Below, piece by piece: positions 1 through 64,000 of a stretch of DNA of 64,000 nucleotides (its first letter is position 1; each line of letters begins with the position of its first letter). A program made the translations under genes and the position numbers. The DNA comes from Candidatus Babeliales bacterium (GTDB taxonomy: Bacteria > Babelota > Babeliae > Babelales > Vermiphilaceae), in the NCBI GenBank assembly GCA_963743635.1, contig CAVUQO010000003.1:704001-768000 (forward strand). Reading direction: 5' to 3'. The notes beneath the pieces are model-generated. The model made no database searches, was not told the origin of the DNA, and saw only the letters and a list, made by a program, of their open reading frames with translations.

Positions 1-26
1 ATTAATTGTTTTTTTAGTTGATTCAT
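1..26 (-). CDS. 5' end of another Cys-rich OMP-like paralog (runs off the window)
   Basis: Reverse strand reads AAGGAG-ttattctt-ATG AAT CAA CTA AAA AAA CAA TTA (MNQLKKQL), matching the start, RBS and leader of the 432..2513 gene. Confidence 0.85.
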
Positions 27-172
27 AAGAATAACTCCTTTTTATAAAGATATACGTTAAGGGAAATGGTTAACCGCATTAATGTTGGCGATATAATTTC
101 CACTTTTAAATCAATACAATCTCCTTTCCATTGGTTTGTCTTAGCCTCGTTTTAAATTTTTCACTCTCTACT

Positions 173-204
173 TTCTTACCAAGTAATGATTTTTTTTTCT
201 AGAG
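173..204 (-). promoter_or_regulatory. Conserved sigma70-like promoter of the paralog array (TAGAAA-17-TAAGAA, A9 tract)
   Basis: Same motif with a 17-nt spacer recurs at 2720-2751, 5098-5129, 9816-9847 and 12390-12421. Confidence 0.65.
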
Positions 205-344
205 TTTTTTTATTCTAGTTCGCTAAAAGCGATAAATAACAGATTGTTGGCGTGCTCGAAATGGAATAATTTTACACAGTTTGCCGAATGAGAGCGCCGG
301 ATCGTCGCTCATGTACCATCGAAGAGCCCCCGATTTTCACCCTC

Positions 345-380
345 AAAAAAAGGGCCTCCGGTTTTAATCGGAGGCCCTCT
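345..380 (-). terminator. Rho-independent terminator after 432..2513
   Basis: AGGGCCTCCG/CGGAGGCCCT stem plus T-run on the minus strand. Confidence 0.85.
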
Positions 381-431
381 TAGTACTTAGTTTGTTTGCT
401 GAGATATGTTAGTTACAACACATCCAGATTA

Positions 432-2513
432 TTAATTGTAAGATGTACCAACCTTAAACCAGATTCCCCACTGTGTGAGAGCAACGTTTGAGCAACATTG
501 TTGCAAGCGTTCACAGCTTGGAGTTGGTTCGTAATTGTAGGATGGTGTAAAGCAACCGGTATTGCAGCTGCTTGTACTACAACCAGTATTGCATGGATTG
601 CAAGTGCTCGTGCTGCAACTGTTGTTGTTACAACAATCCGGGCTACCATTTGAACCAAATTCAACTTCACCGCCTAAGCTAACATATGGAGTCCATTTGC
701 TGTCGCAGCAATCAGGCCATGCCCAATTAATGTTCGTGAAGAACTTATTGGAGATACCGCGAGTGCCGGTCATGTTGAAATCACTTTCAGTAATGAGCAC
801 AGTAGGGTTTGAAGTATATATGGTTGCCGCAGTGTTTGTAAATGTAGCAACAACAAGTGGGTGGCTGGCGCCGGTAGTCGTATAATCGAATGCAGCAACA
901 TTATTATCAACGCCTTGGTTGACCGTATTGCCTAAACTAGCAACGTTGTTTGAGCCACCATGGATAGTTGCGCCGCTATCAGTTGCAGCAAGTGGAACAG
1001 GAACACCAGGATTCACAGGATCTGTGGCAGGATTCAGACCATAATCAAAGCCGTATACATACGCAGTACCTTTAAGCGCCCATGTGCCCGGTATTACTGG
1101 ACAACAATCGGTGCTTATTTTGATGTGTTCGCAGCTTCTGCCCCAGAAGTTATACCCAACATCCCATTGGAATCCGCCTGAACGGTAAGCAAGGCTGATA
1201 GCCAAGTCGCCTTGAGCACCAATAGTTGAAGTGATTTCACGGCGAGTCAAGTTAGCAACTGGTGCGTATTCGTTTGCAAATTGCAAGAATGTAGGATCTA
1301 CACTTGGATTAAGAACTGGTTGAGGAAGAGGAACCGTTGGTGCTTGCGTAGCGAGTAAGTACTCTTCAGCAAAAGATTCCAATCGCTGTGCAATCATATA
1401 ACGGCTGCTGCTGCCTGCTGAACACAAGTCAAAGCAACGATCTTGGTTTGCACCAAAAAGATGGGTGACGTTTGCTTCAAAGTAGATGCCGAATGTTCTA
1501 TCTTCATCTTCACTCTTCCACCAAATATGATGGCCGGTGATTTGAGCACCAAGTTCCCAATGTTTACCGTTACCGATAATTGGTTCAAACAAGTATCTGC
1601 TGGTACCAACGCGGGTGCCGGTTGGAGCTGCTACGTAAACGCCAATGCCTAAATGGCAATCGCGATCTTCGCGTTCGCTAAAGAAGTTACGACCAAGGAT
1701 GAAACGTAATTCACCAAATCCATTGCGCGTAAATGCATTTGCATCGCAATCACAGCTATTGATCATTCTGCTGCAGCAGAGTGATTGCCATGTAATGTCA
1801 TTATCGAGATATGGATTATAGTCTGAATTGGTAATGTCTGGTGTGCATCCATTTGCCCAAGACAAGAAGTTGGTAGTGCCATTTCCCGCTGGAACTACTG
1901 TACCAGAGAAATAACCTGCTGGGTACAGTGCATTAATAGACGCTAGGTCTTGAGTTTGTGATGTTGAAGCCGGATAGCCGACACATTCAGTCGCATTCAA
2001 ATTCCAGTTGGTATGCACAAATGGCCCATGGATTCTGAAGTATAAACCATCAATCCATGCATCAAGACCTGCATAGATACTGAAATCTAAGAGGAAGTTG
2101 CTGATGCGAGGATTAAAGTTCACGGTGCTTTGGAAATCCATTGGTAAACCAAAGTTTTCCGCTAACCAATCAGTTGGTGCTCTATCAGGAACCAATGAAC
2201 CGCTGACTTTGAAACCAAGATCATTGTCACAGCCACTGCATATTAAATCATCACCAAAGAGGCATTTGGTAAGATGATTATCTCTGAAGGTGCGTGTGTA
2301 TGCAAACGTAAGATTGAAGCTTGTGTAGTATTGATCATCGGCAGCTTCACGATTTATGCCCCACACTGGATTGTTCCAGCCAACCATTGTACGGGCAGCA
2401 TCAAAACTTTGTGATCGGGCAACAATGTTTGTTGTTGTATTTGACGCAGCAACAAGGTGCGCTGCGTGTACTAATGCCACAAGGCACAGTAACTGTTTTT
2501 TTAGTTGATTCAT
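432..2513 (-). CDS. Cys-rich putative outer-membrane beta-barrel surface protein (paralog 1)
   Basis: 693 aa. Signal peptide; family motifs RSQS, WLAxxFGLPxDF, GNGKHWELG, WALKG; CxxxC repeats; C-terminus WGIWFKVGTSYN resembles a beta-signal. Confidence 0.8.
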   Translation of the reverse strand: MNQLKKQLLCLVALVHAAHLVAASNTTTNIVARSQSFDAARTMVGWNNPVWGINREAADDQYYTSFNLTFAYTRTFRDNHLTKCLFGDDLICSGCDNDLGFKVSGSLVPDRAPTDWLAENFGLPMDFQSTVNFNPRISNFLLDFSIYAGLDAWIDGLYFRIHGPFVHTNWNLNATECVGYPASTSQTQDLASINALYPAGYFSGTVVPAGNGTTNFLSWANGCTPDITNSDYNPYLDNDITWQSLCCSRMINSCDCDANAFTRNGFGELRFILGRNFFSEREDRDCHLGIGVYVAAPTGTRVGTSRYLFEPIIGNGKHWELGAQITGHHIWWKSEDEDRTFGIYFEANVTHLFGANQDRCFDLCSAGSSSRYMIAQRLESFAEEYLLATQAPTVPLPQPVLNPSVDPTFLQFANEYAPVANLTRREITSTIGAQGDLAISLAYRSGGFQWDVGYNFWGRSCEHIKISTDCCPVIPGTWALKGTAYVYGFDYGLNPATDPVNPGVPVPLAATDSGATIHGGSNNVASLGNTVNQGVDNNVAAFDYTTTGASHPLVVATFTNTAATIYTSNPTVLITESDFNMTGTRGISNKFFTNINWAWPDCCDSKWTPYVSLGGEVEFGSNGSPDCCNNNSCSTSTCNPCNTGCSTSSCNTGCFTPSYNYEPTPSCERLQQCCSNVALTQWGIWFKVGTSYN

Positions 2514-2889
2514 AAGAATAACTCCTTTTTATAAGAACATACGTTAAGGGAAATGGGTGACAGCAGTAAAATTGATGCGATAATTTCCACTTTTAAATCA
2601 ATACAATCTCCTTTCATTAGTTGATCTGCCTGTCTTCATTTCTCTTCGACATGACGCCGCGTCTTAACGCGTCTCGCGCGCAGACGGGTGGGCACTGTTT
2701 TATTTTTTCACTCTATACCTTCTTATCAAGTAATTAATTTTTTTTCCAGAGTTTTTTTATTCTAGTTTGCGAAAAGCCGTGTCTACGAGCTTGTTGACGT
2801 AAAAAAAATAGAGCATTTTGTCCCCATTTTTTCAATTTCATGGATGCTTGAAAATGGTCATAGAGCTTCGTATGGAATAATTTTGTTAA

Positions 2890-2924
2890 AAAAAGAGCCC
2901 CTCAATTTTGTCGAGGGGCTCTTG
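2890..2924 (-). terminator. Rho-independent terminator
   Basis: AAGAGCCCCTC/GAGGGGCTCTT stem with an adjacent A-run on the + strand. Confidence 0.85.
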
Positions 2925-2947
2925 CGTACTATCAAACGCTTTGTGCA

Positions 2948-5044
2948 TCAGTTATAAGATGTACCGATTTTAAACCATACACCCCATTGGGTGAGCGCAA
3001 CGTTGGTGCAGCATGGTTTGAGTGTGTCGCAGACATTTGCTGCAGGATTGGGTTGTAGTTATAGTTGCAAGGACTGCATACAGTTTCGCAGCTTGTGTTA
3101 CAACCGGTATTGCAACTTGTAGTGCAGCCAGTGTTGCAACTTGTGTTACAATCATTGTTGCAGCTTCCATTGCTTCCACCGCCAAATTCAACTTCAGCAC
3201 CGATACCAACATACGGAGTCCATTTGCTATCCTTCATATCAGGCCATGCATAATTGAAATGCATGAACAGCTTATTCGAGATACCACGAGTACCGAGTAA
3301 ATCGAAATCATTTTCCTGATGAGGACTGGTTCATTTGAGGTGTAGACTGGAGGTATGGTTGACGGGGTAGCAGGGTCTGGGTTTGGGAGTATGTCTAGCA
3401 GCAAGAAAATGAGGGGTTACTGCTTTTACGCTATTATCAGCATAAAAGTTGACGGGCCCCGTTGGATTTGGACCAGTATAAACCACATCATTTGCCATAT
3501 TAGAGCCTTGATGAATGTTTGCTTGGCTATCAGTAGCAGCGAGGCTCATTGCGAGGCTATTGTAGAGCGAGAGAGACTTGTAAATCCATACACGCGTTGA
3601 TCGCCCTTAAGTGCCCATTGGCCGAGCGCAGGATCGCAGCAATCATTATTTAAGCGCAATTCTTCGCAGCTTCTGCCCCAAAAGTTATAACCCAAATCGA
3701 ATTGGAAATTACCTGATTGGTATGCAAAGCTGATCGCTAAATCGCCTTGAGCGGCAATGGTAGAGATAACATTGTGCGGGTAATATTGGCAACCGGTGCA
3801 TACACGTTAGCAAATTCTAGACCGGCAGTATCAACACGTGTTGAAAGTGATGGATAACTATTGCGGTTAGTATCGAGTTGTTCTGCTAACATATAGCGGC
3901 TATTGTTTCCAGCTGAGCAAAGATCAAAGCAACGGATTTGGTTTGCACCAAAAAGATGCGTCACATTTGCTTCAAGATACATGCCAAGACTACTTGTTCA
4001 TCTTCTTCGTTTCTCCAGCCGATATAGTGCGCCGTTACTTGACCACCAAGTTCCCAGTGCTTACCGTTACCATACGATTGGCTCAAAAAGATAACGTCCT
4101 TTGCTATTGCAATCATCTTGGCTGCCAACGCGTGTGCCAGTCGGTGCACCAACGTAAAGGCCAAGGCCTGCATGGTAATCGCCTGCATCATCATTTACGA
4201 AATTATAACCGAGTATGAAGCGAAGTTCGCCAAAGCCATTGCGAGAAAGGCCTTGTCCATCGCATCCGCATTCAGGGCTGATCTTGCTGCAGCAAAGTGA
4301 TTGCCAGGTGATATCACCGAGTGGCGAGCAGGGGGTAGAGGTAAATTCATGAGTTCCTGCGAGGCAGTACTCTTCACCATACAAATCATAATCATTATTA
4401 ATTGTTGGCACTGCACCATTTGCATAGCTCAAGAAGCTTTGGTTAAGTTGCGATGCTGGCACTACGTTGCTTGAGAAATAGCCTTGGAAGTAACCCGTAG
4501 TTCCAGTCGTAATATTACATTCTTGTGCATTCAAATTCCACTGAGTATGCACGAATGGCCCATAGATCTTGAAGTACATGCCTTCATGCCATGAATCAAG
4601 CCCTGCATAGAAACTGAAATCTAAAATATAGTTGCTGATGCTTGGTTTAAATGAAACGGTACTTTGAAAGTCGCGCGGTAATCCGAAATAATCAGCCAAC
4701 CAATCATTTGCACCACGATTTGCTACTGCAGAACCACTGATATGGATTGATGAGCCTTCATCGCAGGTGCCGCATATGAGATCATCACCAAAGAGCGATC
4801 GTGCCAGGCGATTGTCTCTGAATGTGCGTGAATATTCAAACGTTATATTGAAACTGCCGTAATCATCGTCTTGCGGTTTACGGTTGATGCCCCAGAATGG
4901 ATTATCCCATCCGACAATCTGACGTGCTGCGTTAAAACTTTGTGATCGCGGGACGATCTTTGACGTGGTTGCAGTATTACCAGTGAGGTTCACTGCACTT
5001 ACTAATGCGGTAATGCATAGTAATTGTTTGTTTAGTTGCTTCAT
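2948..5044 (-). CDS. Cys-rich OMP-like paralog 2 (split by several frameshifts; sequencing error or pseudogene)
   Basis: Fragments 4067..5044, 3961..4194, 3737..3982, 3331..3549 and 2932..3264 together rebuild one paralog ending GTSYN*. Confidence 0.8.
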
Positions 5045-5166
5045 TCGAACAACTCCTAGAATTGAGGATGGATGATATGTTTTTTATTGACTACATCATC
5101 CTAGAACAAGTAAGTTTTTTTTTCTAGAGTTTTTTTTATTTTGTCTAAAATATGCGAGGAAATAGT

Positions 5167-5195
5167 AAAGCCCCCAACTTTCGTCGGGGGCTTTT
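5167..5195 (-). terminator. Rho-independent terminator
   Basis: AAAGCCCCC/GGGGGCTTT stem. Confidence 0.8.
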
Positions 5196-5219
5196 GCGTA
5201 CCATCAAACGCTTTGTGCA

Positions 5220-7320
5220 TTAATTATAAGAAGTACCGATCTTGAACCATACGCCCCATTGGGTGAGCGCAACGTTGGTGCAGCATGGTTTGAGTGTTGA
5301 GCAAACGTTTGCTGCAGGATTCGGGTTGTAATTATAGTTGCAAGGACTGCATACAGTTTCGCAGCTTGTGCTACAACCAGTATTGCAACTTGTGCTACAA
5401 TCATTATTGCAGCTTTCATTGCTTCCACCGCCAAATTCAACTTCAGCACCGATGCCAACATACGGAGTCCATTTGCTATCCTTCATATCAGGCCGTGCAT
5501 AATTGAAATGCATGAACAACTTATTTGAGATACCGCGTGTGCCGAGTAAATCAAAATCATTTTCACTGATTAGCACAGGTTGATTAGAGGTATAGATGGC
5601 TGGAGGAAAGACGTCCGAGTTTGTAGGGTTTGGGAGAATATATGTTGGATTATTTTTAAGTGATTGACTATTGTCTGCATAAAAGTTCACTGGCGCTGTA
5701 GGGTTTGTGCCGGTATAGGCAACATTATGCGCCATATTTGAACCAGTATGTATCGTTGCTTGACTGTCAGTTGCCGGAAGGCTCATGGCAAGAGCAGTAT
5801 CAACAAGAACTTTGTTGGTAAAACCATAGACGCGTTGATCGCCCTTAAGTGCCCATTGGCCGATCGCTGGTGCGCAGCAATCATTGTTCAAGCGCAACTG
5901 TTCGCAGCTTCTGCCCCAGAAGTTATAGCCAAGATCGAATTGGAAATTACCTGATTGGTATGCGAAGCTGAATCGCTAAATCGCCTTGTGCGCCAATGGT
6001 AGAGGTAACATTGTGGCGGGTGATATTTGCAACCGGTGCATACACATTGGCAAATTCTAATCCAAGAGAATCATAAAGCTGCCCACCGCCAGTGCCAAGC
6101 GTAGTATCATTTAATCCTGGATAGCTATTGCGGTTGTCATGCAGCTTTTCAGCTAACATATAGCGGCTATTATTACCTGCTGAGCAAAGATCAAAGCAAC
6201 GGATTTGGTGTGCACCAAAAAGATGCGTCACATTTGCTTCAAGATACATGCCGAAGCTTCTATCATCTTCTTCATTTCTCCAGCCGATATAATGCGCCGT
6301 TACTTGCCCACCAAGTTCCCAGTGTTTACCGTTACCTACGATTGGCTCAAAAAGATAGCGTCCACTGCTATTGCAATCATCTTGACTGCCAACGCGTGTG
6401 CCAGTCGGTGCACCAACGTAAAGGCCAAGGCCTGCATGGTAATCGCCTGCATCATCGTTTACGAAATTGTAACCGAGTACGAAGCGAAGTTCGCCAAAGC
6501 CATTACGAGAAAGGCCTTGTCCATCACAGCCGCATTCAGGACTAATTTTGCTGCAGCAGAGTGATTGCCAGGTGATATCACCAAGTGGTGAGCAAGTTCC
6601 GTTTTCAGTCCGCGGACCAAATGGGAAAGTTCCTGCGAGACAATACTCTTCACCATACAAATCATAATCATTGTTGATTTCAGGCACCGCGCCATTTGCA
6701 TAGCTCAAGAAGCTTTGGTTAAGTTGCGAAGCTGGCACCACGGCGCTTGAGAAATAGCCTTGGAAGTAACCAGTAGTTCCAGTCGTAATATTGCATTCTT
6801 GTGCATTCAAATTCCACTGAGTATGCACGAATGGTCCATAGATCTTGAAGTACATGCCTTCATGCCATGAATCAAGCCCTGCATAGAAACTGAAATCGAG
6901 AATGTAGTTACTAATACTTGGCTTAAATGAAACGGTACTTTGAAAGTCGCGCGGTAATCCGAAATAATCAGCTAACCAATCATTTGCACCACGATTTGCT
7001 ACTGCAGAACCGCTGATATGGATTGATGAGCCTTCATCGCAGGTGCCGCATATGAGATCATCGCCAAAGAGCGATCGTGCCAGACGATTGTCTCTGAATG
7101 TGCGTGAATATTCAAACGTTATATTGAAACTGCCGTAATCATCGTCTTGCGGTTTACGGTTGATGCCCCAGAACGGATTATCCCATCCGACAATCTGACG
7201 TGCTGCGTTAAAACTTTGTGATCGTGGGACGATTTTTGACGTGGTTGCAGTATTACCAGTGAGGTTCACTGCACTTACTAATGCGGTAATGCATAGTAAT
7301 TGTTTGTTTAGTTGCTTCAT
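5220..7320 (-). CDS. Cys-rich OMP-like paralog 3 (one frameshift near 5970)
   Basis: ORFs 5947..7350 + 5220..5897. Start MKQLNKQLL at 7320 after AAGGAG. Nearly identical to paralog 2. Confidence 0.85.
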
Positions 7321-7528
7321 CAGACAACTCCTTTTATTGATGGTTGACAATATGCTTTTGATAGTACGTGATGATCATATACAGGTTTCGAATTTTATTG
7401 CTACATTTTTTTTGAATTACTCAGTCTCGCTATGCTCTCTCCTCGGGCGAATTGGGAAATAATACTTTTTTGAAGAGCAATGCTCTTTATCTTTGCTTAG
7501 ATTCTGGCGAGGTTAAATATATATCAGT

Positions 7529-7563
7529 AAAAGAAACCTCCGACTTTCATCGGAGGTTTCTTA
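7529..7563 (-). terminator. Rho-independent terminator
   Basis: AAAGAAACCTCCGA/TCGGAGGTTTCTT stem. Confidence 0.85.
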
Positions 7564-7612
7564 GTACTTAGTTTTGCTTGCGTTTGCGTTCAATTATAGA
7601 GAACAAACACTA

Positions 7613-9670
7613 TTAATTATAAGATGTACCAATCTTAAACCATACGCCCCATTGGCTGAGTGCGATGTTTGAGCAGCAGGTGCTGATAACTGGGCATGGC
7701 GTTGTGTTGCATGCTGGTGCAGGTGTGCAGCTGGTTTCGCAGCCGGTATTGCAACCAGTGTTGCAACTGGTGCTGCAGCCATTATCGTATCCACAGCCAT
7801 TATTGCATTTTTTTCCGCCGCCACATTCTGCTTCAAAACCGATACCAACGTATGGAGTCCACTTGCTGTCTTTCACTTCTGGCCATGCATAGTTAAAGTG
7901 GGTAAAGACTTTGTTTGAGATACCGCGAGTACCTGCAAGATCAAAATCATTTTCTTGAATTAGCACTGGTTGTTCAGAAGTGTAGATACCAACTGTTCCG
8001 AGTGGGTATGTGGTGATAGTAGAAAGGGTACCAACGTGAGCAAGAGACAAGCTATTATCAGCATACAAGTTTTTTGGCTGAGTTGGTACTTGGCCAGCAT
8101 AGCTCACATTGTTTGCCAGATTTGAACCGGTGTGGATGTTTGCTTGGCTATCAGTTGCAGGTATGCTGATAGCGAGTGATGTTCCGTGTGCACCACCATT
8201 GGTAGCGAAACCATACACGCGTTGGTCACCTTTAAGTGCCCATTGACCTTGTATGCCTAAGCAGCAATTATCCTCAATGCGCAGTTTTTCGCAGCTGCGG
8301 CCCCAGAAGTTGTAACCAAGATCCCATTGGAAGTTACCCGATTGGTATGCAAAGCTGATCGCTAAATCACCTTGAGCACCAATTGATGAAACTACATTGC
8401 GGCGAGAGATATTTGCAACGGGTGCATATTCCTTTGCAAATTCTAGACCAAGGCTATCAATGGTTGCGGCGTGGGTTGGGAAAGTAGCCGCGTTAAGTCC
8501 TGGATAGCTATTGCGATTTGAATCAAGGCGTTCAGCTAACATGTAGCGGCTATTATTGCCCGCTGAGCAAAGATCTAAGCAGCGAATTTGGCACGCGTCG
8601 AAAAGATGCGTTACGTTCGCTTCAAGATACATTGTAAAGCTCTTGTCATTCGCATCATTTCTCCACCAGACTTGGTGAGCAGTTATTTGACCGCCAAATT
8701 CCCAGTGTTTACCGTTACCAACGATTGGTTGGAATAAGTAACGTCCTTCGCCATTGCAATCATCGCTACCAACGCGTGAACCGGTTGGTGCTGCCGCGTA
8801 TGCGCCAATACCAATATGGTAATCGCCTGCTTCATCATTTATGAAATTGTAGCCGAGTACGAAACGAAGTTCGCCAAAGCCATTGCGAGACATGCCTTGT
8901 CCTTCACAGCAAGATTCAGGGCTGATTTTGCTGCAGCAGAGTGATTGCCACGTGATATCACCAAGTGGTGAGCAGGCTGGGTGGAGTGTGTAACATGTAT
9001 CTTCACCATACAAATCATAATCATTGTTGATGTACGGCGTGCAACCATTTGCATAGCTCAAGAAGCTGCTGTTAAGCTGTGATGCAGGAACGGTGTTGCT
9101 TGAGAAATACCCTTGGAAGTAACCAGTAGTTCCTTGCGTGATTGGACATTCTTCAGCATTCAAATTCCATTTAGTGTGTACAAAAGGTCCGTAGATCTTG
9201 AAGTACATACCATCAACCCATGCATCGAGGCCAGCGTAGTAGCTGAAATCGAGAATGTAGTTAGTGATTGTAGGTTTGAATGAAACGGTACTTTGGAAAT
9301 CACGTGGAAGTCCAAAATAATCCGCTAACCAATCATTTTCTCCACGATTTGCTACTGCAGAACCGCTAATTTGGAGTGATGAACGATCATCGCATTCATT
9401 GCAATTTAAATCATCACCAAAGAGTGCGTATGCAATACGGTTAGCTCTGAATGTGCTTGAATATTCGAATGCGATATTAAAGCTTGAATAGAATTCACCT
9501 TCTGGTTTACGGTTAATACCCCACTCCATATTATCCCATCCGACGATTTGACGTGCAGCGTTAAAACTTTGCGATCGGGGAACAATATTAGTTACGGTTC
9601 GCTCACCAAAAAGGTGAGTTGCGCTTACTAAAGCAGTAAGGCACAATAATTGTTTTTTTAGTTGATTCAT
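7613..9670 (-). CDS. Cys-rich OMP-like paralog 4
   Basis: Intact ORF. Start MNQLKKQLL at 9670 inferred from the RBS and paralog alignment; same motifs. Confidence 0.85.
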   Translation of the reverse strand: MNQLKKQLLCLTALVSATHLFGERTVTNIVPRSQSFNAARQIVGWDNMEWGINRKPEGEFYSSFNIAFEYSSTFRANRIAYALFGDDLNCNECDDRSSLQISGSAVANRGENDWLADYFGLPRDFQSTVSFKPTITNYILDFSYYAGLDAWVDGMYFKIYGPFVHTKWNLNAEECPITQGTTGYFQGYFSSNTVPASQLNSSFLSYANGCTPYINNDYDLYGEDTCYTLHPACSPLGDITWQSLCCSKISPESCCEGQGMSRNGFGELRFVLGYNFINDEAGDYHIGIGAYAAAPTGSRVGSDDCNGEGRYLFQPIVGNGKHWEFGGQITAHQVWWRNDANDKSFTMYLEANVTHLFDACQIRCLDLCSAGNNSRYMLAERLDSNRNSYPGLNAATFPTHAATIDSLGLEFAKEYAPVANISRRNVVSSIGAQGDLAISFAYQSGNFQWDLGYNFWGRSCEKLRIEDNCCLGIQGQWALKGDQRVYGFATNGGAHGTSLAISIPATDSQANIHTGSNLANNVSYAGQVPTQPKNLYADNSLSLAHVGTLSTITTYPLGTVGIYTSEQPVLIQENDFDLAGTRGISNKVFTHFNYAWPEVKDSKWTPYVGIGFEAECGGGKKCNNGCGYDNGCSTSCNTGCNTGCETSCTPAPACNTTPCPVISTCCSNIALSQWGVWFKIGTSYN

Positions 9671-9958
9671 AAGAATAACTCCTTTTTGCAAGAACATATT
9701 TTCAGGGAAATGGACCCTCGCGTTATCGTGTGCGAGCAATTTCCACGGTTAAATGAATACAATCTCCTTTCTTTGGTTAATTTTGGTCATGATTAATTTT
9801 TGTTCACTGTATACCTTCTTAACAAGTTATGAATTTTTTTTCTAGAGTTTTGTAAAAGAATATTGATTGGGTCGTTCAATTGGATGAAATATTGAAATAT
9901 ATTTTTGCGTATGATAGAAGGCTGTGAGTGCCGTTGCACAGAACATAAAGAGCCCGCG

Positions 9959-10254
9959 CCCTTCGATACGCGCGTGCCATGCTACCTAAGGATGAGATGA
10001 ATATTATGATAACGCGAACTCGATCTAAGGAATTCACATTAAGTCATGCTTTTTATAATAGAAATAGCCATTGGAATATTAGCTTTCGCGTTAGGCAATC
10101 ATGCCTTTAAATGAAACTAATCCGCACTATAATTAAAGGGCCCCCGATTTTCATCGGAGGCTCTTTTTAGTACTTCGTTTTGGTTGCTTTCTTATAATTA
10201 ATTATAAGATGTAACCGCTCATCCCGAGTAGCGCGGGACGTGCGTACCGAGGGG
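9959..10254. repeat. Inverted pair of REP-like elements (9959-9997 and 10215-10254)
   Basis: CCCTTCGATACGCGCGTGCCATGCTACCTAAGGATGAG vs reverse complement CCCCTCGGTACGCACGTCCCGCGCTACTCGGGATGAG. Confidence 0.7.
10135..10168 (-). terminator. Rho-independent terminator
   Basis: AAAGGGCCCCCGA/TCGGAGGCTCTTT imperfect stem, same family as the other array terminators. Confidence 0.75.
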
Positions 10255-12249
10255 TCAATTGTATGATGTACCAACTTTGAACCATACACCCCATTGGCTG
10301 AGGGCTACGTTCGAGCAACAGTTGTTGCTTGAGCAAGTGTTGATTGAGCAATTGTTGTTGTAATAGCCAGTATTGCAACCGGTATTGCACGTTGTGTTGC
10401 AACCAGTGTTGCAGCTTGCTTCACAACAATCATTGTCGCGGCTTGAACCAAATTCAACTTCAGCACCTACGCCAACATAGGGAGTCCATTTACAATCTTT
10501 ATCACGATCAGCCCATGCCCAGTTCAAGTGAGTGAAGATTTTATTTGAGATACCACGGGTACCAGTCAAATTGAAATCACATTCACTAATCATCACCGGC
10601 TTTTCAGAGGTGTAGATTTGGGTGCTGTTTAATGGAAGATTAGTGATGGTACTAGTATCAGTATTTATGAAACCACCAAATGCAGCTGTTGGATTATCCC
10701 CATAGAAGTTGGTTGGGTTAGAATCGATGGTGTAGTTAGCGCCATTGCAAAGGTTTGAACCAGTATGGATATTTGCTTGGCTGTTAGTTGCAGGAATGCT
10801 CACTGCAAGACTGCCATCAAAACCATACACTCGTTGGTCGCCCTTTAGAGCCCATTTGCCAATCGGTTGTGCACAACAATCATCTTGGATGCACAAGTTT
10901 TCACAGCTTCTGCCCCAGAAGTTGTAACCAAGATCCCATTGGAAGTTGCCTGAGCGGTATGCAAGGGTGAACGCAAGGTCCCCTTGTGCGCCGATTGTTG
11001 AGCGTACTTCTCTGCGAGTAATGTTTGCAACGGGAGAGTATTGGTTGCCAAATTGAAGACCAAGGCTATCAGTAGTAGTGTTTAAAAGAGGTGTGCTATT
11101 GGTGTTTGAATTCAATAATTCTGCTAACATATAGCGGCTATTGCTGCCTGCTGAACACAGATCAAAGCAACGTGTTTGGTTTGCACCAAAAAGATGCGTT
11201 ATGTCTGCTTCAAGATACCAGCCAAAGCTCTTATCTCCATCTTCACTTTCCCACCAGCGATGATGCGCCGTTACTTGTGCGCCAAGTTCCCAATGCTTAC
11301 CGTTACCCACGATAGGTTGGAATAAATAGCGTCCTTCGCCATTGCAATCATCAGTGCCTACGCGCGTACCAGTTGGTGCAGCAACGTAGATACCGATACC
11401 AACGTGATATTTGCCATCTTCATCATTCAAGAAGTTGTAACCAAGGATAAAGCGAAGTTCGGCAAAACCATTTGCGCTTGCGCCGCCGCATTCGCAATCA
11501 TTGCTGATTTTGCTGCAGCAGAGTGAGTTCCAAGTAATGCTACCCAGTGGAGAACAATCTTCGTCGTCTAGGCAGTAAGTTTGAAGACCATAAGTGTTAT
11601 CATTATTAATTGATGGAACGCAACCGTTAGTATAATTCAAGAATTTGGTATTCAGGTTTGCAACCGGAACTGTGTTGCTTGAGAAGTAACCTTGGAAATA
11701 TCCCATTGATCCTGCATTGCTTACACATTCTTCTGCATTTAAATTCCAGCGTGTGTGTACATAAGGACCATAGATCTTGAAGTAAAGACCATCAACCCAG
11801 TTATCAAGGCCAGCATAGAAACTAAAATCTAAAATGTAGTTGGTGATGCTTGGTTTGAAAGTGACAGTACTTTGAAAATCCATTGGGAGTCCGAAATAAT
11901 CAGCCAACCATGCATTGTTTGGTCTGCTTGGTACTGCAGAACCGCTGATTTGAATTGCCGATGCATCATCGCATACGCCGCAAATTAAATCATTACCGAA
12001 GAATGCATAGGCCAGGCTATTATCTCTGAAGGTGCGTGAATATTCAAATGCGAGATTGAGGCTTGCATACCATTTATCTTCAGGTTTGCGATTGATACCC
12101 CAGTTCACGTCATCCCAACCAACTATTTGGCGAGCTGCGTTAAAACTTTGCGAGCGAGGAACGATATTTGTGGTCGTGCCATTACCCATGAGGGTTACTG
12201 TGCTGATGAGCGCAGTGAGGCACATTAATTTTTTACTGAGATGATTCAT
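10255..12249 (-). CDS. Cys-rich OMP-like paralog 5
   Basis: 664 aa, same motifs, CNTG repeats. Confidence 0.85.
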   Translation of the reverse strand: MNHLSKKLMCLTALISTVTLMGNGTTTNIVPRSQSFNAARQIVGWDDVNWGINRKPEDKWYASLNLAFEYSRTFRDNSLAYAFFGNDLICGVCDDASAIQISGSAVPSRPNNAWLADYFGLPMDFQSTVTFKPSITNYILDFSFYAGLDNWVDGLYFKIYGPYVHTRWNLNAEECVSNAGSMGYFQGYFSSNTVPVANLNTKFLNYTNGCVPSINNDNTYGLQTYCLDDEDCSPLGSITWNSLCCSKISNDCECGGASANGFAELRFILGYNFLNDEDGKYHVGIGIYVAAPTGTRVGTDDCNGEGRYLFQPIVGNGKHWELGAQVTAHHRWWESEDGDKSFGWYLEADITHLFGANQTRCFDLCSAGSNSRYMLAELLNSNTNSTPLLNTTTDSLGLQFGNQYSPVANITRREVRSTIGAQGDLAFTLAYRSGNFQWDLGYNFWGRSCENLCIQDDCCAQPIGKWALKGDQRVYGFDGSLAVSIPATNSQANIHTGSNLCNGANYTIDSNPTNFYGDNPTAAFGGFINTDTSTITNLPLNSTQIYTSEKPVMISECDFNLTGTRGISNKIFTHLNWAWADRDKDCKWTPYVGVGAEVEFGSSRDNDCCEASCNTGCNTTCNTGCNTGYYNNNCSINTCSSNNCCSNVALSQWGVWFKVGTSYN

Positions 12250-12588
12250 AAGAATAACTCCTTTTAGTATGAAAACATGTTAGGGAATTGGTAACAGATG
12301 TTACGCAGTTGAAATTGAGTACGTGTTACTCGATAGGGTCTCCTTTCTTTTTTTTTAATAATTTTTTATTACAAATGTCATTGACCCATACACTACTATC
12401 TTTGAATTTTTTTTTCTAGAGTTTTTAAAATTTTCTTGATCTGATCGCTCATCCGAGAGGTGAAAGTGTTGTAAGTAAGGGAATAATCGGCTCAGGCGAA
12501 TTTTTATTTTTGCTATGATTGATCTACTGCGGCGGTTGGAGGAGTCGATTTTTTTGATTTTTGATCATGAATGAAGTTTGAAGAGAAT

Positions 12589-12627
12589 AAAAAAGAAGGC
12601 CTCTTGCAATTACAAGAGGCCTTCTTT
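12589..12627 (-). terminator. Rho-independent terminator
   Basis: AAAGAAGGCCTCTTG/CAAGAGGCCTTCTTT stem. Confidence 0.85.
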
Positions 12628-12650
12628 AAATATGATATTGATCGGACAAG

Positions 12651-14495
12651 TTAGTTGAACGTGAATCCACCTTTAACCCATACTCCCCAGAAACAAGTGC
12701 TGCATTCAACGCATTCGCCGCAACATGCAGATCCAGTGGGTGGTACTTGTGGAACGATTGGATTTCTATTTTCGCAACCTTTCTTGCCAAATTCTACTTC
12801 GCCACCGACGCCAAGATAGGGAGTCCAATCTTCACATTCGAGCCATGAATAGCTGACGTGTGTGAAAAATTTATTTGATAATCCTTTGGTGCCACTCAAA
12901 TCAAGATCGCATTCCTTGATAAAGATTGGTTGGATTGAAGTGCTGGTTTGATTATACGGATATATATCGGGAGGCGTCATATTTGCTGCATATAATGGAT
13001 TATTTGCGCCCATATCTGCATAGTCACCGGTTGCCTTTAATGCGTTATCTACCATTGAGTTTAAACCATCGAGCGATCCATTGGTTCCTTCATGGATAGT
13101 GGCATAGCGTTCGGTAGCAGAGAGCGCAATGGGCCCTGTGGCATAACTATCATCAAAGCCAAACACGAATGCATCACCCTTGAGCGCCCACGTTCTGCCA
13201 TTCAGATTATCAGGTGCGCAGCCTTCACGCAGTGAGATTTTTTCGCACGTGACTCCCCAAAAATCGTATCCGATATCAAAAGAGAAATTATTCGAAATGC
13301 AAGTGATGGCAACGAGTGCATCAGCTTGAACGCCGACCGCTACGGAAACATCTGCTTGGGTAATGTTCGCAACCGGAGAATATTGTTGTTTGAATTGATA
13401 CATTGCTGGTGTTGAGTATCCGGTAACAGGATCTTCACCGCCTAAATTATTAAACACGGGCACTGCTAATTTTTCAGCAAGCATGTAGCGGCTGTTCGGT
13501 TGTCCGCACAAATCAAAACAGCGTGTTTGATGCGCATTAAACATATGAGTAATGTTAGCAACAATTTGTATTGATGCATGGCTATGATCATCCATGCTAT
13601 GCCAGAATGTATATGCGCCGGTTAGGTTGCCACCAACTTCCCAATGTTTTCCGTTACCTACAATTGGTTTGAAAAGGTAGCTTGCATTAGGTCGTGTGCC
13701 GGTTGGGGCTGCAATACGCAGGCCAATTGAGCAGTGGTATTCATCAGAATTGGTAACTGAATAACCAAGAATTCCTTGTATTTCAGCAACGCCGGTTTCG
13801 GTTTGAGGTCCACAGTCAGTTGGGAAGCGTGAGCAGGCAAGCTCATCAAATTGCACATTGTTGTTGAGTGCTGGTTTGTTGCCTTTCATATAAGAAGTAA
13901 CGCTTTGAAGCATATTGTTGGGCGTCACTACTGATGGAGTGAAATAACCTGCAGGATAGAATCCATCATTGCTTCCACTATTGCGTACAATTTCCTTAAA
14001 CCGCAGATCCCAGCGTGTGTGGACGACCGGTATATGGAATCTAAAGAAAAGCCCGGGAACGAATTCATCAAAGCCAAAGAAGAAATTGAAATCAAGAATA
14101 TAATTATCAATAAAAGGATCAAATTGGAGTGTGCTTTGAAAATCGGTAGGAAGACCAAAATAGTCAGCGAGCCAATCACGCGACCCACGATTTTCGACGC
14201 TGCTGCCGGATACATTGATGAAACCACCGCAATCATTAAATCCGACTAAACTATTTTGAAATAGGCATTGTGTTATATCATTTGGTCTGAACGAGCGACT
14301 ATATTCGAAGGTTACGTTTGCGCTGCCATAAAGTTTGTCTTGATCTGGTATAAATATGTATTGTTGCCATCCGACATATTCACGTGCAGCGTTTTCGCTT
14401 TGTGATCGGATGGAATAGTATGTTACGGCATGAGCAGTCTGGAAACCGATCATAAGCAATGAAATACTAATAAGGGTGCGTGCTTGATGTGTCAT
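12651..14495 (-). CDS. Cys-rich OMP-like paralog 6 (more divergent)
   Basis: 614 aa; RSQS, WLADYFGLP, GNGKHWEVG; ends WGVWVKGGFTFN. Confidence 0.85.
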   Translation of the reverse strand: MTHQARTLISISLLMIGFQTAHAVTYYSIRSQSENAAREYVGWQQYIFIPDQDKLYGSANVTFEYSRSFRPNDITQCLFQNSLVGFNDCGGFINVSGSSVENRGSRDWLADYFGLPTDFQSTLQFDPFIDNYILDFNFFFGFDEFVPGLFFRFHIPVVHTRWDLRFKEIVRNSGSNDGFYPAGYFTPSVVTPNNMLQSVTSYMKGNKPALNNNVQFDELACSRFPTDCGPQTETGVAEIQGILGYSVTNSDEYHCSIGLRIAAPTGTRPNASYLFKPIVGNGKHWEVGGNLTGAYTFWHSMDDHSHASIQIVANITHMFNAHQTRCFDLCGQPNSRYMLAEKLAVPVFNNLGGEDPVTGYSTPAMYQFKQQYSPVANITQADVSVAVGVQADALVAITCISNNFSFDIGYDFWGVTCEKISLREGCAPDNLNGRTWALKGDAFVFGFDDSYATGPIALSATERYATIHEGTNGSLDGLNSMVDNALKATGDYADMGANNPLYAANMTPPDIYPYNQTSTSIQPIFIKECDLDLSGTKGLSNKFFTHVSYSWLECEDWTPYLGVGGEVEFGKKGCENRNPIVPQVPPTGSACCGECVECSTCFWGVWVKGGFTFN

Positions 14496-14632
14496 GAAAT
14501 AACTCCCGTTTTATTTAAAATGACTGGTGTCTGTAATCGACGTAATGTGTGAGCCATAGTATACTAGTAGCTACTTTTGGTTGTAAAGCAAAAAAAATGT
14601 ACACAATGCTATAGAGGCATGAATGAACGCGT

Positions 14633-15451
14633 ATGAGTAATCTTGCATGGTACACTCTCATGAGTATACAAATCATTGCTGAAAGTTTGCCCATTAGCAG
14701 TTCAGGGCATGTAGCATTAGTCGCTATGATAGCTGGTTTTTCAGCACAAGACTTAGTGTCAGTAGTGCATATGAATGGATCATGGTTATCGCAACAACTC
14801 ATGGCGCGCAGTATCGATTATTTTTTGCACGGACCAACGTGTATCATTGTAGCATTATTTTTTTATGATCGATGGATGGCATTGCTCAAGGCATGGCGCA
14901 AAACATGGCCGACCATCAGCACACTCATTTTTTATGTTGCCATTGCGGATATTATTACAGGATTATTTTTTGTGGGCTTCCGGTGTCTGCCGGTTTCATC
15001 TTTTCCGCTCGGATTGGGATTTTTAATCACGGCACTTATGTTGAGTTCGCTTTTCTATTGTAAGAGAGATGGAGAATCACTTACGATATCTAAAATGTTA
15101 GTACTTGGTATCGTGCAAGGGTTTGCATTGTTGCCGGGTATTTCTCGATTTGCCTCTACCTACACCGCTGCGCGATGGCTTGCGTTATCCCCACGGCATG
15201 CACTCGAAACCGCATGGATGATTCAGATGCCTTTGATGGTGGTGAGCTTCCTGTATAGTCTTATTGTATTTTGGCAAATCGGCATTCCTGATCAACTATT
15301 GAATATGGAAAGTGCATTCGTTATGATGGGTGCAAGTATTGGTGGGTGGTACGCGCTGCGGTTTGCAGCGTATGTAAGCTCCCGTAAAAAAATGTGGTGG
15401 TTTGCATGCTATATGATAGTCCCTCTGATACTGTGGGTACTATTCAAATAA
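14633..15451 (+). CDS. uppP: Undecaprenyl-diphosphate phosphatase (BacA family)
   Basis: ESLPISSSGH and LPGISR motifs, multiple TM segments. Confidence 0.9.
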   Translation: MSNLAWYTLMSIQIIAESLPISSSGHVALVAMIAGFSAQDLVSVVHMNGSWLSQQLMARSIDYFLHGPTCIIVALFFYDRWMALLKAWRKTWPTISTLIFYVAIADIITGLFFVGFRCLPVSSFPLGLGFLITALMLSSLFYCKRDGESLTISKMLVLGIVQGFALLPGISRFASTYTAARWLALSPRHALETAWMIQMPLMVVSFLYSLIVFWQIGIPDQLLNMESAFVMMGASIGGWYALRFAAYVSSRKKMWWFACYMIVPLILWVLFK

Positions 15452-15474
15452 AGCAGGTTATGGAGATACGAAAG

Positions 15475-17861
15475 ATGAAGCCAGAATATCCAAAGAAACG
15501 TTACGTAATGTCCCATTTTTTCATGCGAGAGATACTGATTCTCGTTCTTGGCGCAGTATCTCTTTTTTTATTGTGCTCTCTGATCACGCATCGCGCGACT
15601 GATAGTAGTTGGTTCTATTACAATAGTGCGCAGCATTCGGTTCGCAATCTCTGCGGAGTAGTGGGTGCTAATTGTGCTGCAGTATTGATTTATTTATTTG
15701 GGGCATCTGCATTGTGGATAGTTGGTCTTATGTTTTTTGCCTGTTTTTTATTGGTGCACCAACGCTCCATTGAGGATGAATGGGAGCGATTGGCTGCATT
15801 TGGTTTATTGATTACCGTGAGTAGTTCGCTATCACATGCATATTATTTTGATTTTTTGGGCAGTGCCGTGCCTGGTGGTTTTATTGGATTGCATACCTAT
15901 ACTTTTTTGTATACATGGCTTGATGGCTTTGGGGCTGCGCTCTTTTTATATACGATGCTTGCCATCAGTATTATTCTGCTTGGGCGATTTTCTTTTGCAC
16001 AAGTAAGTTCTGCAACGCAGGCAGTTGGAACCTTTGTAATGAGTAAAGATCGTTGTTGGATTCCGTTATATCGCGGAGCAACGAGCGCTGTCTATTATGG
16101 CGCAAAGCCATTGCGTATGATTGGGGCATATAGTTATAGATTTTTAAATGGTTCATTGCTTGGTGAACCTGCACAAGCGGCAGTAAATGAAGAATATCGA
16201 GCATTTGAAGAATTGTTATATAGCGCAAAGCGTCAGGAGCAGGAATCGGGAGCAGCGTCACATGCGATGCATAATCGCATGGCGCACCAGAACTGAGATG
16301 ACTTCAGCCTCAGCAAGAAATGCCTGCGGCTGAACATATTGCAATGCAAGATCATGCACCGCAATCAGAATCATCACCAACGCCAATCCGTCATGAGCAT
16401 ACAGTCTATGAGGAGTTGGATATCCCTCTGAATCATGAGCAACAATTATCAAAAGAAAAGGCAATATCGTTTACCAGCGCTTGACATTTTTATCGGTGTA
16501 CAAGATGAGCGGGACGATGAGCGGTTGATGCAAGATTTACAAAAATCAGCACTGATATTAGAAGAAAAATTGGAACGGTTTGGTGTCGCAGGCAAAGTGC
16601 AATCGATTAAACGTGGGCCCGTGGTTACATTATTTGAATATCAGCCAGATATTGACTCTAAAATCAGTAAAATCATTGCGCTTGAAGATGATTTGGCTAT
16701 GGCATTGCAGGCATTAAGCATTCGTATTATTGCTCCAATTCCGGGAAGATCAGTAGTCGGATTTGAAGTGGCTAATAGAGAGCGTAAAAATGTATCATTT
16801 GCTGATGTAGTTCATTCACAAGCATTTACGCAATGCAGTGATTCACTGCCATTAGTGCTTGGGTAAAGATACGATTGGCAACAATGTTGTGGTTGATCTT
16901 GCACGTATGCCGCATCTTTTAATTGCCGGGTCAACCGGTTCAGGAAAATCGGTTGCACTCAATGGGATGTTGGTTAGCTTGTTATGCAAGAAAACGCCGG
17001 ACGAATTGCGGATGGTACTCATTGATCCTAAACGATTAGAGTTTGCATCATATGCAGATATTCCCCATTTATTGGTGCCGATTGTTACAGATCCACGAAA
17101 AGTGCACTCCCATTTTAAAATGGGTGGTCAGACAAATGGAAGAGCGCTATGAGCGCATGGCCGCATGTGGAGTGCGCAATATTCAAGATTATAACGAACG
17201 TATGCAGCGGCATCCTGAATATGAAAAAATTCCCTTTATTGTCGTAGTCATTGATGAGCTTGCTGATTTGATGATGACGTCTGGACGAGAAGTGGAAGAT
17301 CTTATTACGCGTATTGCACAAATGGCGCGTGCGGCAGGGATTCATTTAATTGTTGCAACGCAACGTCCATCGGTTGACGTTATTACTGGACTTATTAAAG
17401 TGAATTTTCCGAGCAGAATTTCATTTAGAGTTACTTCAAAAATTGATTCGCGTACTATTCTTGATGCAAATGGCGCAGATAAATTATTGGGGCGTGGAGA
17501 CATGCTTTTCCTTGGTTCAAGCGATGCATTGTTGCGCCGCATACATGGTGCCTATGTGTCAGATAAAGAGATAGAACATTTAGTTGCGTATGTGCGTGCA
17601 GAGCGTCCTGTGCGGTATCTTGATCTGCAAGAAATTATTGCGCAGAGTGATGAAGCAACACTGAATGATGCGGATGATGAATTGTTAGGACAAGTAATTG
17701 CATTCCTCGATGAAGTGGACGAAGTTTCCATTTCGCTCATTCAGAGGCGCTTTCGCATTGGTTACAATCGTTCAGCGCGTATCATTGATCTGCTTGAATC
17801 GCGCGGTATGATTTCATCACCAGATGGAGGAAAAACACGCAAAGTAATTCGGGTAAATTAA
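15475..17861 (+). CDS. ftsK: DNA translocase FtsK (frameshifted, likely sequencing errors)
   Basis: N-terminal 4-TM domain, [34 protein letters not shown] and gamma domain IGYNRSAR spread over four ORF pieces. Confidence 0.92.
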
Positions 17862-17984
17862 TCTTAAAACAACGTGCAGAAGGGCTTTCTGCATTTTGTT
17901 GCTTGACAAATGGAGAAAAAATAGTCATTTTTTCTCCATCGGTAATAATTATACATCTACAGGTATCATAGACGAAAAACGGAG

Positions 17985-19388
17985 ATGTCAATGCGTTTTG
18001 ATGAGCATTTCTTACATGGAGCATTAGCGGATGCAGTCCTTATTGATAATCACTTTCCCCAAGATGTGCTGTTTGCAATAGACACGCGCAATCTTGAGGC
18101 GGGTGATATTTTTATTGCATTAAGCGGTTCAACAACAGATGGTCATTGCTTTATAGAAGATGCTTTAAAAAAAGGTGCGGCAGGAATAATGCTTGCCCTT
18201 GATAAACAAACATTGCTGAAAAGCATTGACGAATCATTACTTAAAAAAAAATTAATCATTGCAGTTCCCGATACATTACAAGCGTTAATTCGTCTTGCTA
18301 TGGCGTGGCGCGATCAATACATTATTCCCGTGATCGGTATTACTGGCTCGGTTGGTAAGACATCAACCAAAGAGATGCTCATTAATATTTGTAAAGCAGC
18401 TGGCATAGAGTATCTTGCATCGCGTGGCAATGAAAATACTAAGATTGGTTTATCATTAAATATCTTGCGCATGCGTAAAAAGCATCAAGTGGCTATTTTT
18501 GAAATGGGAATTAGTAAGCGGGGCGAAATGGCAGAACTTGCACGCATACTGCGTCCTACCAGCGCTGTGATTACCACCATTGGCCATTGCCATATGGAAG
18601 GCCTTGGCTCCTTGGCAGATATCGTTGTTGAGAAGAGATCTATTTTTAAATATTTCAACGAAGAAAGTATTGGTATCATTAATGGTGATATTCCGATGCT
18701 TGCAGATGTTGGCTATGTGCATCCTGTTATTAAGTTCGGTTCAAAAACAACGAATCAAATTCAAGCCAGAAAAATCACCGTTAAAGATGGTAAATTGTCA
18801 TGTGTGATCAGACTCTACAAAGAGCGATATCCCGTGATGTTGCCCTATGCGAATGAGGGAATGATCACCAATGCACTTGCTGCGGCAGCCACCGCACATT
18901 TGATTGGTATTTCTGCAGCGCATATTATTAAGGGCATTCAGGAGCCACTCTTTATTCCCGGTAGATTCGAACAGCGTCCATTGCTCAATAAAAAGGGCAT
19001 TATTATTCATGATGCCTATAATGCAAATCCAGAAAGCATGAAAGCATCATTGCTGGCTTTTGAGACTATGCGCACTAAAGGGCGCAAGGTTGCGATTCTT
19101 GGCGATATGTTAGAATTAGGGGCAAATAGCCCGTTTTGGCATCGCCAGTTAGGGCGATTTATTCGCAAGGTCCCGTCACTTAATCATATTATTTTAGTTG
19201 GTTCTTTGGTACAATGGACTCATAAAACATTGCCAGTAGGGGTTACCGCTGAAATAGTGCCTGATTGGCAAGCGGCGGTAGATGCCCTGAATAAACAGTT
19301 AGATCAAGACATGCTTGTACTCGTTAAAGGATCACGCGGGATGAAACTTAATAATCTTGTGGATACCCTAACAAAGCAGGCAGCCTAA
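17985..19388 (+). CDS. murF: UDP-N-acetylmuramoyl-tripeptide--D-Ala-D-Ala ligase
   Basis: GITGSVGKTSTKE, DAYNANPESM, LGDMLELG, KGSRGM. Confidence 0.95.
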   Translation: MSMRFDEHFLHGALADAVLIDNHFPQDVLFAIDTRNLEAGDIFIALSGSTTDGHCFIEDALKKGAAGIMLALDKQTLLKSIDESLLKKKLIIAVPDTLQALIRLAMAWRDQYIIPVIGITGSVGKTSTKEMLINICKAAGIEYLASRGNENTKIGLSLNILRMRKKHQVAIFEMGISKRGEMAELARILRPTSAVITTIGHCHMEGLGSLADIVVEKRSIFKYFNEESIGIINGDIPMLADVGYVHPVIKFGSKTTNQIQARKITVKDGKLSCVIRLYKERYPVMLPYANEGMITNALAAAATAHLIGISAAHIIKGIQEPLFIPGRFEQRPLLNKKGIIIHDAYNANPESMKASLLAFETMRTKGRKVAILGDMLELGANSPFWHRQLGRFIRKVPSLNHIILVGSLVQWTHKTLPVGVTAEIVPDWQAAVDALNKQLDQDMLVLVKGSRGMKLNNLVDTLTKQAA

Positions 19389-19394
19389 GGGTAT

Positions 19395-20315
19395 ATGGAA
19401 CAATCAGAATCTTTGGTATATCACAAGCCGGTACTTATGAGCGAGGTACTCGAATATCTCGCAATAAAGCCGGGTAAAACCTATGTGGACGTCACATTTG
19501 GAACGGGCGGTCATACGCGTGCTATTCTTGAAAAGGAACCGACCTGCTCCGTCATAGCGATTGACTGGGATGCGGACGAGCTGGAACGCTATGGTGGACC
19601 CCTTAAAGAAGAGTTTGGGGATCGGTTAACGTTAGTCTGGGGCAATTTTGCACTCCTTTATAAGTTATTGAAGAAAGCGGGTGCGCCAACAGTTGACGGT
19701 ATTTTAGCAGATTTTGGAACTTCCCAAATTCAAATCGCTGAACGTCATGGCGTATCATTTTCTCGGGATACCCCCCTTGATATGCGGTTATCGCCGGCAC
19801 ACTTTCAGGAAACAGCGGCGGACGTTGTAAACAAGATGCCGGAGAAAGACTTCAGGGAGCTTTTTTGGGAGCTTGGGGAAGAGCAATATGCACGTCCGAT
19901 AGCGCGCGCGATTGTGGCAGCTCGTGAAAAAAAACGAATAGAAACAACCGGACAATTAGTTGAAATTATCAAAAAAGCGATGCCAATAGCGGTCAAGAAA
20001 CGAAACACCCATCCTGCGACTAAAGTGTTTCAGGCCTTGCGGGTTTACGTGAATAAAGAGCTTGAAAATATGCAGTCATTTTTGGTGGCAGCCATCCGGG
20101 CTTTAAAACCGCAGGCTCGATTGGTATGCATTAGTTTCCATTCTCTTGAAGATCGCCAGGTTAAGCAGTTTTTTAAAGATCAGGAACGCTTGCTGACGCT
20201 TGATATTATTACTCCTAAGGTAGTTCGGGCGACCCCAGAAGAAGTTGCCCTGAATCCTTCCTCACGTTCAGCTTGCTTGCGAGTAGCGCAGAAAAAATAT
20301 AAAAGGGATCTATAA
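19395..20315 (+). CDS. rsmH: 16S rRNA m4C1402 methyltransferase
   Basis: HKPVL, DVTFGTGGH, HPATKVFQALR, ISFHSLEDR, NPSSRSA. Confidence 0.95.
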   Translation: MEQSESLVYHKPVLMSEVLEYLAIKPGKTYVDVTFGTGGHTRAILEKEPTCSVIAIDWDADELERYGGPLKEEFGDRLTLVWGNFALLYKLLKKAGAPTVDGILADFGTSQIQIAERHGVSFSRDTPLDMRLSPAHFQETAADVVNKMPEKDFRELFWELGEEQYARPIARAIVAAREKKRIETTGQLVEIIKKAMPIAVKKRNTHPATKVFQALRVYVNKELENMQSFLVAAIRALKPQARLVCISFHSLEDRQVKQFFKDQERLLTLDIITPKVVRATPEEVALNPSSRSACLRVAQKKYKRDL

Positions 20316-20415
20316 TTTGTTTGACAAAGACCCCTTATGCGATACACTAAAGGCATATGTTTCGGTAATGCCGATTTAAAGGAGAGATTACTCATATATC
20401 TCTTAAGGATGTGCG

Positions 20416-20706
20416 ATGGAGATTACAGAAGTAAAAGTTTATGCAGCAAAAGATAGTGGCCGTTTAAAAGCATACGCTACTATAGTCTTTGACAATAGCT
20501 TTATAATTAGAGATCTAAAGGTGATTGAAGGTGACAAAGGATTCTTTGTATCGATGCCATCACGTCGAAGAAAAGATGGCACGTTTAGAGATATCGTGCA
20601 TCCATTGAATTCTGAGACTCGAAAAAAGATCGAAGATAGAGTTGTTCAAGAATTCAAGAGCGTACAAGCTCGCGGGTTTGACACTCAGACCGAGTACGAC
20701 GAGTAA
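20416..20706 (+). CDS. spoVG: SpoVG family nucleic-acid-binding protein
   Basis: MEITEVKV...FVSMPSR...DIVHPLN. Confidence 0.93.
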   Translation: MEITEVKVYAAKDSGRLKAYATIVFDNSFIIRDLKVIEGDKGFFVSMPSRRRKDGTFRDIVHPLNSETRKKIEDRVVQEFKSVQARGFDTQTEYDE

Positions 20707-20749
20707 TTCACCAGAATAATTTCGTCAGTTAAATTAGATAAAATTTTAG

Positions 20750-20821
20750 TGGGGCGTGGCCAAGTGGTAAGGCACCAGGTTTTGGTCCTGGCATTCGGAG
20801 GTTCGAATCCTTCCGCCCCAG
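20750..20821 (+). tRNA. tRNA-Gln (anticodon TTG), CCA not encoded
   Basis: Acceptor TGGGGCG/CGCCCCA, anticodon arm CCAGG-TTTTGGT-CCTGG, T-loop GGTTCGAATCC. Confidence 0.95.
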
Positions 20822-21193
20822 CATTCCTGCGTCAAGGCTACGGCTGGGCGCGATCAGATCTGCCTGAAATTACGGCTGATCTATATAGGGAGGGTTCCTG
20901 AGGCAATTTTACATTTTGTTGTTAACGCTCTGTTAGCAACGTTTCACGAAAAACAGTCTGTTTATAATCCGTGAATATGCACCTCTTACAGTGCATGTCT
21001 TTGTGGCACGTCGTTTATAATGGTTTTTTGTTAATTATATGCTATAATAACGAATATATTTCCCCCTAACGTTTCAATCCAATCGAGCTTATTTTTTAAA
21101 AAGTGTTGTTGTTCAATATAAAGTATTACCTACTTTTTCTCATTGGCGCGCCATTTTTTAGGAGAAGCCCATTTTCTTATCTAAGGAGCAACG

Positions 21194-22780
21194 ATGAATT
21201 GCTTATTAAACCTTGTGCTCTTCTGCGCACTGAGCGTCAGCTCTTTGTTCGGTTCGGCCACTATTGACAGCGCATTAGTCGATGCGCAAACCTGTTATGA
21301 TTTGGATCTAGTACCATCAGGAAAAAATAGTCTCAGTCTATTTTTTGATAAAACGGTTACCAAACGAGGCGCCATTCAGCTTAATACTTTTTTACTCAAC
21401 CCAACGGATGATCAGGCTACGTTGCTCAAGCGTCAACGCCATGTGCGTTTTTTAGTTGATCATGCTGATTTGTCGACTTCTTTACAGAACGAGCTTGTAG
21501 GCCTTGCGGCTTATGAACCGACTGCACAAGAATATGTCAGCAATCAATTGGGAGAACAGTCATTAGATCGAGTCTATTTCACCTGGTCGAAACTCAAGCA
21601 GTTCAATACCAATCCATATGCACTTGATTTTGCCTACGGTATGCACATTACTGCTATGTTGGCGCCTTTTGTAGAGCACGTGCTGATACATCTTGGCATT
21701 GATATATTGGCCAATGGTAGTCATGTAGGATGCAGTCATGCGCATCATAATCATGCCGCCAGCAAAGCAACCTATTATGGCTTGCAAGCATTCCACTGGG
21801 GCTTACATGCACCAGGACTATATGACATGGCATGCGACATTAAAGATCGCGCGTTGATGATAAAATATGTCCAAGCGCAAACGATTCGCATTGCAGAGTA
21901 TGTTCACCGTGCTGAAAATGTTTACAAGCTATTGAAAAAATCTGATGCGGATGCGAATGATTTTTCGCCATATGCAGAGTTGGATTATTTCTTTGGAAAT
22001 CCAGCGGCTTGTTCCGATTCGTTCAAGAAGCTTATGGAACTTTTAAAAACGTCAACGTTTCAAGGTGAGGCTTCTGTCTGGAGTCATGTAGGAAATGTCC
22101 TTGCCGCATACAAACTGTATGGCAGTGTGCAAGATGAATTTGAGCGACTCGCCAAGGCAATAAGCGAGATTGATGTGTATTTGAGTGCGGCTACGTTTGT
22201 CAGGGAACAAACGTCAGAGCAGCCGTGGTGTTTTGCAACCTTTAGTGCCGACACAAAACCAAAGCTTGAGATAGAAAATGTGCGTCATCTTTTCATAGTA
22301 GACAGTAAGCCCTTAGATTATTCCTCAGATAAATCATTGCGAACACTGGTAACGGGCGATAATGGCTCTGGTAAATCCACCTATCTGATGAGTATTGGTC
22401 AGGCAATTATACTTGCGCAAACCTTTGGTATTGTGCCGGCAAAACGCTGTGAAATCACGCCGTTTTCTCATATCCATACGTTCCGATATATTCACGATAA
22501 TATGTCTGAAGGCACTTCACGCTTTTATGCAGAATGTGCACGCGTCGATACCATTATCGAGACCATAAGCAGCGATGCAAAACCTGCATGCGTTATCTTT
22601 GATGAACCATTTTCGCATACCAATGCTGAAAAAGGTACTACTTGTTTACAAAAATCGCTTGCTGATATTAGTGTGCTTGATAATGCAATTAGCCTCGTGG
22701 CAACTCATTATCATGATTTTGGCACTGTAGTAGAGGATGCATGGAACGTGAAAGAACTTCCTGTGCGTGTATCGGCGTAG
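21194..22780 (+). CDS. MutS-related ATPase (domain V, truncated MutS family) with signal-like N-terminus
   Basis: TGDNGSGKSTY, AQTFGIVPA, SRFYAEC, DEPFSHT, ATHY; lacks mismatch-recognition domain I. Confidence 0.85.
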   Translation: MNCLLNLVLFCALSVSSLFGSATIDSALVDAQTCYDLDLVPSGKNSLSLFFDKTVTKRGAIQLNTFLLNPTDDQATLLKRQRHVRFLVDHADLSTSLQNELVGLAAYEPTAQEYVSNQLGEQSLDRVYFTWSKLKQFNTNPYALDFAYGMHITAMLAPFVEHVLIHLGIDILANGSHVGCSHAHHNHAASKATYYGLQAFHWGLHAPGLYDMACDIKDRALMIKYVQAQTIRIAEYVHRAENVYKLLKKSDADANDFSPYAELDYFFGNPAACSDSFKKLMELLKTSTFQGEASVWSHVGNVLAAYKLYGSVQDEFERLAKAISEIDVYLSAATFVREQTSEQPWCFATFSADTKPKLEIENVRHLFIVDSKPLDYSSDKSLRTLVTGDNGSGKSTYLMSIGQAIILAQTFGIVPAKRCEITPFSHIHTFRYIHDNMSEGTSRFYAECARVDTIIETISSDAKPACVIFDEPFSHTNAEKGTTCLQKSLADISVLDNAISLVATHYHDFGTVVEDAWNVKELPVRVSA

Positions 22781-22812
22781 AAGATCACTATTGATCTTGT
22801 AATAATGTAGAA

Positions 22813-22856
22813 AAACGAGCTGAAATGGTGAGAGCTTCACCGCTTCAGCTCGTTTT
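22813..22856. terminator. Bidirectional terminator
   Basis: AAAACGAGCTGAA...TTCAGCTCGTTTT between convergent genes. Confidence 0.75.
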
Positions 22857-22882
22857 GTTTTTCGCATTTATATTTTTTAAAA

Positions 22883-23275
22883 TTATTTAAGTTCTGGTAT
22901 GTCAAAAGCATTCATTAAGGCTTTTGTGCTGGATTTTGTTAATGCGCCCCCAACAAAGGTAACGCCCGCATATGCAGCAGCGAGAGCTATTGCAGGAATG
23001 GCTGGGTTAGTTTTGATAATCATATTTTTTATTTCTGGAGTGATACTTTCATCGCATCTAACTTTGTCGAGGTTGCTATATAACATGTGCAGGAAACATG
23101 CAGCATACACAGCAATTGGAGTCGTAACGCATCCAGTAAGAAGGTATGCATTGTGATTGGTGATTTGCAAGGGAGTGGCTGCCAATTTGCCGTACCATGT
23201 TTCGGGCTGAGCAGATATCGTTGACGATACGGTTATCGCGGTGATGATCAGTAATGAGAGAACTATTTTCTTCAT
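22883..23275 (-). CDS. Hypothetical membrane/secreted protein
   Basis: Likely start MKKIVLSLLII; signal peptide plus two hydrophobic segments. Confidence 0.65.
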   Translation of the reverse strand: MKKIVLSLLIITAITVSSTISAQPETWYGKLAATPLQITNHNAYLLTGCVTTPIAVYAACFLHMLYSNLDKVRCDESITPEIKNMIIKTNPAIPAIALAAAYAGVTFVGGALTKSSTKALMNAFDIPELK

Positions 23276-23490
23276 AGAATCTTTCGGAATTAATGGTTTT
23301 AAAATTTGCCCATTCATTATACTGTTTAGTACTATGTGCTGCAAATATCAACGATAAATATCAACTATTTTAACCTGAAGTGCTGGCTAGAATAGCCGAT
23401 CAGCAGATTGAGAGAGGCTGTTAGTCGCTTGACAAAAAAGACCCATTCGTGTTCAATAGTATCTAAATCACATCTTTTTATCGATGCGGG

Positions 23491-23586
23491 GTAACCTATC
23501 ATGAACATCTAAAGCACATTCTTTTTTGTAGACATGCGTTTTTTGGGCGTTGTGTACGAATATGTGTTGAGATATTCTCAGGTTAT
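23491..23586 (+). promoter_or_regulatory. Structured leader with uORF (M-N-I-stop) upstream of ABC exporter
   Basis: Pairings GTAACCT/AGGTTAT, GAACATCT/AGATATTC, AGCACAT/ATGTGTT; ATG AAC ATC TAA at 23501-23512. Confidence 0.5.
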
Positions 23587-23685
23587 TACTCTTCTTTTCC
23601 CATCAGATATTATCACCAATTTTTGTTACATTGCGTCCGCTGCTCAGGTAGATCTGGGTAGTTTTATGTACTAAGGAATATTATT

Positions 23686-24432
23686 ATGTTGTTACTTTCT
23701 ATAAAAAAAGTGAGCAAAGTGTACCCCGTGCAGGGCGGCTCACGTGTAGCTTTGAATCAGGTCTCTCTTGATATTCAGGCGGGTGAAGTTTTGAGTTTGC
23801 TCGGTGTGAATGGCGCCGGCAAGACGACGCTCTCTTCAATCGTGGCAACGTTGCATCCGCCAACGTCAGGCGACGTTGAATATCGTGGCGAATCAATTTA
23901 TCGCGATATCCCTGAATTTCGCCGCAAGATTGGCTATTGTCCACAACAACCCAATCTCAATCCAATGTTAACGCTTGAGGAAAATTTGGTATTTGCGGGC
24001 CGTTATTATGGCCTTGCGGAAGACGAGATTGCAGCGCGTGTGAAAAAGCTTGTCGAGCAATTTGAGTTGGGCAAATATCTGGGCGAGAAGGCGTCAGTGC
24101 TTTCTGGTGGGTATAAGCAACGCTTTATGATTGCGCGCAGCTTGATACACAATCCTGAGTTTATCATTCTTGATGAACCAACGGTTGGACTTGATCCGCA
24201 TATCAGACGTCAATTATGGGATGTGATTCGCGATCTGAAGAAAGATGGCATTACCGTCTTGCTCACAACGCACTATCTTGATGAAGCTGAAAAGCTTTCG
24301 GATCGCGTCTGTATTCTTGATAAGGGTCAGATTTTGCTGATCGATACGCCGGACAAATTGATGGCTGATTTCAAGCAAAACAATCTTGAAGATGTATTTA
24401 TTGAGCTGCTCAACGCAGGGCAACAGTCATAA
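23686..24432 (+). CDS. ABC-2 type exporter ATP-binding subunit (DrrA/NodI-like)
   Basis: GVNGAGKT, LSGG, LDEPTVGLD, TTHYLDEA. Confidence 0.93.
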   Translation: MLLLSIKKVSKVYPVQGGSRVALNQVSLDIQAGEVLSLLGVNGAGKTTLSSIVATLHPPTSGDVEYRGESIYRDIPEFRRKIGYCPQQPNLNPMLTLEENLVFAGRYYGLAEDEIAARVKKLVEQFELGKYLGEKASVLSGGYKQRFMIARSLIHNPEFIILDEPTVGLDPHIRRQLWDVIRDLKKDGITVLLTTHYLDEAEKLSDRVCILDKGQILLIDTPDKLMADFKQNNLEDVFIELLNAGQQS

Positions 24433-24448
24433 CGAGCGAAAGAATTAT

Positions 24449-25231
24449 ATGAATACACAACGTTATTTAGATACCTGTAAAAATCTGGTTTGGGCCGATT
24501 TGTGTATCTTAAAACAAAATCTCTTGGATAAAGTTATTGATATTGGTATTTGGGTTGTGCTCACGATTTTCGTGACGGGCTACATTATGCCATTTTTTGG
24601 ACTCGCTAATTTTGGTCCATTTCAGTTTGGCGGTGTAATCGCCGCCATTGGTCTTTTTGAGTTATATTCAAGCGTGGTTGATTTGGTGGCCGATCTTGAA
24701 GGTGATCGGATGATCAATTATAATTTGACTCTTCCGATACCATCAGTGTTGGCGCTTATAAGTAAATCATTCTATTACTTTTTGCTTTACGCGACGCTGA
24801 CAACGCTGATGCTTCCTATTGGCGGTGCGTGTCTCTGGACTCAATTAGATCTCATGCACGTTTCTTATTTCAAGCTTGCACTCGCAATACTTTTTCAAAG
24901 TATGTTCTATGGATGTTTTGTACTTTGGGCTGGAAGCGTGGTTGCAAACATGAGCAAGTTAGGAACCGTCTGGTGCCGTTTTATATTCCCAATGTGGTTT
25001 ATGGGCGGGTTCCAATTTTCTTGGTTGTCGCTTTATAACGTAGTGCCCGTCATTGCCTATATTAATGCGATCAATCCAATGATCTACGTGACTGAAAGTA
25101 CGCGTGCTGCATTGCTTGGGCAAGAAGGATATGCAAACTTCTGGGTGTGTCTCGTCGCGATAACCGGATTTTCAGCATTGAGTTTAACGCTCGGGATCCG
25201 TAATTTAAAAAAGCGTCTCGATTTTGTATAA
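24449..25231 (+). CDS. ABC-2 type exporter permease
   Basis: About 6 TM segments, INPMIY..E..R.ALL motif, follows the ATPase. Confidence 0.85.
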   Translation: MNTQRYLDTCKNLVWADLCILKQNLLDKVIDIGIWVVLTIFVTGYIMPFFGLANFGPFQFGGVIAAIGLFELYSSVVDLVADLEGDRMINYNLTLPIPSVLALISKSFYYFLLYATLTTLMLPIGGACLWTQLDLMHVSYFKLALAILFQSMFYGCFVLWAGSVVANMSKLGTVWCRFIFPMWFMGGFQFSWLSLYNVVPVIAYINAINPMIYVTESTRAALLGQEGYANFWVCLVAITGFSALSLTLGIRNLKKRLDFV

Positions 25232-25293
25232 AAAACGTGAGGGAGCGTAACTGCTCCCTCTTTTTTTGTGTGCATCATTCTGGATGCAATAAT

Positions 25294-25881
25294 TTATTCT
25301 TCTAGCGAAGGAACATTTGGATACTCAAGATCCGTGCGATATTCTTTGATTATTTTTTTGCAGTTGGCTGCTTGGCACAGGCAAGTAAAATTCCAGGTGT
25401 CTGGCCAAGGGAAGTTGGGTATGAATGCATCGTAAGAGGTTGTGAGTTCGGTTCCTTTTTCTACATCACGATTGGTGATGATTTGCAATGTAGTGCTCAT
25501 ATCACAATTAGGATCGCATGAGTGATTACAAAAAGCCCACTTGCCGCGAACCTTGCCCCATGTAGGCGTGCCATCAGGGGCGACTTCCATGAGGGCAATA
25601 TGAATCTGATCAGGATTATCCGCTATATATGGTTTATCAGTTTTTTCTAAGTCAGCGGTTGCTACGATTGTTCCCTTTTTTAAATCGCGTGCGGCTCTCA
25701 AGCATAAGCCAAAGTGATTGTGGTCAACGTATGAGGGATATTGTGGTTGAATCTTTGCGTATCGGTCCATATTAATCGCCGTGGTTAAGGGTTCATTGTT
25801 GTCGTTTGTTTCGGCAAGTATGCAAGGTGTAATGAGTAAGGTTAAAAGATAGCTGAGCTTATTCATGAAAAATCCTTTCAA
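25294..25881 (-). CDS. SET-domain lysine methyltransferase with signal peptide
   Basis: GLCLRAARDLKKG, NHSCDPN, ELTTSY, post-SET CLCQAANC. Confidence 0.9.
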   Translation of the reverse strand: MKGFFMNKLSYLLTLLITPCILAETNDNNEPLTTAINMDRYAKIQPQYPSYVDHNHFGLCLRAARDLKKGTIVATADLEKTDKPYIADNPDQIHIALMEVAPDGTPTWGKVRGKWAFCNHSCDPNCDMSTTLQIITNRDVEKGTELTTSYDAFIPNFPWPDTWNFTCLCQAANCKKIIKEYRTDLEYPNVPSLEE

Positions 25882-26035
25882 GTAGGTTGTAAATGCGACA
25901 TAAAGAATATCAGAATTTGTTTTTTGAGCAATGTGCGTTATGTGGGCTTTATTATTTGCATCTTAACCTTATCTATATCTTTGATTATACTGGTTATTCG
26001 TACCTATCTTTGCACGTAACAAACAAAGGATCTCA

Positions 26036-26647
26036 GTGCCCATGAAAAACATTCTTTTACTCGGTTCAAAATCATATTCTCGAAAATTGCTGCTCGATTA
26101 TGCACGCATCCCATATCAAGTGATTGAACAGGAGGCGGATGAATCGCAATGCGATTGGGGCTTGCCGATGCCGCAGGTAGTTGCCAATATTGCCTTATAC
26201 AAAATGAATCACGTCATTATGCCAGGCGGCAAAGAGGGCGATGTAGCCTACGTGTTAACGGCTGACACGTTATCGCAAGAGCGTGATGGTACTATTGGCG
26301 GCAAGCCAGAAAATCTGCAGGATGCCATTGAAAAGATACGGCGCGCGCGTGGGGGAATGCGTACGGGAACGGCGTTTTGCGTCGATAAACGAGAATGGAG
26401 AGGCGGAGAATGGCAGGTCACACAGCGCATTCAGCAGTACGTGGAAGCCGCATATATCTTTGATATCCCAGAAGCGTGGATCGATCGTTACATAGCAAAT
26501 ACGATTGCACTGAGCGCCTCCCAGGCCATAGCGATAGAAGAATATGGTGCGCAGTTTCTCAGGGAAGTTCAGGGATCATATACGGCGATCGTTGGTTTGC
26601 CTCTTTTTGAGGTGCGTGAAGCGCTTGAAGAGCTTGGATTTTTTTAG
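26036..26647 (+). CDS. maf: Maf family nucleotide pyrophosphatase
   Basis: LLLGSKSYSR, ADT, GKP, GSYTAIVGLP. Confidence 0.88.
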   Translation: MPMKNILLLGSKSYSRKLLLDYARIPYQVIEQEADESQCDWGLPMPQVVANIALYKMNHVIMPGGKEGDVAYVLTADTLSQERDGTIGGKPENLQDAIEKIRRARGGMRTGTAFCVDKREWRGGEWQVTQRIQQYVEAAYIFDIPEAWIDRYIANTIALSASQAIAIEEYGAQFLREVQGSYTAIVGLPLFEVREALEELGFF

Positions 26648-26670
26648 GATTTATTAAATAAGGGTATCCC

Positions 26671-27390
26671 ATGGTTAGTGTAAGAATATTGTATGTGTAT
26701 TTGTTGAGTGTTTCATTTACGGGAGCGCAACTTTACGCATTTCCTCAGGCAGTGACGAAATTAGCAGCATTGCGCGCAAGAGCGCAGAATCTTAAGCATT
26801 TGGTTGCTCAGGAATATGAAAAAGAGGGGATTATCAGAAAAGTGACAATTGGTGTTGTTGACCTTCCACCAGAGCATGCTGAGGATGGGGGTTTCTGTGT
26901 GGATGGGGGTTTCTGTGTGGCGCTTCCGTATACCAGATATCGGCACATTTGTTTAAATAGTGCAATTCAAAATTTCAAGGAACCTGCGCAAAATTGGACG
27001 ATACTACACGAGTTGTCACATGCATATGACCCTTTTGTGGTAAAAAAATATTTGGGATTCAAGGGCATTCAGACGCAGTACCCTCATTTAAAGCAGTATG
27101 TGGATGCATATGCTGCTAAGATGTTATTGTCCGGCAAAATGGTTACTGACGAAGAAATTGCTGGCATAGAGCCCGCAGAGTGGCATGCAGATTGGAATGC
27201 GATACGGTTGATTAAAAAACATATGCCGGATGACATTGAAGGTTTAATTATACATTGGAACATGCAAGCTGTATTTGGAATAATTGACGCACCAGGATAT
27301 CCACCACGTGAAATGCGAGTGGAATGGCTTAGGGAGGACCAGGCTCCCATAATAGCCAAGTATATGGAAACTATAAAAGACCTCCGATAA
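26671..27390 (+). CDS. Secreted HExxH zinc-metalloprotease-like protein
   Basis: Signal peptide, ILHELSH, EWHADWNA. Confidence 0.7.
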   Translation: MVSVRILYVYLLSVSFTGAQLYAFPQAVTKLAALRARAQNLKHLVAQEYEKEGIIRKVTIGVVDLPPEHAEDGGFCVDGGFCVALPYTRYRHICLNSAIQNFKEPAQNWTILHELSHAYDPFVVKKYLGFKGIQTQYPHLKQYVDAYAAKMLLSGKMVTDEEIAGIEPAEWHADWNAIRLIKKHMPDDIEGLIIHWNMQAVFGIIDAPGYPPREMRVEWLREDQAPIIAKYMETIKDLR

Positions 27391-27624
27391 CCTCAAAGCA
27401 TCAGGCGCCATAGTTTTCGAGCCTTCGGGCTGGCATCTTTAAATTGGGCTTTTAGGCCCTAAGTATAGCCAAAACAGCCATGTTTTACCCTGGGCACCCC
27501 CTTTTGCGGGTGCCCTTTTTTTATGCTATAATAAATACATATAGAAAATATAGCTCCAGATTGAGGGCCCCAAAGTAGGGGCATAAGGGCTTTATTGTTA
27601 ATGATCCAAAATGGAGGATTTATT

Positions 27625-27906
27625 ATGAAGAACCTTTTAAGAAACGCGTTAGTTATGTGCGCATTGATGACAGGAATTGCATCAACTCTTGAAGCAAGAC
27701 CGCATAGACACCGTGGGCATCGCGCTCCTCGTGTAAGTGTGCAGTTTGTAACAAGACCAGCATACTATGCACCAGTGCCATACTATAGACCGGTACAATA
27801 CTTTGCTCCAGTACCATGTGTTGTTCCCGTGCAGCGTGTTGTGCGCGTACATCGTCAACCGAGCTTTCGACCACAATTCGGATTCAATTTCGGTTTCGGA
27901 TTTTAA
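27625..27906 (+). CDS. Small secreted Arg/Pro/Tyr-rich protein
   Basis: GGAGG RBS, MKNLLRN signal peptide ending LEA, C-terminus FGFNFGFGF. Confidence 0.75.
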   Translation: MKNLLRNALVMCALMTGIASTLEARPHRHRGHRAPRVSVQFVTRPAYYAPVPYYRPVQYFAPVPCVVPVQRVVRVHRQPSFRPQFGFNFGFGF

Positions 27907-27915
27907 GAATAACTT

Positions 27916-28620
27916 ATGATTGAGATACTCATGAACACTATAAACCATAAGTTTTTATTCATATTCGTACGGGCGCTTTTTATAGGCGCCCTTTGCACCA
28001 CTATTGCCCAAGCAGCTCCCACCAAAGATCAAAAAAAATTGTTGGAAAGGGCGCATGAACTTGTTGCGATTCTTGGTCAAGAGACTAGTGATCACGATGC
28101 TAAGATTGAATTTATAAAGTTTGAGATTGTCGATAAATCAGAATGCATAGATAAATCGGGCGCAACAGCGAGTGCATTTGTGGATGTTCATATTAAGATG
28201 AATCATCCAAATAAAGGCGCCAAGCGTTGTTGGCTTAAATTGAATTTCGATTCTTTACACAAAATAAGTCCCGCATTGCAAACGTTTATCATCTTTCATG
28301 AATTAGCCCATGTATATGACAAGTCTTTGTCGGATGCTGGACTAAGCGGAGAAGAGGATGCGCCAGTTGATTGTTATCCCGCGCTTAAAGAAGCTATAGA
28401 ATATTGTCGGACAAAATGGAAATCTGAGTCTTTAGTAATGAGTTCGAGTGAATGGCATGCAGATTGGCAAGCAGCCCAATGGATGAAAAAATATGCCGCA
28501 GAGCACGTAACAGCGTTGCACCGCCATCATCAAGAAAAGAAACTGATTCAAGATAGGGTAGGGATAAGCTCATTCGAATATGCACCTGCTGAGATAGTAT
28601 TAAAGTGGCTGTCGGAATAA
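27916..28620 (+). CDS. Secreted HExxH zinc-metalloprotease-like protein (paralog of 26671..27390)
   Basis: Signal peptide, IFHELAH, EWHADWQA. Confidence 0.7.
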   Translation: MIEILMNTINHKFLFIFVRALFIGALCTTIAQAAPTKDQKKLLERAHELVAILGQETSDHDAKIEFIKFEIVDKSECIDKSGATASAFVDVHIKMNHPNKGAKRCWLKLNFDSLHKISPALQTFIIFHELAHVYDKSLSDAGLSGEEDAPVDCYPALKEAIEYCRTKWKSESLVMSSSEWHADWQAAQWMKKYAAEHVTALHRHHQEKKLIQDRVGISSFEYAPAEIVLKWLSE

Positions 28621-28652
28621 TGGAAAGCTAATCTCATAATACATAGAAATTA

Positions 28653-28684
28653 AAAAAGGGCCCCGATTTGTTCGGGGCCCTTTT
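28653..28684. terminator. Bidirectional terminator
   Basis: AAAAGGGCCCCGA/TCGGGGCCCTTTT. Confidence 0.85.
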
Positions 28685-28687
28685 GCT

Positions 28688-29146
28688 TTAGTTCATTCTT
28701 GCTTTTTTATTTGGTTTCCAGCGCTTGAGCAGTTCCTCAAAAAGGAGTTGCTGTGCGTTAGCGTTTGGGTTTTTGGACATTTTGGTGGTTGCTTTTTCTA
28801 GGCTTGAACGAACGGTTGCAGTATCGCATACGGTTGAATCGATATGCTCCAATGCGGGCATAAGATTCTTTTCCTGTGCTTTGAGCATCGCTTGTTCATT
28901 AATCGTTTCAATCAAGAGTCCTTCTAGCAGACTAAAGAAATCCACAATCGAATCTTGCATCTCTTCGGCGATATGCATTTCGCCATCGGCGTAGTGCATA
29001 CGTTCGCGCAGACCCGCAGCAAGTGCTTTGCCCACGAGCTGCTTGAGCTCTTGGGAGCCATGCTCCACAATCCACTGTAAAAGGTGTAATAGTTCGTATG
29101 ATATAACGAACTGATTGTTTGTTGGTGTCATCATGTCGTCCTTCAT
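28688..29146 (-). CDS. Hypothetical protein
   Basis: 152 aa ORF with GGAAGGGA RBS, downstream of htpX. Confidence 0.75.
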   Translation of the reverse strand: MKDDMMTPTNNQFVISYELLHLLQWIVEHGSQELKQLVGKALAAGLRERMHYADGEMHIAEEMQDSIVDFFSLLEGLLIETINEQAMLKAQEKNLMPALEHIDSTVCDTATVRSSLEKATTKMSKNPNANAQQLLFEELLKRWKPNKKARMN

Positions 29147-29236
29147 AGCGTGTCCCTTCCGTTCATAGTGAACCCTACATCAATGCCCGTCCCATTTGGG
29201 GCATCATTATGTAGCCTTACACGTTTTGCATTCAAA

Positions 29237-30106
29237 TTAAAATAGTTTTCCATGCATTTTCTCAAGACGTTCAATTCGTTGTTTCATAGGCGGGTGTGTT
29301 GAAAATAGGGATATGAGAAAACCATCGTTAGTAAAAGGATTCGCAATAAATAAATGTGCAGTACTTGCTTGCGATGCATTTTTTTGATCTAAGTGCGCAT
29401 AGGGCATATGCTGGTGTAATTTTTTAAGTGCTGATGCTAATGCTAGTGGGTCGTGGCAACATTTGGCTCCAGTTTCATCGGCAAGGAATTCACGTGATCG
29501 CGAGATAGCAAGTTGAATTAATGACGCGGCAATCGGAACTAAGAATGAAATAAGCATCATGACGATTGGGCTCGTTGAACCATTTCTACGATCTCGATTT
29601 CCGCCAAAAATTGCTGACCAGTAAAGCCAATTTGCCAGATAACCAATTGTAGCGGCGAGCGTTGCAGCGATGCTTGAAACCAGTATGTCGCGATTGAGGA
29701 CGTGTCCTAATTCGTGTGCCAGTACGCCTCGTAATTCATCTTTATCGAGTAAGTTTAAGATACCCGTTGTGACGGCAACAGAGGCATGCTGAGGATTGCG
29801 CCCCGTTGCGAATGCGTTTGCCATCGGTGTATTAATGATCCACAGTTTTGGCATTGGCAGATGCATGGTGTGCGTTAATTCTTCAACGATTTCATAGATC
29901 CATTCATATTTCGTGCGATCGAGCGGTTGTGCGCCATACATGCGTAGTACAATTTTATCGGAGTAAAAGTATGCGATACCGTTCATAGCGATAGCAAGTA
30001 CAAGCGCAAGAATGATGCTTTGTTCGCCACCAAAAATATTTCCCAAGAATAAGAGAATGCCACTGAGTGATCCAAGAAGGAGTGCTGTTTTAATTTGATT
30101 CCACAT
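29237..30106 (-). CDS. htpX: Zinc metalloprotease HtpX
   Basis: ANAFATGRNP, AHELGH, SRSREFLAD, FSTHPP. Confidence 0.95.
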   Translation of the reverse strand: MWNQIKTALLLGSLSGILLFLGNIFGGEQSIILALVLAIAMNGIAYFYSDKIVLRMYGAQPLDRTKYEWIYEIVEELTHTMHLPMPKLWIINTPMANAFATGRNPQHASVAVTTGILNLLDKDELRGVLAHELGHVLNRDILVSSIAATLAATIGYLANWLYWSAIFGGNRDRRNGSTSPIVMMLISFLVPIAASLIQLAISRSREFLADETGAKCCHDPLALASALKKLHQHMPYAHLDQKNASQASTAHLFIANPFTNDGFLISLFSTHPPMKQRIERLEKMHGKLF

Positions 30107-30140
30107 AGTCTGTACCTTTTTGCTAATTTTTTATTATGCC

Positions 30141-30258
30141 CCGTTTGTCCTGCGTGCCCTGCATGGTTCGATACGCTCTGCTACTCACCACGAACGGGAT
30201 AATATTTTCTTCCGTTCATCCTGCGTGCCCTGCATAGCCTTGGCGACGCATGGGAGGG
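30141..30258. repeat. Composite REP-like element cluster
   Basis: Direct repeat CCGTTnnTCCTGCGTGCCCTGCAT x2; TGGTTCGATACG...CTCACCACGAACGG; TAGCCTTGGCG. Confidence 0.65.
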
Positions 30259-30750
30259 TTATTCCTCATCGTATTCAATATCCCAATTATCGGCATCGAT
30301 AACTTCAGGATCTTCTTGTTTTGGATGCGGAATAATACTGCTGAGTTGATCACTTGAAGGATGTGATGCACCTTTGAGGACCATCAACTTTTTCATTGCT
30401 TCTCGCGCATCTTCTTTTGATAATTCGGTTTGCTGATCAAGTTGATCACTTGTTTCATCAAAAATCTTATTCATATCCTTTTGCATCTTTTTGATCTGCT
30501 TTTTCAGCTTTAAAATCATCTCGACGCCAGCCAGATTTATGCCCAAATTGTGCGTTAAATGGATGATTTCTTCAAGGCGATTCACATCTTCTTCAGAGAA
30601 GAGACGGGTATTGCCATCTGAACGTTTGGGCGATATCAGTCCTTCTTTCTCATAGAGGCGAATGGTTTGTTGGTGAACGGAGAACATTTGAGCTACCGCA
30701 GATATCGAAAAAAAGCCCTTTTTTCTTTGCATAACAGCCATACTATACAT
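30259..30750 (-). CDS. hspR: MerR-family heat-shock repressor HspR
   Basis: FSISAVAQMFSVHQQTIRLYEKEGLISPKRSDGNTRLFS...LGINLAGVE; adjacent to htpX. Confidence 0.8.
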   Translation of the reverse strand: MYSMAVMQRKKGFFSISAVAQMFSVHQQTIRLYEKEGLISPKRSDGNTRLFSEEDVNRLEEIIHLTHNLGINLAGVEMILKLKKQIKKMQKDMNKIFDETSDQLDQQTELSKEDAREAMKKLMVLKGASHPSSDQLSSIIPHPKQEDPEVIDADNWDIEYDEE

Positions 30751-31011
30751 TTCCGGTTAATAACATTATTCATACTCTCTACCTTATACATTCTAGCATA
30801 ATATGGAATACAAATCATGCTAAATTGTTGAATATGCCCTTCTTGAGTACGCTTTTGGGTTGCGCATAGGGTAAATGTTACTATATGTAAAGTTATAGGG
30901 GCAAAAAACTCATTTTGCAGGTATAGGTTGACAAAATAGCCCTTTTTTTCAGAGTATAAAGGTGCTGAAAGTATTTTGGATACTAACTATACCCACTCAA
31001 AGGAGAGTCTT

Positions 31012-32754
31012 ATGAAAACAGCAAAATACCCTCATAATCGTGTTCTTTTTACACTAGTCGCACTCCTGAGTGTCGTGAATGGTTCCCTTCAGGGGTTTCT
31101 TGGGCCTCGCACCCTCATTTTGCCTCGATCGCAGAGTGTTAATGCGGCACGGGATCTGGTTGGCTGGCAACAGCAATTGCATAGGCACGATGAGACGGGT
31201 AATTATTGGCTCTTGGCCTTTACCCCTGAATATACCCATACCTTCGCCCAAAATCATCTGACGGACCAGGTCTTTGGTGCTAGTTGTTTTAAGGTGACCG
31301 GCAGTGCCGTTGAGGATCGCCAATCTACCGATCTGCTCGCAGATTATTTTGAGCTGCCGCGCGATTATCAGGGAAGGCTTTCTATATCGCCGCTGATTTC
31401 ACAGTTTATTGCGGATTTTAACTTCTATGTGGGACTTGATCGTATATGCCCAGGGCTCTTTTTTATTATCCATTTTCCAGTTGTTAGCAGCAAATGGGAT
31501 ATTCGTTTAGAGGAATGTGTTATTGATCCGGGAACTGATTTTCATCCTGCGGGTTATTTCAGTGATGAACGCATTGATCGTAAAGATTTGTTATTTGATA
31601 TGCGTGAGTATTTGAGAGGGCATCGTACGATTGGTGATGTCAAAGAGCCGTTGTGTTATCAAAAAGTTATAGGATTAACAGGGCGTAACGTAGCGAATAG
31701 ACTTTCAGATGTGCAGGGGGCTCTTGGCTATGATTTGGTATCTCGTGATAGAGGACATTTTGGTATTGAACTGCGCGCGTCTGCGCCCGCTGGTAATCGT
31801 CCGCAGCAACGTTATTTATTTGATGCAGTTGTTGGTAATGGACATCACTGGGAGTTGGGAGGAGGTTTAACGAGCCATTGCCGTATCTGGGAAAATGATA
31901 GGCACCAATTTTTGGTATATCTGGATGCCAATATCACGCATTTATTTTCGAGTGATTCTCAACGTTCATTTAATTTGATCGGGCGATGTGCAGGGAGTCG
32001 TTACATGATGTTAGAAGAAATCGCGCAAGGCTCTTTGGATTTATTTGTGTACGGTGATTATCCATCGACCGATCAATATACGCATCGATTAGTGCCGGCG
32101 ATTAACATAACTACTCTGGATGTCAGAACATCATTTGCAGTGCAGGGTGATGTAGTATTAAAGTTTGCATTAACGCGTGATAATTTTTGCTTTGATATCG
32201 GCTATGATTTCTGGGCACGGAGCCATGAAAAGCTTAGTTGTCGTTCAGGTTTTGAACAAAATCGTTATGCATTAAAGGGCGATGCACAAGTCTATGGTTT
32301 TGATGTTGATAATTCGTACAACGAGCAAGCAATTCCGCTCAGTGCATCGCAACATATGGCAACGATATTTGCAGGCCAAGGCACCGGGAATTTTGAACCC
32401 GGGCTGGAATTTGCTAATGCAAATGCCGATAATCCTACTGAAGCATTTGGGCCTAATGGGGTTCTCATGCAGCTGAATAGTGCTGATGCAGCAGCTTTGT
32501 ATCTTGCGCAAGAACCGGTGCAAACATCGCAGCCGTCGATTTTTTTATCTGAGTGTGATTTAGATATAGCGTCTGGTTTAGTGCCCACTTCGTTGACGAG
32601 TAAAATATTTACGCATGCGGGATACACTTGGTATTCTGACACATGTAATCCGTTTCTTGGTATCGGTGGTGAAGTAGAATGGGCGCATGGATCATGTGAT
32701 CGAGGCGGCATTTCGCAGTGGGGCATTTGGTGCAAAATGGGACTTTCTTATTAA
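31012..32754 (+). CDS. OMP-like family paralog 7 (no CNTG repeat)
   Basis: PRSQSVNAARDLVGW, LADYFELPRDY, GNGHHWELG; ends QWGIWCKMGLSY; start after AAGGAG. Confidence 0.85.
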   Translation: MKTAKYPHNRVLFTLVALLSVVNGSLQGFLGPRTLILPRSQSVNAARDLVGWQQQLHRHDETGNYWLLAFTPEYTHTFAQNHLTDQVFGASCFKVTGSAVEDRQSTDLLADYFELPRDYQGRLSISPLISQFIADFNFYVGLDRICPGLFFIIHFPVVSSKWDIRLEECVIDPGTDFHPAGYFSDERIDRKDLLFDMREYLRGHRTIGDVKEPLCYQKVIGLTGRNVANRLSDVQGALGYDLVSRDRGHFGIELRASAPAGNRPQQRYLFDAVVGNGHHWELGGGLTSHCRIWENDRHQFLVYLDANITHLFSSDSQRSFNLIGRCAGSRYMMLEEIAQGSLDLFVYGDYPSTDQYTHRLVPAINITTLDVRTSFAVQGDVVLKFALTRDNFCFDIGYDFWARSHEKLSCRSGFEQNRYALKGDAQVYGFDVDNSYNEQAIPLSASQHMATIFAGQGTGNFEPGLEFANANADNPTEAFGPNGVLMQLNSADAAALYLAQEPVQTSQPSIFLSECDLDIASGLVPTSLTSKIFTHAGYTWYSDTCNPFLGIGGEVEWAHGSCDRGGISQWGIWCKMGLSY

Positions 32755-32836
32755 TGATCGTTGGGATTTTGCAAAAATTGGTATATGGTAATGCCAATAA
32801 AAAATGCATACAGAGGCATGACGAGGGTAAAGAATT

Positions 32837-34597
32837 ATGAAGCGATCATCAGTATTAATGACAATTGGGTTAGTAGGTTTAGGACTGTGTAGTAGGTATA
32901 CGCACACCCTTGATACGGGCAGAACATTTTATTGTCAGCGATCACAAAGTGTGAATGCGGCGCGTGAATTGGTTGGCTGGTATTGGGGAATTAATCGCTA
33001 CGACGTTGGTTATTATTATGGCAGTTTTTCTGCGGCCGTAGAGTTTACGCGCACCTTCCAAGCACGTCATATCGCGCGGTACTTTTTTGGTACTGATATC
33101 TTGACCTTTACCGGAAGTCGCGTGCCTAATCGTAGCCCCGAAGATATATTGGCAGATTATTTTGGACTGCCAACCGATTTTAGTAGTACTGTACTTTTCG
33201 CACCGGTTGCAGAAAATGCGCTGTGTGATTTTGATTGGTATTGCGGTCTTGATGCGTGGTGCGATGGGTTATATTTCCGTATACATGCACCATTGGTTTA
33301 TACCAAATGGGGCATGCGTCTTGAAGAATGTGCAGAATATTCCGGCGTAAATAATTATCCCGCAGGTTACATGGCGAGTGAATTAATTACGCGCTCGCAA
33401 ATGGCCGCATCAGTCATGCAGGCATTTACGGGTACGGTGTCTTTTGGTGATTATCATGCATTGCGGTATGGTAAAATTGACGGCAATCAGCACAAAGTTG
33501 GGTTGTCTGAAATTCAAGCAGCGCTTGGCTGGAATATGGTTAATAATGATGGCTATCATTTTGGTATTAATGCACGCACCTCATTTCCAACAGGCAATCG
33601 CCCAGAGGGCATTTATCTATTTGAACCAATTATAGGTAATGGCCATCATTGGGAACTTGGTATTGGATTTACCGGACATGCAGTCAGTTTTTACTGCGAG
33701 GATGAATGGATGATCGGCATCTATGGAGACGCAAATATTACCCACTTATTTAATGCAGAGCAACGACGATCATTTGACTTTCTCAAGCATGGCTCAGGAA
33801 GTCGTTACATCTTGATGCAAGAAATGGGGTCTGCGCAAGAAGGGTTTACCGTTGATGATATTCAAGCGCAGTATCAATACCAAGGCGCGATACTTCCGGG
33901 TATCAATCGCACAACACTCGATTGCAAGGTAAGTACAGCGATTCAGCTTGATTTAGCGGTCATGCTTGTGTGGGAACATAATAATATTAACTTTGATATT
34001 GGATACAATTTGTGGGGGCGTACGGCAGAAAAATTAGCGAGTCGTGATTGCTTCCCTGATAATCGTTATGCTTTCAAGGGTGATGCGCAAGTCTATGGCT
34101 TTGTGGTGGATACGAATGAGCCAGTGAGGCTCAATGCAACGCAAAGTACACCACTAGCCGGCGGCGTGATGGGCCGTGTGCGTATAGAATCGGGGCAAGG
34201 CTTAATGGACAATACCAATGCTGCGCAAACGTTTACCAACGAAAATGCGGATAATGCGGCACTTGCGATGTTTGATGGTATGGATCTCAATCAATCATTT
34301 GAACCCGATGGAATTATTAATACGGGATTAGAGCCAGGAGATATTGCACCAGTGAATGGATCAAATCCACCCGTTTTGTTAATGAATAGTGATATTGATG
34401 ATTATTCAGCGCTTTCCGGATCAGCAATGACGAATAAATTCTTTATGCATATTGGCTACACGTTTGCCGACCGCTACTGCGTAGATCCGTATATCGGATT
34501 AGGCGGAGAAATTGAGCTTGATGGCGCGGCAACGCGTATTGCTAAGAACAGCTTCTCTCAATGGGGCATTTGGCTCAAGGGCGGCTTTGCGTATTAA
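32837..34597 (+). CDS. OMP-like family paralog 8 (no CNTG repeat)
   Basis: RSQSVNAARELVGW, LADYFGLPTDF, GNGHHWELG; ends QWGIWLKGGFAY. Confidence 0.85.
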   Translation: MKRSSVLMTIGLVGLGLCSRYTHTLDTGRTFYCQRSQSVNAARELVGWYWGINRYDVGYYYGSFSAAVEFTRTFQARHIARYFFGTDILTFTGSRVPNRSPEDILADYFGLPTDFSSTVLFAPVAENALCDFDWYCGLDAWCDGLYFRIHAPLVYTKWGMRLEECAEYSGVNNYPAGYMASELITRSQMAASVMQAFTGTVSFGDYHALRYGKIDGNQHKVGLSEIQAALGWNMVNNDGYHFGINARTSFPTGNRPEGIYLFEPIIGNGHHWELGIGFTGHAVSFYCEDEWMIGIYGDANITHLFNAEQRRSFDFLKHGSGSRYILMQEMGSAQEGFTVDDIQAQYQYQGAILPGINRTTLDCKVSTAIQLDLAVMLVWEHNNINFDIGYNLWGRTAEKLASRDCFPDNRYAFKGDAQVYGFVVDTNEPVRLNATQSTPLAGGVMGRVRIESGQGLMDNTNAAQTFTNENADNAALAMFDGMDLNQSFEPDGIINTGLEPGDIAPVNGSNPPVLLMNSDIDDYSALSGSAMTNKFFMHIGYTFADRYCVDPYIGLGGEIELDGAATRIAKNSFSQWGIWLKGGFAY

Positions 34598-34610
34598 TGA
34601 ATAAATAACC

Positions 34611-34647
34611 ATGCGCGGATGTAGAAGATTCTTCTACATCCGCGCAT
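34611..34647. terminator. Perfect hairpin/terminator between convergent genes
   Basis: ATGCGCGGATGTAGAAG-att-CTTCTACATCCGCGCAT. Confidence 0.75.
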
Positions 34648-34687
34648 TAATTTTATGACACAAAGATCTTTTTAGAGATCCGTGTTT

Positions 34688-35191
34688 TCAATTGCGCGTG
34701 GCTTTTTTTAAACACGATTTTTTAGGCTGAGCACCGAGATTAATCTCTTTGGTCAAAGGTGTATCTTCATAAAATGTGAAAAGAGTATCGCCATTCGATT
34801 TGTATTCTACTTTCACGGGCCTGCCGCGAGGGCTTTGTTGTTTTGCGGGTTTATCATTTTGCTGCATCTGAGCGGTATGAACATTTACAGGAGGTGCCTC
34901 GTGAGCAATAGAAAAAAATGTTTTTTCTTGTTCTACTGTGGGATGAGAAATTGGAGAATTATTATCGAGTTCGAGTTGGGCTTGATGAGTTCTGTATCCA
35001 TTGACTGGCTCATCGCCAGAAACCAATAGATAGGCGCATACCGTGCCCATACCAATAATACTAGCGGTTACCGTTGCTATTATTGGATGATCAGAAATTT
35101 TTTTCCTAGTCCAAGTCCAATCAAGTGGCCCAGCTTGTATCAAGGGTGACGTTGCAAGTAGAAATGCAACCGTGAGTATTTTTAGATTCAT
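34688..35191 (-). CDS. Hypothetical secreted/membrane protein
   Basis: Signal peptide plus one TM, low-complexity tail. Confidence 0.7.
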   Translation of the reverse strand: MNLKILTVAFLLATSPLIQAGPLDWTWTRKKISDHPIIATVTASIIGMGTVCAYLLVSGDEPVNGYRTHQAQLELDNNSPISHPTVEQEKTFFSIAHEAPPVNVHTAQMQQNDKPAKQQSPRGRPVKVEYKSNGDTLFTFYEDTPLTKEINLGAQPKKSCLKKATRN

Positions 35192-35341
35192 TTTTTAACC
35201 TTTTTGTTACTTAAAATATGGATTAACATTTCTATTAGAATACCATGTTGGGAATTTTTGTAAAGGAGGTAAGGCATGGAGGGCAACTTCGTTCCTGAAG
35301 TACCCTCTTTTTCCAGATCTAGAATGCTAAAATGGCTGATA

Positions 35342-36706
35342 TTAGTTGCTTTGGATGACGCTTAGTAGGTAATCAGCACCAGGTTTGAGCGTGCGTTCCT
35401 GAGTAGTGAAATCAACCTTATAGATGCCGTAATGCTTATCGTAAGCGCCCCATTCATAGTTATCGAGCAATGCCCAGTGAATATAACTGCGTACATCGCA
35501 ACCATCTTTAATGGCTTGTGAAATAGCATAGAGATAACGTTGAGCCTGTTCGCGGCGCATATCGTTATCATCGGTTCCAATACCATTTTCGGTGATATAG
35601 ATCGGAATGTTGAGTGGGCGTGCCATTTTTTCATTGATCTCTTTTATCGCACGATACATGCCTTCTGGATAGAGCGTGTATTGTGGGTTTTGGGTATGAT
35701 ATTCTTCAGGATGTTTCAATAAGCCAAAGTTTTTCATGTAGGCATGGGAGTAATAATTGAGTGCAACGAAATCGAGCGACTCAGAAGCTTTTTTATTTTC
35801 GTGATATACGTTTACAAGACCTGGTATATACAGCTTAAATACGCCGGTGGTGCAGAAGGTGTATATGCAATCATTAGTAATGTAATTACCCATAGCGGCT
35901 GCTAAATGATCAAGAGGATTGTATGTGTTCCATGGCTCAAGCTGATAAATATTTTTTGAAAAAGTAATTTGAGATGAAGGATTAATTACTTTCATTGATT
36001 GATAAGCCTGTACGTGACCTTCAAGAATATTTTTCAATACCTCTCCCATGATCTGCATATCTTTCTTGCCAGGAGGTACTGTCCCCCTGAGATAGCCTTT
36101 AGTTGCATATGCACTTGGAGAAGTAAACGTTATCCAAAGATAGACGTATGGATGTAAACGTTCAAATACTTTTTGGCAGTAGGATGCATAATGATGCAGA
36201 TTTTGTTCTTTTTCAAAACCACCTTTATTCATGAACCATTGCGGGTCTGTGTAGTGGTGTAGCGTAAGGACTGGTTTAATACCCTGGCGAACGAGTTCCT
36301 TACAGACATCTTCGTAGTGATCCAATGCTGATTCATCGTACACGCCTTCTTGAGGTTCAATTTTGCTCCATGCGGTAGAAAATTTGAATAATGTAGCGCC
36401 GGTTTCTTTCAAGAGAGCTATGTCTGTTTCATAGCGATTCCAATGATCGCACGCATCCCCTGAGCAGTCAGTGACATGGCGCGTTCCATCAGGGAATGAT
36501 TCCTGTTCCCATTGGTACCAACTATCGTTTTCAGTTGCATGGCCCTCGATTTGGTGATGAGAGCTGCTAAAGCCAAATTCAAGCTTTGAAAGGTCGATAT
36601 TTTGGGTATTAATGGTCTCCCAATCCCAGTGAAGGGGAGAAAGAGGTTCGGCTATAGTGAGTTGAGCTGCGCACAGTATCAGTAAAAGAAGATTGTTCTT
36701 ATTCAT
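35342..36706 (-). CDS. Glycoside hydrolase family 1 protein (signal peptide; acid/base Glu absent)
   Basis: QIEG, DHWNRY, WSKIEP, TLHH, nucleophile ITENG, DNYEW; TFTSP in place of TxNEP. Confidence 0.9.
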   Translation of the reverse strand: MNKNNLLLLILCAAQLTIAEPLSPLHWDWETINTQNIDLSKLEFGFSSSHHQIEGHATENDSWYQWEQESFPDGTRHVTDCSGDACDHWNRYETDIALLKETGATLFKFSTAWSKIEPQEGVYDESALDHYEDVCKELVRQGIKPVLTLHHYTDPQWFMNKGGFEKEQNLHHYASYCQKVFERLHPYVYLWITFTSPSAYATKGYLRGTVPPGKKDMQIMGEVLKNILEGHVQAYQSMKVINPSSQITFSKNIYQLEPWNTYNPLDHLAAAMGNYITNDCIYTFCTTGVFKLYIPGLVNVYHENKKASESLDFVALNYYSHAYMKNFGLLKHPEEYHTQNPQYTLYPEGMYRAIKEINEKMARPLNIPIYITENGIGTDDNDMRREQAQRYLYAISQAIKDGCDVRSYIHWALLDNYEWGAYDKHYGIYKVDFTTQERTLKPGADYLLSVIQSN

Positions 36707-36932
36707 GAAGGATTCCTCGGGATTTCTATATTTTTTATGATCAGTTATCAGTATAGCAGGGGCGATGCGGGGGTCAAAGGGGGTCTCTGGATGGGTGTTC
36801 TTAGGTTGGGGGCGATGAAATGCACGGTAAAGGAATAGTTAAAAGCAGCTTTTTAGTCCCTTATTCGCGATTTTGTTTCTTTTTGAAGGTATAAAAGAGT
36901 AACGTGTGGTCGTAACATAGAGAGGGGATCCT

Positions 36933-37988
36933 ATGAAGATGACTCGTGTTCTTATGATAAGTATGATGGGTGGGATATCATTAAACTGTTCAACATTCTT
37001 GATTGCAGGGGGAGATGGCGATGAGCAGATGGCTCTAGCAAGTCCCGGTCATAGAACGCGATTCGGTCAATTATTTCATCGATCGTCTTCTAATATGAGC
37101 GCAACATCCTCCTCCGGTTCAAATCATCACAGTGATAGTGGTTTGATTGTTGGCTCACTGGATTCGATTGAGATCGGTGGGTCATCGCCTTCTGCTAGTA
37201 CGAGTAGTAAAATTAAGATTTTAAAAAAATTCTTATCTCGGTCTTCTCGAAGGATGGATGTTTCATCCTCTCCTAGACAGAGTCAATCATTAAGTGGGCC
37301 GGCTGATGCGATATCGGTGTCATATGGAAAGCTTATAGAAAGAGCAGAGCACGCTTTATTAGGTCTTATGAAAGTGGCGCCAGAGATATTCCTTGATGGC
37401 GATAGTGATATAAGAGGACTCAATGAAATTGATGCTTTTCTTGGAAGATTTGAAAGTATTCAACATAAGCTTAATACCTATTGTAAAAGAATAGATCCTA
37501 ATTTTGCAGTATCATATATGAAAACGTTAAGCATTAATTTTGCAAAAGTCAGCAATACGAATGTTAATCCCTGGCATATGTATAAACATCTTGGGGGTAT
37601 ATATACTCATCTTGGTACAACCGTAGAAGATGGCATAAGTTTATCATGCGCAGACTGTAGAACATTGCTTGAACAGCGGCAGCGCAGTCATCCAGAAGAA
37701 GAAGCTTTATTGCGTCAAGTAGAATACCTATTTCGCAATAGCATAGCCAAGCAGGAGTTTGATATCTTGCTACAAGGCGGAGTCCAAGAGCTTCTGAGGT
37801 TAAAAAAAATTAAACCAGAAAAATCTAAGCAGGAAATTGAGCACTACTTATACTTGATAACCTTTACGAATGGCATGAGAGAGGAATTGCTTGAATTCAA
37901 AAGAAATAATCCCACATCTATCAAATCTCCTCTCGTTGTTCATTCGACTCATGATCTCTCAAGCCATGCATTTTCTCTTGATGACTAA
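36933..37988 (+). CDS. Hypothetical secreted protein with Ser-rich N-terminal region
   Basis: 351 aa ORF, GAGGGG RBS, signal-like N-terminus. Confidence 0.75.
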   Translation: MKMTRVLMISMMGGISLNCSTFLIAGGDGDEQMALASPGHRTRFGQLFHRSSSNMSATSSSGSNHHSDSGLIVGSLDSIEIGGSSPSASTSSKIKILKKFLSRSSRRMDVSSSPRQSQSLSGPADAISVSYGKLIERAEHALLGLMKVAPEIFLDGDSDIRGLNEIDAFLGRFESIQHKLNTYCKRIDPNFAVSYMKTLSINFAKVSNTNVNPWHMYKHLGGIYTHLGTTVEDGISLSCADCRTLLEQRQRSHPEEEALLRQVEYLFRNSIAKQEFDILLQGGVQELLRLKKIKPEKSKQEIEHYLYLITFTNGMREELLEFKRNNPTSIKSPLVVHSTHDLSSHAFSLDD

Positions 37989-38297
37989 AGGTTAAAACGA
38001 ATATCGAGCAAATCGCCACCCCCTCTATGCTTTCAGCTTCTTCGGGCTTGGGATTATTGCATGCGATTGTTCTCATACATTGAATCGAATATCCAAGAGG
38101 TCGCCATCAGCAACGATATAGTCTTGACCTTCGCGGCGAATCTTTCCTAAATCTTTTAATTTAGCTTCGCTGCCAGCTTGGATGAGATCTTTAGCATTGA
38201 ATACTTCAGCGCAAATAAAACCTCGTTCTAAATCTGAGTGAATTTCTCCCGCTGCTTTACGCACCGTCATGCCATTGCGTATTGGTCAGGCGTGAGC
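37986..38297. repeat. ~310-bp direct repeat of 40156-40466 (ychF 3' end plus downstream DNA)
   Basis: Collinear high similarity, including GGGATTATTGCATGCGATTGTTCTCATACATTGAATCGAATATCC. Confidence 0.95.
38073..38297 (-). pseudogene. ychF: Truncated duplicate of ychF 3' ~75 codons
   Basis: AHA*PIRNGMTVRKAAGEIHSDLERGF...DIRFNV; differences from ychF are mostly synonymous; W->TGA at 38286-38288. Confidence 0.92.
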
Positions 38298-38410
38298 TTT
38301 TGGGTACATGCGGCAATAAATCTTGTGATTTGATGTAGAAATATGGCAGACTGGATAAAAATGCAAGAAGAGAGATATCTTGGATGGATAATCCTAAAAG
38401 GGGATGTGGG

Positions 38411-40096
38411 ATGAAGAAAGTAATAGTGAGTATAATCTTGGTTGTGGGCTTGACAGGGATCTGTGGTTGGCAATTATTGGCTGTGACCATGCGGGTGATT
38501 GGCGTGCCGCGGCCGTCGGCTGTATCAGGGGAAATTGGGTATATTAATGAAACGGTGGATTTGGATGATGAAGATGTCATGACTTTAGAGACATTTTCAG
38601 ATTTAATAGCGCAAAAGCAAAGATTGAATCTTCCCTATGTTATTGCGCGCGTTGAAAATCCTGGTGGCTTTCATCGTTATTATGATGCGGAGGCATTGAA
38701 TCGTCAGTTGTTTGGAGCTCCGCAAGGTACACCATTGACGGATATTTATCGCGTTCCAATAGAGAGGCTTGATTATTTTATTAAGGATCCTGCTCGGAAT
38801 GAATTTAGGTATATGGAATCGTTTCATGTGGCTGAGCTTAGTGCCAAGAGGGCAGCAATGCATACACGTCTTGGTATGATGTATTATAAAGGTGAAGGAG
38901 TTGCTCGAGATTATGCTAGGGCACGTAATTACTTTGAGCAAGTAATAGCCAATGTGGATCAGCCTGTCTATAGCGTGTATGCGCACCGTGTCAATAGGGC
39001 GTATGCACATACACGTCTTGGTGAGATGTACTATAATGGTGAAGGAGTTGATCGAGATTATGCTAGGGCGCGTGGTCACTATGAGCAAGTAATAGCTGAG
39101 AATGTATCTGATCCCAATAGGCCGTTCGATATACGTGTACTAGTTGATGCGAGTGGGTCTGATCCCAATAGGTCGTTAGCGCAGATACGTCTTGGTGAGA
39201 TCTACTATAATGGTTTAGGAGTTGATCGAGATTATGCTAGGGCGCGTGCTTACTATGAGCAAGCAATAGGTAATACTCGTTCGCCTGGTGTCAATAGGGC
39301 GATGGCGCAGGCGCGTCTTGGTGACATCTATTATAAGGGTGAAGGGGTTGCCCGAGATTATGCTAGGGCACGTGCTTACTTTGAGCAATTAATAGCCAAT
39401 GCGGATGCGTCTGCTCGCAATAGGGCGTATGCGCATACACGTCTTGGTGACATGTATTATAAAGGTGAAGGGGTTGCTCGAGATTATGCTAGGGCACGTG
39501 ATTACTATGAGCAAGTAATAGCTAATGCGAATGCGCAGGGTGTCAATAGGGCGTATGCGCATACACGTCTTGGTGACATGTATTATAAAGGTGAAGGAGT
39601 TGCTCGAGATTATGCTAGGGCACGTGATTACTATGAGCAAGTAATAGCCAATGCGAATGCAAGTGGTGCCGATAGGGCGGTAGCGCAGGTACGTCTTGGT
39701 GACATGTATTATAAAGGTGAAGGAATTGCTCAAGATTATGCTAGGGCACGGGATTACTATGAGCAACTAATAGCTAATGCGAATGTAAGTGGTGCCGATA
39801 GGGCGGTAGCGCAGGTACGTCTTGGTGACATGTATTATAAAGGTGAAGGAATTGCTCAAGATTATGCTAGGGCACGTGATTACTATGAGCAAGTAATAGC
39901 TAATGCGAATGCAAGTGGCGCCGATAGGGCGGTAGCGCAGGTACGTCTTGGTGACATGTATTATAATGGTGAAGGAATTGCTCAAGATTATGATAGGGCA
40001 CGTGATTACTATGAGCAAGTAATAGCTAATCCAGACATAACTTCTCAAGACAAGCAGAATGTGCAAATGCGTCTTGATTCAATGGTTCGCGAATAA
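38411..40096 (+). CDS. Secreted Sel1-like repeat protein (9 repeats) with U-box-like N-domain
   Basis: RLGxxYYxGxGVxRDYARARxYYEQ x9, 126-bp units; signal peptide MKKVIVS. Confidence 0.88.
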   Translation: MKKVIVSIILVVGLTGICGWQLLAVTMRVIGVPRPSAVSGEIGYINETVDLDDEDVMTLETFSDLIAQKQRLNLPYVIARVENPGGFHRYYDAEALNRQLFGAPQGTPLTDIYRVPIERLDYFIKDPARNEFRYMESFHVAELSAKRAAMHTRLGMMYYKGEGVARDYARARNYFEQVIANVDQPVYSVYAHRVNRAYAHTRLGEMYYNGEGVDRDYARARGHYEQVIAENVSDPNRPFDIRVLVDASGSDPNRSLAQIRLGEIYYNGLGVDRDYARARAYYEQAIGNTRSPGVNRAMAQARLGDIYYKGEGVARDYARARAYFEQLIANADASARNRAYAHTRLGDMYYKGEGVARDYARARDYYEQVIANANAQGVNRAYAHTRLGDMYYKGEGVARDYARARDYYEQVIANANASGADRAVAQVRLGDMYYKGEGIAQDYARARDYYEQLIANANVSGADRAVAQVRLGDMYYKGEGIAQDYARARDYYEQVIANANASGADRAVAQVRLGDMYYNGEGIAQDYDRARDYYEQVIANPDITSQDKQNVQMRLDSMVRE

Positions 40097-40241
40097 GTTA
40101 AATTTATGGAGGGCTTATCAGAAAATTCTAATAAGCCCTCATTTTAATAATTCTTTAAACGTTAAAACGAATGTCGAGTAAATCGCCGCCCGTCTACGCT
40201 TTCAGCTTCTTGGGCCTTGGGATTATTGCATGCGATTGTTC

Positions 40242-41357
40242 TCATACATTGAATCGAATATCCAGGAGGTCGCCATCAGCGACGATATAGTCTTGGCCTT
40301 CGCGGCGAATTTTACCTAAATCTTTCAATTTAGCTTCACTGCCGGCTTGGATGATATCTTTAGCGTTGAACACTTCAGCGCAAATAAAGCCTCGCTCTAA
40401 ATCAGAGTGAATTTCTCCTGCTGCTTTGCGGACAGTAGTGCCACCGCGAATTGGCCATGCGTGTGCTTCTTTTGGCCCGCAGGTGAAGAAGGTTATCATG
40501 CCAAGGTGTTTGTATGTGCTGCGAATAATAACATCAAGTGAGCGTTCTTTGAGACCCACAAGCCCCATCATCTCATCCGCATCTTCATGAGAGAGTTGCG
40601 CAAGTTCGCCTTCTAATTTTGCACAGACCGGAATAACGCGGTCAGCGCCAAACTCTTTAACGAGCGCTTGATAATGAGGATTTTTCGCGAGTTCAACGGG
40701 GTCAACTTCATGTTCAGCAACGTTTGCAATAATGAGTGCATTCTTGGTTGCGAGTAACGGTACTGTTTCAATGTTAGGAGAATCGGCCAGAAGCTTTTTG
40801 GCTTTTGCGACGTCTTCTTTATTGAGGGCAGCCATAAGATTATTAAGGAGTTCAAGCTCCTGCTCGAGTTCACGTTTTTCGAGCGGTTTTTGCTGCGAAG
40901 CTTTGATTTGTTTTACGACCTTTTCAATACGCTTTTCAACTGATTCAATATCTTTGAGTAAAAGCTCTGAAACGATAATGCTATAGTCTTCAAGCGGATC
41001 GATCGTTTCGCCCGAATGTAGGATGTCTGGATCTTCAAAGCAGCGCAGTACGTGCAGAATGAGATCGACTTCTCGAATATGGCTTAAAAATTGGTTACCA
41101 AGGCCTTCGCCCGACGCAGCGCCCTTAACGAGTCCTGCAATGTCAACGAATGTAACATTGGCAGGAATAAGTTTTTGCGAACCATAGATCTTGGCAAGGG
41201 CATTGAGGCGTTCGTCTGGAACTTCAGTAATAGCCACATGCGGATCGATAGTGCAAAAAGGGTAGTTTTCTGCAGGGACGGATGATTTGGTCAAGGCGTT
41301 AAAGAGGGTTGATTTACCAACATTGGGAAGCCCAACAAGGCCAGCTTTTATACCCAT
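40242..41357 (-). CDS. ychF: Ribosome-associated ATPase YchF
   Basis: GLVGLPNVGKSTLFNALT, NYPFCTIDP, DIAGLV, GEGLGNQFL, TGS domain. Confidence 0.97.
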   Translation of the reverse strand: MGIKAGLVGLPNVGKSTLFNALTKSSVPAENYPFCTIDPHVAITEVPDERLNALAKIYGSQKLIPANVTFVDIAGLVKGAASGEGLGNQFLSHIREVDLILHVLRCFEDPDILHSGETIDPLEDYSIIVSELLLKDIESVEKRIEKVVKQIKASQQKPLEKRELEQELELLNNLMAALNKEDVAKAKKLLADSPNIETVPLLATKNALIIANVAEHEVDPVELAKNPHYQALVKEFGADRVIPVCAKLEGELAQLSHEDADEMMGLVGLKERSLDVIIRSTYKHLGMITFFTCGPKEAHAWPIRGGTTVRKAAGEIHSDLERGFICAEVFNAKDIIQAGSEAKLKDLGKIRREGQDYIVADGDLLDIRFNV

Positions 41358-41553
41358 AGGTTATGATCTCATATATAGGAGGGATAGTGATATGTTTTGT
41401 ATTAAGTGTGCGCTAAATTGGGCAATAATGCAATATCTTGAGCGGTTATAGCCAGCGTGGGGATGAGAACCTTGCATTAAAGGATGAAGGTATGCTACAC
41501 AAAAAGGGTATATGAGAGTATCTCTATTTAACCGCAAATATTAGGAGCGTGTT

Positions 41554-41784
41554 ATGGAAAAATCGTCAACAATGCATTTAATCGGTAAAGCTGCTTGGCT
41601 TTTAACAGCACTTGCATCAATCCATGTTGGGGCAGTTGCATTATTTGGTTCCCAATATAATTTACTGCAATATTTACCTCAATATTTGCCAGAAATGCTT
41701 GTAAGCGCCGTGTACGCTTTATATCTCATAGCGGGTGTTTATAGCCTTGTTATGCTATTTATGCCATGTGGTTGCTGCGAATAG
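41554..41784 (+). CDS. DUF378-like small membrane protein
   Basis: Two TM segments, AWLLTALASIHVG...LYLIAGVYSL; AGGAG RBS. Confidence 0.7.
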   Translation: MEKSSTMHLIGKAAWLLTALASIHVGAVALFGSQYNLLQYLPQYLPEMLVSAVYALYLIAGVYSLVMLFMPCGCCE

Positions 41785-41813
41785 TCTACAACCAAAGGAT
41801 GTAGGAAGGTATT

Positions 41814-42035
41814 ATGGAAGTCAAAAGAAGGTTTGATGAGCTTGCTTGGTTGTTTACTGCAAGTGCTTCAATACAGTATGGAGTTAAACAATTGCAGCAA
41901 TATACAATGCCTAATCTTCGACCAGAAAATCTAGGTTTTTCAGACTACTTCAATATGTTTTTCTATGGCATGTATATCGTGCTCGGAGTCTACAGTTTGA
42001 TTAGTTTGCTGATAAAGCAGATTCTAAGATCCTAG
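41814..42035 (+). CDS. Small membrane protein, paralog of 41554..41784
   Basis: AWLFTASASIQYG...YIVLGVYSL. Confidence 0.65.
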   Translation: MEVKRRFDELAWLFTASASIQYGVKQLQQYTMPNLRPENLGFSDYFNMFFYGMYIVLGVYSLISLLIKQILRS

Positions 42036-42062
42036 GTCTTTATGGCTACCTAACGTCTTCCG

Positions 42063-42134
42063 TTCGAGTAATTAAATAAGTAAGGCGGGCTCAGTATATA
42101 CACTGAGCCCGCCTTACTTATTTAATTACTCGAA
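42063..42134. terminator. 33-bp perfect inverted repeat directly after dnaK stop
   Basis: TTCGAGTAATTAAATAAGTAAGGCGGGCTCAGT-atatac-reverse complement. Confidence 0.8.
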
Positions 42135-44010
<1,876 letters not shown>

Positions 44011-44068
44011 GGGCTTTGTCCTCTTTTTCGCGATGTATAATTTATATTAACGCTTTATTATGAGAATT

Positions 44069-44098
44069 ATTATATAAAAATGATGCTGGGTATGTCAA
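44069..44098 (-). promoter_or_regulatory. sigma70 promoter of dnaK
   Basis: TTGACA-18 nt-TATAAT on the minus strand. Confidence 0.75.
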
Positions 44099-44111
44099 TA
44101 TCGGTGTCATA

Positions 44112-44138
44112 AAATATGAGCATAACTCACTCATATTT
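44112..44138. promoter_or_regulatory. HAIR-like inverted repeat (candidate HspR operator)
   Basis: AAATATGAG-N9-CTCATATTT, i.e. TGAGC-N7-ACTCA, matches CTTGAGT-N7-ACTCAAG geometry. Confidence 0.65.
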
Positions 44139-44612
44139 CTTATCTGTTTTTTTATAAAGTATTTTCATATTATTACAAATTTAGTCAATTATTGAGTAGT
44201 GCATCCTGTCCGCGTCGGCAGCGATTATTTGTCGTATAATTACACGCCTCGATGTAAACATTTATTAAACGAGTGGGGGCGGCCGGCGCGAGAAAAAAGC
44301 GCTGGCGATTTGCAAAGGTCTTAGCATTTATTAATCCAGTGTGGATTTGGGGCAGGTGAAGGCGCGCTACGGCTTATATTGATCTGAACCTTTATTGATC
44401 CAGTGTGGGGCCGAGCAGGGGGAAAAACGCGCTTGCGGCACTCCGCCTCACCCTCCAGCCTTTTCCCGGGAGGAAAAACGAAGGCTGGAGGGTTCGTCTC
44501 CGTTAGTTATTTTCTGCGTTGCGAGCCCCTCAATTATTTTTTTAAAGGATATTACTTATAGGTCTATTCTATATAAGGATTAAGGATTAAGGATAATGAT
44601 GTGTTCCCCTTA

Positions 44613-44674
44613 CCCTTCGGCACAATTTTTATTTTATCCTTCGGACAAAAATAAAAATCACTCAGGGCGAACGG
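44613..44674. repeat. REP-like element
   Basis: CCCTTCG...ACTCAGGGCGAACGG with internal ATTTTTATTTT/AAAATAAAAAT hairpin. Confidence 0.7.
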
Positions 44675-45173
44675 GCAGGGGAAAACGGATAGGTGAGAGT
44701 AAACGGGCAGGTGATTAGGAGCGCTATACATCATGTATCAATATCATGTAGCAATATTGAGAAGGTGAATGTGAATGACTGAGGCTAGTAATAAGTAAGA
44801 TAAGTTAAGAAGGGCGATCGCATAGGGTAGTAATAGGAAAGGGGGGACGAATAGTAGGAATGTGGATAGATAGGTAGATAGGAATAGTAGAAGGCTAGTG
44901 CGTTAACTAAGAATAAGAAGAAGGGTAATCGTATTAAAAGGTTGTTCGTATTAAAAGGAAGAAGGGTGATTGTATTAATAAGTAAGAAGGGGTGGTCATA
45001 TAGGAAGAAAAGATAATCACGTACGCTCAGTAAGAAGAAGGGTGATGATATTAATATGACTTCTTAACCTATAGAAACACTCTCCTTTCATCTGAATGAA
45101 TCTAAATGAATCTATCCCAATGAACCTCATAGACTTATGCGCATTACTTCTAAGCAATCTAAGATAAACAATT

Positions 45174-45243
45174 CCGTTCATCCTGCCTGTCCGACGTAGC
45201 CTTGGCGAAGACGGAAGGAGTGCCGTCAGGCCGTCACGAAGGG
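45174..45243. repeat. REP-like element, inverted relative to 44613-44674, with nested second repeat
   Basis: CCGTTCATCCT[...CGTAGCCTTGGCGAAGACGG...]GAGTG...CGAAGGG. Confidence 0.7.
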
Positions 45244-45353
45244 CTAAGACTTCTAAGCGCTCCTATACGGAACCACATCGAAGTCTTACTTCCATGTCTT
45301 CATACAAAGACTCACCAACGGGTCTGCGATAGCGATACCCTTATATAGGTAAC

Positions 45354-46787
45354 CTACCTACTGATAAAGACGCGTAGAGGAGTTCCAAGGTATATAAGAA
45401 CTAAACCTATCGGAATACCAACTATATAGAAAAGAGCTAAGCGCGATATACAGATGTAAAGAGAAACGGGCCACGTAAGATCATATAACCTACGCGCGAA
45501 GTAAACCATTAAAAGAGTACTAACCAATCGAACGCTATGAATACATATAAGAAGGTTTACTAAACCAATACACGTAATAAGGGAAAGAGCATGCGTAAGG
45601 GAAAGGGAAAGAAGAGTAGAAATAAATAAAGGAAGAAGAATAAGTAAAAGGTAAGGAACGTACGCATATGCTAAATAGCGATATCTAAAATTAATTTCTA
45701 AGACACGCTCGTACGAAGAGAAAGCGACTTCCAAAACGTAGCTTATTATAAGTATGAATATAATAGTAAACACATTATGGTCATATTCATAATAATAACT
45801 TGCAGTATACATCCCTCCTATTAATCCTAAAAGGGGAAGGCAGAGGGCGGCCACCTTCGCTGACACTTTTTGGAACGCTCTTTGTAATCCAACTTCGCCT
45901 GCCCCAATGATCTGGCTGTGTGCGAGTAACGAAGTATCAGTAGTGCCTATAGTTTTGATCAAGGTGCGATATACGACCACTGCCCCGTCATTGGCCACTT
46001 TGAAGAGATTGGCCTGCTCAGGGCTGAATAAGTAGCTCAATAATAGCATCATGACGTTTCGCTCACTCAGGCTCTTGATCGCATTACTCCCCCACATTGC
46101 CGCCGTATGTATCATGAATTGTTTTTCTGAACCATGGGTGCCATTGGTGCCGGTCTGCTGGTAGGCTGGATCGTTTATAATGGATGGTATATCCCGGAGC
46201 GTTATAATAATAAGAATGAGGCATGAGAAGATTTTGAGGGCAAAGATAGTTGGTATGAGTGGGACTGCGTGAGTTATAATAAGGATGCAAGCAATAATAG
46301 TTTCGATGGTCAGTAGCAAGAGGTATTTTTGGTTGAATGATTTATGCCAGAAGTATGAATAATAGATTAAACGAATACAGGATAGTATTCCTTCTAGAAG
46401 GAATATCATAATGACTTGTATGGTTATCTGATAGGTAACCGCCAATGAGGTTTGGAGTTTGGAGAATGCATAAGCCACTACAGGTGTTGTAATTATCAAT
46501 CCTATCGCTTGAAATAGAGTCAGATAATAAAGAAAAGATCTCGTGGTTCCCTGTGCTGCAAATAACGGTGCAAAGCGTGGGATTGATTTACGCAGGCCAC
46601 CATCGATCCATAATAATGTAATAAAGATAATACCATAGCTATTGGCCCATAGATTATAGTCTGCAGGACTGCATACTCGATACAGGCTGTAGGATAGCAT
46701 CAAGGATAATACCCGTTGCGATACGGAGAGTATTCCGTTTCAGTTGATGCCTTGATTGAATTTGAAAAAGAGTTGGCGTGTATTCAT
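45354..46787 (-). CDS. Multi-TM MOP/Wzx flippase-like protein (in-frame TGA at codon 16)
   Basis: About 12 TM segments; aligns with 50907..52301 (GIN*NG vs GIRWNT; SYERVL vs TYEKKY). Confidence 0.6.
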
Positions 46788-46917
46788 AGAATCGAGATTA
46801 TCATAATGCTGAGATTTTGTCTGTAACCAAAATCTTGTGTTCGGATCTTACATTATGCTATATGTGATAATAGAAATATAAGATATCAGATATTTATGAA
46901 AAATTGGGGGATAGATT

Positions 46918-47793
46918 ATGAATCTTAGAGGTATGCCAACAAGTTCGCGAGGAAAAAAGATACTTTTTGCAATTGTAAGTTTTTCGATTATTGGATTTGG
47001 ATATGTATTTGGTGATAAAGTTTGGCTTAAGCAAGGGTATTCACTTGATCAATTAAAAGCTGCTATTAATGAGGATCCATTAAGTGTTGATATTACAGAG
47101 GCAAGCGGCGACAATATTGCACAGGAAGGCAATACCGGATTGATGATCTGCGCTCAGTTTGGGTATGTTGATCAAGCTAAAGAGTTTATGCGTAGAAAAG
47201 CTTCTTTAGATATACGATCAAAAGGTCAAAAAATGCGTGATGATGAGCTTGCGTACGGTAATACAGCGCTTCATTATGCAATCGCAAACGGTAACGATCT
47301 TAATTGTCGTGAGATTGCCAAATTATTTATGACTGGATTAGTAGAAGGCGGCAAGTTGGTCAGTGAACGCGCAACCGTGACAATTCCCAACGGTAAAGGA
47401 TACACGCCGTATCATTTGCTGGTATCAAGGCCTAATGTTCTGAGTCAACGCTTTGAATTGATGAAAGTTATGATGCAGGCTGCAGGCAATAAATACGTTC
47501 AGATGGGCCTTATCAATGCTCAAAATGATGAAGGTAACACTGCTTTGCATATATCGGCGCAAACCAATGATATGGGCTGGATTGCTATGATCATTAAGGA
47601 ATATGGCAGCATGATTAAGTTTGATATTAAGAACAAAAAAGGCATGTTGGCCGAAGACGAAGTCCCCGGTTTTGGTGGTGATTTAAAGCGTCGTCTTGGC
47701 GTAATGCGTGAAAAAGCAGAAGCAATGCGCAAAGGCGGGGATGCAGTAATGACTGAGGAGCAGTTTAAAAATTTAAACTTCTATTCATTCTAA
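46918..47793 (+). CDS. Ankyrin-repeat protein with N-terminal signal/anchor
   Basis: GNTGLM, GNTALHYA, GYTPYHL, GNTALHIS. Confidence 0.88.
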   Translation: MNLRGMPTSSRGKKILFAIVSFSIIGFGYVFGDKVWLKQGYSLDQLKAAINEDPLSVDITEASGDNIAQEGNTGLMICAQFGYVDQAKEFMRRKASLDIRSKGQKMRDDELAYGNTALHYAIANGNDLNCREIAKLFMTGLVEGGKLVSERATVTIPNGKGYTPYHLLVSRPNVLSQRFELMKVMMQAAGNKYVQMGLINAQNDEGNTALHISAQTNDMGWIAMIIKEYGSMIKFDIKNKKGMLAEDEVPGFGGDLKRRLGVMREKAEAMRKGGDAVMTEEQFKNLNFYSF

Positions 47794-47806
47794 AAATGGG
47801 GATTTA

Positions 47807-49656
47807 ATGGAAAGAAATAAAATTATAGCAGTTGCCGTGCTGGCGATTGGCATTATTGCATGGCGTGTGGGCGCGATGGAGCAGGGCGGGCAAGCGCAGG
47901 CTGGTCAAGAAATGATAACGGTCTATCAACTCAATAGCACTGGCAATGAGGAAAGCGTCAAGGTTCCATGGGATCGGCTGCGGCTTTTTGAAATGTTTAG
48001 CGATATGCGTGGTTATATGCAGGAGATGAAGCCATCTGAAGCAAATAGATTGCTGCTCGCTCATAGTATTTCAATGGATATCTTCAAAGCATTATTAGCG
48101 GAATTGCCGTGGGTGCAGCAGGTGCGGATTAATAGGCAGCAAAATGAGACTGAAGAGCAAGCGGCAAAAAGAATAGCGAAAACCATGCCGGCGGTAGCAT
48201 TCAATCAAGATAGATTAAGCGCATTGGCGGTTCAATTAAAGGCAGCAGATTTTTTACAACAAAAGGCATTAATAGAATTGTATACACATCAGATAGTAGG
48301 CATGATCATGTCCGATGCATCAATGAGATTGTTGAGTCAAGGCGATCAGGAATACGGTCGCGGCGTCGCTGCCTTAGTGAATGAGTTGCCTCCTGAACTG
48401 GCGAGGCATATTCTGAAAAGTATGCCAAGAGCAGTAATATGGCTTGAGCAGTATACGATTCGGCATAATGGTTTGGTTGACTCAGTAGCGATATCAGCAG
48501 ATGGCAATAAGGTGGTGACCGGATCTGAGGATGGTACGGCAAAGATAGTTGCATGGGATGGCAATGCATGGATTGAGCAGCATACGATTCGGCACAATGG
48601 TGTGGTTAGATCAGTAGCGATATCAGCAGATGGCAATAGGGTGGTGACGGGATCTGCAGATAATACGGCAAAGATAGTGGTATGGGATGGCAATGCATGG
48701 ATTGAGCGGCATGCGATTACGTATAATGTTTGGGTTGTATCAGTAGCGATATCGGCAGATGGCAATAAAGTGGTGACGGGATCTTTAGATAATACGGCAA
48801 AGATAGTTGCATGGGATGGCAATGCATGGCTTGATCAGTATACGATTACGTATACTGATTGCGTTGACTCAGTAGCGATATCAGCAGATGGCAATAAGGT
48901 GGTGACGGGATCTAGTAATAATACGGCAAAGATAGTGGTATGGAATGGCAATGCATGGGTTGAGCAGCCTCCGATTGCGCATAATGGCTGGGTTTGGTCA
49001 GTAGCGATATCGGCAGATGGCAATAAAGTGGTGACGGATCTCGAGATAATACGGCAAAAATAGTGGCATGGAATGGCAATGCATGGATTGAGCAGCATAC
49101 GATTCGGCATACTGGTGTGGTTAGATCAGTAGCGATATCAGCAGATGGCAATAGGGTGGTGACGGGATCTCAAGATGGCACGGCAAAGATAGTAGCATGG
49201 AATGGCAATGCATGGATTGAGCAGCATACGATTCAGTGTAATAGTTGGGTTTGGTCAGTAGCGATATCAGCAGATGGCAATAAGGTGGTGACGGGGGGGC
49301 ATGATAATACGGCAAAGATAGTAGCATGGAATGGCAATGCATGGATTGAGCAGTATACGTTTCAGTGTAATCGTTGGGTTGCATCAGTAGCAATATCAGC
49401 AGATGGCAATAGGGTAGTGACGGGGGGGCATGATAATACGGCAAGGATAGTGGGGCTTATATCAAGATCATTGCCTGGACTATCTGATTTTAATGCCTTG
49501 TTATTTGAGCATCTATTGCTGTGGGCAAAGAGAAGTGGGCAGAAAATATCTAATAGAGGATGGGTGCGCGATATGCGAAACCATATTTTGTGGGAAGAAG
49601 CAGAAACAAATACCGCAGAAGAACTTCAAAAATTAATTCGAGAAACTATGCAATAG
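47807..49656 (+). CDS. Secreted WD40-repeat protein with Skp1/BTB-like and F-box-like N-region (1-nt frameshift near 49040)
   Basis: Eight 129-bp units SVAISADGNxVVTGSxDxTAKIVxW; one unit is 128 bp. Confidence 0.88.
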
Positions 49657-49770
49657 CCGCATAATACAAATACCATGGCTCCCGGAATAAAATAGTTCCG
49701 GGCGCCTTTAGTTTCCGTGCTAAACAAAATTCATCAATGTTCATAGCTAAATTTTAACCAGTATATGTAA

Positions 49771-50598
49771 TTATCTTTTGTTGATTTGATCATAATATTC
49801 GATTGCCTTAACCCATCCTTGCGGGTTACCGACATCAAAGCGAGTACCTGAAACTTTACATGCTAATACCGGTTCGCCACTACGCGCTAAAAGATCAAGT
49901 GCATCGGTGAGTTGAATTTCGCCGGCCGCTCCAGGCTTGGTTTTTTCAAGCATCTCAAAAATGCGCGGTGAGAGCACATAGCGTCCGATAATTGCAAGGT
50001 TAGATGGCGCATCTCCCGGTTTTGGTTTTTCCACTAAATGTGAAACTTCAAAAAGATGATCATTGATGTTGTGCTTGATGGCAACCACGCCGTAAGCTGA
50101 TGTTTGTTCGCGGGGAACTTCTTGAACGGCGACGACGGTCGCTTGATGTTCTTCCGCGACCGCGATGAGTTGAGCAAGTCCAGGATTGGTACCCGCAATA
50201 AGATCATCAGGTAACATCACTCCAAAATAATTATTTCCCACGATGTCGTGAGTAATACTGATTGCATGCCCAAGGCCACGCGGATTGTTTTGGAGAACGT
50301 AGCTGAATGTGGTGGTATCAATAATTTCGTTGAGCTCAGTTAAAAGAGATTTTTTATTGCTGCGTTCAAGATAATCTTGGAGTTGCGCATCGTGTGTTAG
50401 GTAATGACGCAAGGCATCTTTGCGATCACTCGTCACAATGCAGAAACTATTAATGCCCGATGAGCGACCTTCTTCGATGATATACTGGATCGATGGCTTG
50501 TTCATAATCGGGAGTAGTTCTTTAGGCACCGATTTGGTGAATGGTAAAAAACGAGTGCCAAGTCCCGCGGCTGGAATAACGCCAATGTTAATTTTCAT
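49771..50598 (-). CDS. galU: UTP--glucose-1-phosphate uridylyltransferase
   Basis: VIPAAGLGTRFLPFTKSVPKE, GLGHA, LVEKP, GEIQLTDA. Confidence 0.95.
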   Translation of the reverse strand: MKINIGVIPAAGLGTRFLPFTKSVPKELLPIMNKPSIQYIIEEGRSSGINSFCIVTSDRKDALRHYLTHDAQLQDYLERSNKKSLLTELNEIIDTTTFSYVLQNNPRGLGHAISITHDIVGNNYFGVMLPDDLIAGTNPGLAQLIAVAEEHQATVVAVQEVPREQTSAYGVVAIKHNINDHLFEVSHLVEKPKPGDAPSNLAIIGRYVLSPRIFEMLEKTKPGAAGEIQLTDALDLLARSGEPVLACKVSGTRFDVGNPQGWVKAIEYYDQINKR

Positions 50599-50906
50599 TA
50601 TTTTTTCCTTTTTCAATATTTGTCATGTAGATGCGTATTTAGGTTATCCATTTTGTCCAAAAAAAGCAAAATGCATGATCGGCAACTTGTTCCCGAAAAT
50701 AGTAAATAAATATTTACATGTGAATAATGAATCGTTTATTTTCAAAACAACGATAATTTTGGGTCATTTTTACACGAAATAATTTTTGTGATCAATGACC
50801 AGGTCTTGAGTATTTTTGTTTTGCGTGATCGAAATATAGAAAACTTTTTTTGCAACAAAAGTATAAAATAATTACATCGAGTTTCACAAAGAGACATATT
50901 CATGAT

Positions 50907-52301
50907 TCACTGAATATTGCGTGAAAAGAGGCGTAGCGAAATGCGTGGCATGCCAAGAGCGCTGTACCAAGCAACGCGGATAATGGTTAAGCTGACCAGA
51001 CATAATAATGGATGCGCGCATTTATTCAAAATCCACAAGCCAAAAAAGAAGAGCATCGTGAGATTGTAATAGAGGAGATAATTACCTTTTTCTTCGACCA
51101 AATATTTTTTTTCATACGTCATGAAAAATGGTTCGATGATGAGCAGTAGTGCGAACATAATAAGGAGTGCATAACTGTGTATATCATTGGTGAAAGCATG
51201 CGCAGTAACCGCTCTATAATTGAACGCGAGCAGAATGCAGAGCGTATAAAAAATAATCGAATACACATAACTATTTGCGAGTGCAAAAATGGATTGTTTT
51301 TCATGTGCTGCATAGGCATGTGCATGCGCAAGTGCAGCCTCACTTGTTTGTCCGATAATCTTCTGGGTGATGTTGCTTATACTCTGCATGGAACTGCTCA
51401 TTATTTTTGCAACCGCAGCATATGAGATGCCAAGATGTACCGCAAAAAGGGGAACGAGCATATTGCCGGAAAATGGAATGTGGCCCAGTTGGTTAACATA
51501 GCCAAAAATACGACTTTTAATAATACGTTGCGACATCCCCGGTTCTTGTTGGCAAGCCGTATCGGATAATGTGCGGTAACGAGCGTAAAGCATCACAATC
51601 AAAATTCCAGTGATGATCGTAGAATAGATCAGCATCGGAAGGAAAATGACGTAGAGCGTCATGGGTACCTGTGCATAGTGTAATCCAGCTACCGTTATTA
51701 CGTAGGTGATGATATAGGATATTTCGAGCGTTGCGAGTATTTGATTGTAGAACAATAATCCAAGAAATGTTTTGACTGTTTTTTTAATACTCTCAACGAT
51801 GAGCAGTCCGATAAAGAGTTTTATAAAGATGGGATCAAGATGCGTCAAGCCAAAAAAACCAAAAAATGTACCCAAATCAAAAAAGAAGGATAACGCGCAG
51901 AGAGTTGTATATATAATGATATTGGGTATGATCTGCTGCCCTAAGAGAGTCCTGAATGAGCGTTTATTTGCAGTATAATGCCGAATAAAGGGACTTAAGG
52001 CGGTGTCGAGCCCGAGCGTACAGAGCGTTACCCCCATATACAGGAGGGAAAAGAGGATGCCAACCGTACCATAAAACGCCCGGTCAAAGGTGCTAAAAAG
52101 AGTAACGTGATATCCCCAGAGAATGCCCTGGTATAAACAGGCCTCAAGAGTATTCCATCTGATGCCCGATAAAAACTGTTCGGTTATGGTCTTCATATGC
52201 ATATCTAAGGTTAAAAAAATATTTATTATTCTTGAGTATAGCATGTTTTTTCCTTTTGTACCGGCATTCTGGGCCAGCAGGGAGAGCCTCCCGAGGGGCA
52301 A
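50907..52301 (-). CDS. Multi-TM MOP/Wzx flippase-like protein
   Basis: About 12 TM segments, LGLDTAL motif, next to galU; true start may be nearer 52200. Confidence 0.65.
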   Translation of the reverse strand: MPLGRLSLLAQNAGTKGKNMLYSRIINIFLTLDMHMKTITEQFLSGIRWNTLEACLYQGILWGYHVTLFSTFDRAFYGTVGILFSLLYMGVTLCTLGLDTALSPFIRHYTANKRSFRTLLGQQIIPNIIIYTTLCALSFFFDLGTFFGFFGLTHLDPIFIKLFIGLLIVESIKKTVKTFLGLLFYNQILATLEISYIITYVITVAGLHYAQVPMTLYVIFLPMLIYSTIITGILIVMLYARYRTLSDTACQQEPGMSQRIIKSRIFGYVNQLGHIPFSGNMLVPLFAVHLGISYAAVAKIMSSSMQSISNITQKIIGQTSEAALAHAHAYAAHEKQSIFALANSYVYSIIFYTLCILLAFNYRAVTAHAFTNDIHSYALLIMFALLLIIEPFFMTYEKKYLVEEKGNYLLYYNLTMLFFFGLWILNKCAHPLLCLVSLTIIRVAWYSALGMPRISLRLFSRNIQ

Positions 52302-52407
52302 TGATACCTTTGGGGCCTACCGATTGATTATTTTTGTGCTATACTAATTTCAAGCGTGGTAATACCTTCTTTTAAAGGGCAAGCCTCCCTTGTATAAGGG
52401 GTAGTCT

Positions 52408-52965
52408 ATGTTTTCGCTCGATGAAAAAGTAGTATATCCAGGGCATGGCGTTGCGGTAATAAGCCGCATAGTAGAGAAAAAAGTTGCTGGTCAAACCATC
52501 AAACTCTACGAATTGAAATTTATGAGCGCGGACATGACGGTTTTGGTTCCGACCAATAATCTTGTCGCAGTCGGCATCAGAAAATTAAGTTCAAACGAAA
52601 GCATCAATACCATATTTGAAATGCTTTCAGAGCCTGCGCCTGAGATCAGCAGCGATTTAACAGCAAGTAATTGGAATAAGCGCAATAAGGATTATCAATG
52701 TAAGTTGAGAAGTGGCAATTTGAAGGAAATTTGCAAGATCTATCGAGATTTACATTATATAGCGGAAAATAAAGAACTTTCATTTGGCGAAAAAGGTTTA
52801 TTACAACAAACAGAATCGTTGCTCGCTGAAGAGATATCGATTGTAACCAAAGTAGGAACGGAAAAGGCTGTAGAGCATTTACGTTCATTCTTTAAACAAT
52901 CAGATCGCGCAGTTGGCGGCATTGTGCCACAAGAAAATTCATCCGTTATTACGAGACATGTGTAA
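52408..52965 (+). CDS. carD: CarD family transcription factor
   Basis: VVYPGHGVA, VPT..GIRKL, NWNKR, ELSFGEK. Confidence 0.92.
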   Translation: MFSLDEKVVYPGHGVAVISRIVEKKVAGQTIKLYELKFMSADMTVLVPTNNLVAVGIRKLSSNESINTIFEMLSEPAPEISSDLTASNWNKRNKDYQCKLRSGNLKEICKIYRDLHYIAENKELSFGEKGLLQQTESLLAEEISIVTKVGTEKAVEHLRSFFKQSDRAVGGIVPQENSSVITRHV

Positions 52966-53039
52966 TATAAGAAAATAAATACGTATAATTCCAGGAAAGC
53001 ATTAACGTGTTTTCCTGGAATTTCATTTAAGGGGGGTAT

Positions 53040-53999
53040 ATGTACAAAAATTCAATGATCATTATTTGCGGGCCAACCGGGGTCGGTAAAAGCGATTTCG
53101 CTGAAGCGCTTGCCGCTCAGGCATCGGGCGAAATTGTTAACATGGACTTAGGGCAATTCTATACACCACTTTCCATTGGTACTGCAAAACCAGACTGGCG
53201 CAAGGCCTCAATCCCACACCATCTTTTTGATATTCTTGACACCCCAGTTAATTTTACTGTGGTTCAATATCGTCAACGATTACTTGAACAATGTAATGAT
53301 ATTTGGCGCAGAAACAAACTTCCAATCGTAGTTGGCGGCTCAGTATTTTATTTGAAATCACTGCTATTTCCTCCTGTGTCCGATAACTCAAATATTACTC
53401 TTTCTTCTGACGAAAAAAATACGGAACGTTATACGTGGGAAGACCTTCGCGCGATTGATCCTGAACGGGCCGCTGCCATTGATAAGAATGATCCGTACCG
53501 TATCGAGCGCGCAATGACGATATGGCGCACAACAGGCGTTAAGCCTTCACTCTATAAGCCGAAACTGGATATTCCGTGCAATGTACATCTTCTTTTTTTA
53601 ACGCGCAACAGGGACGAATTATATGCGCGTATTAATGAACGGGTTATTATGATGATGCAAGCCGGTTGGCTTGATGAAGTAATGCCTCTTGCTCATACAC
53701 CGTGGGAAACGTTCTTGCATGACAAGAAATTAATTGGCTATAATGAACTGCTCGAATACCTGGCTGCGTCGCCTGATGAACGCGATTTAGAAAGTACTAT
53801 ACGCATTATTCAGCAGCGATCTCGGCATTATGCCAAACGACAAGAAACTTTTTGGCGGGGTTTTCAAAGGGCGCTAGATGCGGCGCGTAAAGGCTTTGAG
53901 GGCGATCATCATGCAATGATAATAGATACGGTTAACTTGACTTTATTGGATGTTAATCTATATATTAAGCAACTATTAGACACATTGAATCACCGTTAA
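53040..53999 (+). CDS. miaA: tRNA dimethylallyltransferase
   Basis: GPTGVGKS, IGTAKP, PHHL, VGGS.FY, HYAKRQ. Confidence 0.95.
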   Translation: MYKNSMIIICGPTGVGKSDFAEALAAQASGEIVNMDLGQFYTPLSIGTAKPDWRKASIPHHLFDILDTPVNFTVVQYRQRLLEQCNDIWRRNKLPIVVGGSVFYLKSLLFPPVSDNSNITLSSDEKNTERYTWEDLRAIDPERAAAIDKNDPYRIERAMTIWRTTGVKPSLYKPKLDIPCNVHLLFLTRNRDELYARINERVIMMMQAGWLDEVMPLAHTPWETFLHDKKLIGYNELLEYLAASPDERDLESTIRIIQQRSRHYAKRQETFWRGFQRALDAARKGFEGDHHAMIIDTVNLTLLDVNLYIKQLLDTLNHR

Positions 54000-54006
54000 T
54001 ATCGAT

Positions 54007-54705
54007 ATGGAAATCATGGACTTGTTTGATCGTAATGATCGTCAATCGCATACTGAGCACGAATCTTGTGTTTGTGATGGTAAGCAGGGAGTGTTTCTTA
54101 ATAATCGTCATATGAGCTGGGCTCTTTCCACTATTTTGCTCCTCATTTTTTTTGTGTTTATGACCGGATACTTTCTTGGGAAAAAGAAAGCTGTCGATCA
54201 GCTTAATGCTAAAATCGATCAAGAATCTCTATCTGATCATGTTTATTCATCTATGTACGCGTTATATGATAGCAAGCCACAACCAGAAGTTTCAGACAGT
54301 ACTGAACCAGATGATGAGAACAATGACGCTGACTCAGTAACTGAAGAAATCGTATTGGATCAATCAGTTGACGTGCTCGCACATGCAGAATCATCCGATG
54401 ATATAAATAATCTAAATAAAGAACTTTCTACTACACATTCAATACAGACAAATAGGCATGAATATTATGCGCAACTCGTTGGTTTTAGTAGCGAACGAGC
54501 CGCTCAGCAATTTGTGAAAAAACTTGCACAGCGCGATATTACTGCCCATATCAAACAACGACCAAGTAAAACAGCAAAAGGAAGAACCGTCTATTGGTAT
54601 CAAGTGATCACCGAATCATTTACCAAAAAAGAAGATCTCACAACGCTCGTGGAAAACATTAAGCGTCGAGAAAAGCTTCACGATGTTCGCATTATAACTG
54701 CATAA
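54007..54705 (+). CDS. SPOR-domain bitopic protein (FtsN/DedD-like)
   Basis: One TM, acidic linker, YYAQLVGFSSERAA...WYQV. Confidence 0.75.
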   Translation: MEIMDLFDRNDRQSHTEHESCVCDGKQGVFLNNRHMSWALSTILLLIFFVFMTGYFLGKKKAVDQLNAKIDQESLSDHVYSSMYALYDSKPQPEVSDSTEPDDENNDADSVTEEIVLDQSVDVLAHAESSDDINNLNKELSTTHSIQTNRHEYYAQLVGFSSERAAQQFVKKLAQRDITAHIKQRPSKTAKGRTVYWYQVITESFTKKEDLTTLVENIKRREKLHDVRIITA

Positions 54706-54738
54706 CACAATACACGTATCCCTACGAAAGGTACATTC

Positions 54739-56694
54739 ATGATCAGCGCCATCAGGAAAAAACTTGTTGGAACAAAGTTTTATAAAATAATATTTTGGAT
54801 TGTTATCATCGCCATGCTTGGACTATGGTCTTTGCCTGGAATGCTCGATAAAAAATCTCGAGGCGGCTTAGCCCCTTGGGGAACAGTTAATGGTATTGAT
54901 ATATCTCGTAATGATTTCGATCGAAAGGTAATGGCTTCTGAAGAACATATGCGCATGATTCGTGCAGAATATGGTCAATATGCGGATCAGCTCATGCAAG
55001 CAATGGGAATGCCAACCAATCCTTCATTGATTGCATATGAAGCAGTGATACGAGAAGCTTTGCTTGATCAAGTTGCTGATGCTCTCAATATTAAAGTACA
55101 TCCTGAATATGTGGTTTACTTTCTTGAAAATATCAAAAATCCCTATCATGATTTGAATGATTTAATTCCGCCGTATGCTATTGACCCTCGAACTGGTGGT
55201 ATCAATAGAGAAATTATGCAGCAACATTTGCGTAGATCTCGCATGAGCGTCAGTGAATTTGAAGAAAAACTAGAACAAAGCCTCAAGCGTAAACTTACGA
55301 GCAATCTTATTGCTCATGCAACGTATGTCCCATTATTTGAGCTTGAAAATGAATATGGCTTACGCTATTTGCCAAAAACATTCTCAGTAATGACAATCTC
55401 TAAAAATGAAATTTATGCAGAAATAAAGAAAGATGTTATCTCAGAAAATGATCTTGAAACGTTCTTTAATCGTAAGAATAAAGCGAATGAGGCGTATTGG
55501 ACTCCAGAACGCCGTAGCGTTCGCGTCTGGTCAGTAACTCCCCATACCTATGGAATATCGGTTACTGATGAAGAGGTGACTCATTATTATGAACAATACA
55601 AAGAAAGAGATTTTGTTGCGCAGGCTCCTACTGTGCAGGTGCGTAACATATTGTTAAAAGCATCTAATGCGGCAGAATTCTCTGCAGCGCATGAAAAAGC
55701 TCAACAGCTTCGCCAAAGCCTTCTCGCTAACCCAGGAGAGTTTGCAGCACGCGCTAAAGAACTTTCTGCTGATAAGGAAACGGCGGGCAACGGCGGCCTT
55801 ATGAAACCATTTGCAAAAGGAGATACTGCTATAGATCTCACGCTTGCAAAAGGCGCTTTCTTACTCAAAAATAAGGGTGATATTTCTGAGCCAATCCAAG
55901 TTAAAGACGGCATTGTGCTATTGCAACTCGTTGAGAAAACAGCGAAAGTATACAAGCCGCTTTCAGAAGTACGTAAAAATATCCTTGATAATCTTACAAT
56001 GCAGCAATTTTCTAAACGCTTTGTTTCCGATATGAAGGAAGTGTATAAAGATAAAAATGAGGCGAAACTGCAGGGAATCATCACTCAAAAGGGTGGGACT
56101 GCGGCTCTTAAGGAACTTATCACCAATGATGGTTCTGTACTAGCACGTACCGCCTTTATAACGCCACTTAATGAATATGCCTTCTACGTAGACGGCAAAG
56201 AAGGCCGCATCGTTCAAGTAACCGATATTCAAAAGCGTTATTTGCCGACGCTTGATGCCGTGCGCGAAACAGTCAAAAATGATCTCATTGAGGAACGAGC
56301 TACCTCATTATTGCATGCGCGCGTTATGCAAGCCAAAAAAGATGCAGCAAAACAGTCCCTCAATGAAATTGCTCATAACTATAAAGCACAGGTAAAGAAG
56401 GTTGGTCCTGTGGACGTTACCAATCAAGCACAACTCCAAGCGCTACAAAAAGAAGGGCTCCCTATCGAAAGCATGTTACAAATAGAAAAAGTTGGCATGA
56501 CAACCGTTTCGGCGGACAATGCTCACGGCTATGTGATTCGTCTCGATGAGGTTGCTCCGTTCAATAAAGAGGCTTTTGAGGGTAAACGACTCGCTCTCAG
56601 TGAGCAGACTGATCGGACCCGAATGATGCTGATAACACAGGGTTTTGTTGCTTCTTTGCATAGAAATGCTACAATAAACTTAAATTCAAAATAG
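54739..56694 (+). CDS. SurA-N/parvulin peptidyl-prolyl isomerase (PpiD-like)
   Basis: N-terminal TM, TVNG..IS, VRNILLK, FAARAKELSAD..GG. Confidence 0.85.
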   Translation: MISAIRKKLVGTKFYKIIFWIVIIAMLGLWSLPGMLDKKSRGGLAPWGTVNGIDISRNDFDRKVMASEEHMRMIRAEYGQYADQLMQAMGMPTNPSLIAYEAVIREALLDQVADALNIKVHPEYVVYFLENIKNPYHDLNDLIPPYAIDPRTGGINREIMQQHLRRSRMSVSEFEEKLEQSLKRKLTSNLIAHATYVPLFELENEYGLRYLPKTFSVMTISKNEIYAEIKKDVISENDLETFFNRKNKANEAYWTPERRSVRVWSVTPHTYGISVTDEEVTHYYEQYKERDFVAQAPTVQVRNILLKASNAAEFSAAHEKAQQLRQSLLANPGEFAARAKELSADKETAGNGGLMKPFAKGDTAIDLTLAKGAFLLKNKGDISEPIQVKDGIVLLQLVEKTAKVYKPLSEVRKNILDNLTMQQFSKRFVSDMKEVYKDKNEAKLQGIITQKGGTAALKELITNDGSVLARTAFITPLNEYAFYVDGKEGRIVQVTDIQKRYLPTLDAVRETVKNDLIEERATSLLHARVMQAKKDAAKQSLNEIAHNYKAQVKKVGPVDVTNQAQLQALQKEGLPIESMLQIEKVGMTTVSADNAHGYVIRLDEVAPFNKEAFEGKRLALSEQTDRTRMMLITQGFVASLHRNATINLNSK

Positions 56695-56718
56695 ATTTCC
56701 TAGCAGAAGATATTCAAT

Positions 56719-57807
56719 ATGAAAACTAAAACATCGTCAAAAGATACCACTTCGAATAAACAACAAAGTGATATGGATCTCAAGAAAAAAGCCTTAGAAG
56801 TAACGTTTTCCCAGATTGATAAGCATTATGGCACTGGCGCGGTCATGCTTTTGGGGCAGTCGACAAATAGTAATATCGAAGCTATCTCTACTGGCTCAAT
56901 CTTGATTGATGAAGTCACCGGTATTGGCGGACTTCCGCGTGGCAGAATCGTTGAAATTTATGGTCCTGAAGCTTCCGGTAAGACTACCCTAGCAATGCAG
57001 GCAATAGCGCAAGCCCAACGCAATGGAGGTATATGTGCCTTCATAGACGTCGAGCATGCCCTTGATCCTTCTCATGCGCGTAAATTAGGCCTTGATGTGG
57101 ACAATCTTATTATCTCTCAGCCGGATTACGGTGAGCAGGCTCTTGATATTGCTGAAATGTTGGTAAGATCTGGTGCAATTGACATCGTAGTAATCGACTC
57201 GGTAGCGGCTCTGGTTCCAAAGGCTGAGCTTGAAGGGGATATGGGTGATTCTCATATGGGTCTTCAGGCGCGGTTGATGTCCCAGGCATTGCGTAAGTTG
57301 ACTCCAGTGGTTCATAAATCAAAGACGGTTTTGATATTTATCAACCAAATTCGTCAAAATATTGGGGCTATGCCGTTCGCGAACAAAGAAACTACAACTG
57401 GTGGTAATGCCTTAAAATTCTATGCTTCCCTACGCCTTGATGTGCGCCGTATTGCAAGTTTAAAGAAAAATGAAGAGCAAATTGGTAATCGCATTGCGGT
57501 TAAAGTAGTTAAAAATAAAATGGCGCCTCCATTTAGACGTGCAGAGTTAGATCTGCTCTTTAACGAAGGTATCAGTAGAGAACTCGATCTTTTAGATGCA
57601 TCACTTCATTTTGGTGTTATTCTTCAGTCTGGTTCGTGGTTCTCATTTGATGGCGTGAAGTTTGCCCAAGGGCGAGAACAAGCGCTTGCCTATCTGAAAG
57701 AACATAAGGATCAGGTCGCATTGATCTTCTCAAAAATAAAAGAAGCAATAGCTGCAAGAAAACTTGCAATTATTGAAGCTCCAGGGGAAATGGAACAAGA
57801 AGCGTGA
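56719..57807 (+). CDS. recA: Recombinase A
   Basis: [37 protein letters not shown]. Confidence 0.98.
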
Positions 57808-57844
57808 TAATAGTAACAAGAGAAGTTAAAAGGTAGCAATTACA

Positions 57845-58411
57845 TTGAAACACAATAACAAGCAGAATCAACCGCAGCAAAACGGCGATGCACTGATAAA
57901 CGAAAAAATTCGTGCAGAGCGCGTACAGCTCATTGATGAAAAAGGCGAAAATATTGGTGTTGTGTCGCGCAGTCAAGCGTTACGCATGGCGCAGGATGTT
58001 GAACTTGACCTGGTGATGCTTTCAGAATCAGGTAAAGATAACGTGCCGGTTGTTAAAATCATGGATTTTGGCAAGGTGCTTTATGAACGCAAGAAGAAGC
58101 AAACTGAAGCCAAAAAGAATCAAAAAGTAATTCAAGTTAAAGAAATTAAATTGCGACCCAAAATTGGTGAGCATGATTATCAAACAAAGTTAAAGCAGGC
58201 GATACAGTTTCTCAATGAAGGAAAACGAGTAAAGTTTACGCTTTTCTTTAAGGGCCGTGAAAATGTTCTAAAAGATGAGCATGGCAATGAGCTTTTTGAT
58301 AAAATAGATAAATCGCTCGAAAGCGCTGAGCTTTCAGGCGATATAGTCAAAGAACAAGATTCAAAACTAGGCCAGTATTGGTCTCGTATTTATTATTTAA
58401 AGACAAAATAA
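57845..58411 (+). CDS. infC: Translation initiation factor IF-3 (non-ATG start: TTG 57845 or in-frame ATT 57839)
   Basis: INEKI, DLV, KIMDFGK, KEIKLRPKIGEHD. Confidence 0.95.
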   Translation: MKHNNKQNQPQQNGDALINEKIRAERVQLIDEKGENIGVVSRSQALRMAQDVELDLVMLSESGKDNVPVVKIMDFGKVLYERKKKQTEAKKNQKVIQVKEIKLRPKIGEHDYQTKLKQAIQFLNEGKRVKFTLFFKGRENVLKDEHGNELFDKIDKSLESAELSGDIVKEQDSKLGQYWSRIYYLKTK

Positions 58412-58424
58412 TTTAGGGTGATTT

Positions 58425-58619
58425 ATGCCAAAAATGAAAACAAGTTCTGCCGCAAAAAAACGTTTTACCAAGAAAAAATCTGGTATGATCAAGCGTGCTA
58501 AAGCGTACAGAAGACATTTGATGACGAAAAAGACTACAAAGCAAAATCGTCAATCATGCACAACTGCATATGTTCATGCAGCAGATCTTAAAAAAATAGC
58601 GAAAATGTTACCAAATTAA
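58425..58619 (+). CDS. rpmI: 50S ribosomal protein L35
   Basis: MPKMKT..AAKKRF; infC-rpmI-rplT order. Confidence 0.95.
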   Translation: MPKMKTSSAAKKRFTKKKSGMIKRAKAYRRHLMTKKTTKQNRQSCTTAYVHAADLKKIAKMLPN

Positions 58620-58646
58620 TTGATTATAAGTATATAGGGTTAGATT

Positions 58647-58994
58647 ATGTCACGAGTTAAACGAGGTATTGTTACCAAGAAGCGTCACAAGAAATTGTTA
58701 AAAGAAACCAAGGGTTATTGGGGTCAACGCAGTAATATCTTCAAGCGAGCACGCGAAACTTTAATGCGCGCTATGGCGTACGCATTCAAAGGCCGTAAGA
58801 TGAGAAAACGTGATATGCGTTCTCTTTTCATTACACGTATTAATGCTGCCGCTGAAAAACACGATCTTTCATACAGCAAATTCATCCAAGGCTTAAAAGT
58901 AGCCAATGTTCAACTTAATAGAAAAATGCTCAGTCAGCTTGCGATATTTGATGCAGATGTGTTTGCGTCACTTGCAACTATTGCTAAGGGTTAA
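58647..58994 (+). CDS. rplT: 50S ribosomal protein L20
   Basis: MSRVKRG, KGYWG, RINAA, LNRKMLSQLA. Confidence 0.97.
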   Translation: MSRVKRGIVTKKRHKKLLKETKGYWGQRSNIFKRARETLMRAMAYAFKGRKMRKRDMRSLFITRINAAAEKHDLSYSKFIQGLKVANVQLNRKMLSQLAIFDADVFASLATIAKG

Positions 58995-59129
58995 TCCTTC
59001 CTCCTACGCCGAACGGCGAACAGGTCGACGACCCCGCGCATGGTGAGGAGTCCGAAGGACTTCTCGAACCAGGGATGAGCGAAATAATAAGATTCCGCTC
59101 ATGGTGCGTAGTGAAAGTGTATCTAACCA
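58995..59129. repeat. REP-like element cluster
   Basis: CATGGTGAGGAGTCCGAAGGACTTCTCGAACCA; GGGATGAGCG...CCGCTCATGGTG...GTATCTAACCA. Confidence 0.65.
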
Positions 59130-59203
59130 TTGACAATGCATTTACTGCATGACTAAACTGAAGCTGTTTTATAATATTAGGCAACCAAAGAAGGGGGAGC
59201 CGC

Positions 59204-59452
59204 ATGGAAGCATTACAAAATCTTGAAAATAAAATTGCTGCATTGATAGATCTTGTGAATAAAATAAAAAAAGAGAATGCTGAATTGGTTGATCAGAACG
59301 CTCAATTAACAAAGAAATTAAAAGAATCTCAAGACGCCTTATTGCATGATGTCAAAGATTTAGGCAACCTGCAAAAACAACGTCAAGAAGCCATAAGTAT
59401 GGTTGATTCATTAATTAAAAGTATTGATACGTTTGTTGAACGTGAGAAATAG
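59204..59452 (+). CDS. ZapB-like coiled-coil protein
   Basis: LENKIAALIDLVNKIKKEN, directly upstream of zapA. Confidence 0.7.
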   Translation: MEALQNLENKIAALIDLVNKIKKENAELVDQNAQLTKKLKESQDALLHDVKDLGNLQKQRQEAISMVDSLIKSIDTFVEREK

Positions 59453-59457
59453 TAGTA

Positions 59458-59751
59458 ATGGATAAAGCAAAAAGCCTCAAATTACGTATTTTTGATAAAG
59501 AATATACGATTGTAAGTGACGAGTCAGAAGAGCGCGTTAAGAAGACCGCACATCTTGTTGACTCTCTCATGCGAGAAATAGTTGAACATGCTAAAAAATT
59601 GCCGGAAGAACGCATCGCGGTGCTTGCGGCTCTTCGTCTTGCAAGTGAATTGTTGACGATTGAATCGAAAAAAGAACAAGAAAAGCTCAAAACAGATTCG
59701 CTTAGCTTGCTTCTTGATCGTGAATTAGCGGTGTTATCAAATAGCGAGTAA
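59458..59751 (+). CDS. zapA: Cell division protein ZapA
   Basis: IFDKEYTI, AHLVDSLM, IAVLAALRLASEL. Confidence 0.88.
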   Translation: MDKAKSLKLRIFDKEYTIVSDESEERVKKTAHLVDSLMREIVEHAKKLPEERIAVLAALRLASELLTIESKKEQEKLKTDSLSLLLDRELAVLSNSE

Positions 59752-59759
59752 TTATTTAT

Positions 59760-59900
59760 TGCTCGCTTTGACTTCAATTCGTAATTGAGTGCCTTTGCCC
59801 CGTCTGCGGGTGTCGCATAAGCGCTCATCTTTTATTTACGTCCACTATTGACGCCAATCTCAGGCCTCTCTTGATAATTTTGAATCAAGAAAAAGGTGAT
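59760..59900. ncRNA. Candidate 6S RNA-like long hairpin
   Basis: Lies between zapA and rny; nested pairings TCAAT/ATTGA, CGTAA/TTACG, TGAGTGC/GCGCTCA; boundaries uncertain. Confidence 0.35.
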
Positions 59901-59927
59901 TGTACAGCACATTTAGGAATAATCATT

Positions 59928-61493
59928 ATGGAATTAAGTTCGGCATTTATTGTCATTACCGGGGCATGCTTCGTTATAGGCGCAATACTATTGCTCCTAT
60001 ATGCCAAGAAAGCGCATTGCTGAAGCAAATGAATTATTGTTTGATTCGAAGAATAAATGGAAAGATGTTAAACGCGAAATTGAAAATGAACGTCGTGAAT
60101 CTGCCCTAAAAATAAAAGATGAAATCTATAAAAAGCGCAGCGAATTTGAACTTGAGATGAAGCGGGATCGAGTTGAACTTGATCGTCTTCAAAATAAGCT
60201 CACATCAAAATATGAAAGCATTGAGAAAAAAGAGCAACATATCGATGAGCTTCGCCGTGAACTTCAAGAAAAAGAGCGTACATTTTTTCGCAAAGAAGAT
60301 GCATTGCGAGCGAATGAAAATAAGCTCAAGACTTTTATACAATGATCTCATTACCAAGCTTAGAACGAACCAGCAATATGACACGCGAAGATGCGCGTAA
60401 AGAGTTGGCTCATACGCTTGAAGATGAAGTGCGTCTTTCTAATCAAAAATATATCCAAAAAATTGAAGAAGAAGCTCGTCAATCGGGCAAAGAACGAGCA
60501 TTGGACATTGTTATCGGCGCTATGCAACGATACACTGCCGATCAGGTTGCCCCTCATGCATCAAGCGTTGTACATTTACCCAACGATGAAATGAAGGGTC
60601 GTATTATCGGTAAAGAAGGCCGTAATATTAAGTCGCTCGAAATGGCAACTGGTATGGAATTCGTAATTGGTGATACGCCAGAAATAATCACCATCTCTGG
60701 TTTTAACCCTATACGCCGTGAAGTTGCGCGCCGCACTCTTGAAAAATTGATTTCAGACGGACGCATCAACCCAACTCGCATTGAAGAAACCGTTGCTCAA
60801 GTTGAGAAAGAACTGGAAGAAATAATCCAAGAATACGGAAAAGATGTGGTTCTTGAGTTTAATCTTCAAGGCATGCATCCTGAACTGGTCACTATGCTTG
60901 GAAAGCTACAATTTAGAACGAGTTTCTCTCAAAACGTGTTAATGCATTCTAAGGAAGTAGCATTAATTTCGCGCATGATTGCTCAAGAATTAGGTCTCAA
61001 TCCTGATATCGCATTGCGTGGCGGTCTCTTGCATGATATCGGTAAAGCGGTCAGTGCAGAAGTAGAAGGCCCACATGCTATTATCGGTGGAGATATCGCA
61101 AAACGATGCGGCGAAGATCCACGTGTGGTGAACGCAATTGCTGCCCATCACCAAGAAGTTCCTTACGAATCAGTCTATGGACCGATTGTGGTTATCGCCG
61201 ACACCATTTCAGCGGTACGTCCAGGAGCTCGCCGTGAAACCTTATCTGCCTACATCAAGCGCCTTGAAAAGTTGGAAGAAATTGCCAACTCATTTGAAGG
61301 GGTTAAGAAGGCATATGCGCTTCAAGCGGGTCGAGAGGTTCGCATTATTGTTGAAGAAGATCGTCTGACCGATGATGAAGCTTCAATTATGGCGCGTGAC
61401 ATTGCCAAGAAGGTTGAAGAAGAAATGAACTTCCCTGGCCAAATCAAAGTTAATGTCATTCGTGAAAAACGTTCCATTGAATATGCGCGATAG
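59928..61493 (+). CDS. rny: Ribonuclease Y (two frameshifts, likely sequencing errors)
   Basis: N-terminal TM, coiled coil, KGRIIGKEGRNI (KH), LLHDIGKA (HD), RPGARRE. Confidence 0.95.
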
Positions 61494-61499
61494 GATCTG

Positions 61500-62318
61500 A
61501 TGGCAACCATTCGAATACTTTTTATCGGTGATTTGGTTGGTAAAGCCGGAAGAGCTATTTTTGAAAAACATATCGATCGCGTGCGCAAAAAGCATGCGAT
61601 CGATGCTTTAATTGTAAATGGTGAAAATAGCGCGCATGGCCGTGGAATTACCCCCAATATCGCTCAGTTCTTCAAGCAGCATGGCGTGGACGTCATCACC
61701 TCTGGCAATCACATCTGGGCAAACAAAGAAATCTATGCCTATCTTGATTCACACAAAGATCTTTTAAGACCGATCAACTTTCCGCAAGGAGCACCCGGCG
61801 TTGGCGTCACTACCTTTACCTGCAAAGGAAGCACCGTTGGTGTTGTCAACGTACAAGGCCGCGTCTTCATGAAAGAAATGGTAACCTGTCCATTTCGGGC
61901 TATGGATTCTCTCCTGACTTATCTCAAAAGCAAAACAAATATCATCGTGGTGGATTTTCACGCTGAGGCAACCTCAGAAAAGCAAGCTTTAGCTTTATAT
62001 CTTGATGGTAAAATTTCAGCACTCGTAGGTACGCATACCCATGTGCAGACTGCAGACGAGCGGATTCTTCCTGGCGGCACTGCTTATATGACTGATCTTG
62101 GTATGGGTGGATCGCTCAATGAATCAATTGGCATGAGAAAAGAAGCAGTTATACAGCAGTTTTTGACTCAGTTACCGGTCAGATTTATTGCGGCAACCTC
62201 AAGTCCGTTTGTAATGAGTGGTGTTTGGATCGAAATTGATACCGAATCCGGTAAAGCCATACATATTGAACGCATCCGTATTGTTGACCATGAGTTGCAA
62301 GTCGATGAAGATGTATAA
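61500..62318 (+). CDS. ymdB: YmdB/TIGR00282 metallophosphoesterase
   Basis: FIGDLVG, NGEN, GNH, DFHAEATSEK, GTHTHVQTAD; follows rny. Confidence 0.92.
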   Translation: MATIRILFIGDLVGKAGRAIFEKHIDRVRKKHAIDALIVNGENSAHGRGITPNIAQFFKQHGVDVITSGNHIWANKEIYAYLDSHKDLLRPINFPQGAPGVGVTTFTCKGSTVGVVNVQGRVFMKEMVTCPFRAMDSLLTYLKSKTNIIVVDFHAEATSEKQALALYLDGKISALVGTHTHVQTADERILPGGTAYMTDLGMGGSLNESIGMRKEAVIQQFLTQLPVRFIAATSSPFVMSGVWIEIDTESGKAIHIERIRIVDHELQVDEDV

Positions 62319-63235
62319 TATCGCCCCCATTTTAATCATGTATATGCTCTTTGCAAGTACCTTTACTATTGGTAAAGCAGTCCTTGCATTGGTAAATCCG
62401 GTATTTTTTATTGGGGTTCGCATGACCATAGCAGGGTTATTGCTGCTCGGTTATTCTGCACTCTACCAAAAGAAGTCATTACGGGTCATTAAAGAACATT
62501 GGTGGTTGTTTGCGCTCATAGCATTCTTTCATATTTATATTGCGTATATCGCAGAATTTTGGGCCTTAAAACACGTTTTATCGTCCAAGGCTTGCTTGCT
62601 TTATAATCTATCCCCATTTGTAACCGCGCTTTGCACCTATGCGTTCTTCAAAGAAAAGCTTAGTAAGCAGAAAATTGCAGGGCTCATTATAGGTTTTTTG
62701 GGATTTATACCAATATTGCTTAGTTCTGCGCCTGAAGAATTAGCTGCAGGTTATTGGGGTTTTCTCACCGTCCCAGAGCTCATGCTGATGGTTTCTGTCT
62801 TGTCTTCAGTGTTGGGATGGCTCATTTTTAAAAATCTTATCACGAAACATGGCTATTCGCCGTTTTTAATAAATGGGTATGGCATGTTGATCGGAGGCCT
62901 CATGGCTTTAGTAACGTCATTCGCCATTGAAGGGATCCCTCACGATTGGTCTGACCGGCAGCACTCAAGAAATCACCGCATTTATTGAATACACGGCACT
63001 CATGATCATCGTGGCCAACATCATAGCCTATAATCTTTATGGCTATTTGCTGCATGTATATAGCCCAACATTACTCTCATTTTTCGGGTTTACAACCCCA
63101 TTATTCACTGCTTTTTATGGCTTCTTGTTCTTACATGAGCCAATTTCGACTGCATTTATTCTTTCATTAATCCTGGTTTCAACAGGATTATTCCTCTTTT
63201 ATCAAGAAGAACTGAGACTCAAAATAAAAACCTAA
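62311..63235 (+). CDS. EamA/DMT family transporter (frameshift near 62940)
   Basis: Two EamA-like halves, LSPFVTAL...KEKL...IAGLIIG. Confidence 0.85.
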
Positions 63236-63323
63236 AATCGTGGCTCAAAGAGCAAAGAGTTGTGCCAAAAATCGAACAAAAAAAAATATAGGTCCTCTCG
63301 AGAGAGAACCTATATTTGTCTAA

Positions 63324-63701
63324 TTAAGCCTTAACTGGAGCTGCTGCTGGTGTGTGCTTCTTAGCTACACGGCGTTTAGCCATACGGCGTTTACCTGTAG
63401 TCTTTTTAGCTACACGACGTATAGATTTGCGAGCTGCCTTTTTAGCTGTTTTACGCTTTGGAGCTGCTTTTTTAGCAGTTGTTCTGCGTTTAGCTGCTTT
63501 TTTAGCTACTTTACGCTTTGGAGCTGCTTTTTTAGCTGCTGTTTTGCGTTTTGGAGCTGCTTTTTTAGCTGCTGTTTTACGTTTAGCTACGCGTTTTACC
63601 GTTTTCTTCGCAGTAGTTTTTTTAGCTACGCGTTTTACAGTCTTACGTTTAGCAGTAGTAGCTTTTTTAGCTACTTTCTTTCTTTTGATTGCCATTGTCA
63701 T
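63324..63701 (-). CDS. Histone H1-like basic protein (Hc2/AlgP-like)
   Basis: K/R/A/T-rich repeats KKAAPKRKTAA; GAAGGAG RBS. Confidence 0.85.
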   Translation of the reverse strand: MTMAIKRKKVAKKATTAKRKTVKRVAKKTTAKKTVKRVAKRKTAAKKAAPKRKTAAKKAAPKRKVAKKAAKRRTTAKKAAPKRKTAKKAARKSIRRVAKKTTGKRRMAKRRVAKKHTPAAAPVKA

Positions 63702-64000
63702 TCTCCTTCTTTGTGAATGAAATTAGTTCTAATTCTAGTTTTTACTAACCTGAGTTAGTAATATACAAAAGGTAACACTTTTACGATTGCCTTTTGTCTG
63801 ATCATCGTTCCGTGTATTTCAAAGATTTTTTATCTTAATTCAATATTACAAAATTTAATTTTTAAAAATCAAGAGTTGTATGCCAAAATTTCAATTTTAT
63901 GTTTCTATAAAAAGGATTTTCTCATCTAAATGAGTAAAAAAAGGGATTGCGATGATATCGCGCATACTTTGATTGGGACGTGAATCCCAGAGAATGAGAC

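What the first reader, a model, noticed from the sequence alone, without database searches (positions are those of the whole stretch)
36933..40466. ychF 3' end as a cargo-accretion site: 310-bp direct repeat flanking an effector-like gene
Seen: 37986-38297 repeats 40156-40466 and brackets the Sel1 gene. The duplicated ~75 codons differ from ychF mostly at synonymous sites, so they were recently part of a functional ychF allele, and now carry a W->TGA. Two unrelated secreted-protein genes each converge on a ychF tail. No integrase or transposase is in the window. Known: integrative elements often target and restore 3' ends of conserved genes. Inference: repeated Campbell-type or homologous capture of effector cassettes, excisable as a ~2.17-kb circle.
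Basis: partly seen in the sequence, partly recalled or inferred. Interest (0 to 1): 0.75.

Follow-up and report, generated by a model that had tools for sequence, protein, structure and literature searches.

The report
Displaced ychF tail marks gene gain
A Sel1-repeat protein gene was recombined in behind the housekeeping gene ychF of an uncultured Dependentiae bacterium, leaving a dead second copy of the ychF gene end; this is a known kind of recombination scar, and several other genes of this genome carry one too.

Summary
37986-38299 and 40156-40468 are a 314-nt direct repeat (88.9% identity, only two copies in the 1.45-Mb genome). It covers the last ~75 codons of ychF plus 87 nt, and it brackets one Sel1-repeat gene.

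Copy A is a dead tail: W301 is TGA and the E297 codon is missing. It differs from the live tail by 20.5 synonymous against 5.5 non-synonymous changes. Its peptide equals, at 73 of 73 residues, the tail of a living YchF that is 96% identical to this one. So it is a displaced allele, not a local duplicate.

Short-read contigs from two studies confirm all four repeat borders. No integrase lies in the window.

New here:
- An older 11-codon ychF relic is nested 51 nt behind each ychF stop codon.
- At least 9 other genes of this genome (ftsY, a Mur ligase, an S41 peptidase, spoIID and others) carry orphan tails. Most of these also show synonymous-biased divergence.

Best reading: general, homology-anchored 3'-end displacement, like homology-facilitated illegitimate recombination (HFIR), not a ychF-specific attachment site. 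A Campbell-type circle remains possible. One 356-nt contig has the predicted circle junction, but it may be an assembly mis-join.

This scan has reported the same kind of scar in many other genomes. Verdict: a new member of a known kind, of moderate interest.

The parts
36933..37988 (+). Gene for a 351-aa protein of unknown family, converging on the displaced tail. It is probably the original downstream neighbour of ychF in the recipient lineage.
   Evidence: ORF list. No Pfam family and no usable Atlas hit. Weak homologues in 6 of 79 other genomes of the family, aligned to residues 162-338. Unrelated to the Sel1 protein (BLASTP E 0.71). The hydrophobic N-terminus was judged by eye only.
37985..38020 (-). 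Older ychF tail relic, copy A. It reads GGDLLDIRFNL followed by TAG.
   Evidence: Against the real tail: 7 synonymous and 4 non-synonymous changes (P = 4e-3).
38022..38042 (-). 21-nt motif in the 50-nt spacer, copy A version. It has 2 mismatches to the copy at 40191-40211.
38073..38302 (-). Displaced, dead ychF 3' tail (copy A), about 75 codons plus the stop codon. W301 is TGA at 38286-38288 and the E297 codon is missing.
   Evidence: Its peptide matches the last 74 residues of living YchF P0001 at 73 of 73 positions, the stop excluded. Covered without any difference by an X1 contig.
38300..40155 (.). Unique inserted segment of about 1.86 kb between the repeat copies. Repeat unit plus insert make 2,169 nt.
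   Evidence: Spacing of 2169 nt. No other copy in the genome apart from distant paralogues of the coding part.
38384..40096 (+). Cargo gene: a 570-aa protein with a lineage-specific N-terminal domain and 9 Sel1 repeats encoded by 126-bp tandem units. An alternative start lies at 38411.
   Evidence: PF08238 E 7e-62; PF17010 (DUF5092) 28.1 bits against a cut-off of 27. Tandem repeat families D1 and D2. Paralogues of the N-terminal domain cluster at C3:326-335 kb, the best at 53% amino-acid identity.
40109..40140 (.). Strong hairpin in the cargo segment between the Sel1 stop codon and the relic. It is probably a two-way terminator for Sel1 and ychF.
   Evidence: Minimum free energy -19 kcal/mol (+ strand) and -22.4 kcal/mol (- strand), z-scores -5.1 and -6.1, 0 of 200 shuffles as good. 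The simple terminator scan did not list it.
40155..40190 (-). Older ychF tail relic, copy B. It reads GGDLLDIRFNV followed by TAA.
   Evidence: Against the real tail: 9 synonymous and 2 non-synonymous changes over 11 codons (P = 8e-5).
40191..40211 (-). 21-nt motif AAGAAGCTGAAAGCGTAGACG in the spacer between the ychF stop codon and the relic. It is shared with a dispersed short-repeat family of this genome.
   Evidence: Exact second copy at C3:782364. 16 sites in the genome with up to 4 mismatches.
40216..40264 (.). Longest stretch identical in both repeat copies (49 nt), spanning the ychF stop codon. It is the candidate crossover zone for any exchange between the two copies.
   Evidence: The run length is not significant by itself (P = 0.064).
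40242..41357 (-). Intact ychF gene (371 aa). Its last ~75 codons are repeat copy B.
   Evidence: PF06071 and PF01926. 57-70% amino-acid identity to the full-length YchF matches in 26 of the 30 relatives. 96-88% identity to 7 uncultured close relatives.

Best explanation
The second ychF end is a scar of DNA exchange between two related lineages, not a mobile-element attachment site.

Inferred sequence of events:
1. The recipient carried a ychF with the copy-A tail, followed by the 36933-37988 gene.
2. DNA arrived from a relative about 11% different in this stretch. It carried a whole ychF 3' part with the copy-B tail, the 87-nt downstream piece and the Sel1 gene.
3. That DNA was paired through ychF homology on one side and joined without homology on the other side, inside the resident ychF at about codon 295.
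4. The incoming ychF end became the working one. The Sel1 gene was gained. The resident's last ~75 codons were pushed 2.17 kb downstream, where they later picked up a stop codon.

An earlier event of the same kind, with a more distant partner, left the 11-codon relic 51 nt behind the stop codon.

The same process, homology-facilitated illegitimate recombination (HFIR) or 3'-end displacement, acted at several other conserved genes of this genome. It usually added genes for proteins of no known family.

Shown: the anatomy, the allelic nature of the orphan tails, their recurrence, and the absence of a recombinase nearby.
Inferred: which copy is donor and which is recipient, the one-sided illegitimate joint, and DNA uptake as the route.
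For: 1. In-situ duplication is rejected. There are 20.5 synonymous against 5.5 non-synonymous changes in 74 codons. P = 6.5e-9 under neutrality. P = 3.7e-5 under a model where the live copy changes only synonymously and the dead copy drifts.

2. Three of copy A's four residue substitutions (N, M, L) lie at sites that vary among the 19 relatives shown. The other substitution (W301 to TGA) and a one-codon deletion (E297) hit sites invariant in those relatives.

3. A living YchF, P0001, is 96% identical overall. It has copy A's tail at 73 of 73 residues and differs from copy B's tail at 3 of 74.

4. The nested relic GGDLLDIRFNV* differs from the real tail by 9 synonymous and 2 non-synonymous changes (P = 8e-5). 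It lies only 51 nt behind the stop codon. That gap is too small for an element or a circle.

5. The two events cut ychF at different codons, about 75-77 and 11 from the stop, so there is no fixed attachment site.

6. The pattern recurs across the genome. Of 15 candidates taken by eye from 78 downstream hits, 11 are orphan tails. Two are at ychF and 9 are at other genes. The other genes include ftsY, a Mur ligase, an S41 peptidase, spoIID, a hydrolase and a DUF4097 protein.
- 5 of the 9 are synonymous-biased at P < 0.01.
- Leaving out the last 11 codons, which were used for the search, 6 loci pooled give 26 synonymous against 11 non-synonymous changes. P = 1.7e-9 under neutrality and 6e-5 under the in-situ model.
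- Three loci were left out of the pool. C2:489259 was set aside because it looks neutral. C2:296447 is 99% identical, with only 1 difference. C3:181758 has only 11 codons.

7. No integrase or transposase family was found in the 52 window ORFs scanned. The genome's tyrosine recombinases lie at C3:608.7 kb, C3:774.5 kb and on contig C1.

8. RecA (window 56719-57807), DprA and a ComEC-type match are encoded.

9. The cargo gene and the 36933-37988 gene are unrelated (E 0.71), so this is not a tandem duplication.

10. Close relatives with other ychF alleles and other downstream DNA co-occur in the same samples (X4 record 29).
Against: - The parental arrangements were not seen. No close relative's DNA could be fetched: the best in the two contig collections is 67-70% amino-acid identity. 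So donor and recipient roles, and microhomology at the joint, are inferences.
- One 356-nt contig of run X4 (record 28) joins the cargo 3' end and copy-B downstream sequence to copy-A-type coding sequence. It is B-like at 8 of 8 diagnostic sites in 40160-40215. It is A-like at 13 of the 14 diagnostic sites where the table could list a difference (40265-40404). The contig's total of 20 differences fits A letters at the 6 unlisted sites near its end as well. That is what a Campbell circle, a tandem copy or a donor of another make-up predicts, and one-sided replacement does not predict it.
- The non-coding 60 nt at 40156-40215 differ less (8 substitutions plus a 1-nt indel) than the synonymous divergence of 0.59 would suggest. 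The first 60 nt of the repeat differ more (12 of 60). Neither is explained.
- One of the 9 other loci (C2:489259) looks like a plain tandem duplication decaying neutrally: 7.5 synonymous, 20.5 non-synonymous, in-frame stops, and a paralogous gene after the orphan. Three others have too few changes to tell.
- HFIR is reported as rare where it has been measured (passage in PMC5361080). Natural competence is not shown for this organism. The ComEC match covers only profile positions 7-139 of 270.
Confidence: 0.5

Rival explanations
1. Campbell-type insertion. A circular DNA of about 2.17 kb carried a ychF tail fragment, the downstream piece and the Sel1 gene. It recombined by RecA with the resident ychF tail through a single crossover, most likely in the 49-nt identical stretch. 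This produced the two mosaic repeat copies. The reverse reaction would release the circle.
For: - The direct repeats flank a unique insert, as a single crossover predicts.
- The 49-nt identical run around the stop codon is the longest uninterrupted homology available.
- X4 record 28 has exactly the predicted circle or donor junction: cargo 3' end, copy-B downstream sequence, identical run, then copy-A-type coding sequence.
- RecA is encoded.
Against: - It cannot make the relics that lie 41, 51 and 203 nt behind their genes (ychF relic, C3:181758, ftsY). A second mechanism would then be needed for the same kind of scar.
- No empty-site or circle joint was reported in the contigs of 4 runs, although contigs drop rare forms.
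- Record 28 has depth 2.8 in a run where the copy-A flank has no cover. A k = 31 assembly graph can mis-join through a 49-nt shared stretch. In the same run the copy-B coding contig (record 30) starts inside that stretch.
- The length of the identical run is not significant (P = 0.064).
Confidence: 0.25
2. Remnant of an integrase-driven integrative element that targets the ychF 3' end and brings a replacement tail, as e14 and phage 21 do at icd. The integrase was lost or acts from elsewhere in the genome.
For: - The anatomy is the same as icd / e14 / icdC: an intact gene running into the insert and a C-terminal pseudogene at the far end (passages of PMC13626634).
Against: - No recombinase lies in the 1.86-kb insert or in the 52 window ORFs scanned.
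- The insert holds a single gene, which belongs to a paralogue family of this genome.
- The two ychF events have different cut points.
- At least 9 other anchor genes with tails of 36-199 nt would need as many site specificities.
- Orphan gene starts seem to occur as well, for example C2:190963 and C2:299139. That does not fit 3'-end targeting.
- No ychF tail sequence occurs elsewhere in the genome, including the 41-kb contig C1 that carries an integrase.
Confidence: 0.1
3. Local (in-situ) duplication of the ychF tail, followed by decay of one copy, with the Sel1 gene inserted later or duplicated along with it.
For: One other locus of the genome (C2:489259) does look like this. The divergence is neutral-like and the genes after each tail are paralogous.
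Against: - The synonymous bias rejects it for ychF (P = 3.7e-5).
- A living allele has exactly copy A's tail.
- The genes behind the two tails are unrelated.
Confidence: 0.02
4. Assembly artefact: two strains of a metagenome bin were stitched together through the shared ychF tail.
For: - The genome comes from a metagenome and its completeness is 85%.
- Several essential genes in the window are split, including ftsK, rny and the genome's only dnaK.
- Several ychF alleles co-occur in the samples.
Against: Independent short-read contigs cross every unique border of the structure without a difference: X1 over 35300-38908; X3 over 38270-38452 and 40286-40485; X2 over 40001-40245 and 40216-42095. 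They come from two studies. Only the link across the 49-nt identical stretch on the copy-B side is not bridged by a listed contig.
Confidence: 0.03

Closest known systems
C-terminal (3'-end) displacement with orphan fragments at rhs, cdiA and T6SS effector loci, proposed to arise by homology-facilitated illegitimate recombination. Source: Kirchberger et al. 2017, PMC5361080, passages read. Jackson et al. 2009 on rhs was seen only in its reference list.
   Same: An incoming module is anchored by homology in the conserved upstream part. The new 3' end becomes the working one, and the old 3' end is shifted downstream as an orphan. Successive events stack up, and no integrase is involved. Here this corresponds to tail A plus the nested 11-codon relic, with allelic, synonymous-biased divergence.
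   Different: The anchor here is a housekeeping GTPase/ATPase gene, and other housekeeping genes elsewhere in the genome, not a polymorphic toxin gene. The new tail encodes the same protein end rather than a new toxin domain. The gain is a separate, convergent gene, not a toxin-immunity pair.
Homology-facilitated illegitimate recombination in transformable bacteria (Acinetobacter, S. pneumoniae, P. stutzeri). References de Vries & Wackernagel 2002, Prudhomme et al. 2002 and Meier & Wackernagel 2003 were seen in the reference list of PMC5361080. The abstract of PMC3240628 was seen in a search listing.
   Same: One homologous anchor plus one illegitimate end integrates foreign DNA next to a conserved gene. 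The genome encodes RecA, DprA and a ComEC-type protein.
   Different: Those are laboratory events with known parents and with microhomology measured at the joint. Here the parents are not available, the joint is only inferred (a possible CCAAAAG-type microhomology at 38296-38303, judged by eye), and DNA uptake is not shown.
Prophage e14 (and phage 21) at the 3' end of icd in E. coli, with the icdC pseudogene. Source: PMC13626634, passages read. Hill et al. 1989 was seen in its reference list.
   Same: The intact gene ends in insert-borne sequence. A C-terminal pseudogene copy sits at the far end of the insert. The two tails differ mostly by synonymous or conservative changes. Recombination between them restores a chimeric working gene.
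   Different: e14 is a 15-kb element with its own integrase and SOS-induced excision. Here the insert is 1.86 kb with one gene and no recombinase, and excision is not shown.
Pneumococcal prophage attachment site beside ychF. Source: PMC8637289, Table 4 passage and an introduction passage read.
   Same: ychF neighbourhood used as an insertion point for foreign DNA.
   Different: That site lies between a DUF951 gene and ychF, next to the prophage int gene, on the upstream side of ychF. It belongs to an integrase-bearing prophage and does not duplicate the ychF 3' end.

Membership tests
3'-end displacement scar (HFIR type) | Intact gene followed downstream by an orphan copy of its own 3' end, with new DNA in between | tested here: met
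   ychF 40242-41357, insert 38300-40155, orphan 38073-38302.
3'-end displacement scar (HFIR type) | The orphan stems from a different, once-functional allele and is not a local copy | tested here: met
   20.5 synonymous against 5.5 non-synonymous changes; P = 3.7e-5 against the in-situ model. Living YchF P0001 has the same tail at 73 of 73 residues.
3'-end displacement scar (HFIR type) | Illegitimate joint with short microhomology at the inner border of the orphan | not testable with these tools
The border at 38296-38303 shows a possible CCAAAAG-type overlap and a missing codon, judged by eye only.
3'-end displacement scar (HFIR type) | No dedicated recombinase; general recombination and DNA-uptake functions present | tested here: met
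   No integrase or transposase family in the 52 window ORFs scanned. RecA and DprA are present. The ComEC match is only partial. Competence itself was not tested.
Integrase-driven integrative element at a gene 3' end (e14/icd type) | Integrase gene inside the element next to an attachment site | tested here: not met
   The insert holds the Sel1 gene only. The nearest PF00589 match is about 29 kb away, at C3:774518.
Integrase-driven integrative element at a gene 3' end (e14/icd type) | A fixed core site that is reused, with an identical core in both repeat copies | tested here: inconclusive
   A 49-nt identical run exists but is not significant (P = 0.064). The older relic marks a different cut point, 11 codons from the stop.
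Integrase-driven integrative element at a gene 3' end (e14/icd type) | Excised circle and empty site detectable | tested here: inconclusive
   No joints in the contigs of 4 runs. One ambiguous 356-nt contig has the predicted junction. Raw reads were not available.
Tandem segmental duplication | The two units are homologous over their whole length | tested here: not met
   Only 314 of 2,169 nt are repeated. The genes behind the two tails are unrelated (E 0.71).
Sel1-repeat proteins (PF08238), for the cargo gene | Several Sel1 repeats above Pfam's cut-off | tested here: met
   204 bits against a cut-off of 30.7, with 9 matched stretches.
YchF/OLA1 (PF06071 plus PF01926), for the anchor gene | G domain plus YchF C-terminal domain, full length | tested here: met
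   PF01926 E 4.5e-22 and PF06071 E 8.8e-32, profile positions 1-84 of 84. Full-length matches (query residues 1-371) in 26 of the 30 relatives; the other four have split, contig-end or only weak matches.

The most novel reading that the evidence does not exclude
Orphan gene tails are a genome-wide, datable record of gene gain in this Dependentiae lineage. On this reading, host-dependent bacteria with small genomes repeatedly take up DNA of diverged relatives and anchor it in conserved housekeeping genes (ychF, ftsY, a Mur ligase, an S41 peptidase, spoIID). In doing so they add lineage-specific genes for proteins of no known family, probably exported or host-directed. Each event leaves a scar whose synonymous divergence tells how distant the donor was. 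That would make one-sided homeologous recombination, not mobile elements, the main route by which such genomes renew their host-interaction genes.
Probability: 0.4. Interest if true: 0.6.

Novelty: new member of a known kind. Interest (0 to 1): 0.4.

Why it matters
The organism belongs to the Dependentiae (Babeliales). YchF homologues at 68-71% identity carry those names. As far as I recall, this phylum consists of uncultured bacteria with small genomes that depend on protist hosts.

How such genomes acquire new exported or host-directed proteins without obvious mobile elements is poorly documented. A search for Dependentiae together with competence, recombination and horizontal gene transfer found 4 papers. 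By title and abstract, none is about this.

The locus gives a clean, two-generation example. The displaced allele is still alive in a relative, and the same genome shows the process at other conserved genes. So the locus is useful as evidence of recombination among lineages about 10% apart, and as a marker for dating gene gains.

It is not a new mechanism. The scan has already reported the same kind of scar in many other genomes.

Tried and rejected
- A third ychF relic at 37899-37934 (61% to the 36-nt repeat family, 87-nt spacing). Rejected: it lies within residues 323-334 of the 36933-37988 protein, inside the stretch that homologues in other genera align to (up to residues 335-338).
- The 49-nt identical run as a significant recombination core. 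Not significant: P = 0.064 for 35 differences in 314 nt.
- Structured RNA or a known RNA family in the 87 nt behind ychF. Rfam found nothing relevant at E up to 5 in 37800-40500. Folding gave z = +1.2 and +0.3.
- Promoter and terminator scan of 36600-41600. The counts were not above the shuffles.
- Closer relatives' DNA. Metagenome contigs gave a best match of 67% and genome contigs 70% amino-acid identity. Records very near the window's genome may be left out of these collections. So the context of YchF P0001-P0007 could not be seen.
- ychF tail relics in relatives. There were 0 extra hits in 29 loci of 20 relatives: 19 loci with about 1.5 kb either side of ychF and 10 with 8-10 kb either side. 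All are other genera, at most 70% identical.
- Reads. The contigs of 4 runs showed no empty-site or circle joint. Contigs drop rare variants, so this says little.
- ESM Atlas for both cargo proteins. No usable hit.
- A DNA-based scan comparing orphan gene starts with orphan gene ends. It was too noisy to count, because neighbouring paralogues share signal-peptide starts. Only single examples were taken from it.
- A ychF tail sequence elsewhere in the genome, for example as an attachment site on contig C1. None was found.
- The 21-nt spacer motif as a clue to a small mobile element that made the relic. The motif recurs in a dispersed repeat family. A target-site duplication would diverge neutrally, which the relic does not. 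The link was left open.

Full report
**Observation**

The repeat is real. The repeat finder reports 38020-38299 / 40189-40468 at 89%. blastn of 36900-41400 against the whole 1,454,283-base genome extends it to 37986-38299 / 40156-40468: 314 nt, 88.85% identity, and no third copy.

On the minus strand the repeat is the last ~75 codons of ychF plus 87 nt after the stop codon. ychF is 40242-41357, 371 aa, with the YchF C-terminal domain and a G domain.

Between the two copies lies one gene, 38384-40096 (+). It encodes a lineage-specific N-terminal domain and 9 Sel1 repeats on 126-bp tandem units.

The second copy reads AHA*PIRNGMTVRK...DGDLLDIRFNV*. The stop codon replaces W301 and the E297 codon is missing. 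Both residues are invariant in the 19 relatives shown.

The gene 36933-37988 (+) ends exactly at the outer edge of copy A. The Sel1 gene ends 60 nt from copy B.

**Is the structure an artefact?**

The window is part of a three-contig genome from a metagenome, with 85% completeness. Several essential genes in the window are split, including the only dnaK of the genome. Caution was therefore needed.

Twelve public runs from five studies hold part of the stretch, and two hold about 80% of its sampled words. I laid the contigs of four runs from two studies on it:
- X1: a 5,612-nt contig covers 35300-38908 with no difference. It crosses both borders of copy A and contains the TGA.
- X3: contigs cross 38299/38300 and 40468/40469.
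- X2: contigs cover 40001-40245 and 40216-42095.

Every unique border is therefore confirmed. One run may be the source sample. The only link not bridged by a listed contig is the one across the 49-nt identical stretch on the copy-B side.

**What the second copy is**

Over 74 codons the two tails differ by 20.5 synonymous and 5.5 non-synonymous changes (dS 0.59, dN 0.033). That has P = 6.5e-9 under neutrality. It has P = 3.7e-5 under a model in which the live copy changes only synonymously while the dead copy drifts.

Three of the four residue substitutions (N, M, L) fall at sites that vary among relatives.

A protein search found YchF proteins 96-88% identical to this one in uncultured samples. 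The closest, P0001, matches copy A's tail at 73 of 73 residues, the stop excluded. It differs from copy B's tail at 3 of 74.

Copy A is therefore the end of a real, different ychF allele. It was displaced and has since been hit by one stop codon and one codon deletion.

More distant YchF homologues, at 68-71% identity, are named Candidatus Dependentiae or Babeliales by their sources. This places the organism in that phylum.

**A nested older scar**

The 87 nt behind each ychF stop codon end in a second, short ychF end. Behind copy B it reads GGDLLDIRFNV plus TAA (40155-40190). Behind copy A it reads GGDLLDIRFNL plus TAG (37985-38020).

Against the real tail the copy-B relic has 9 synonymous and 2 non-synonymous changes in 11 codons (P = 8e-5). 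It was therefore also once a working tail, from a much more distant allele.

It lies only 51 nt behind the stop codon, and it cuts ychF 11 codons from the end rather than about 75. So at least two displacement events hit this gene at different points. The older one predates the split of the two alleles that now form the repeat.

A seeming third relic, at 37899-37934, was rejected. It lies inside the conserved part of the 36933-37988 protein.

**Surroundings and relatives**

No integrase or transposase family was found in the 52 window ORFs scanned. The genome's three tyrosine recombinases lie at C3:608.7 kb, C3:774.5 kb and on the 41-kb contig C1.

Among 31 genomes, the window's own included, only this one has a second match to the ychF C-terminus. 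None of 20 relatives has a tail relic near ychF. All of these relatives belong to other genera, at 70% YchF identity or less.

Synteny is M48 peptidase, MerR, outer-membrane protein, glycosyl hydrolase family 1 (GH1), ychF, dnaK. It is broadly kept. In one relative GH1 follows ychF after 320 nt.

What lies directly behind ychF differs in 10 of 10 relatives examined: a GH3 enzyme, an 810-aa WD40 protein, large proteins of unknown family, a sulfate permease, TspO, or nothing.

In run X4 a third ychF allele (record 29, 33 differences in 294 nt) diverges completely 38 nt after its stop codon. The region behind ychF is therefore variable even among close, co-occurring lineages.

The cargo gene is not obviously foreign. 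Its N-terminal domain has paralogues clustered at C3:326-335 kb, the best at 53% identity. It has weak matches in 5 of 79 other genomes of the family.

**The same scar elsewhere in the genome**

I scanned every ORF of 120 aa or more for a second copy of its last 11 residues followed by a stop codon, within 5 kb downstream. This gave 78 hits, most of them tandem paralogues.

I followed 15 candidates. Of these, 11 are orphan tails: 2 at ychF and 9 at other genes. The other 4 are full-length paralogues or an internal fragment.

The anchor genes include ftsY, a Mur ligase, an S41 peptidase, spoIID, a hydrolase and a DUF4097 protein. The orphans are 36-199 nt long and lie 41-3,960 nt behind the intact gene.

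The DNA in between holds genes in either orientation. Many have hydrophobic N-termini (judged by eye), and 6 of 7 tested have no Pfam family.

How the 9 other loci diverge:
- Five are synonymous-biased at P < 0.01.
- Three have too few changes to tell.
- One (C2:489259) is neutral-like, with in-frame stops and a paralogous gene after each tail. I read it as a plain tandem duplication.

The search itself favours conserved last codons, so I repeated the count without the last 11 codons. Six loci pooled give 26 synonymous against 11 non-synonymous changes. That has P = 1.7e-9 under neutrality and 6e-5 under the in-situ model. The pool leaves out three loci. C2:489259 was set aside because it looks neutral. 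C2:296447 is 99% identical, with only one difference. C3:181758 is only 11 codons long.

Orphan gene starts seem to exist as well, for example at C2:190963 and C2:299139. That scan was too noisy to count.

**Mechanism**

The scars share these traits: tails of once-functional alleles, different cut points, many anchor genes, gaps as short as 41-203 nt, no recombinase nearby. Together they fit a general process rather than a ychF-specific attachment site.

That process is as follows. DNA of a diverged relative pairs through a conserved gene. It is joined without homology at its other end, inside the resident gene. The resident's tail is left behind the newly gained DNA. This is homology-facilitated illegitimate recombination. 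It is the model proposed for displaced 3' ends and immunity-gene arrays at T6SS, rhs and CDI loci (passages of PMC5361080).

RecA, DprA and a partial ComEC-type match are encoded. An intact MutS is encoded too.

For the 2.17-kb unit itself, a Campbell-type insertion of a circle remains a serious rival. Contig record 28 of run X4 (356 nt, depth 2.8) runs from the cargo 3' end through copy-B downstream sequence into copy-A-type coding sequence:
- It is B-like at 8 of 8 diagnostic sites in 40160-40215.
- It is A-like at 13 of the 14 diagnostic sites in 40265-40404, where the table could list a difference.
- Its total of 20 differences fits A letters at the 6 further sites near its end, which the table does not list.

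This is the predicted circle, tandem or donor junction, with the switch inside the 49-nt identical stretch. However, a k-mer assembly can mis-join through exactly such a stretch. In the same run the copy-B coding contig starts inside it, and the copy-A flank has no cover. I could not lay reads a second time.

The identical stretch is not significantly long (P = 0.064).

An integrase-driven element of the e14/icd type (passages of PMC13626634) shares the anatomy. It fails on the recombinase and on the fixed site.

**Unexplained**

- The non-coding 60 nt at 40156-40215 differ less than the synonymous sites would suggest (8 substitutions plus a 1-nt indel).
- The first 60 nt of the repeat differ more (12 of 60).
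- The spacer between the ychF stop codon and the relic contains a 21-nt motif. It recurs exactly at C3:782364 and, with up to 4 mismatches, at 16 sites in all, some inside a dispersed short-repeat family. One such site abuts another partial gene copy at C2:98589-98711.

**Novelty**

A word search of this scan's earlier notes returned 32 findings in at least 32 genomes. The eight shown (rpoD, sbcC, gdh, a UDG gene, uvrA, rplA, a kinase gene and hsdR) describe the same kind of displaced tail with the same reading. I reached my reading before I saw them, and they are unchecked notes, not support. They do mean that the kind is already on record.

Particular to this case are the two nested generations at one gene, a living allele that matches the dead tail, and the genome-wide series in a Dependentiae genome.

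A pneumococcal prophage site beside ychF is in print. It lies on the upstream side of ychF and belongs to an integrase-bearing prophage (PMC8637289). My search for ychF together with integration site and integrase found 5 papers. I opened that one only; none of the 4 listed concerns the ychF 3' end by title or abstract.

Noticed in passing
window 42341-43952 (dnaK), 15394-17861 (ftsK), 60001-61493 (rny), 47807-49656 (WD40 gene): Several genes, some essential, are split into 2-4 ORFs by frameshifts. dnaK is the only HSP70 gene in the genome, and its breaks are not in long homopolymers. These are either consensus errors of the assembly or real decay. The ychF region itself matches short-read contigs exactly.
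   Followed up: partly
window 40191-40211 and 38022-38042; G000 C3:782364, C2:454161, C2:98721, C3:582733, C2:431492 and others: The 21-nt motif AAGAAGCTGAAAGCGTAGACG is flanked by short inverted repeats of varying sequence. It recurs at 16 sites with up to 4 mismatches. Some sites sit as a roughly 67-nt module inside a dispersed repeat of about 170-240 nt that has 25 or more copies (a MITE-like family). One copy abuts an orphan fragment of a glyoxalase gene (C2:98589-98711). No Rfam family matched in the stretch searched (window 37800-40500).
   Followed up: partly
G000 C3:288354-289244 (ftsY), C2:350640-351395 (Mur ligase), C3:567045-568505 (S41 peptidase), C2:391399-392706 (spoIID), C3:122950-123720 (DUF4097), C3:769978-770874, C3:181758-182222, C2:296447-297397, C2:489259-489897: Nine further loci have an orphan copy of the gene's own 3' end 41-3,960 nt downstream. 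Five have synonymous-biased divergence. The genes gained in between mostly have no known family.
   Followed up: partly
G000 C2:189483-189683 / 190846-191046 and C2:299125-299286 / 309868-310029: These look like orphan copies of gene starts, the mirror image of the tail scars. At the first, one gene for a putative secreted protein lies between the copies. At the second, a 10.7-kb block of such genes lies between them.
   Followed up: no
window 40204-40497, as covered by run X4 record 29: A third ychF allele, about 89% identical, is present in a peat sample. Its sequence becomes unrelated 38 nt after the stop codon, so it lacks the relic at this place.
   Followed up: partly
window 432-14495 (C3:697-716 kb): An array of six or more large paralogous genes (614-708 aa, no Pfam family). 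Most share the same C-terminal peptide, GVWFKIGTSYN, or a near variant.
   Followed up: no
G000 contig C1 (41 kb), 2909-8104: A small separate contig of 40.2% G+C carries a tyrosine integrase, a ParB-like nuclease and a GNAT acetyltransferase. An 87-nt direct repeat lies at 4149 and 7388. It may be a plasmid or an episome. It holds no ychF tail sequence.
   Followed up: partly
window 40109-40140: A strong hairpin (z = -5 to -6 on both strands) lies between the Sel1 stop codon and the ychF relic. ychF has no structure of its own in the 87 nt after its stop codon, so its terminator now seems to lie in the inserted segment.
   Followed up: yes
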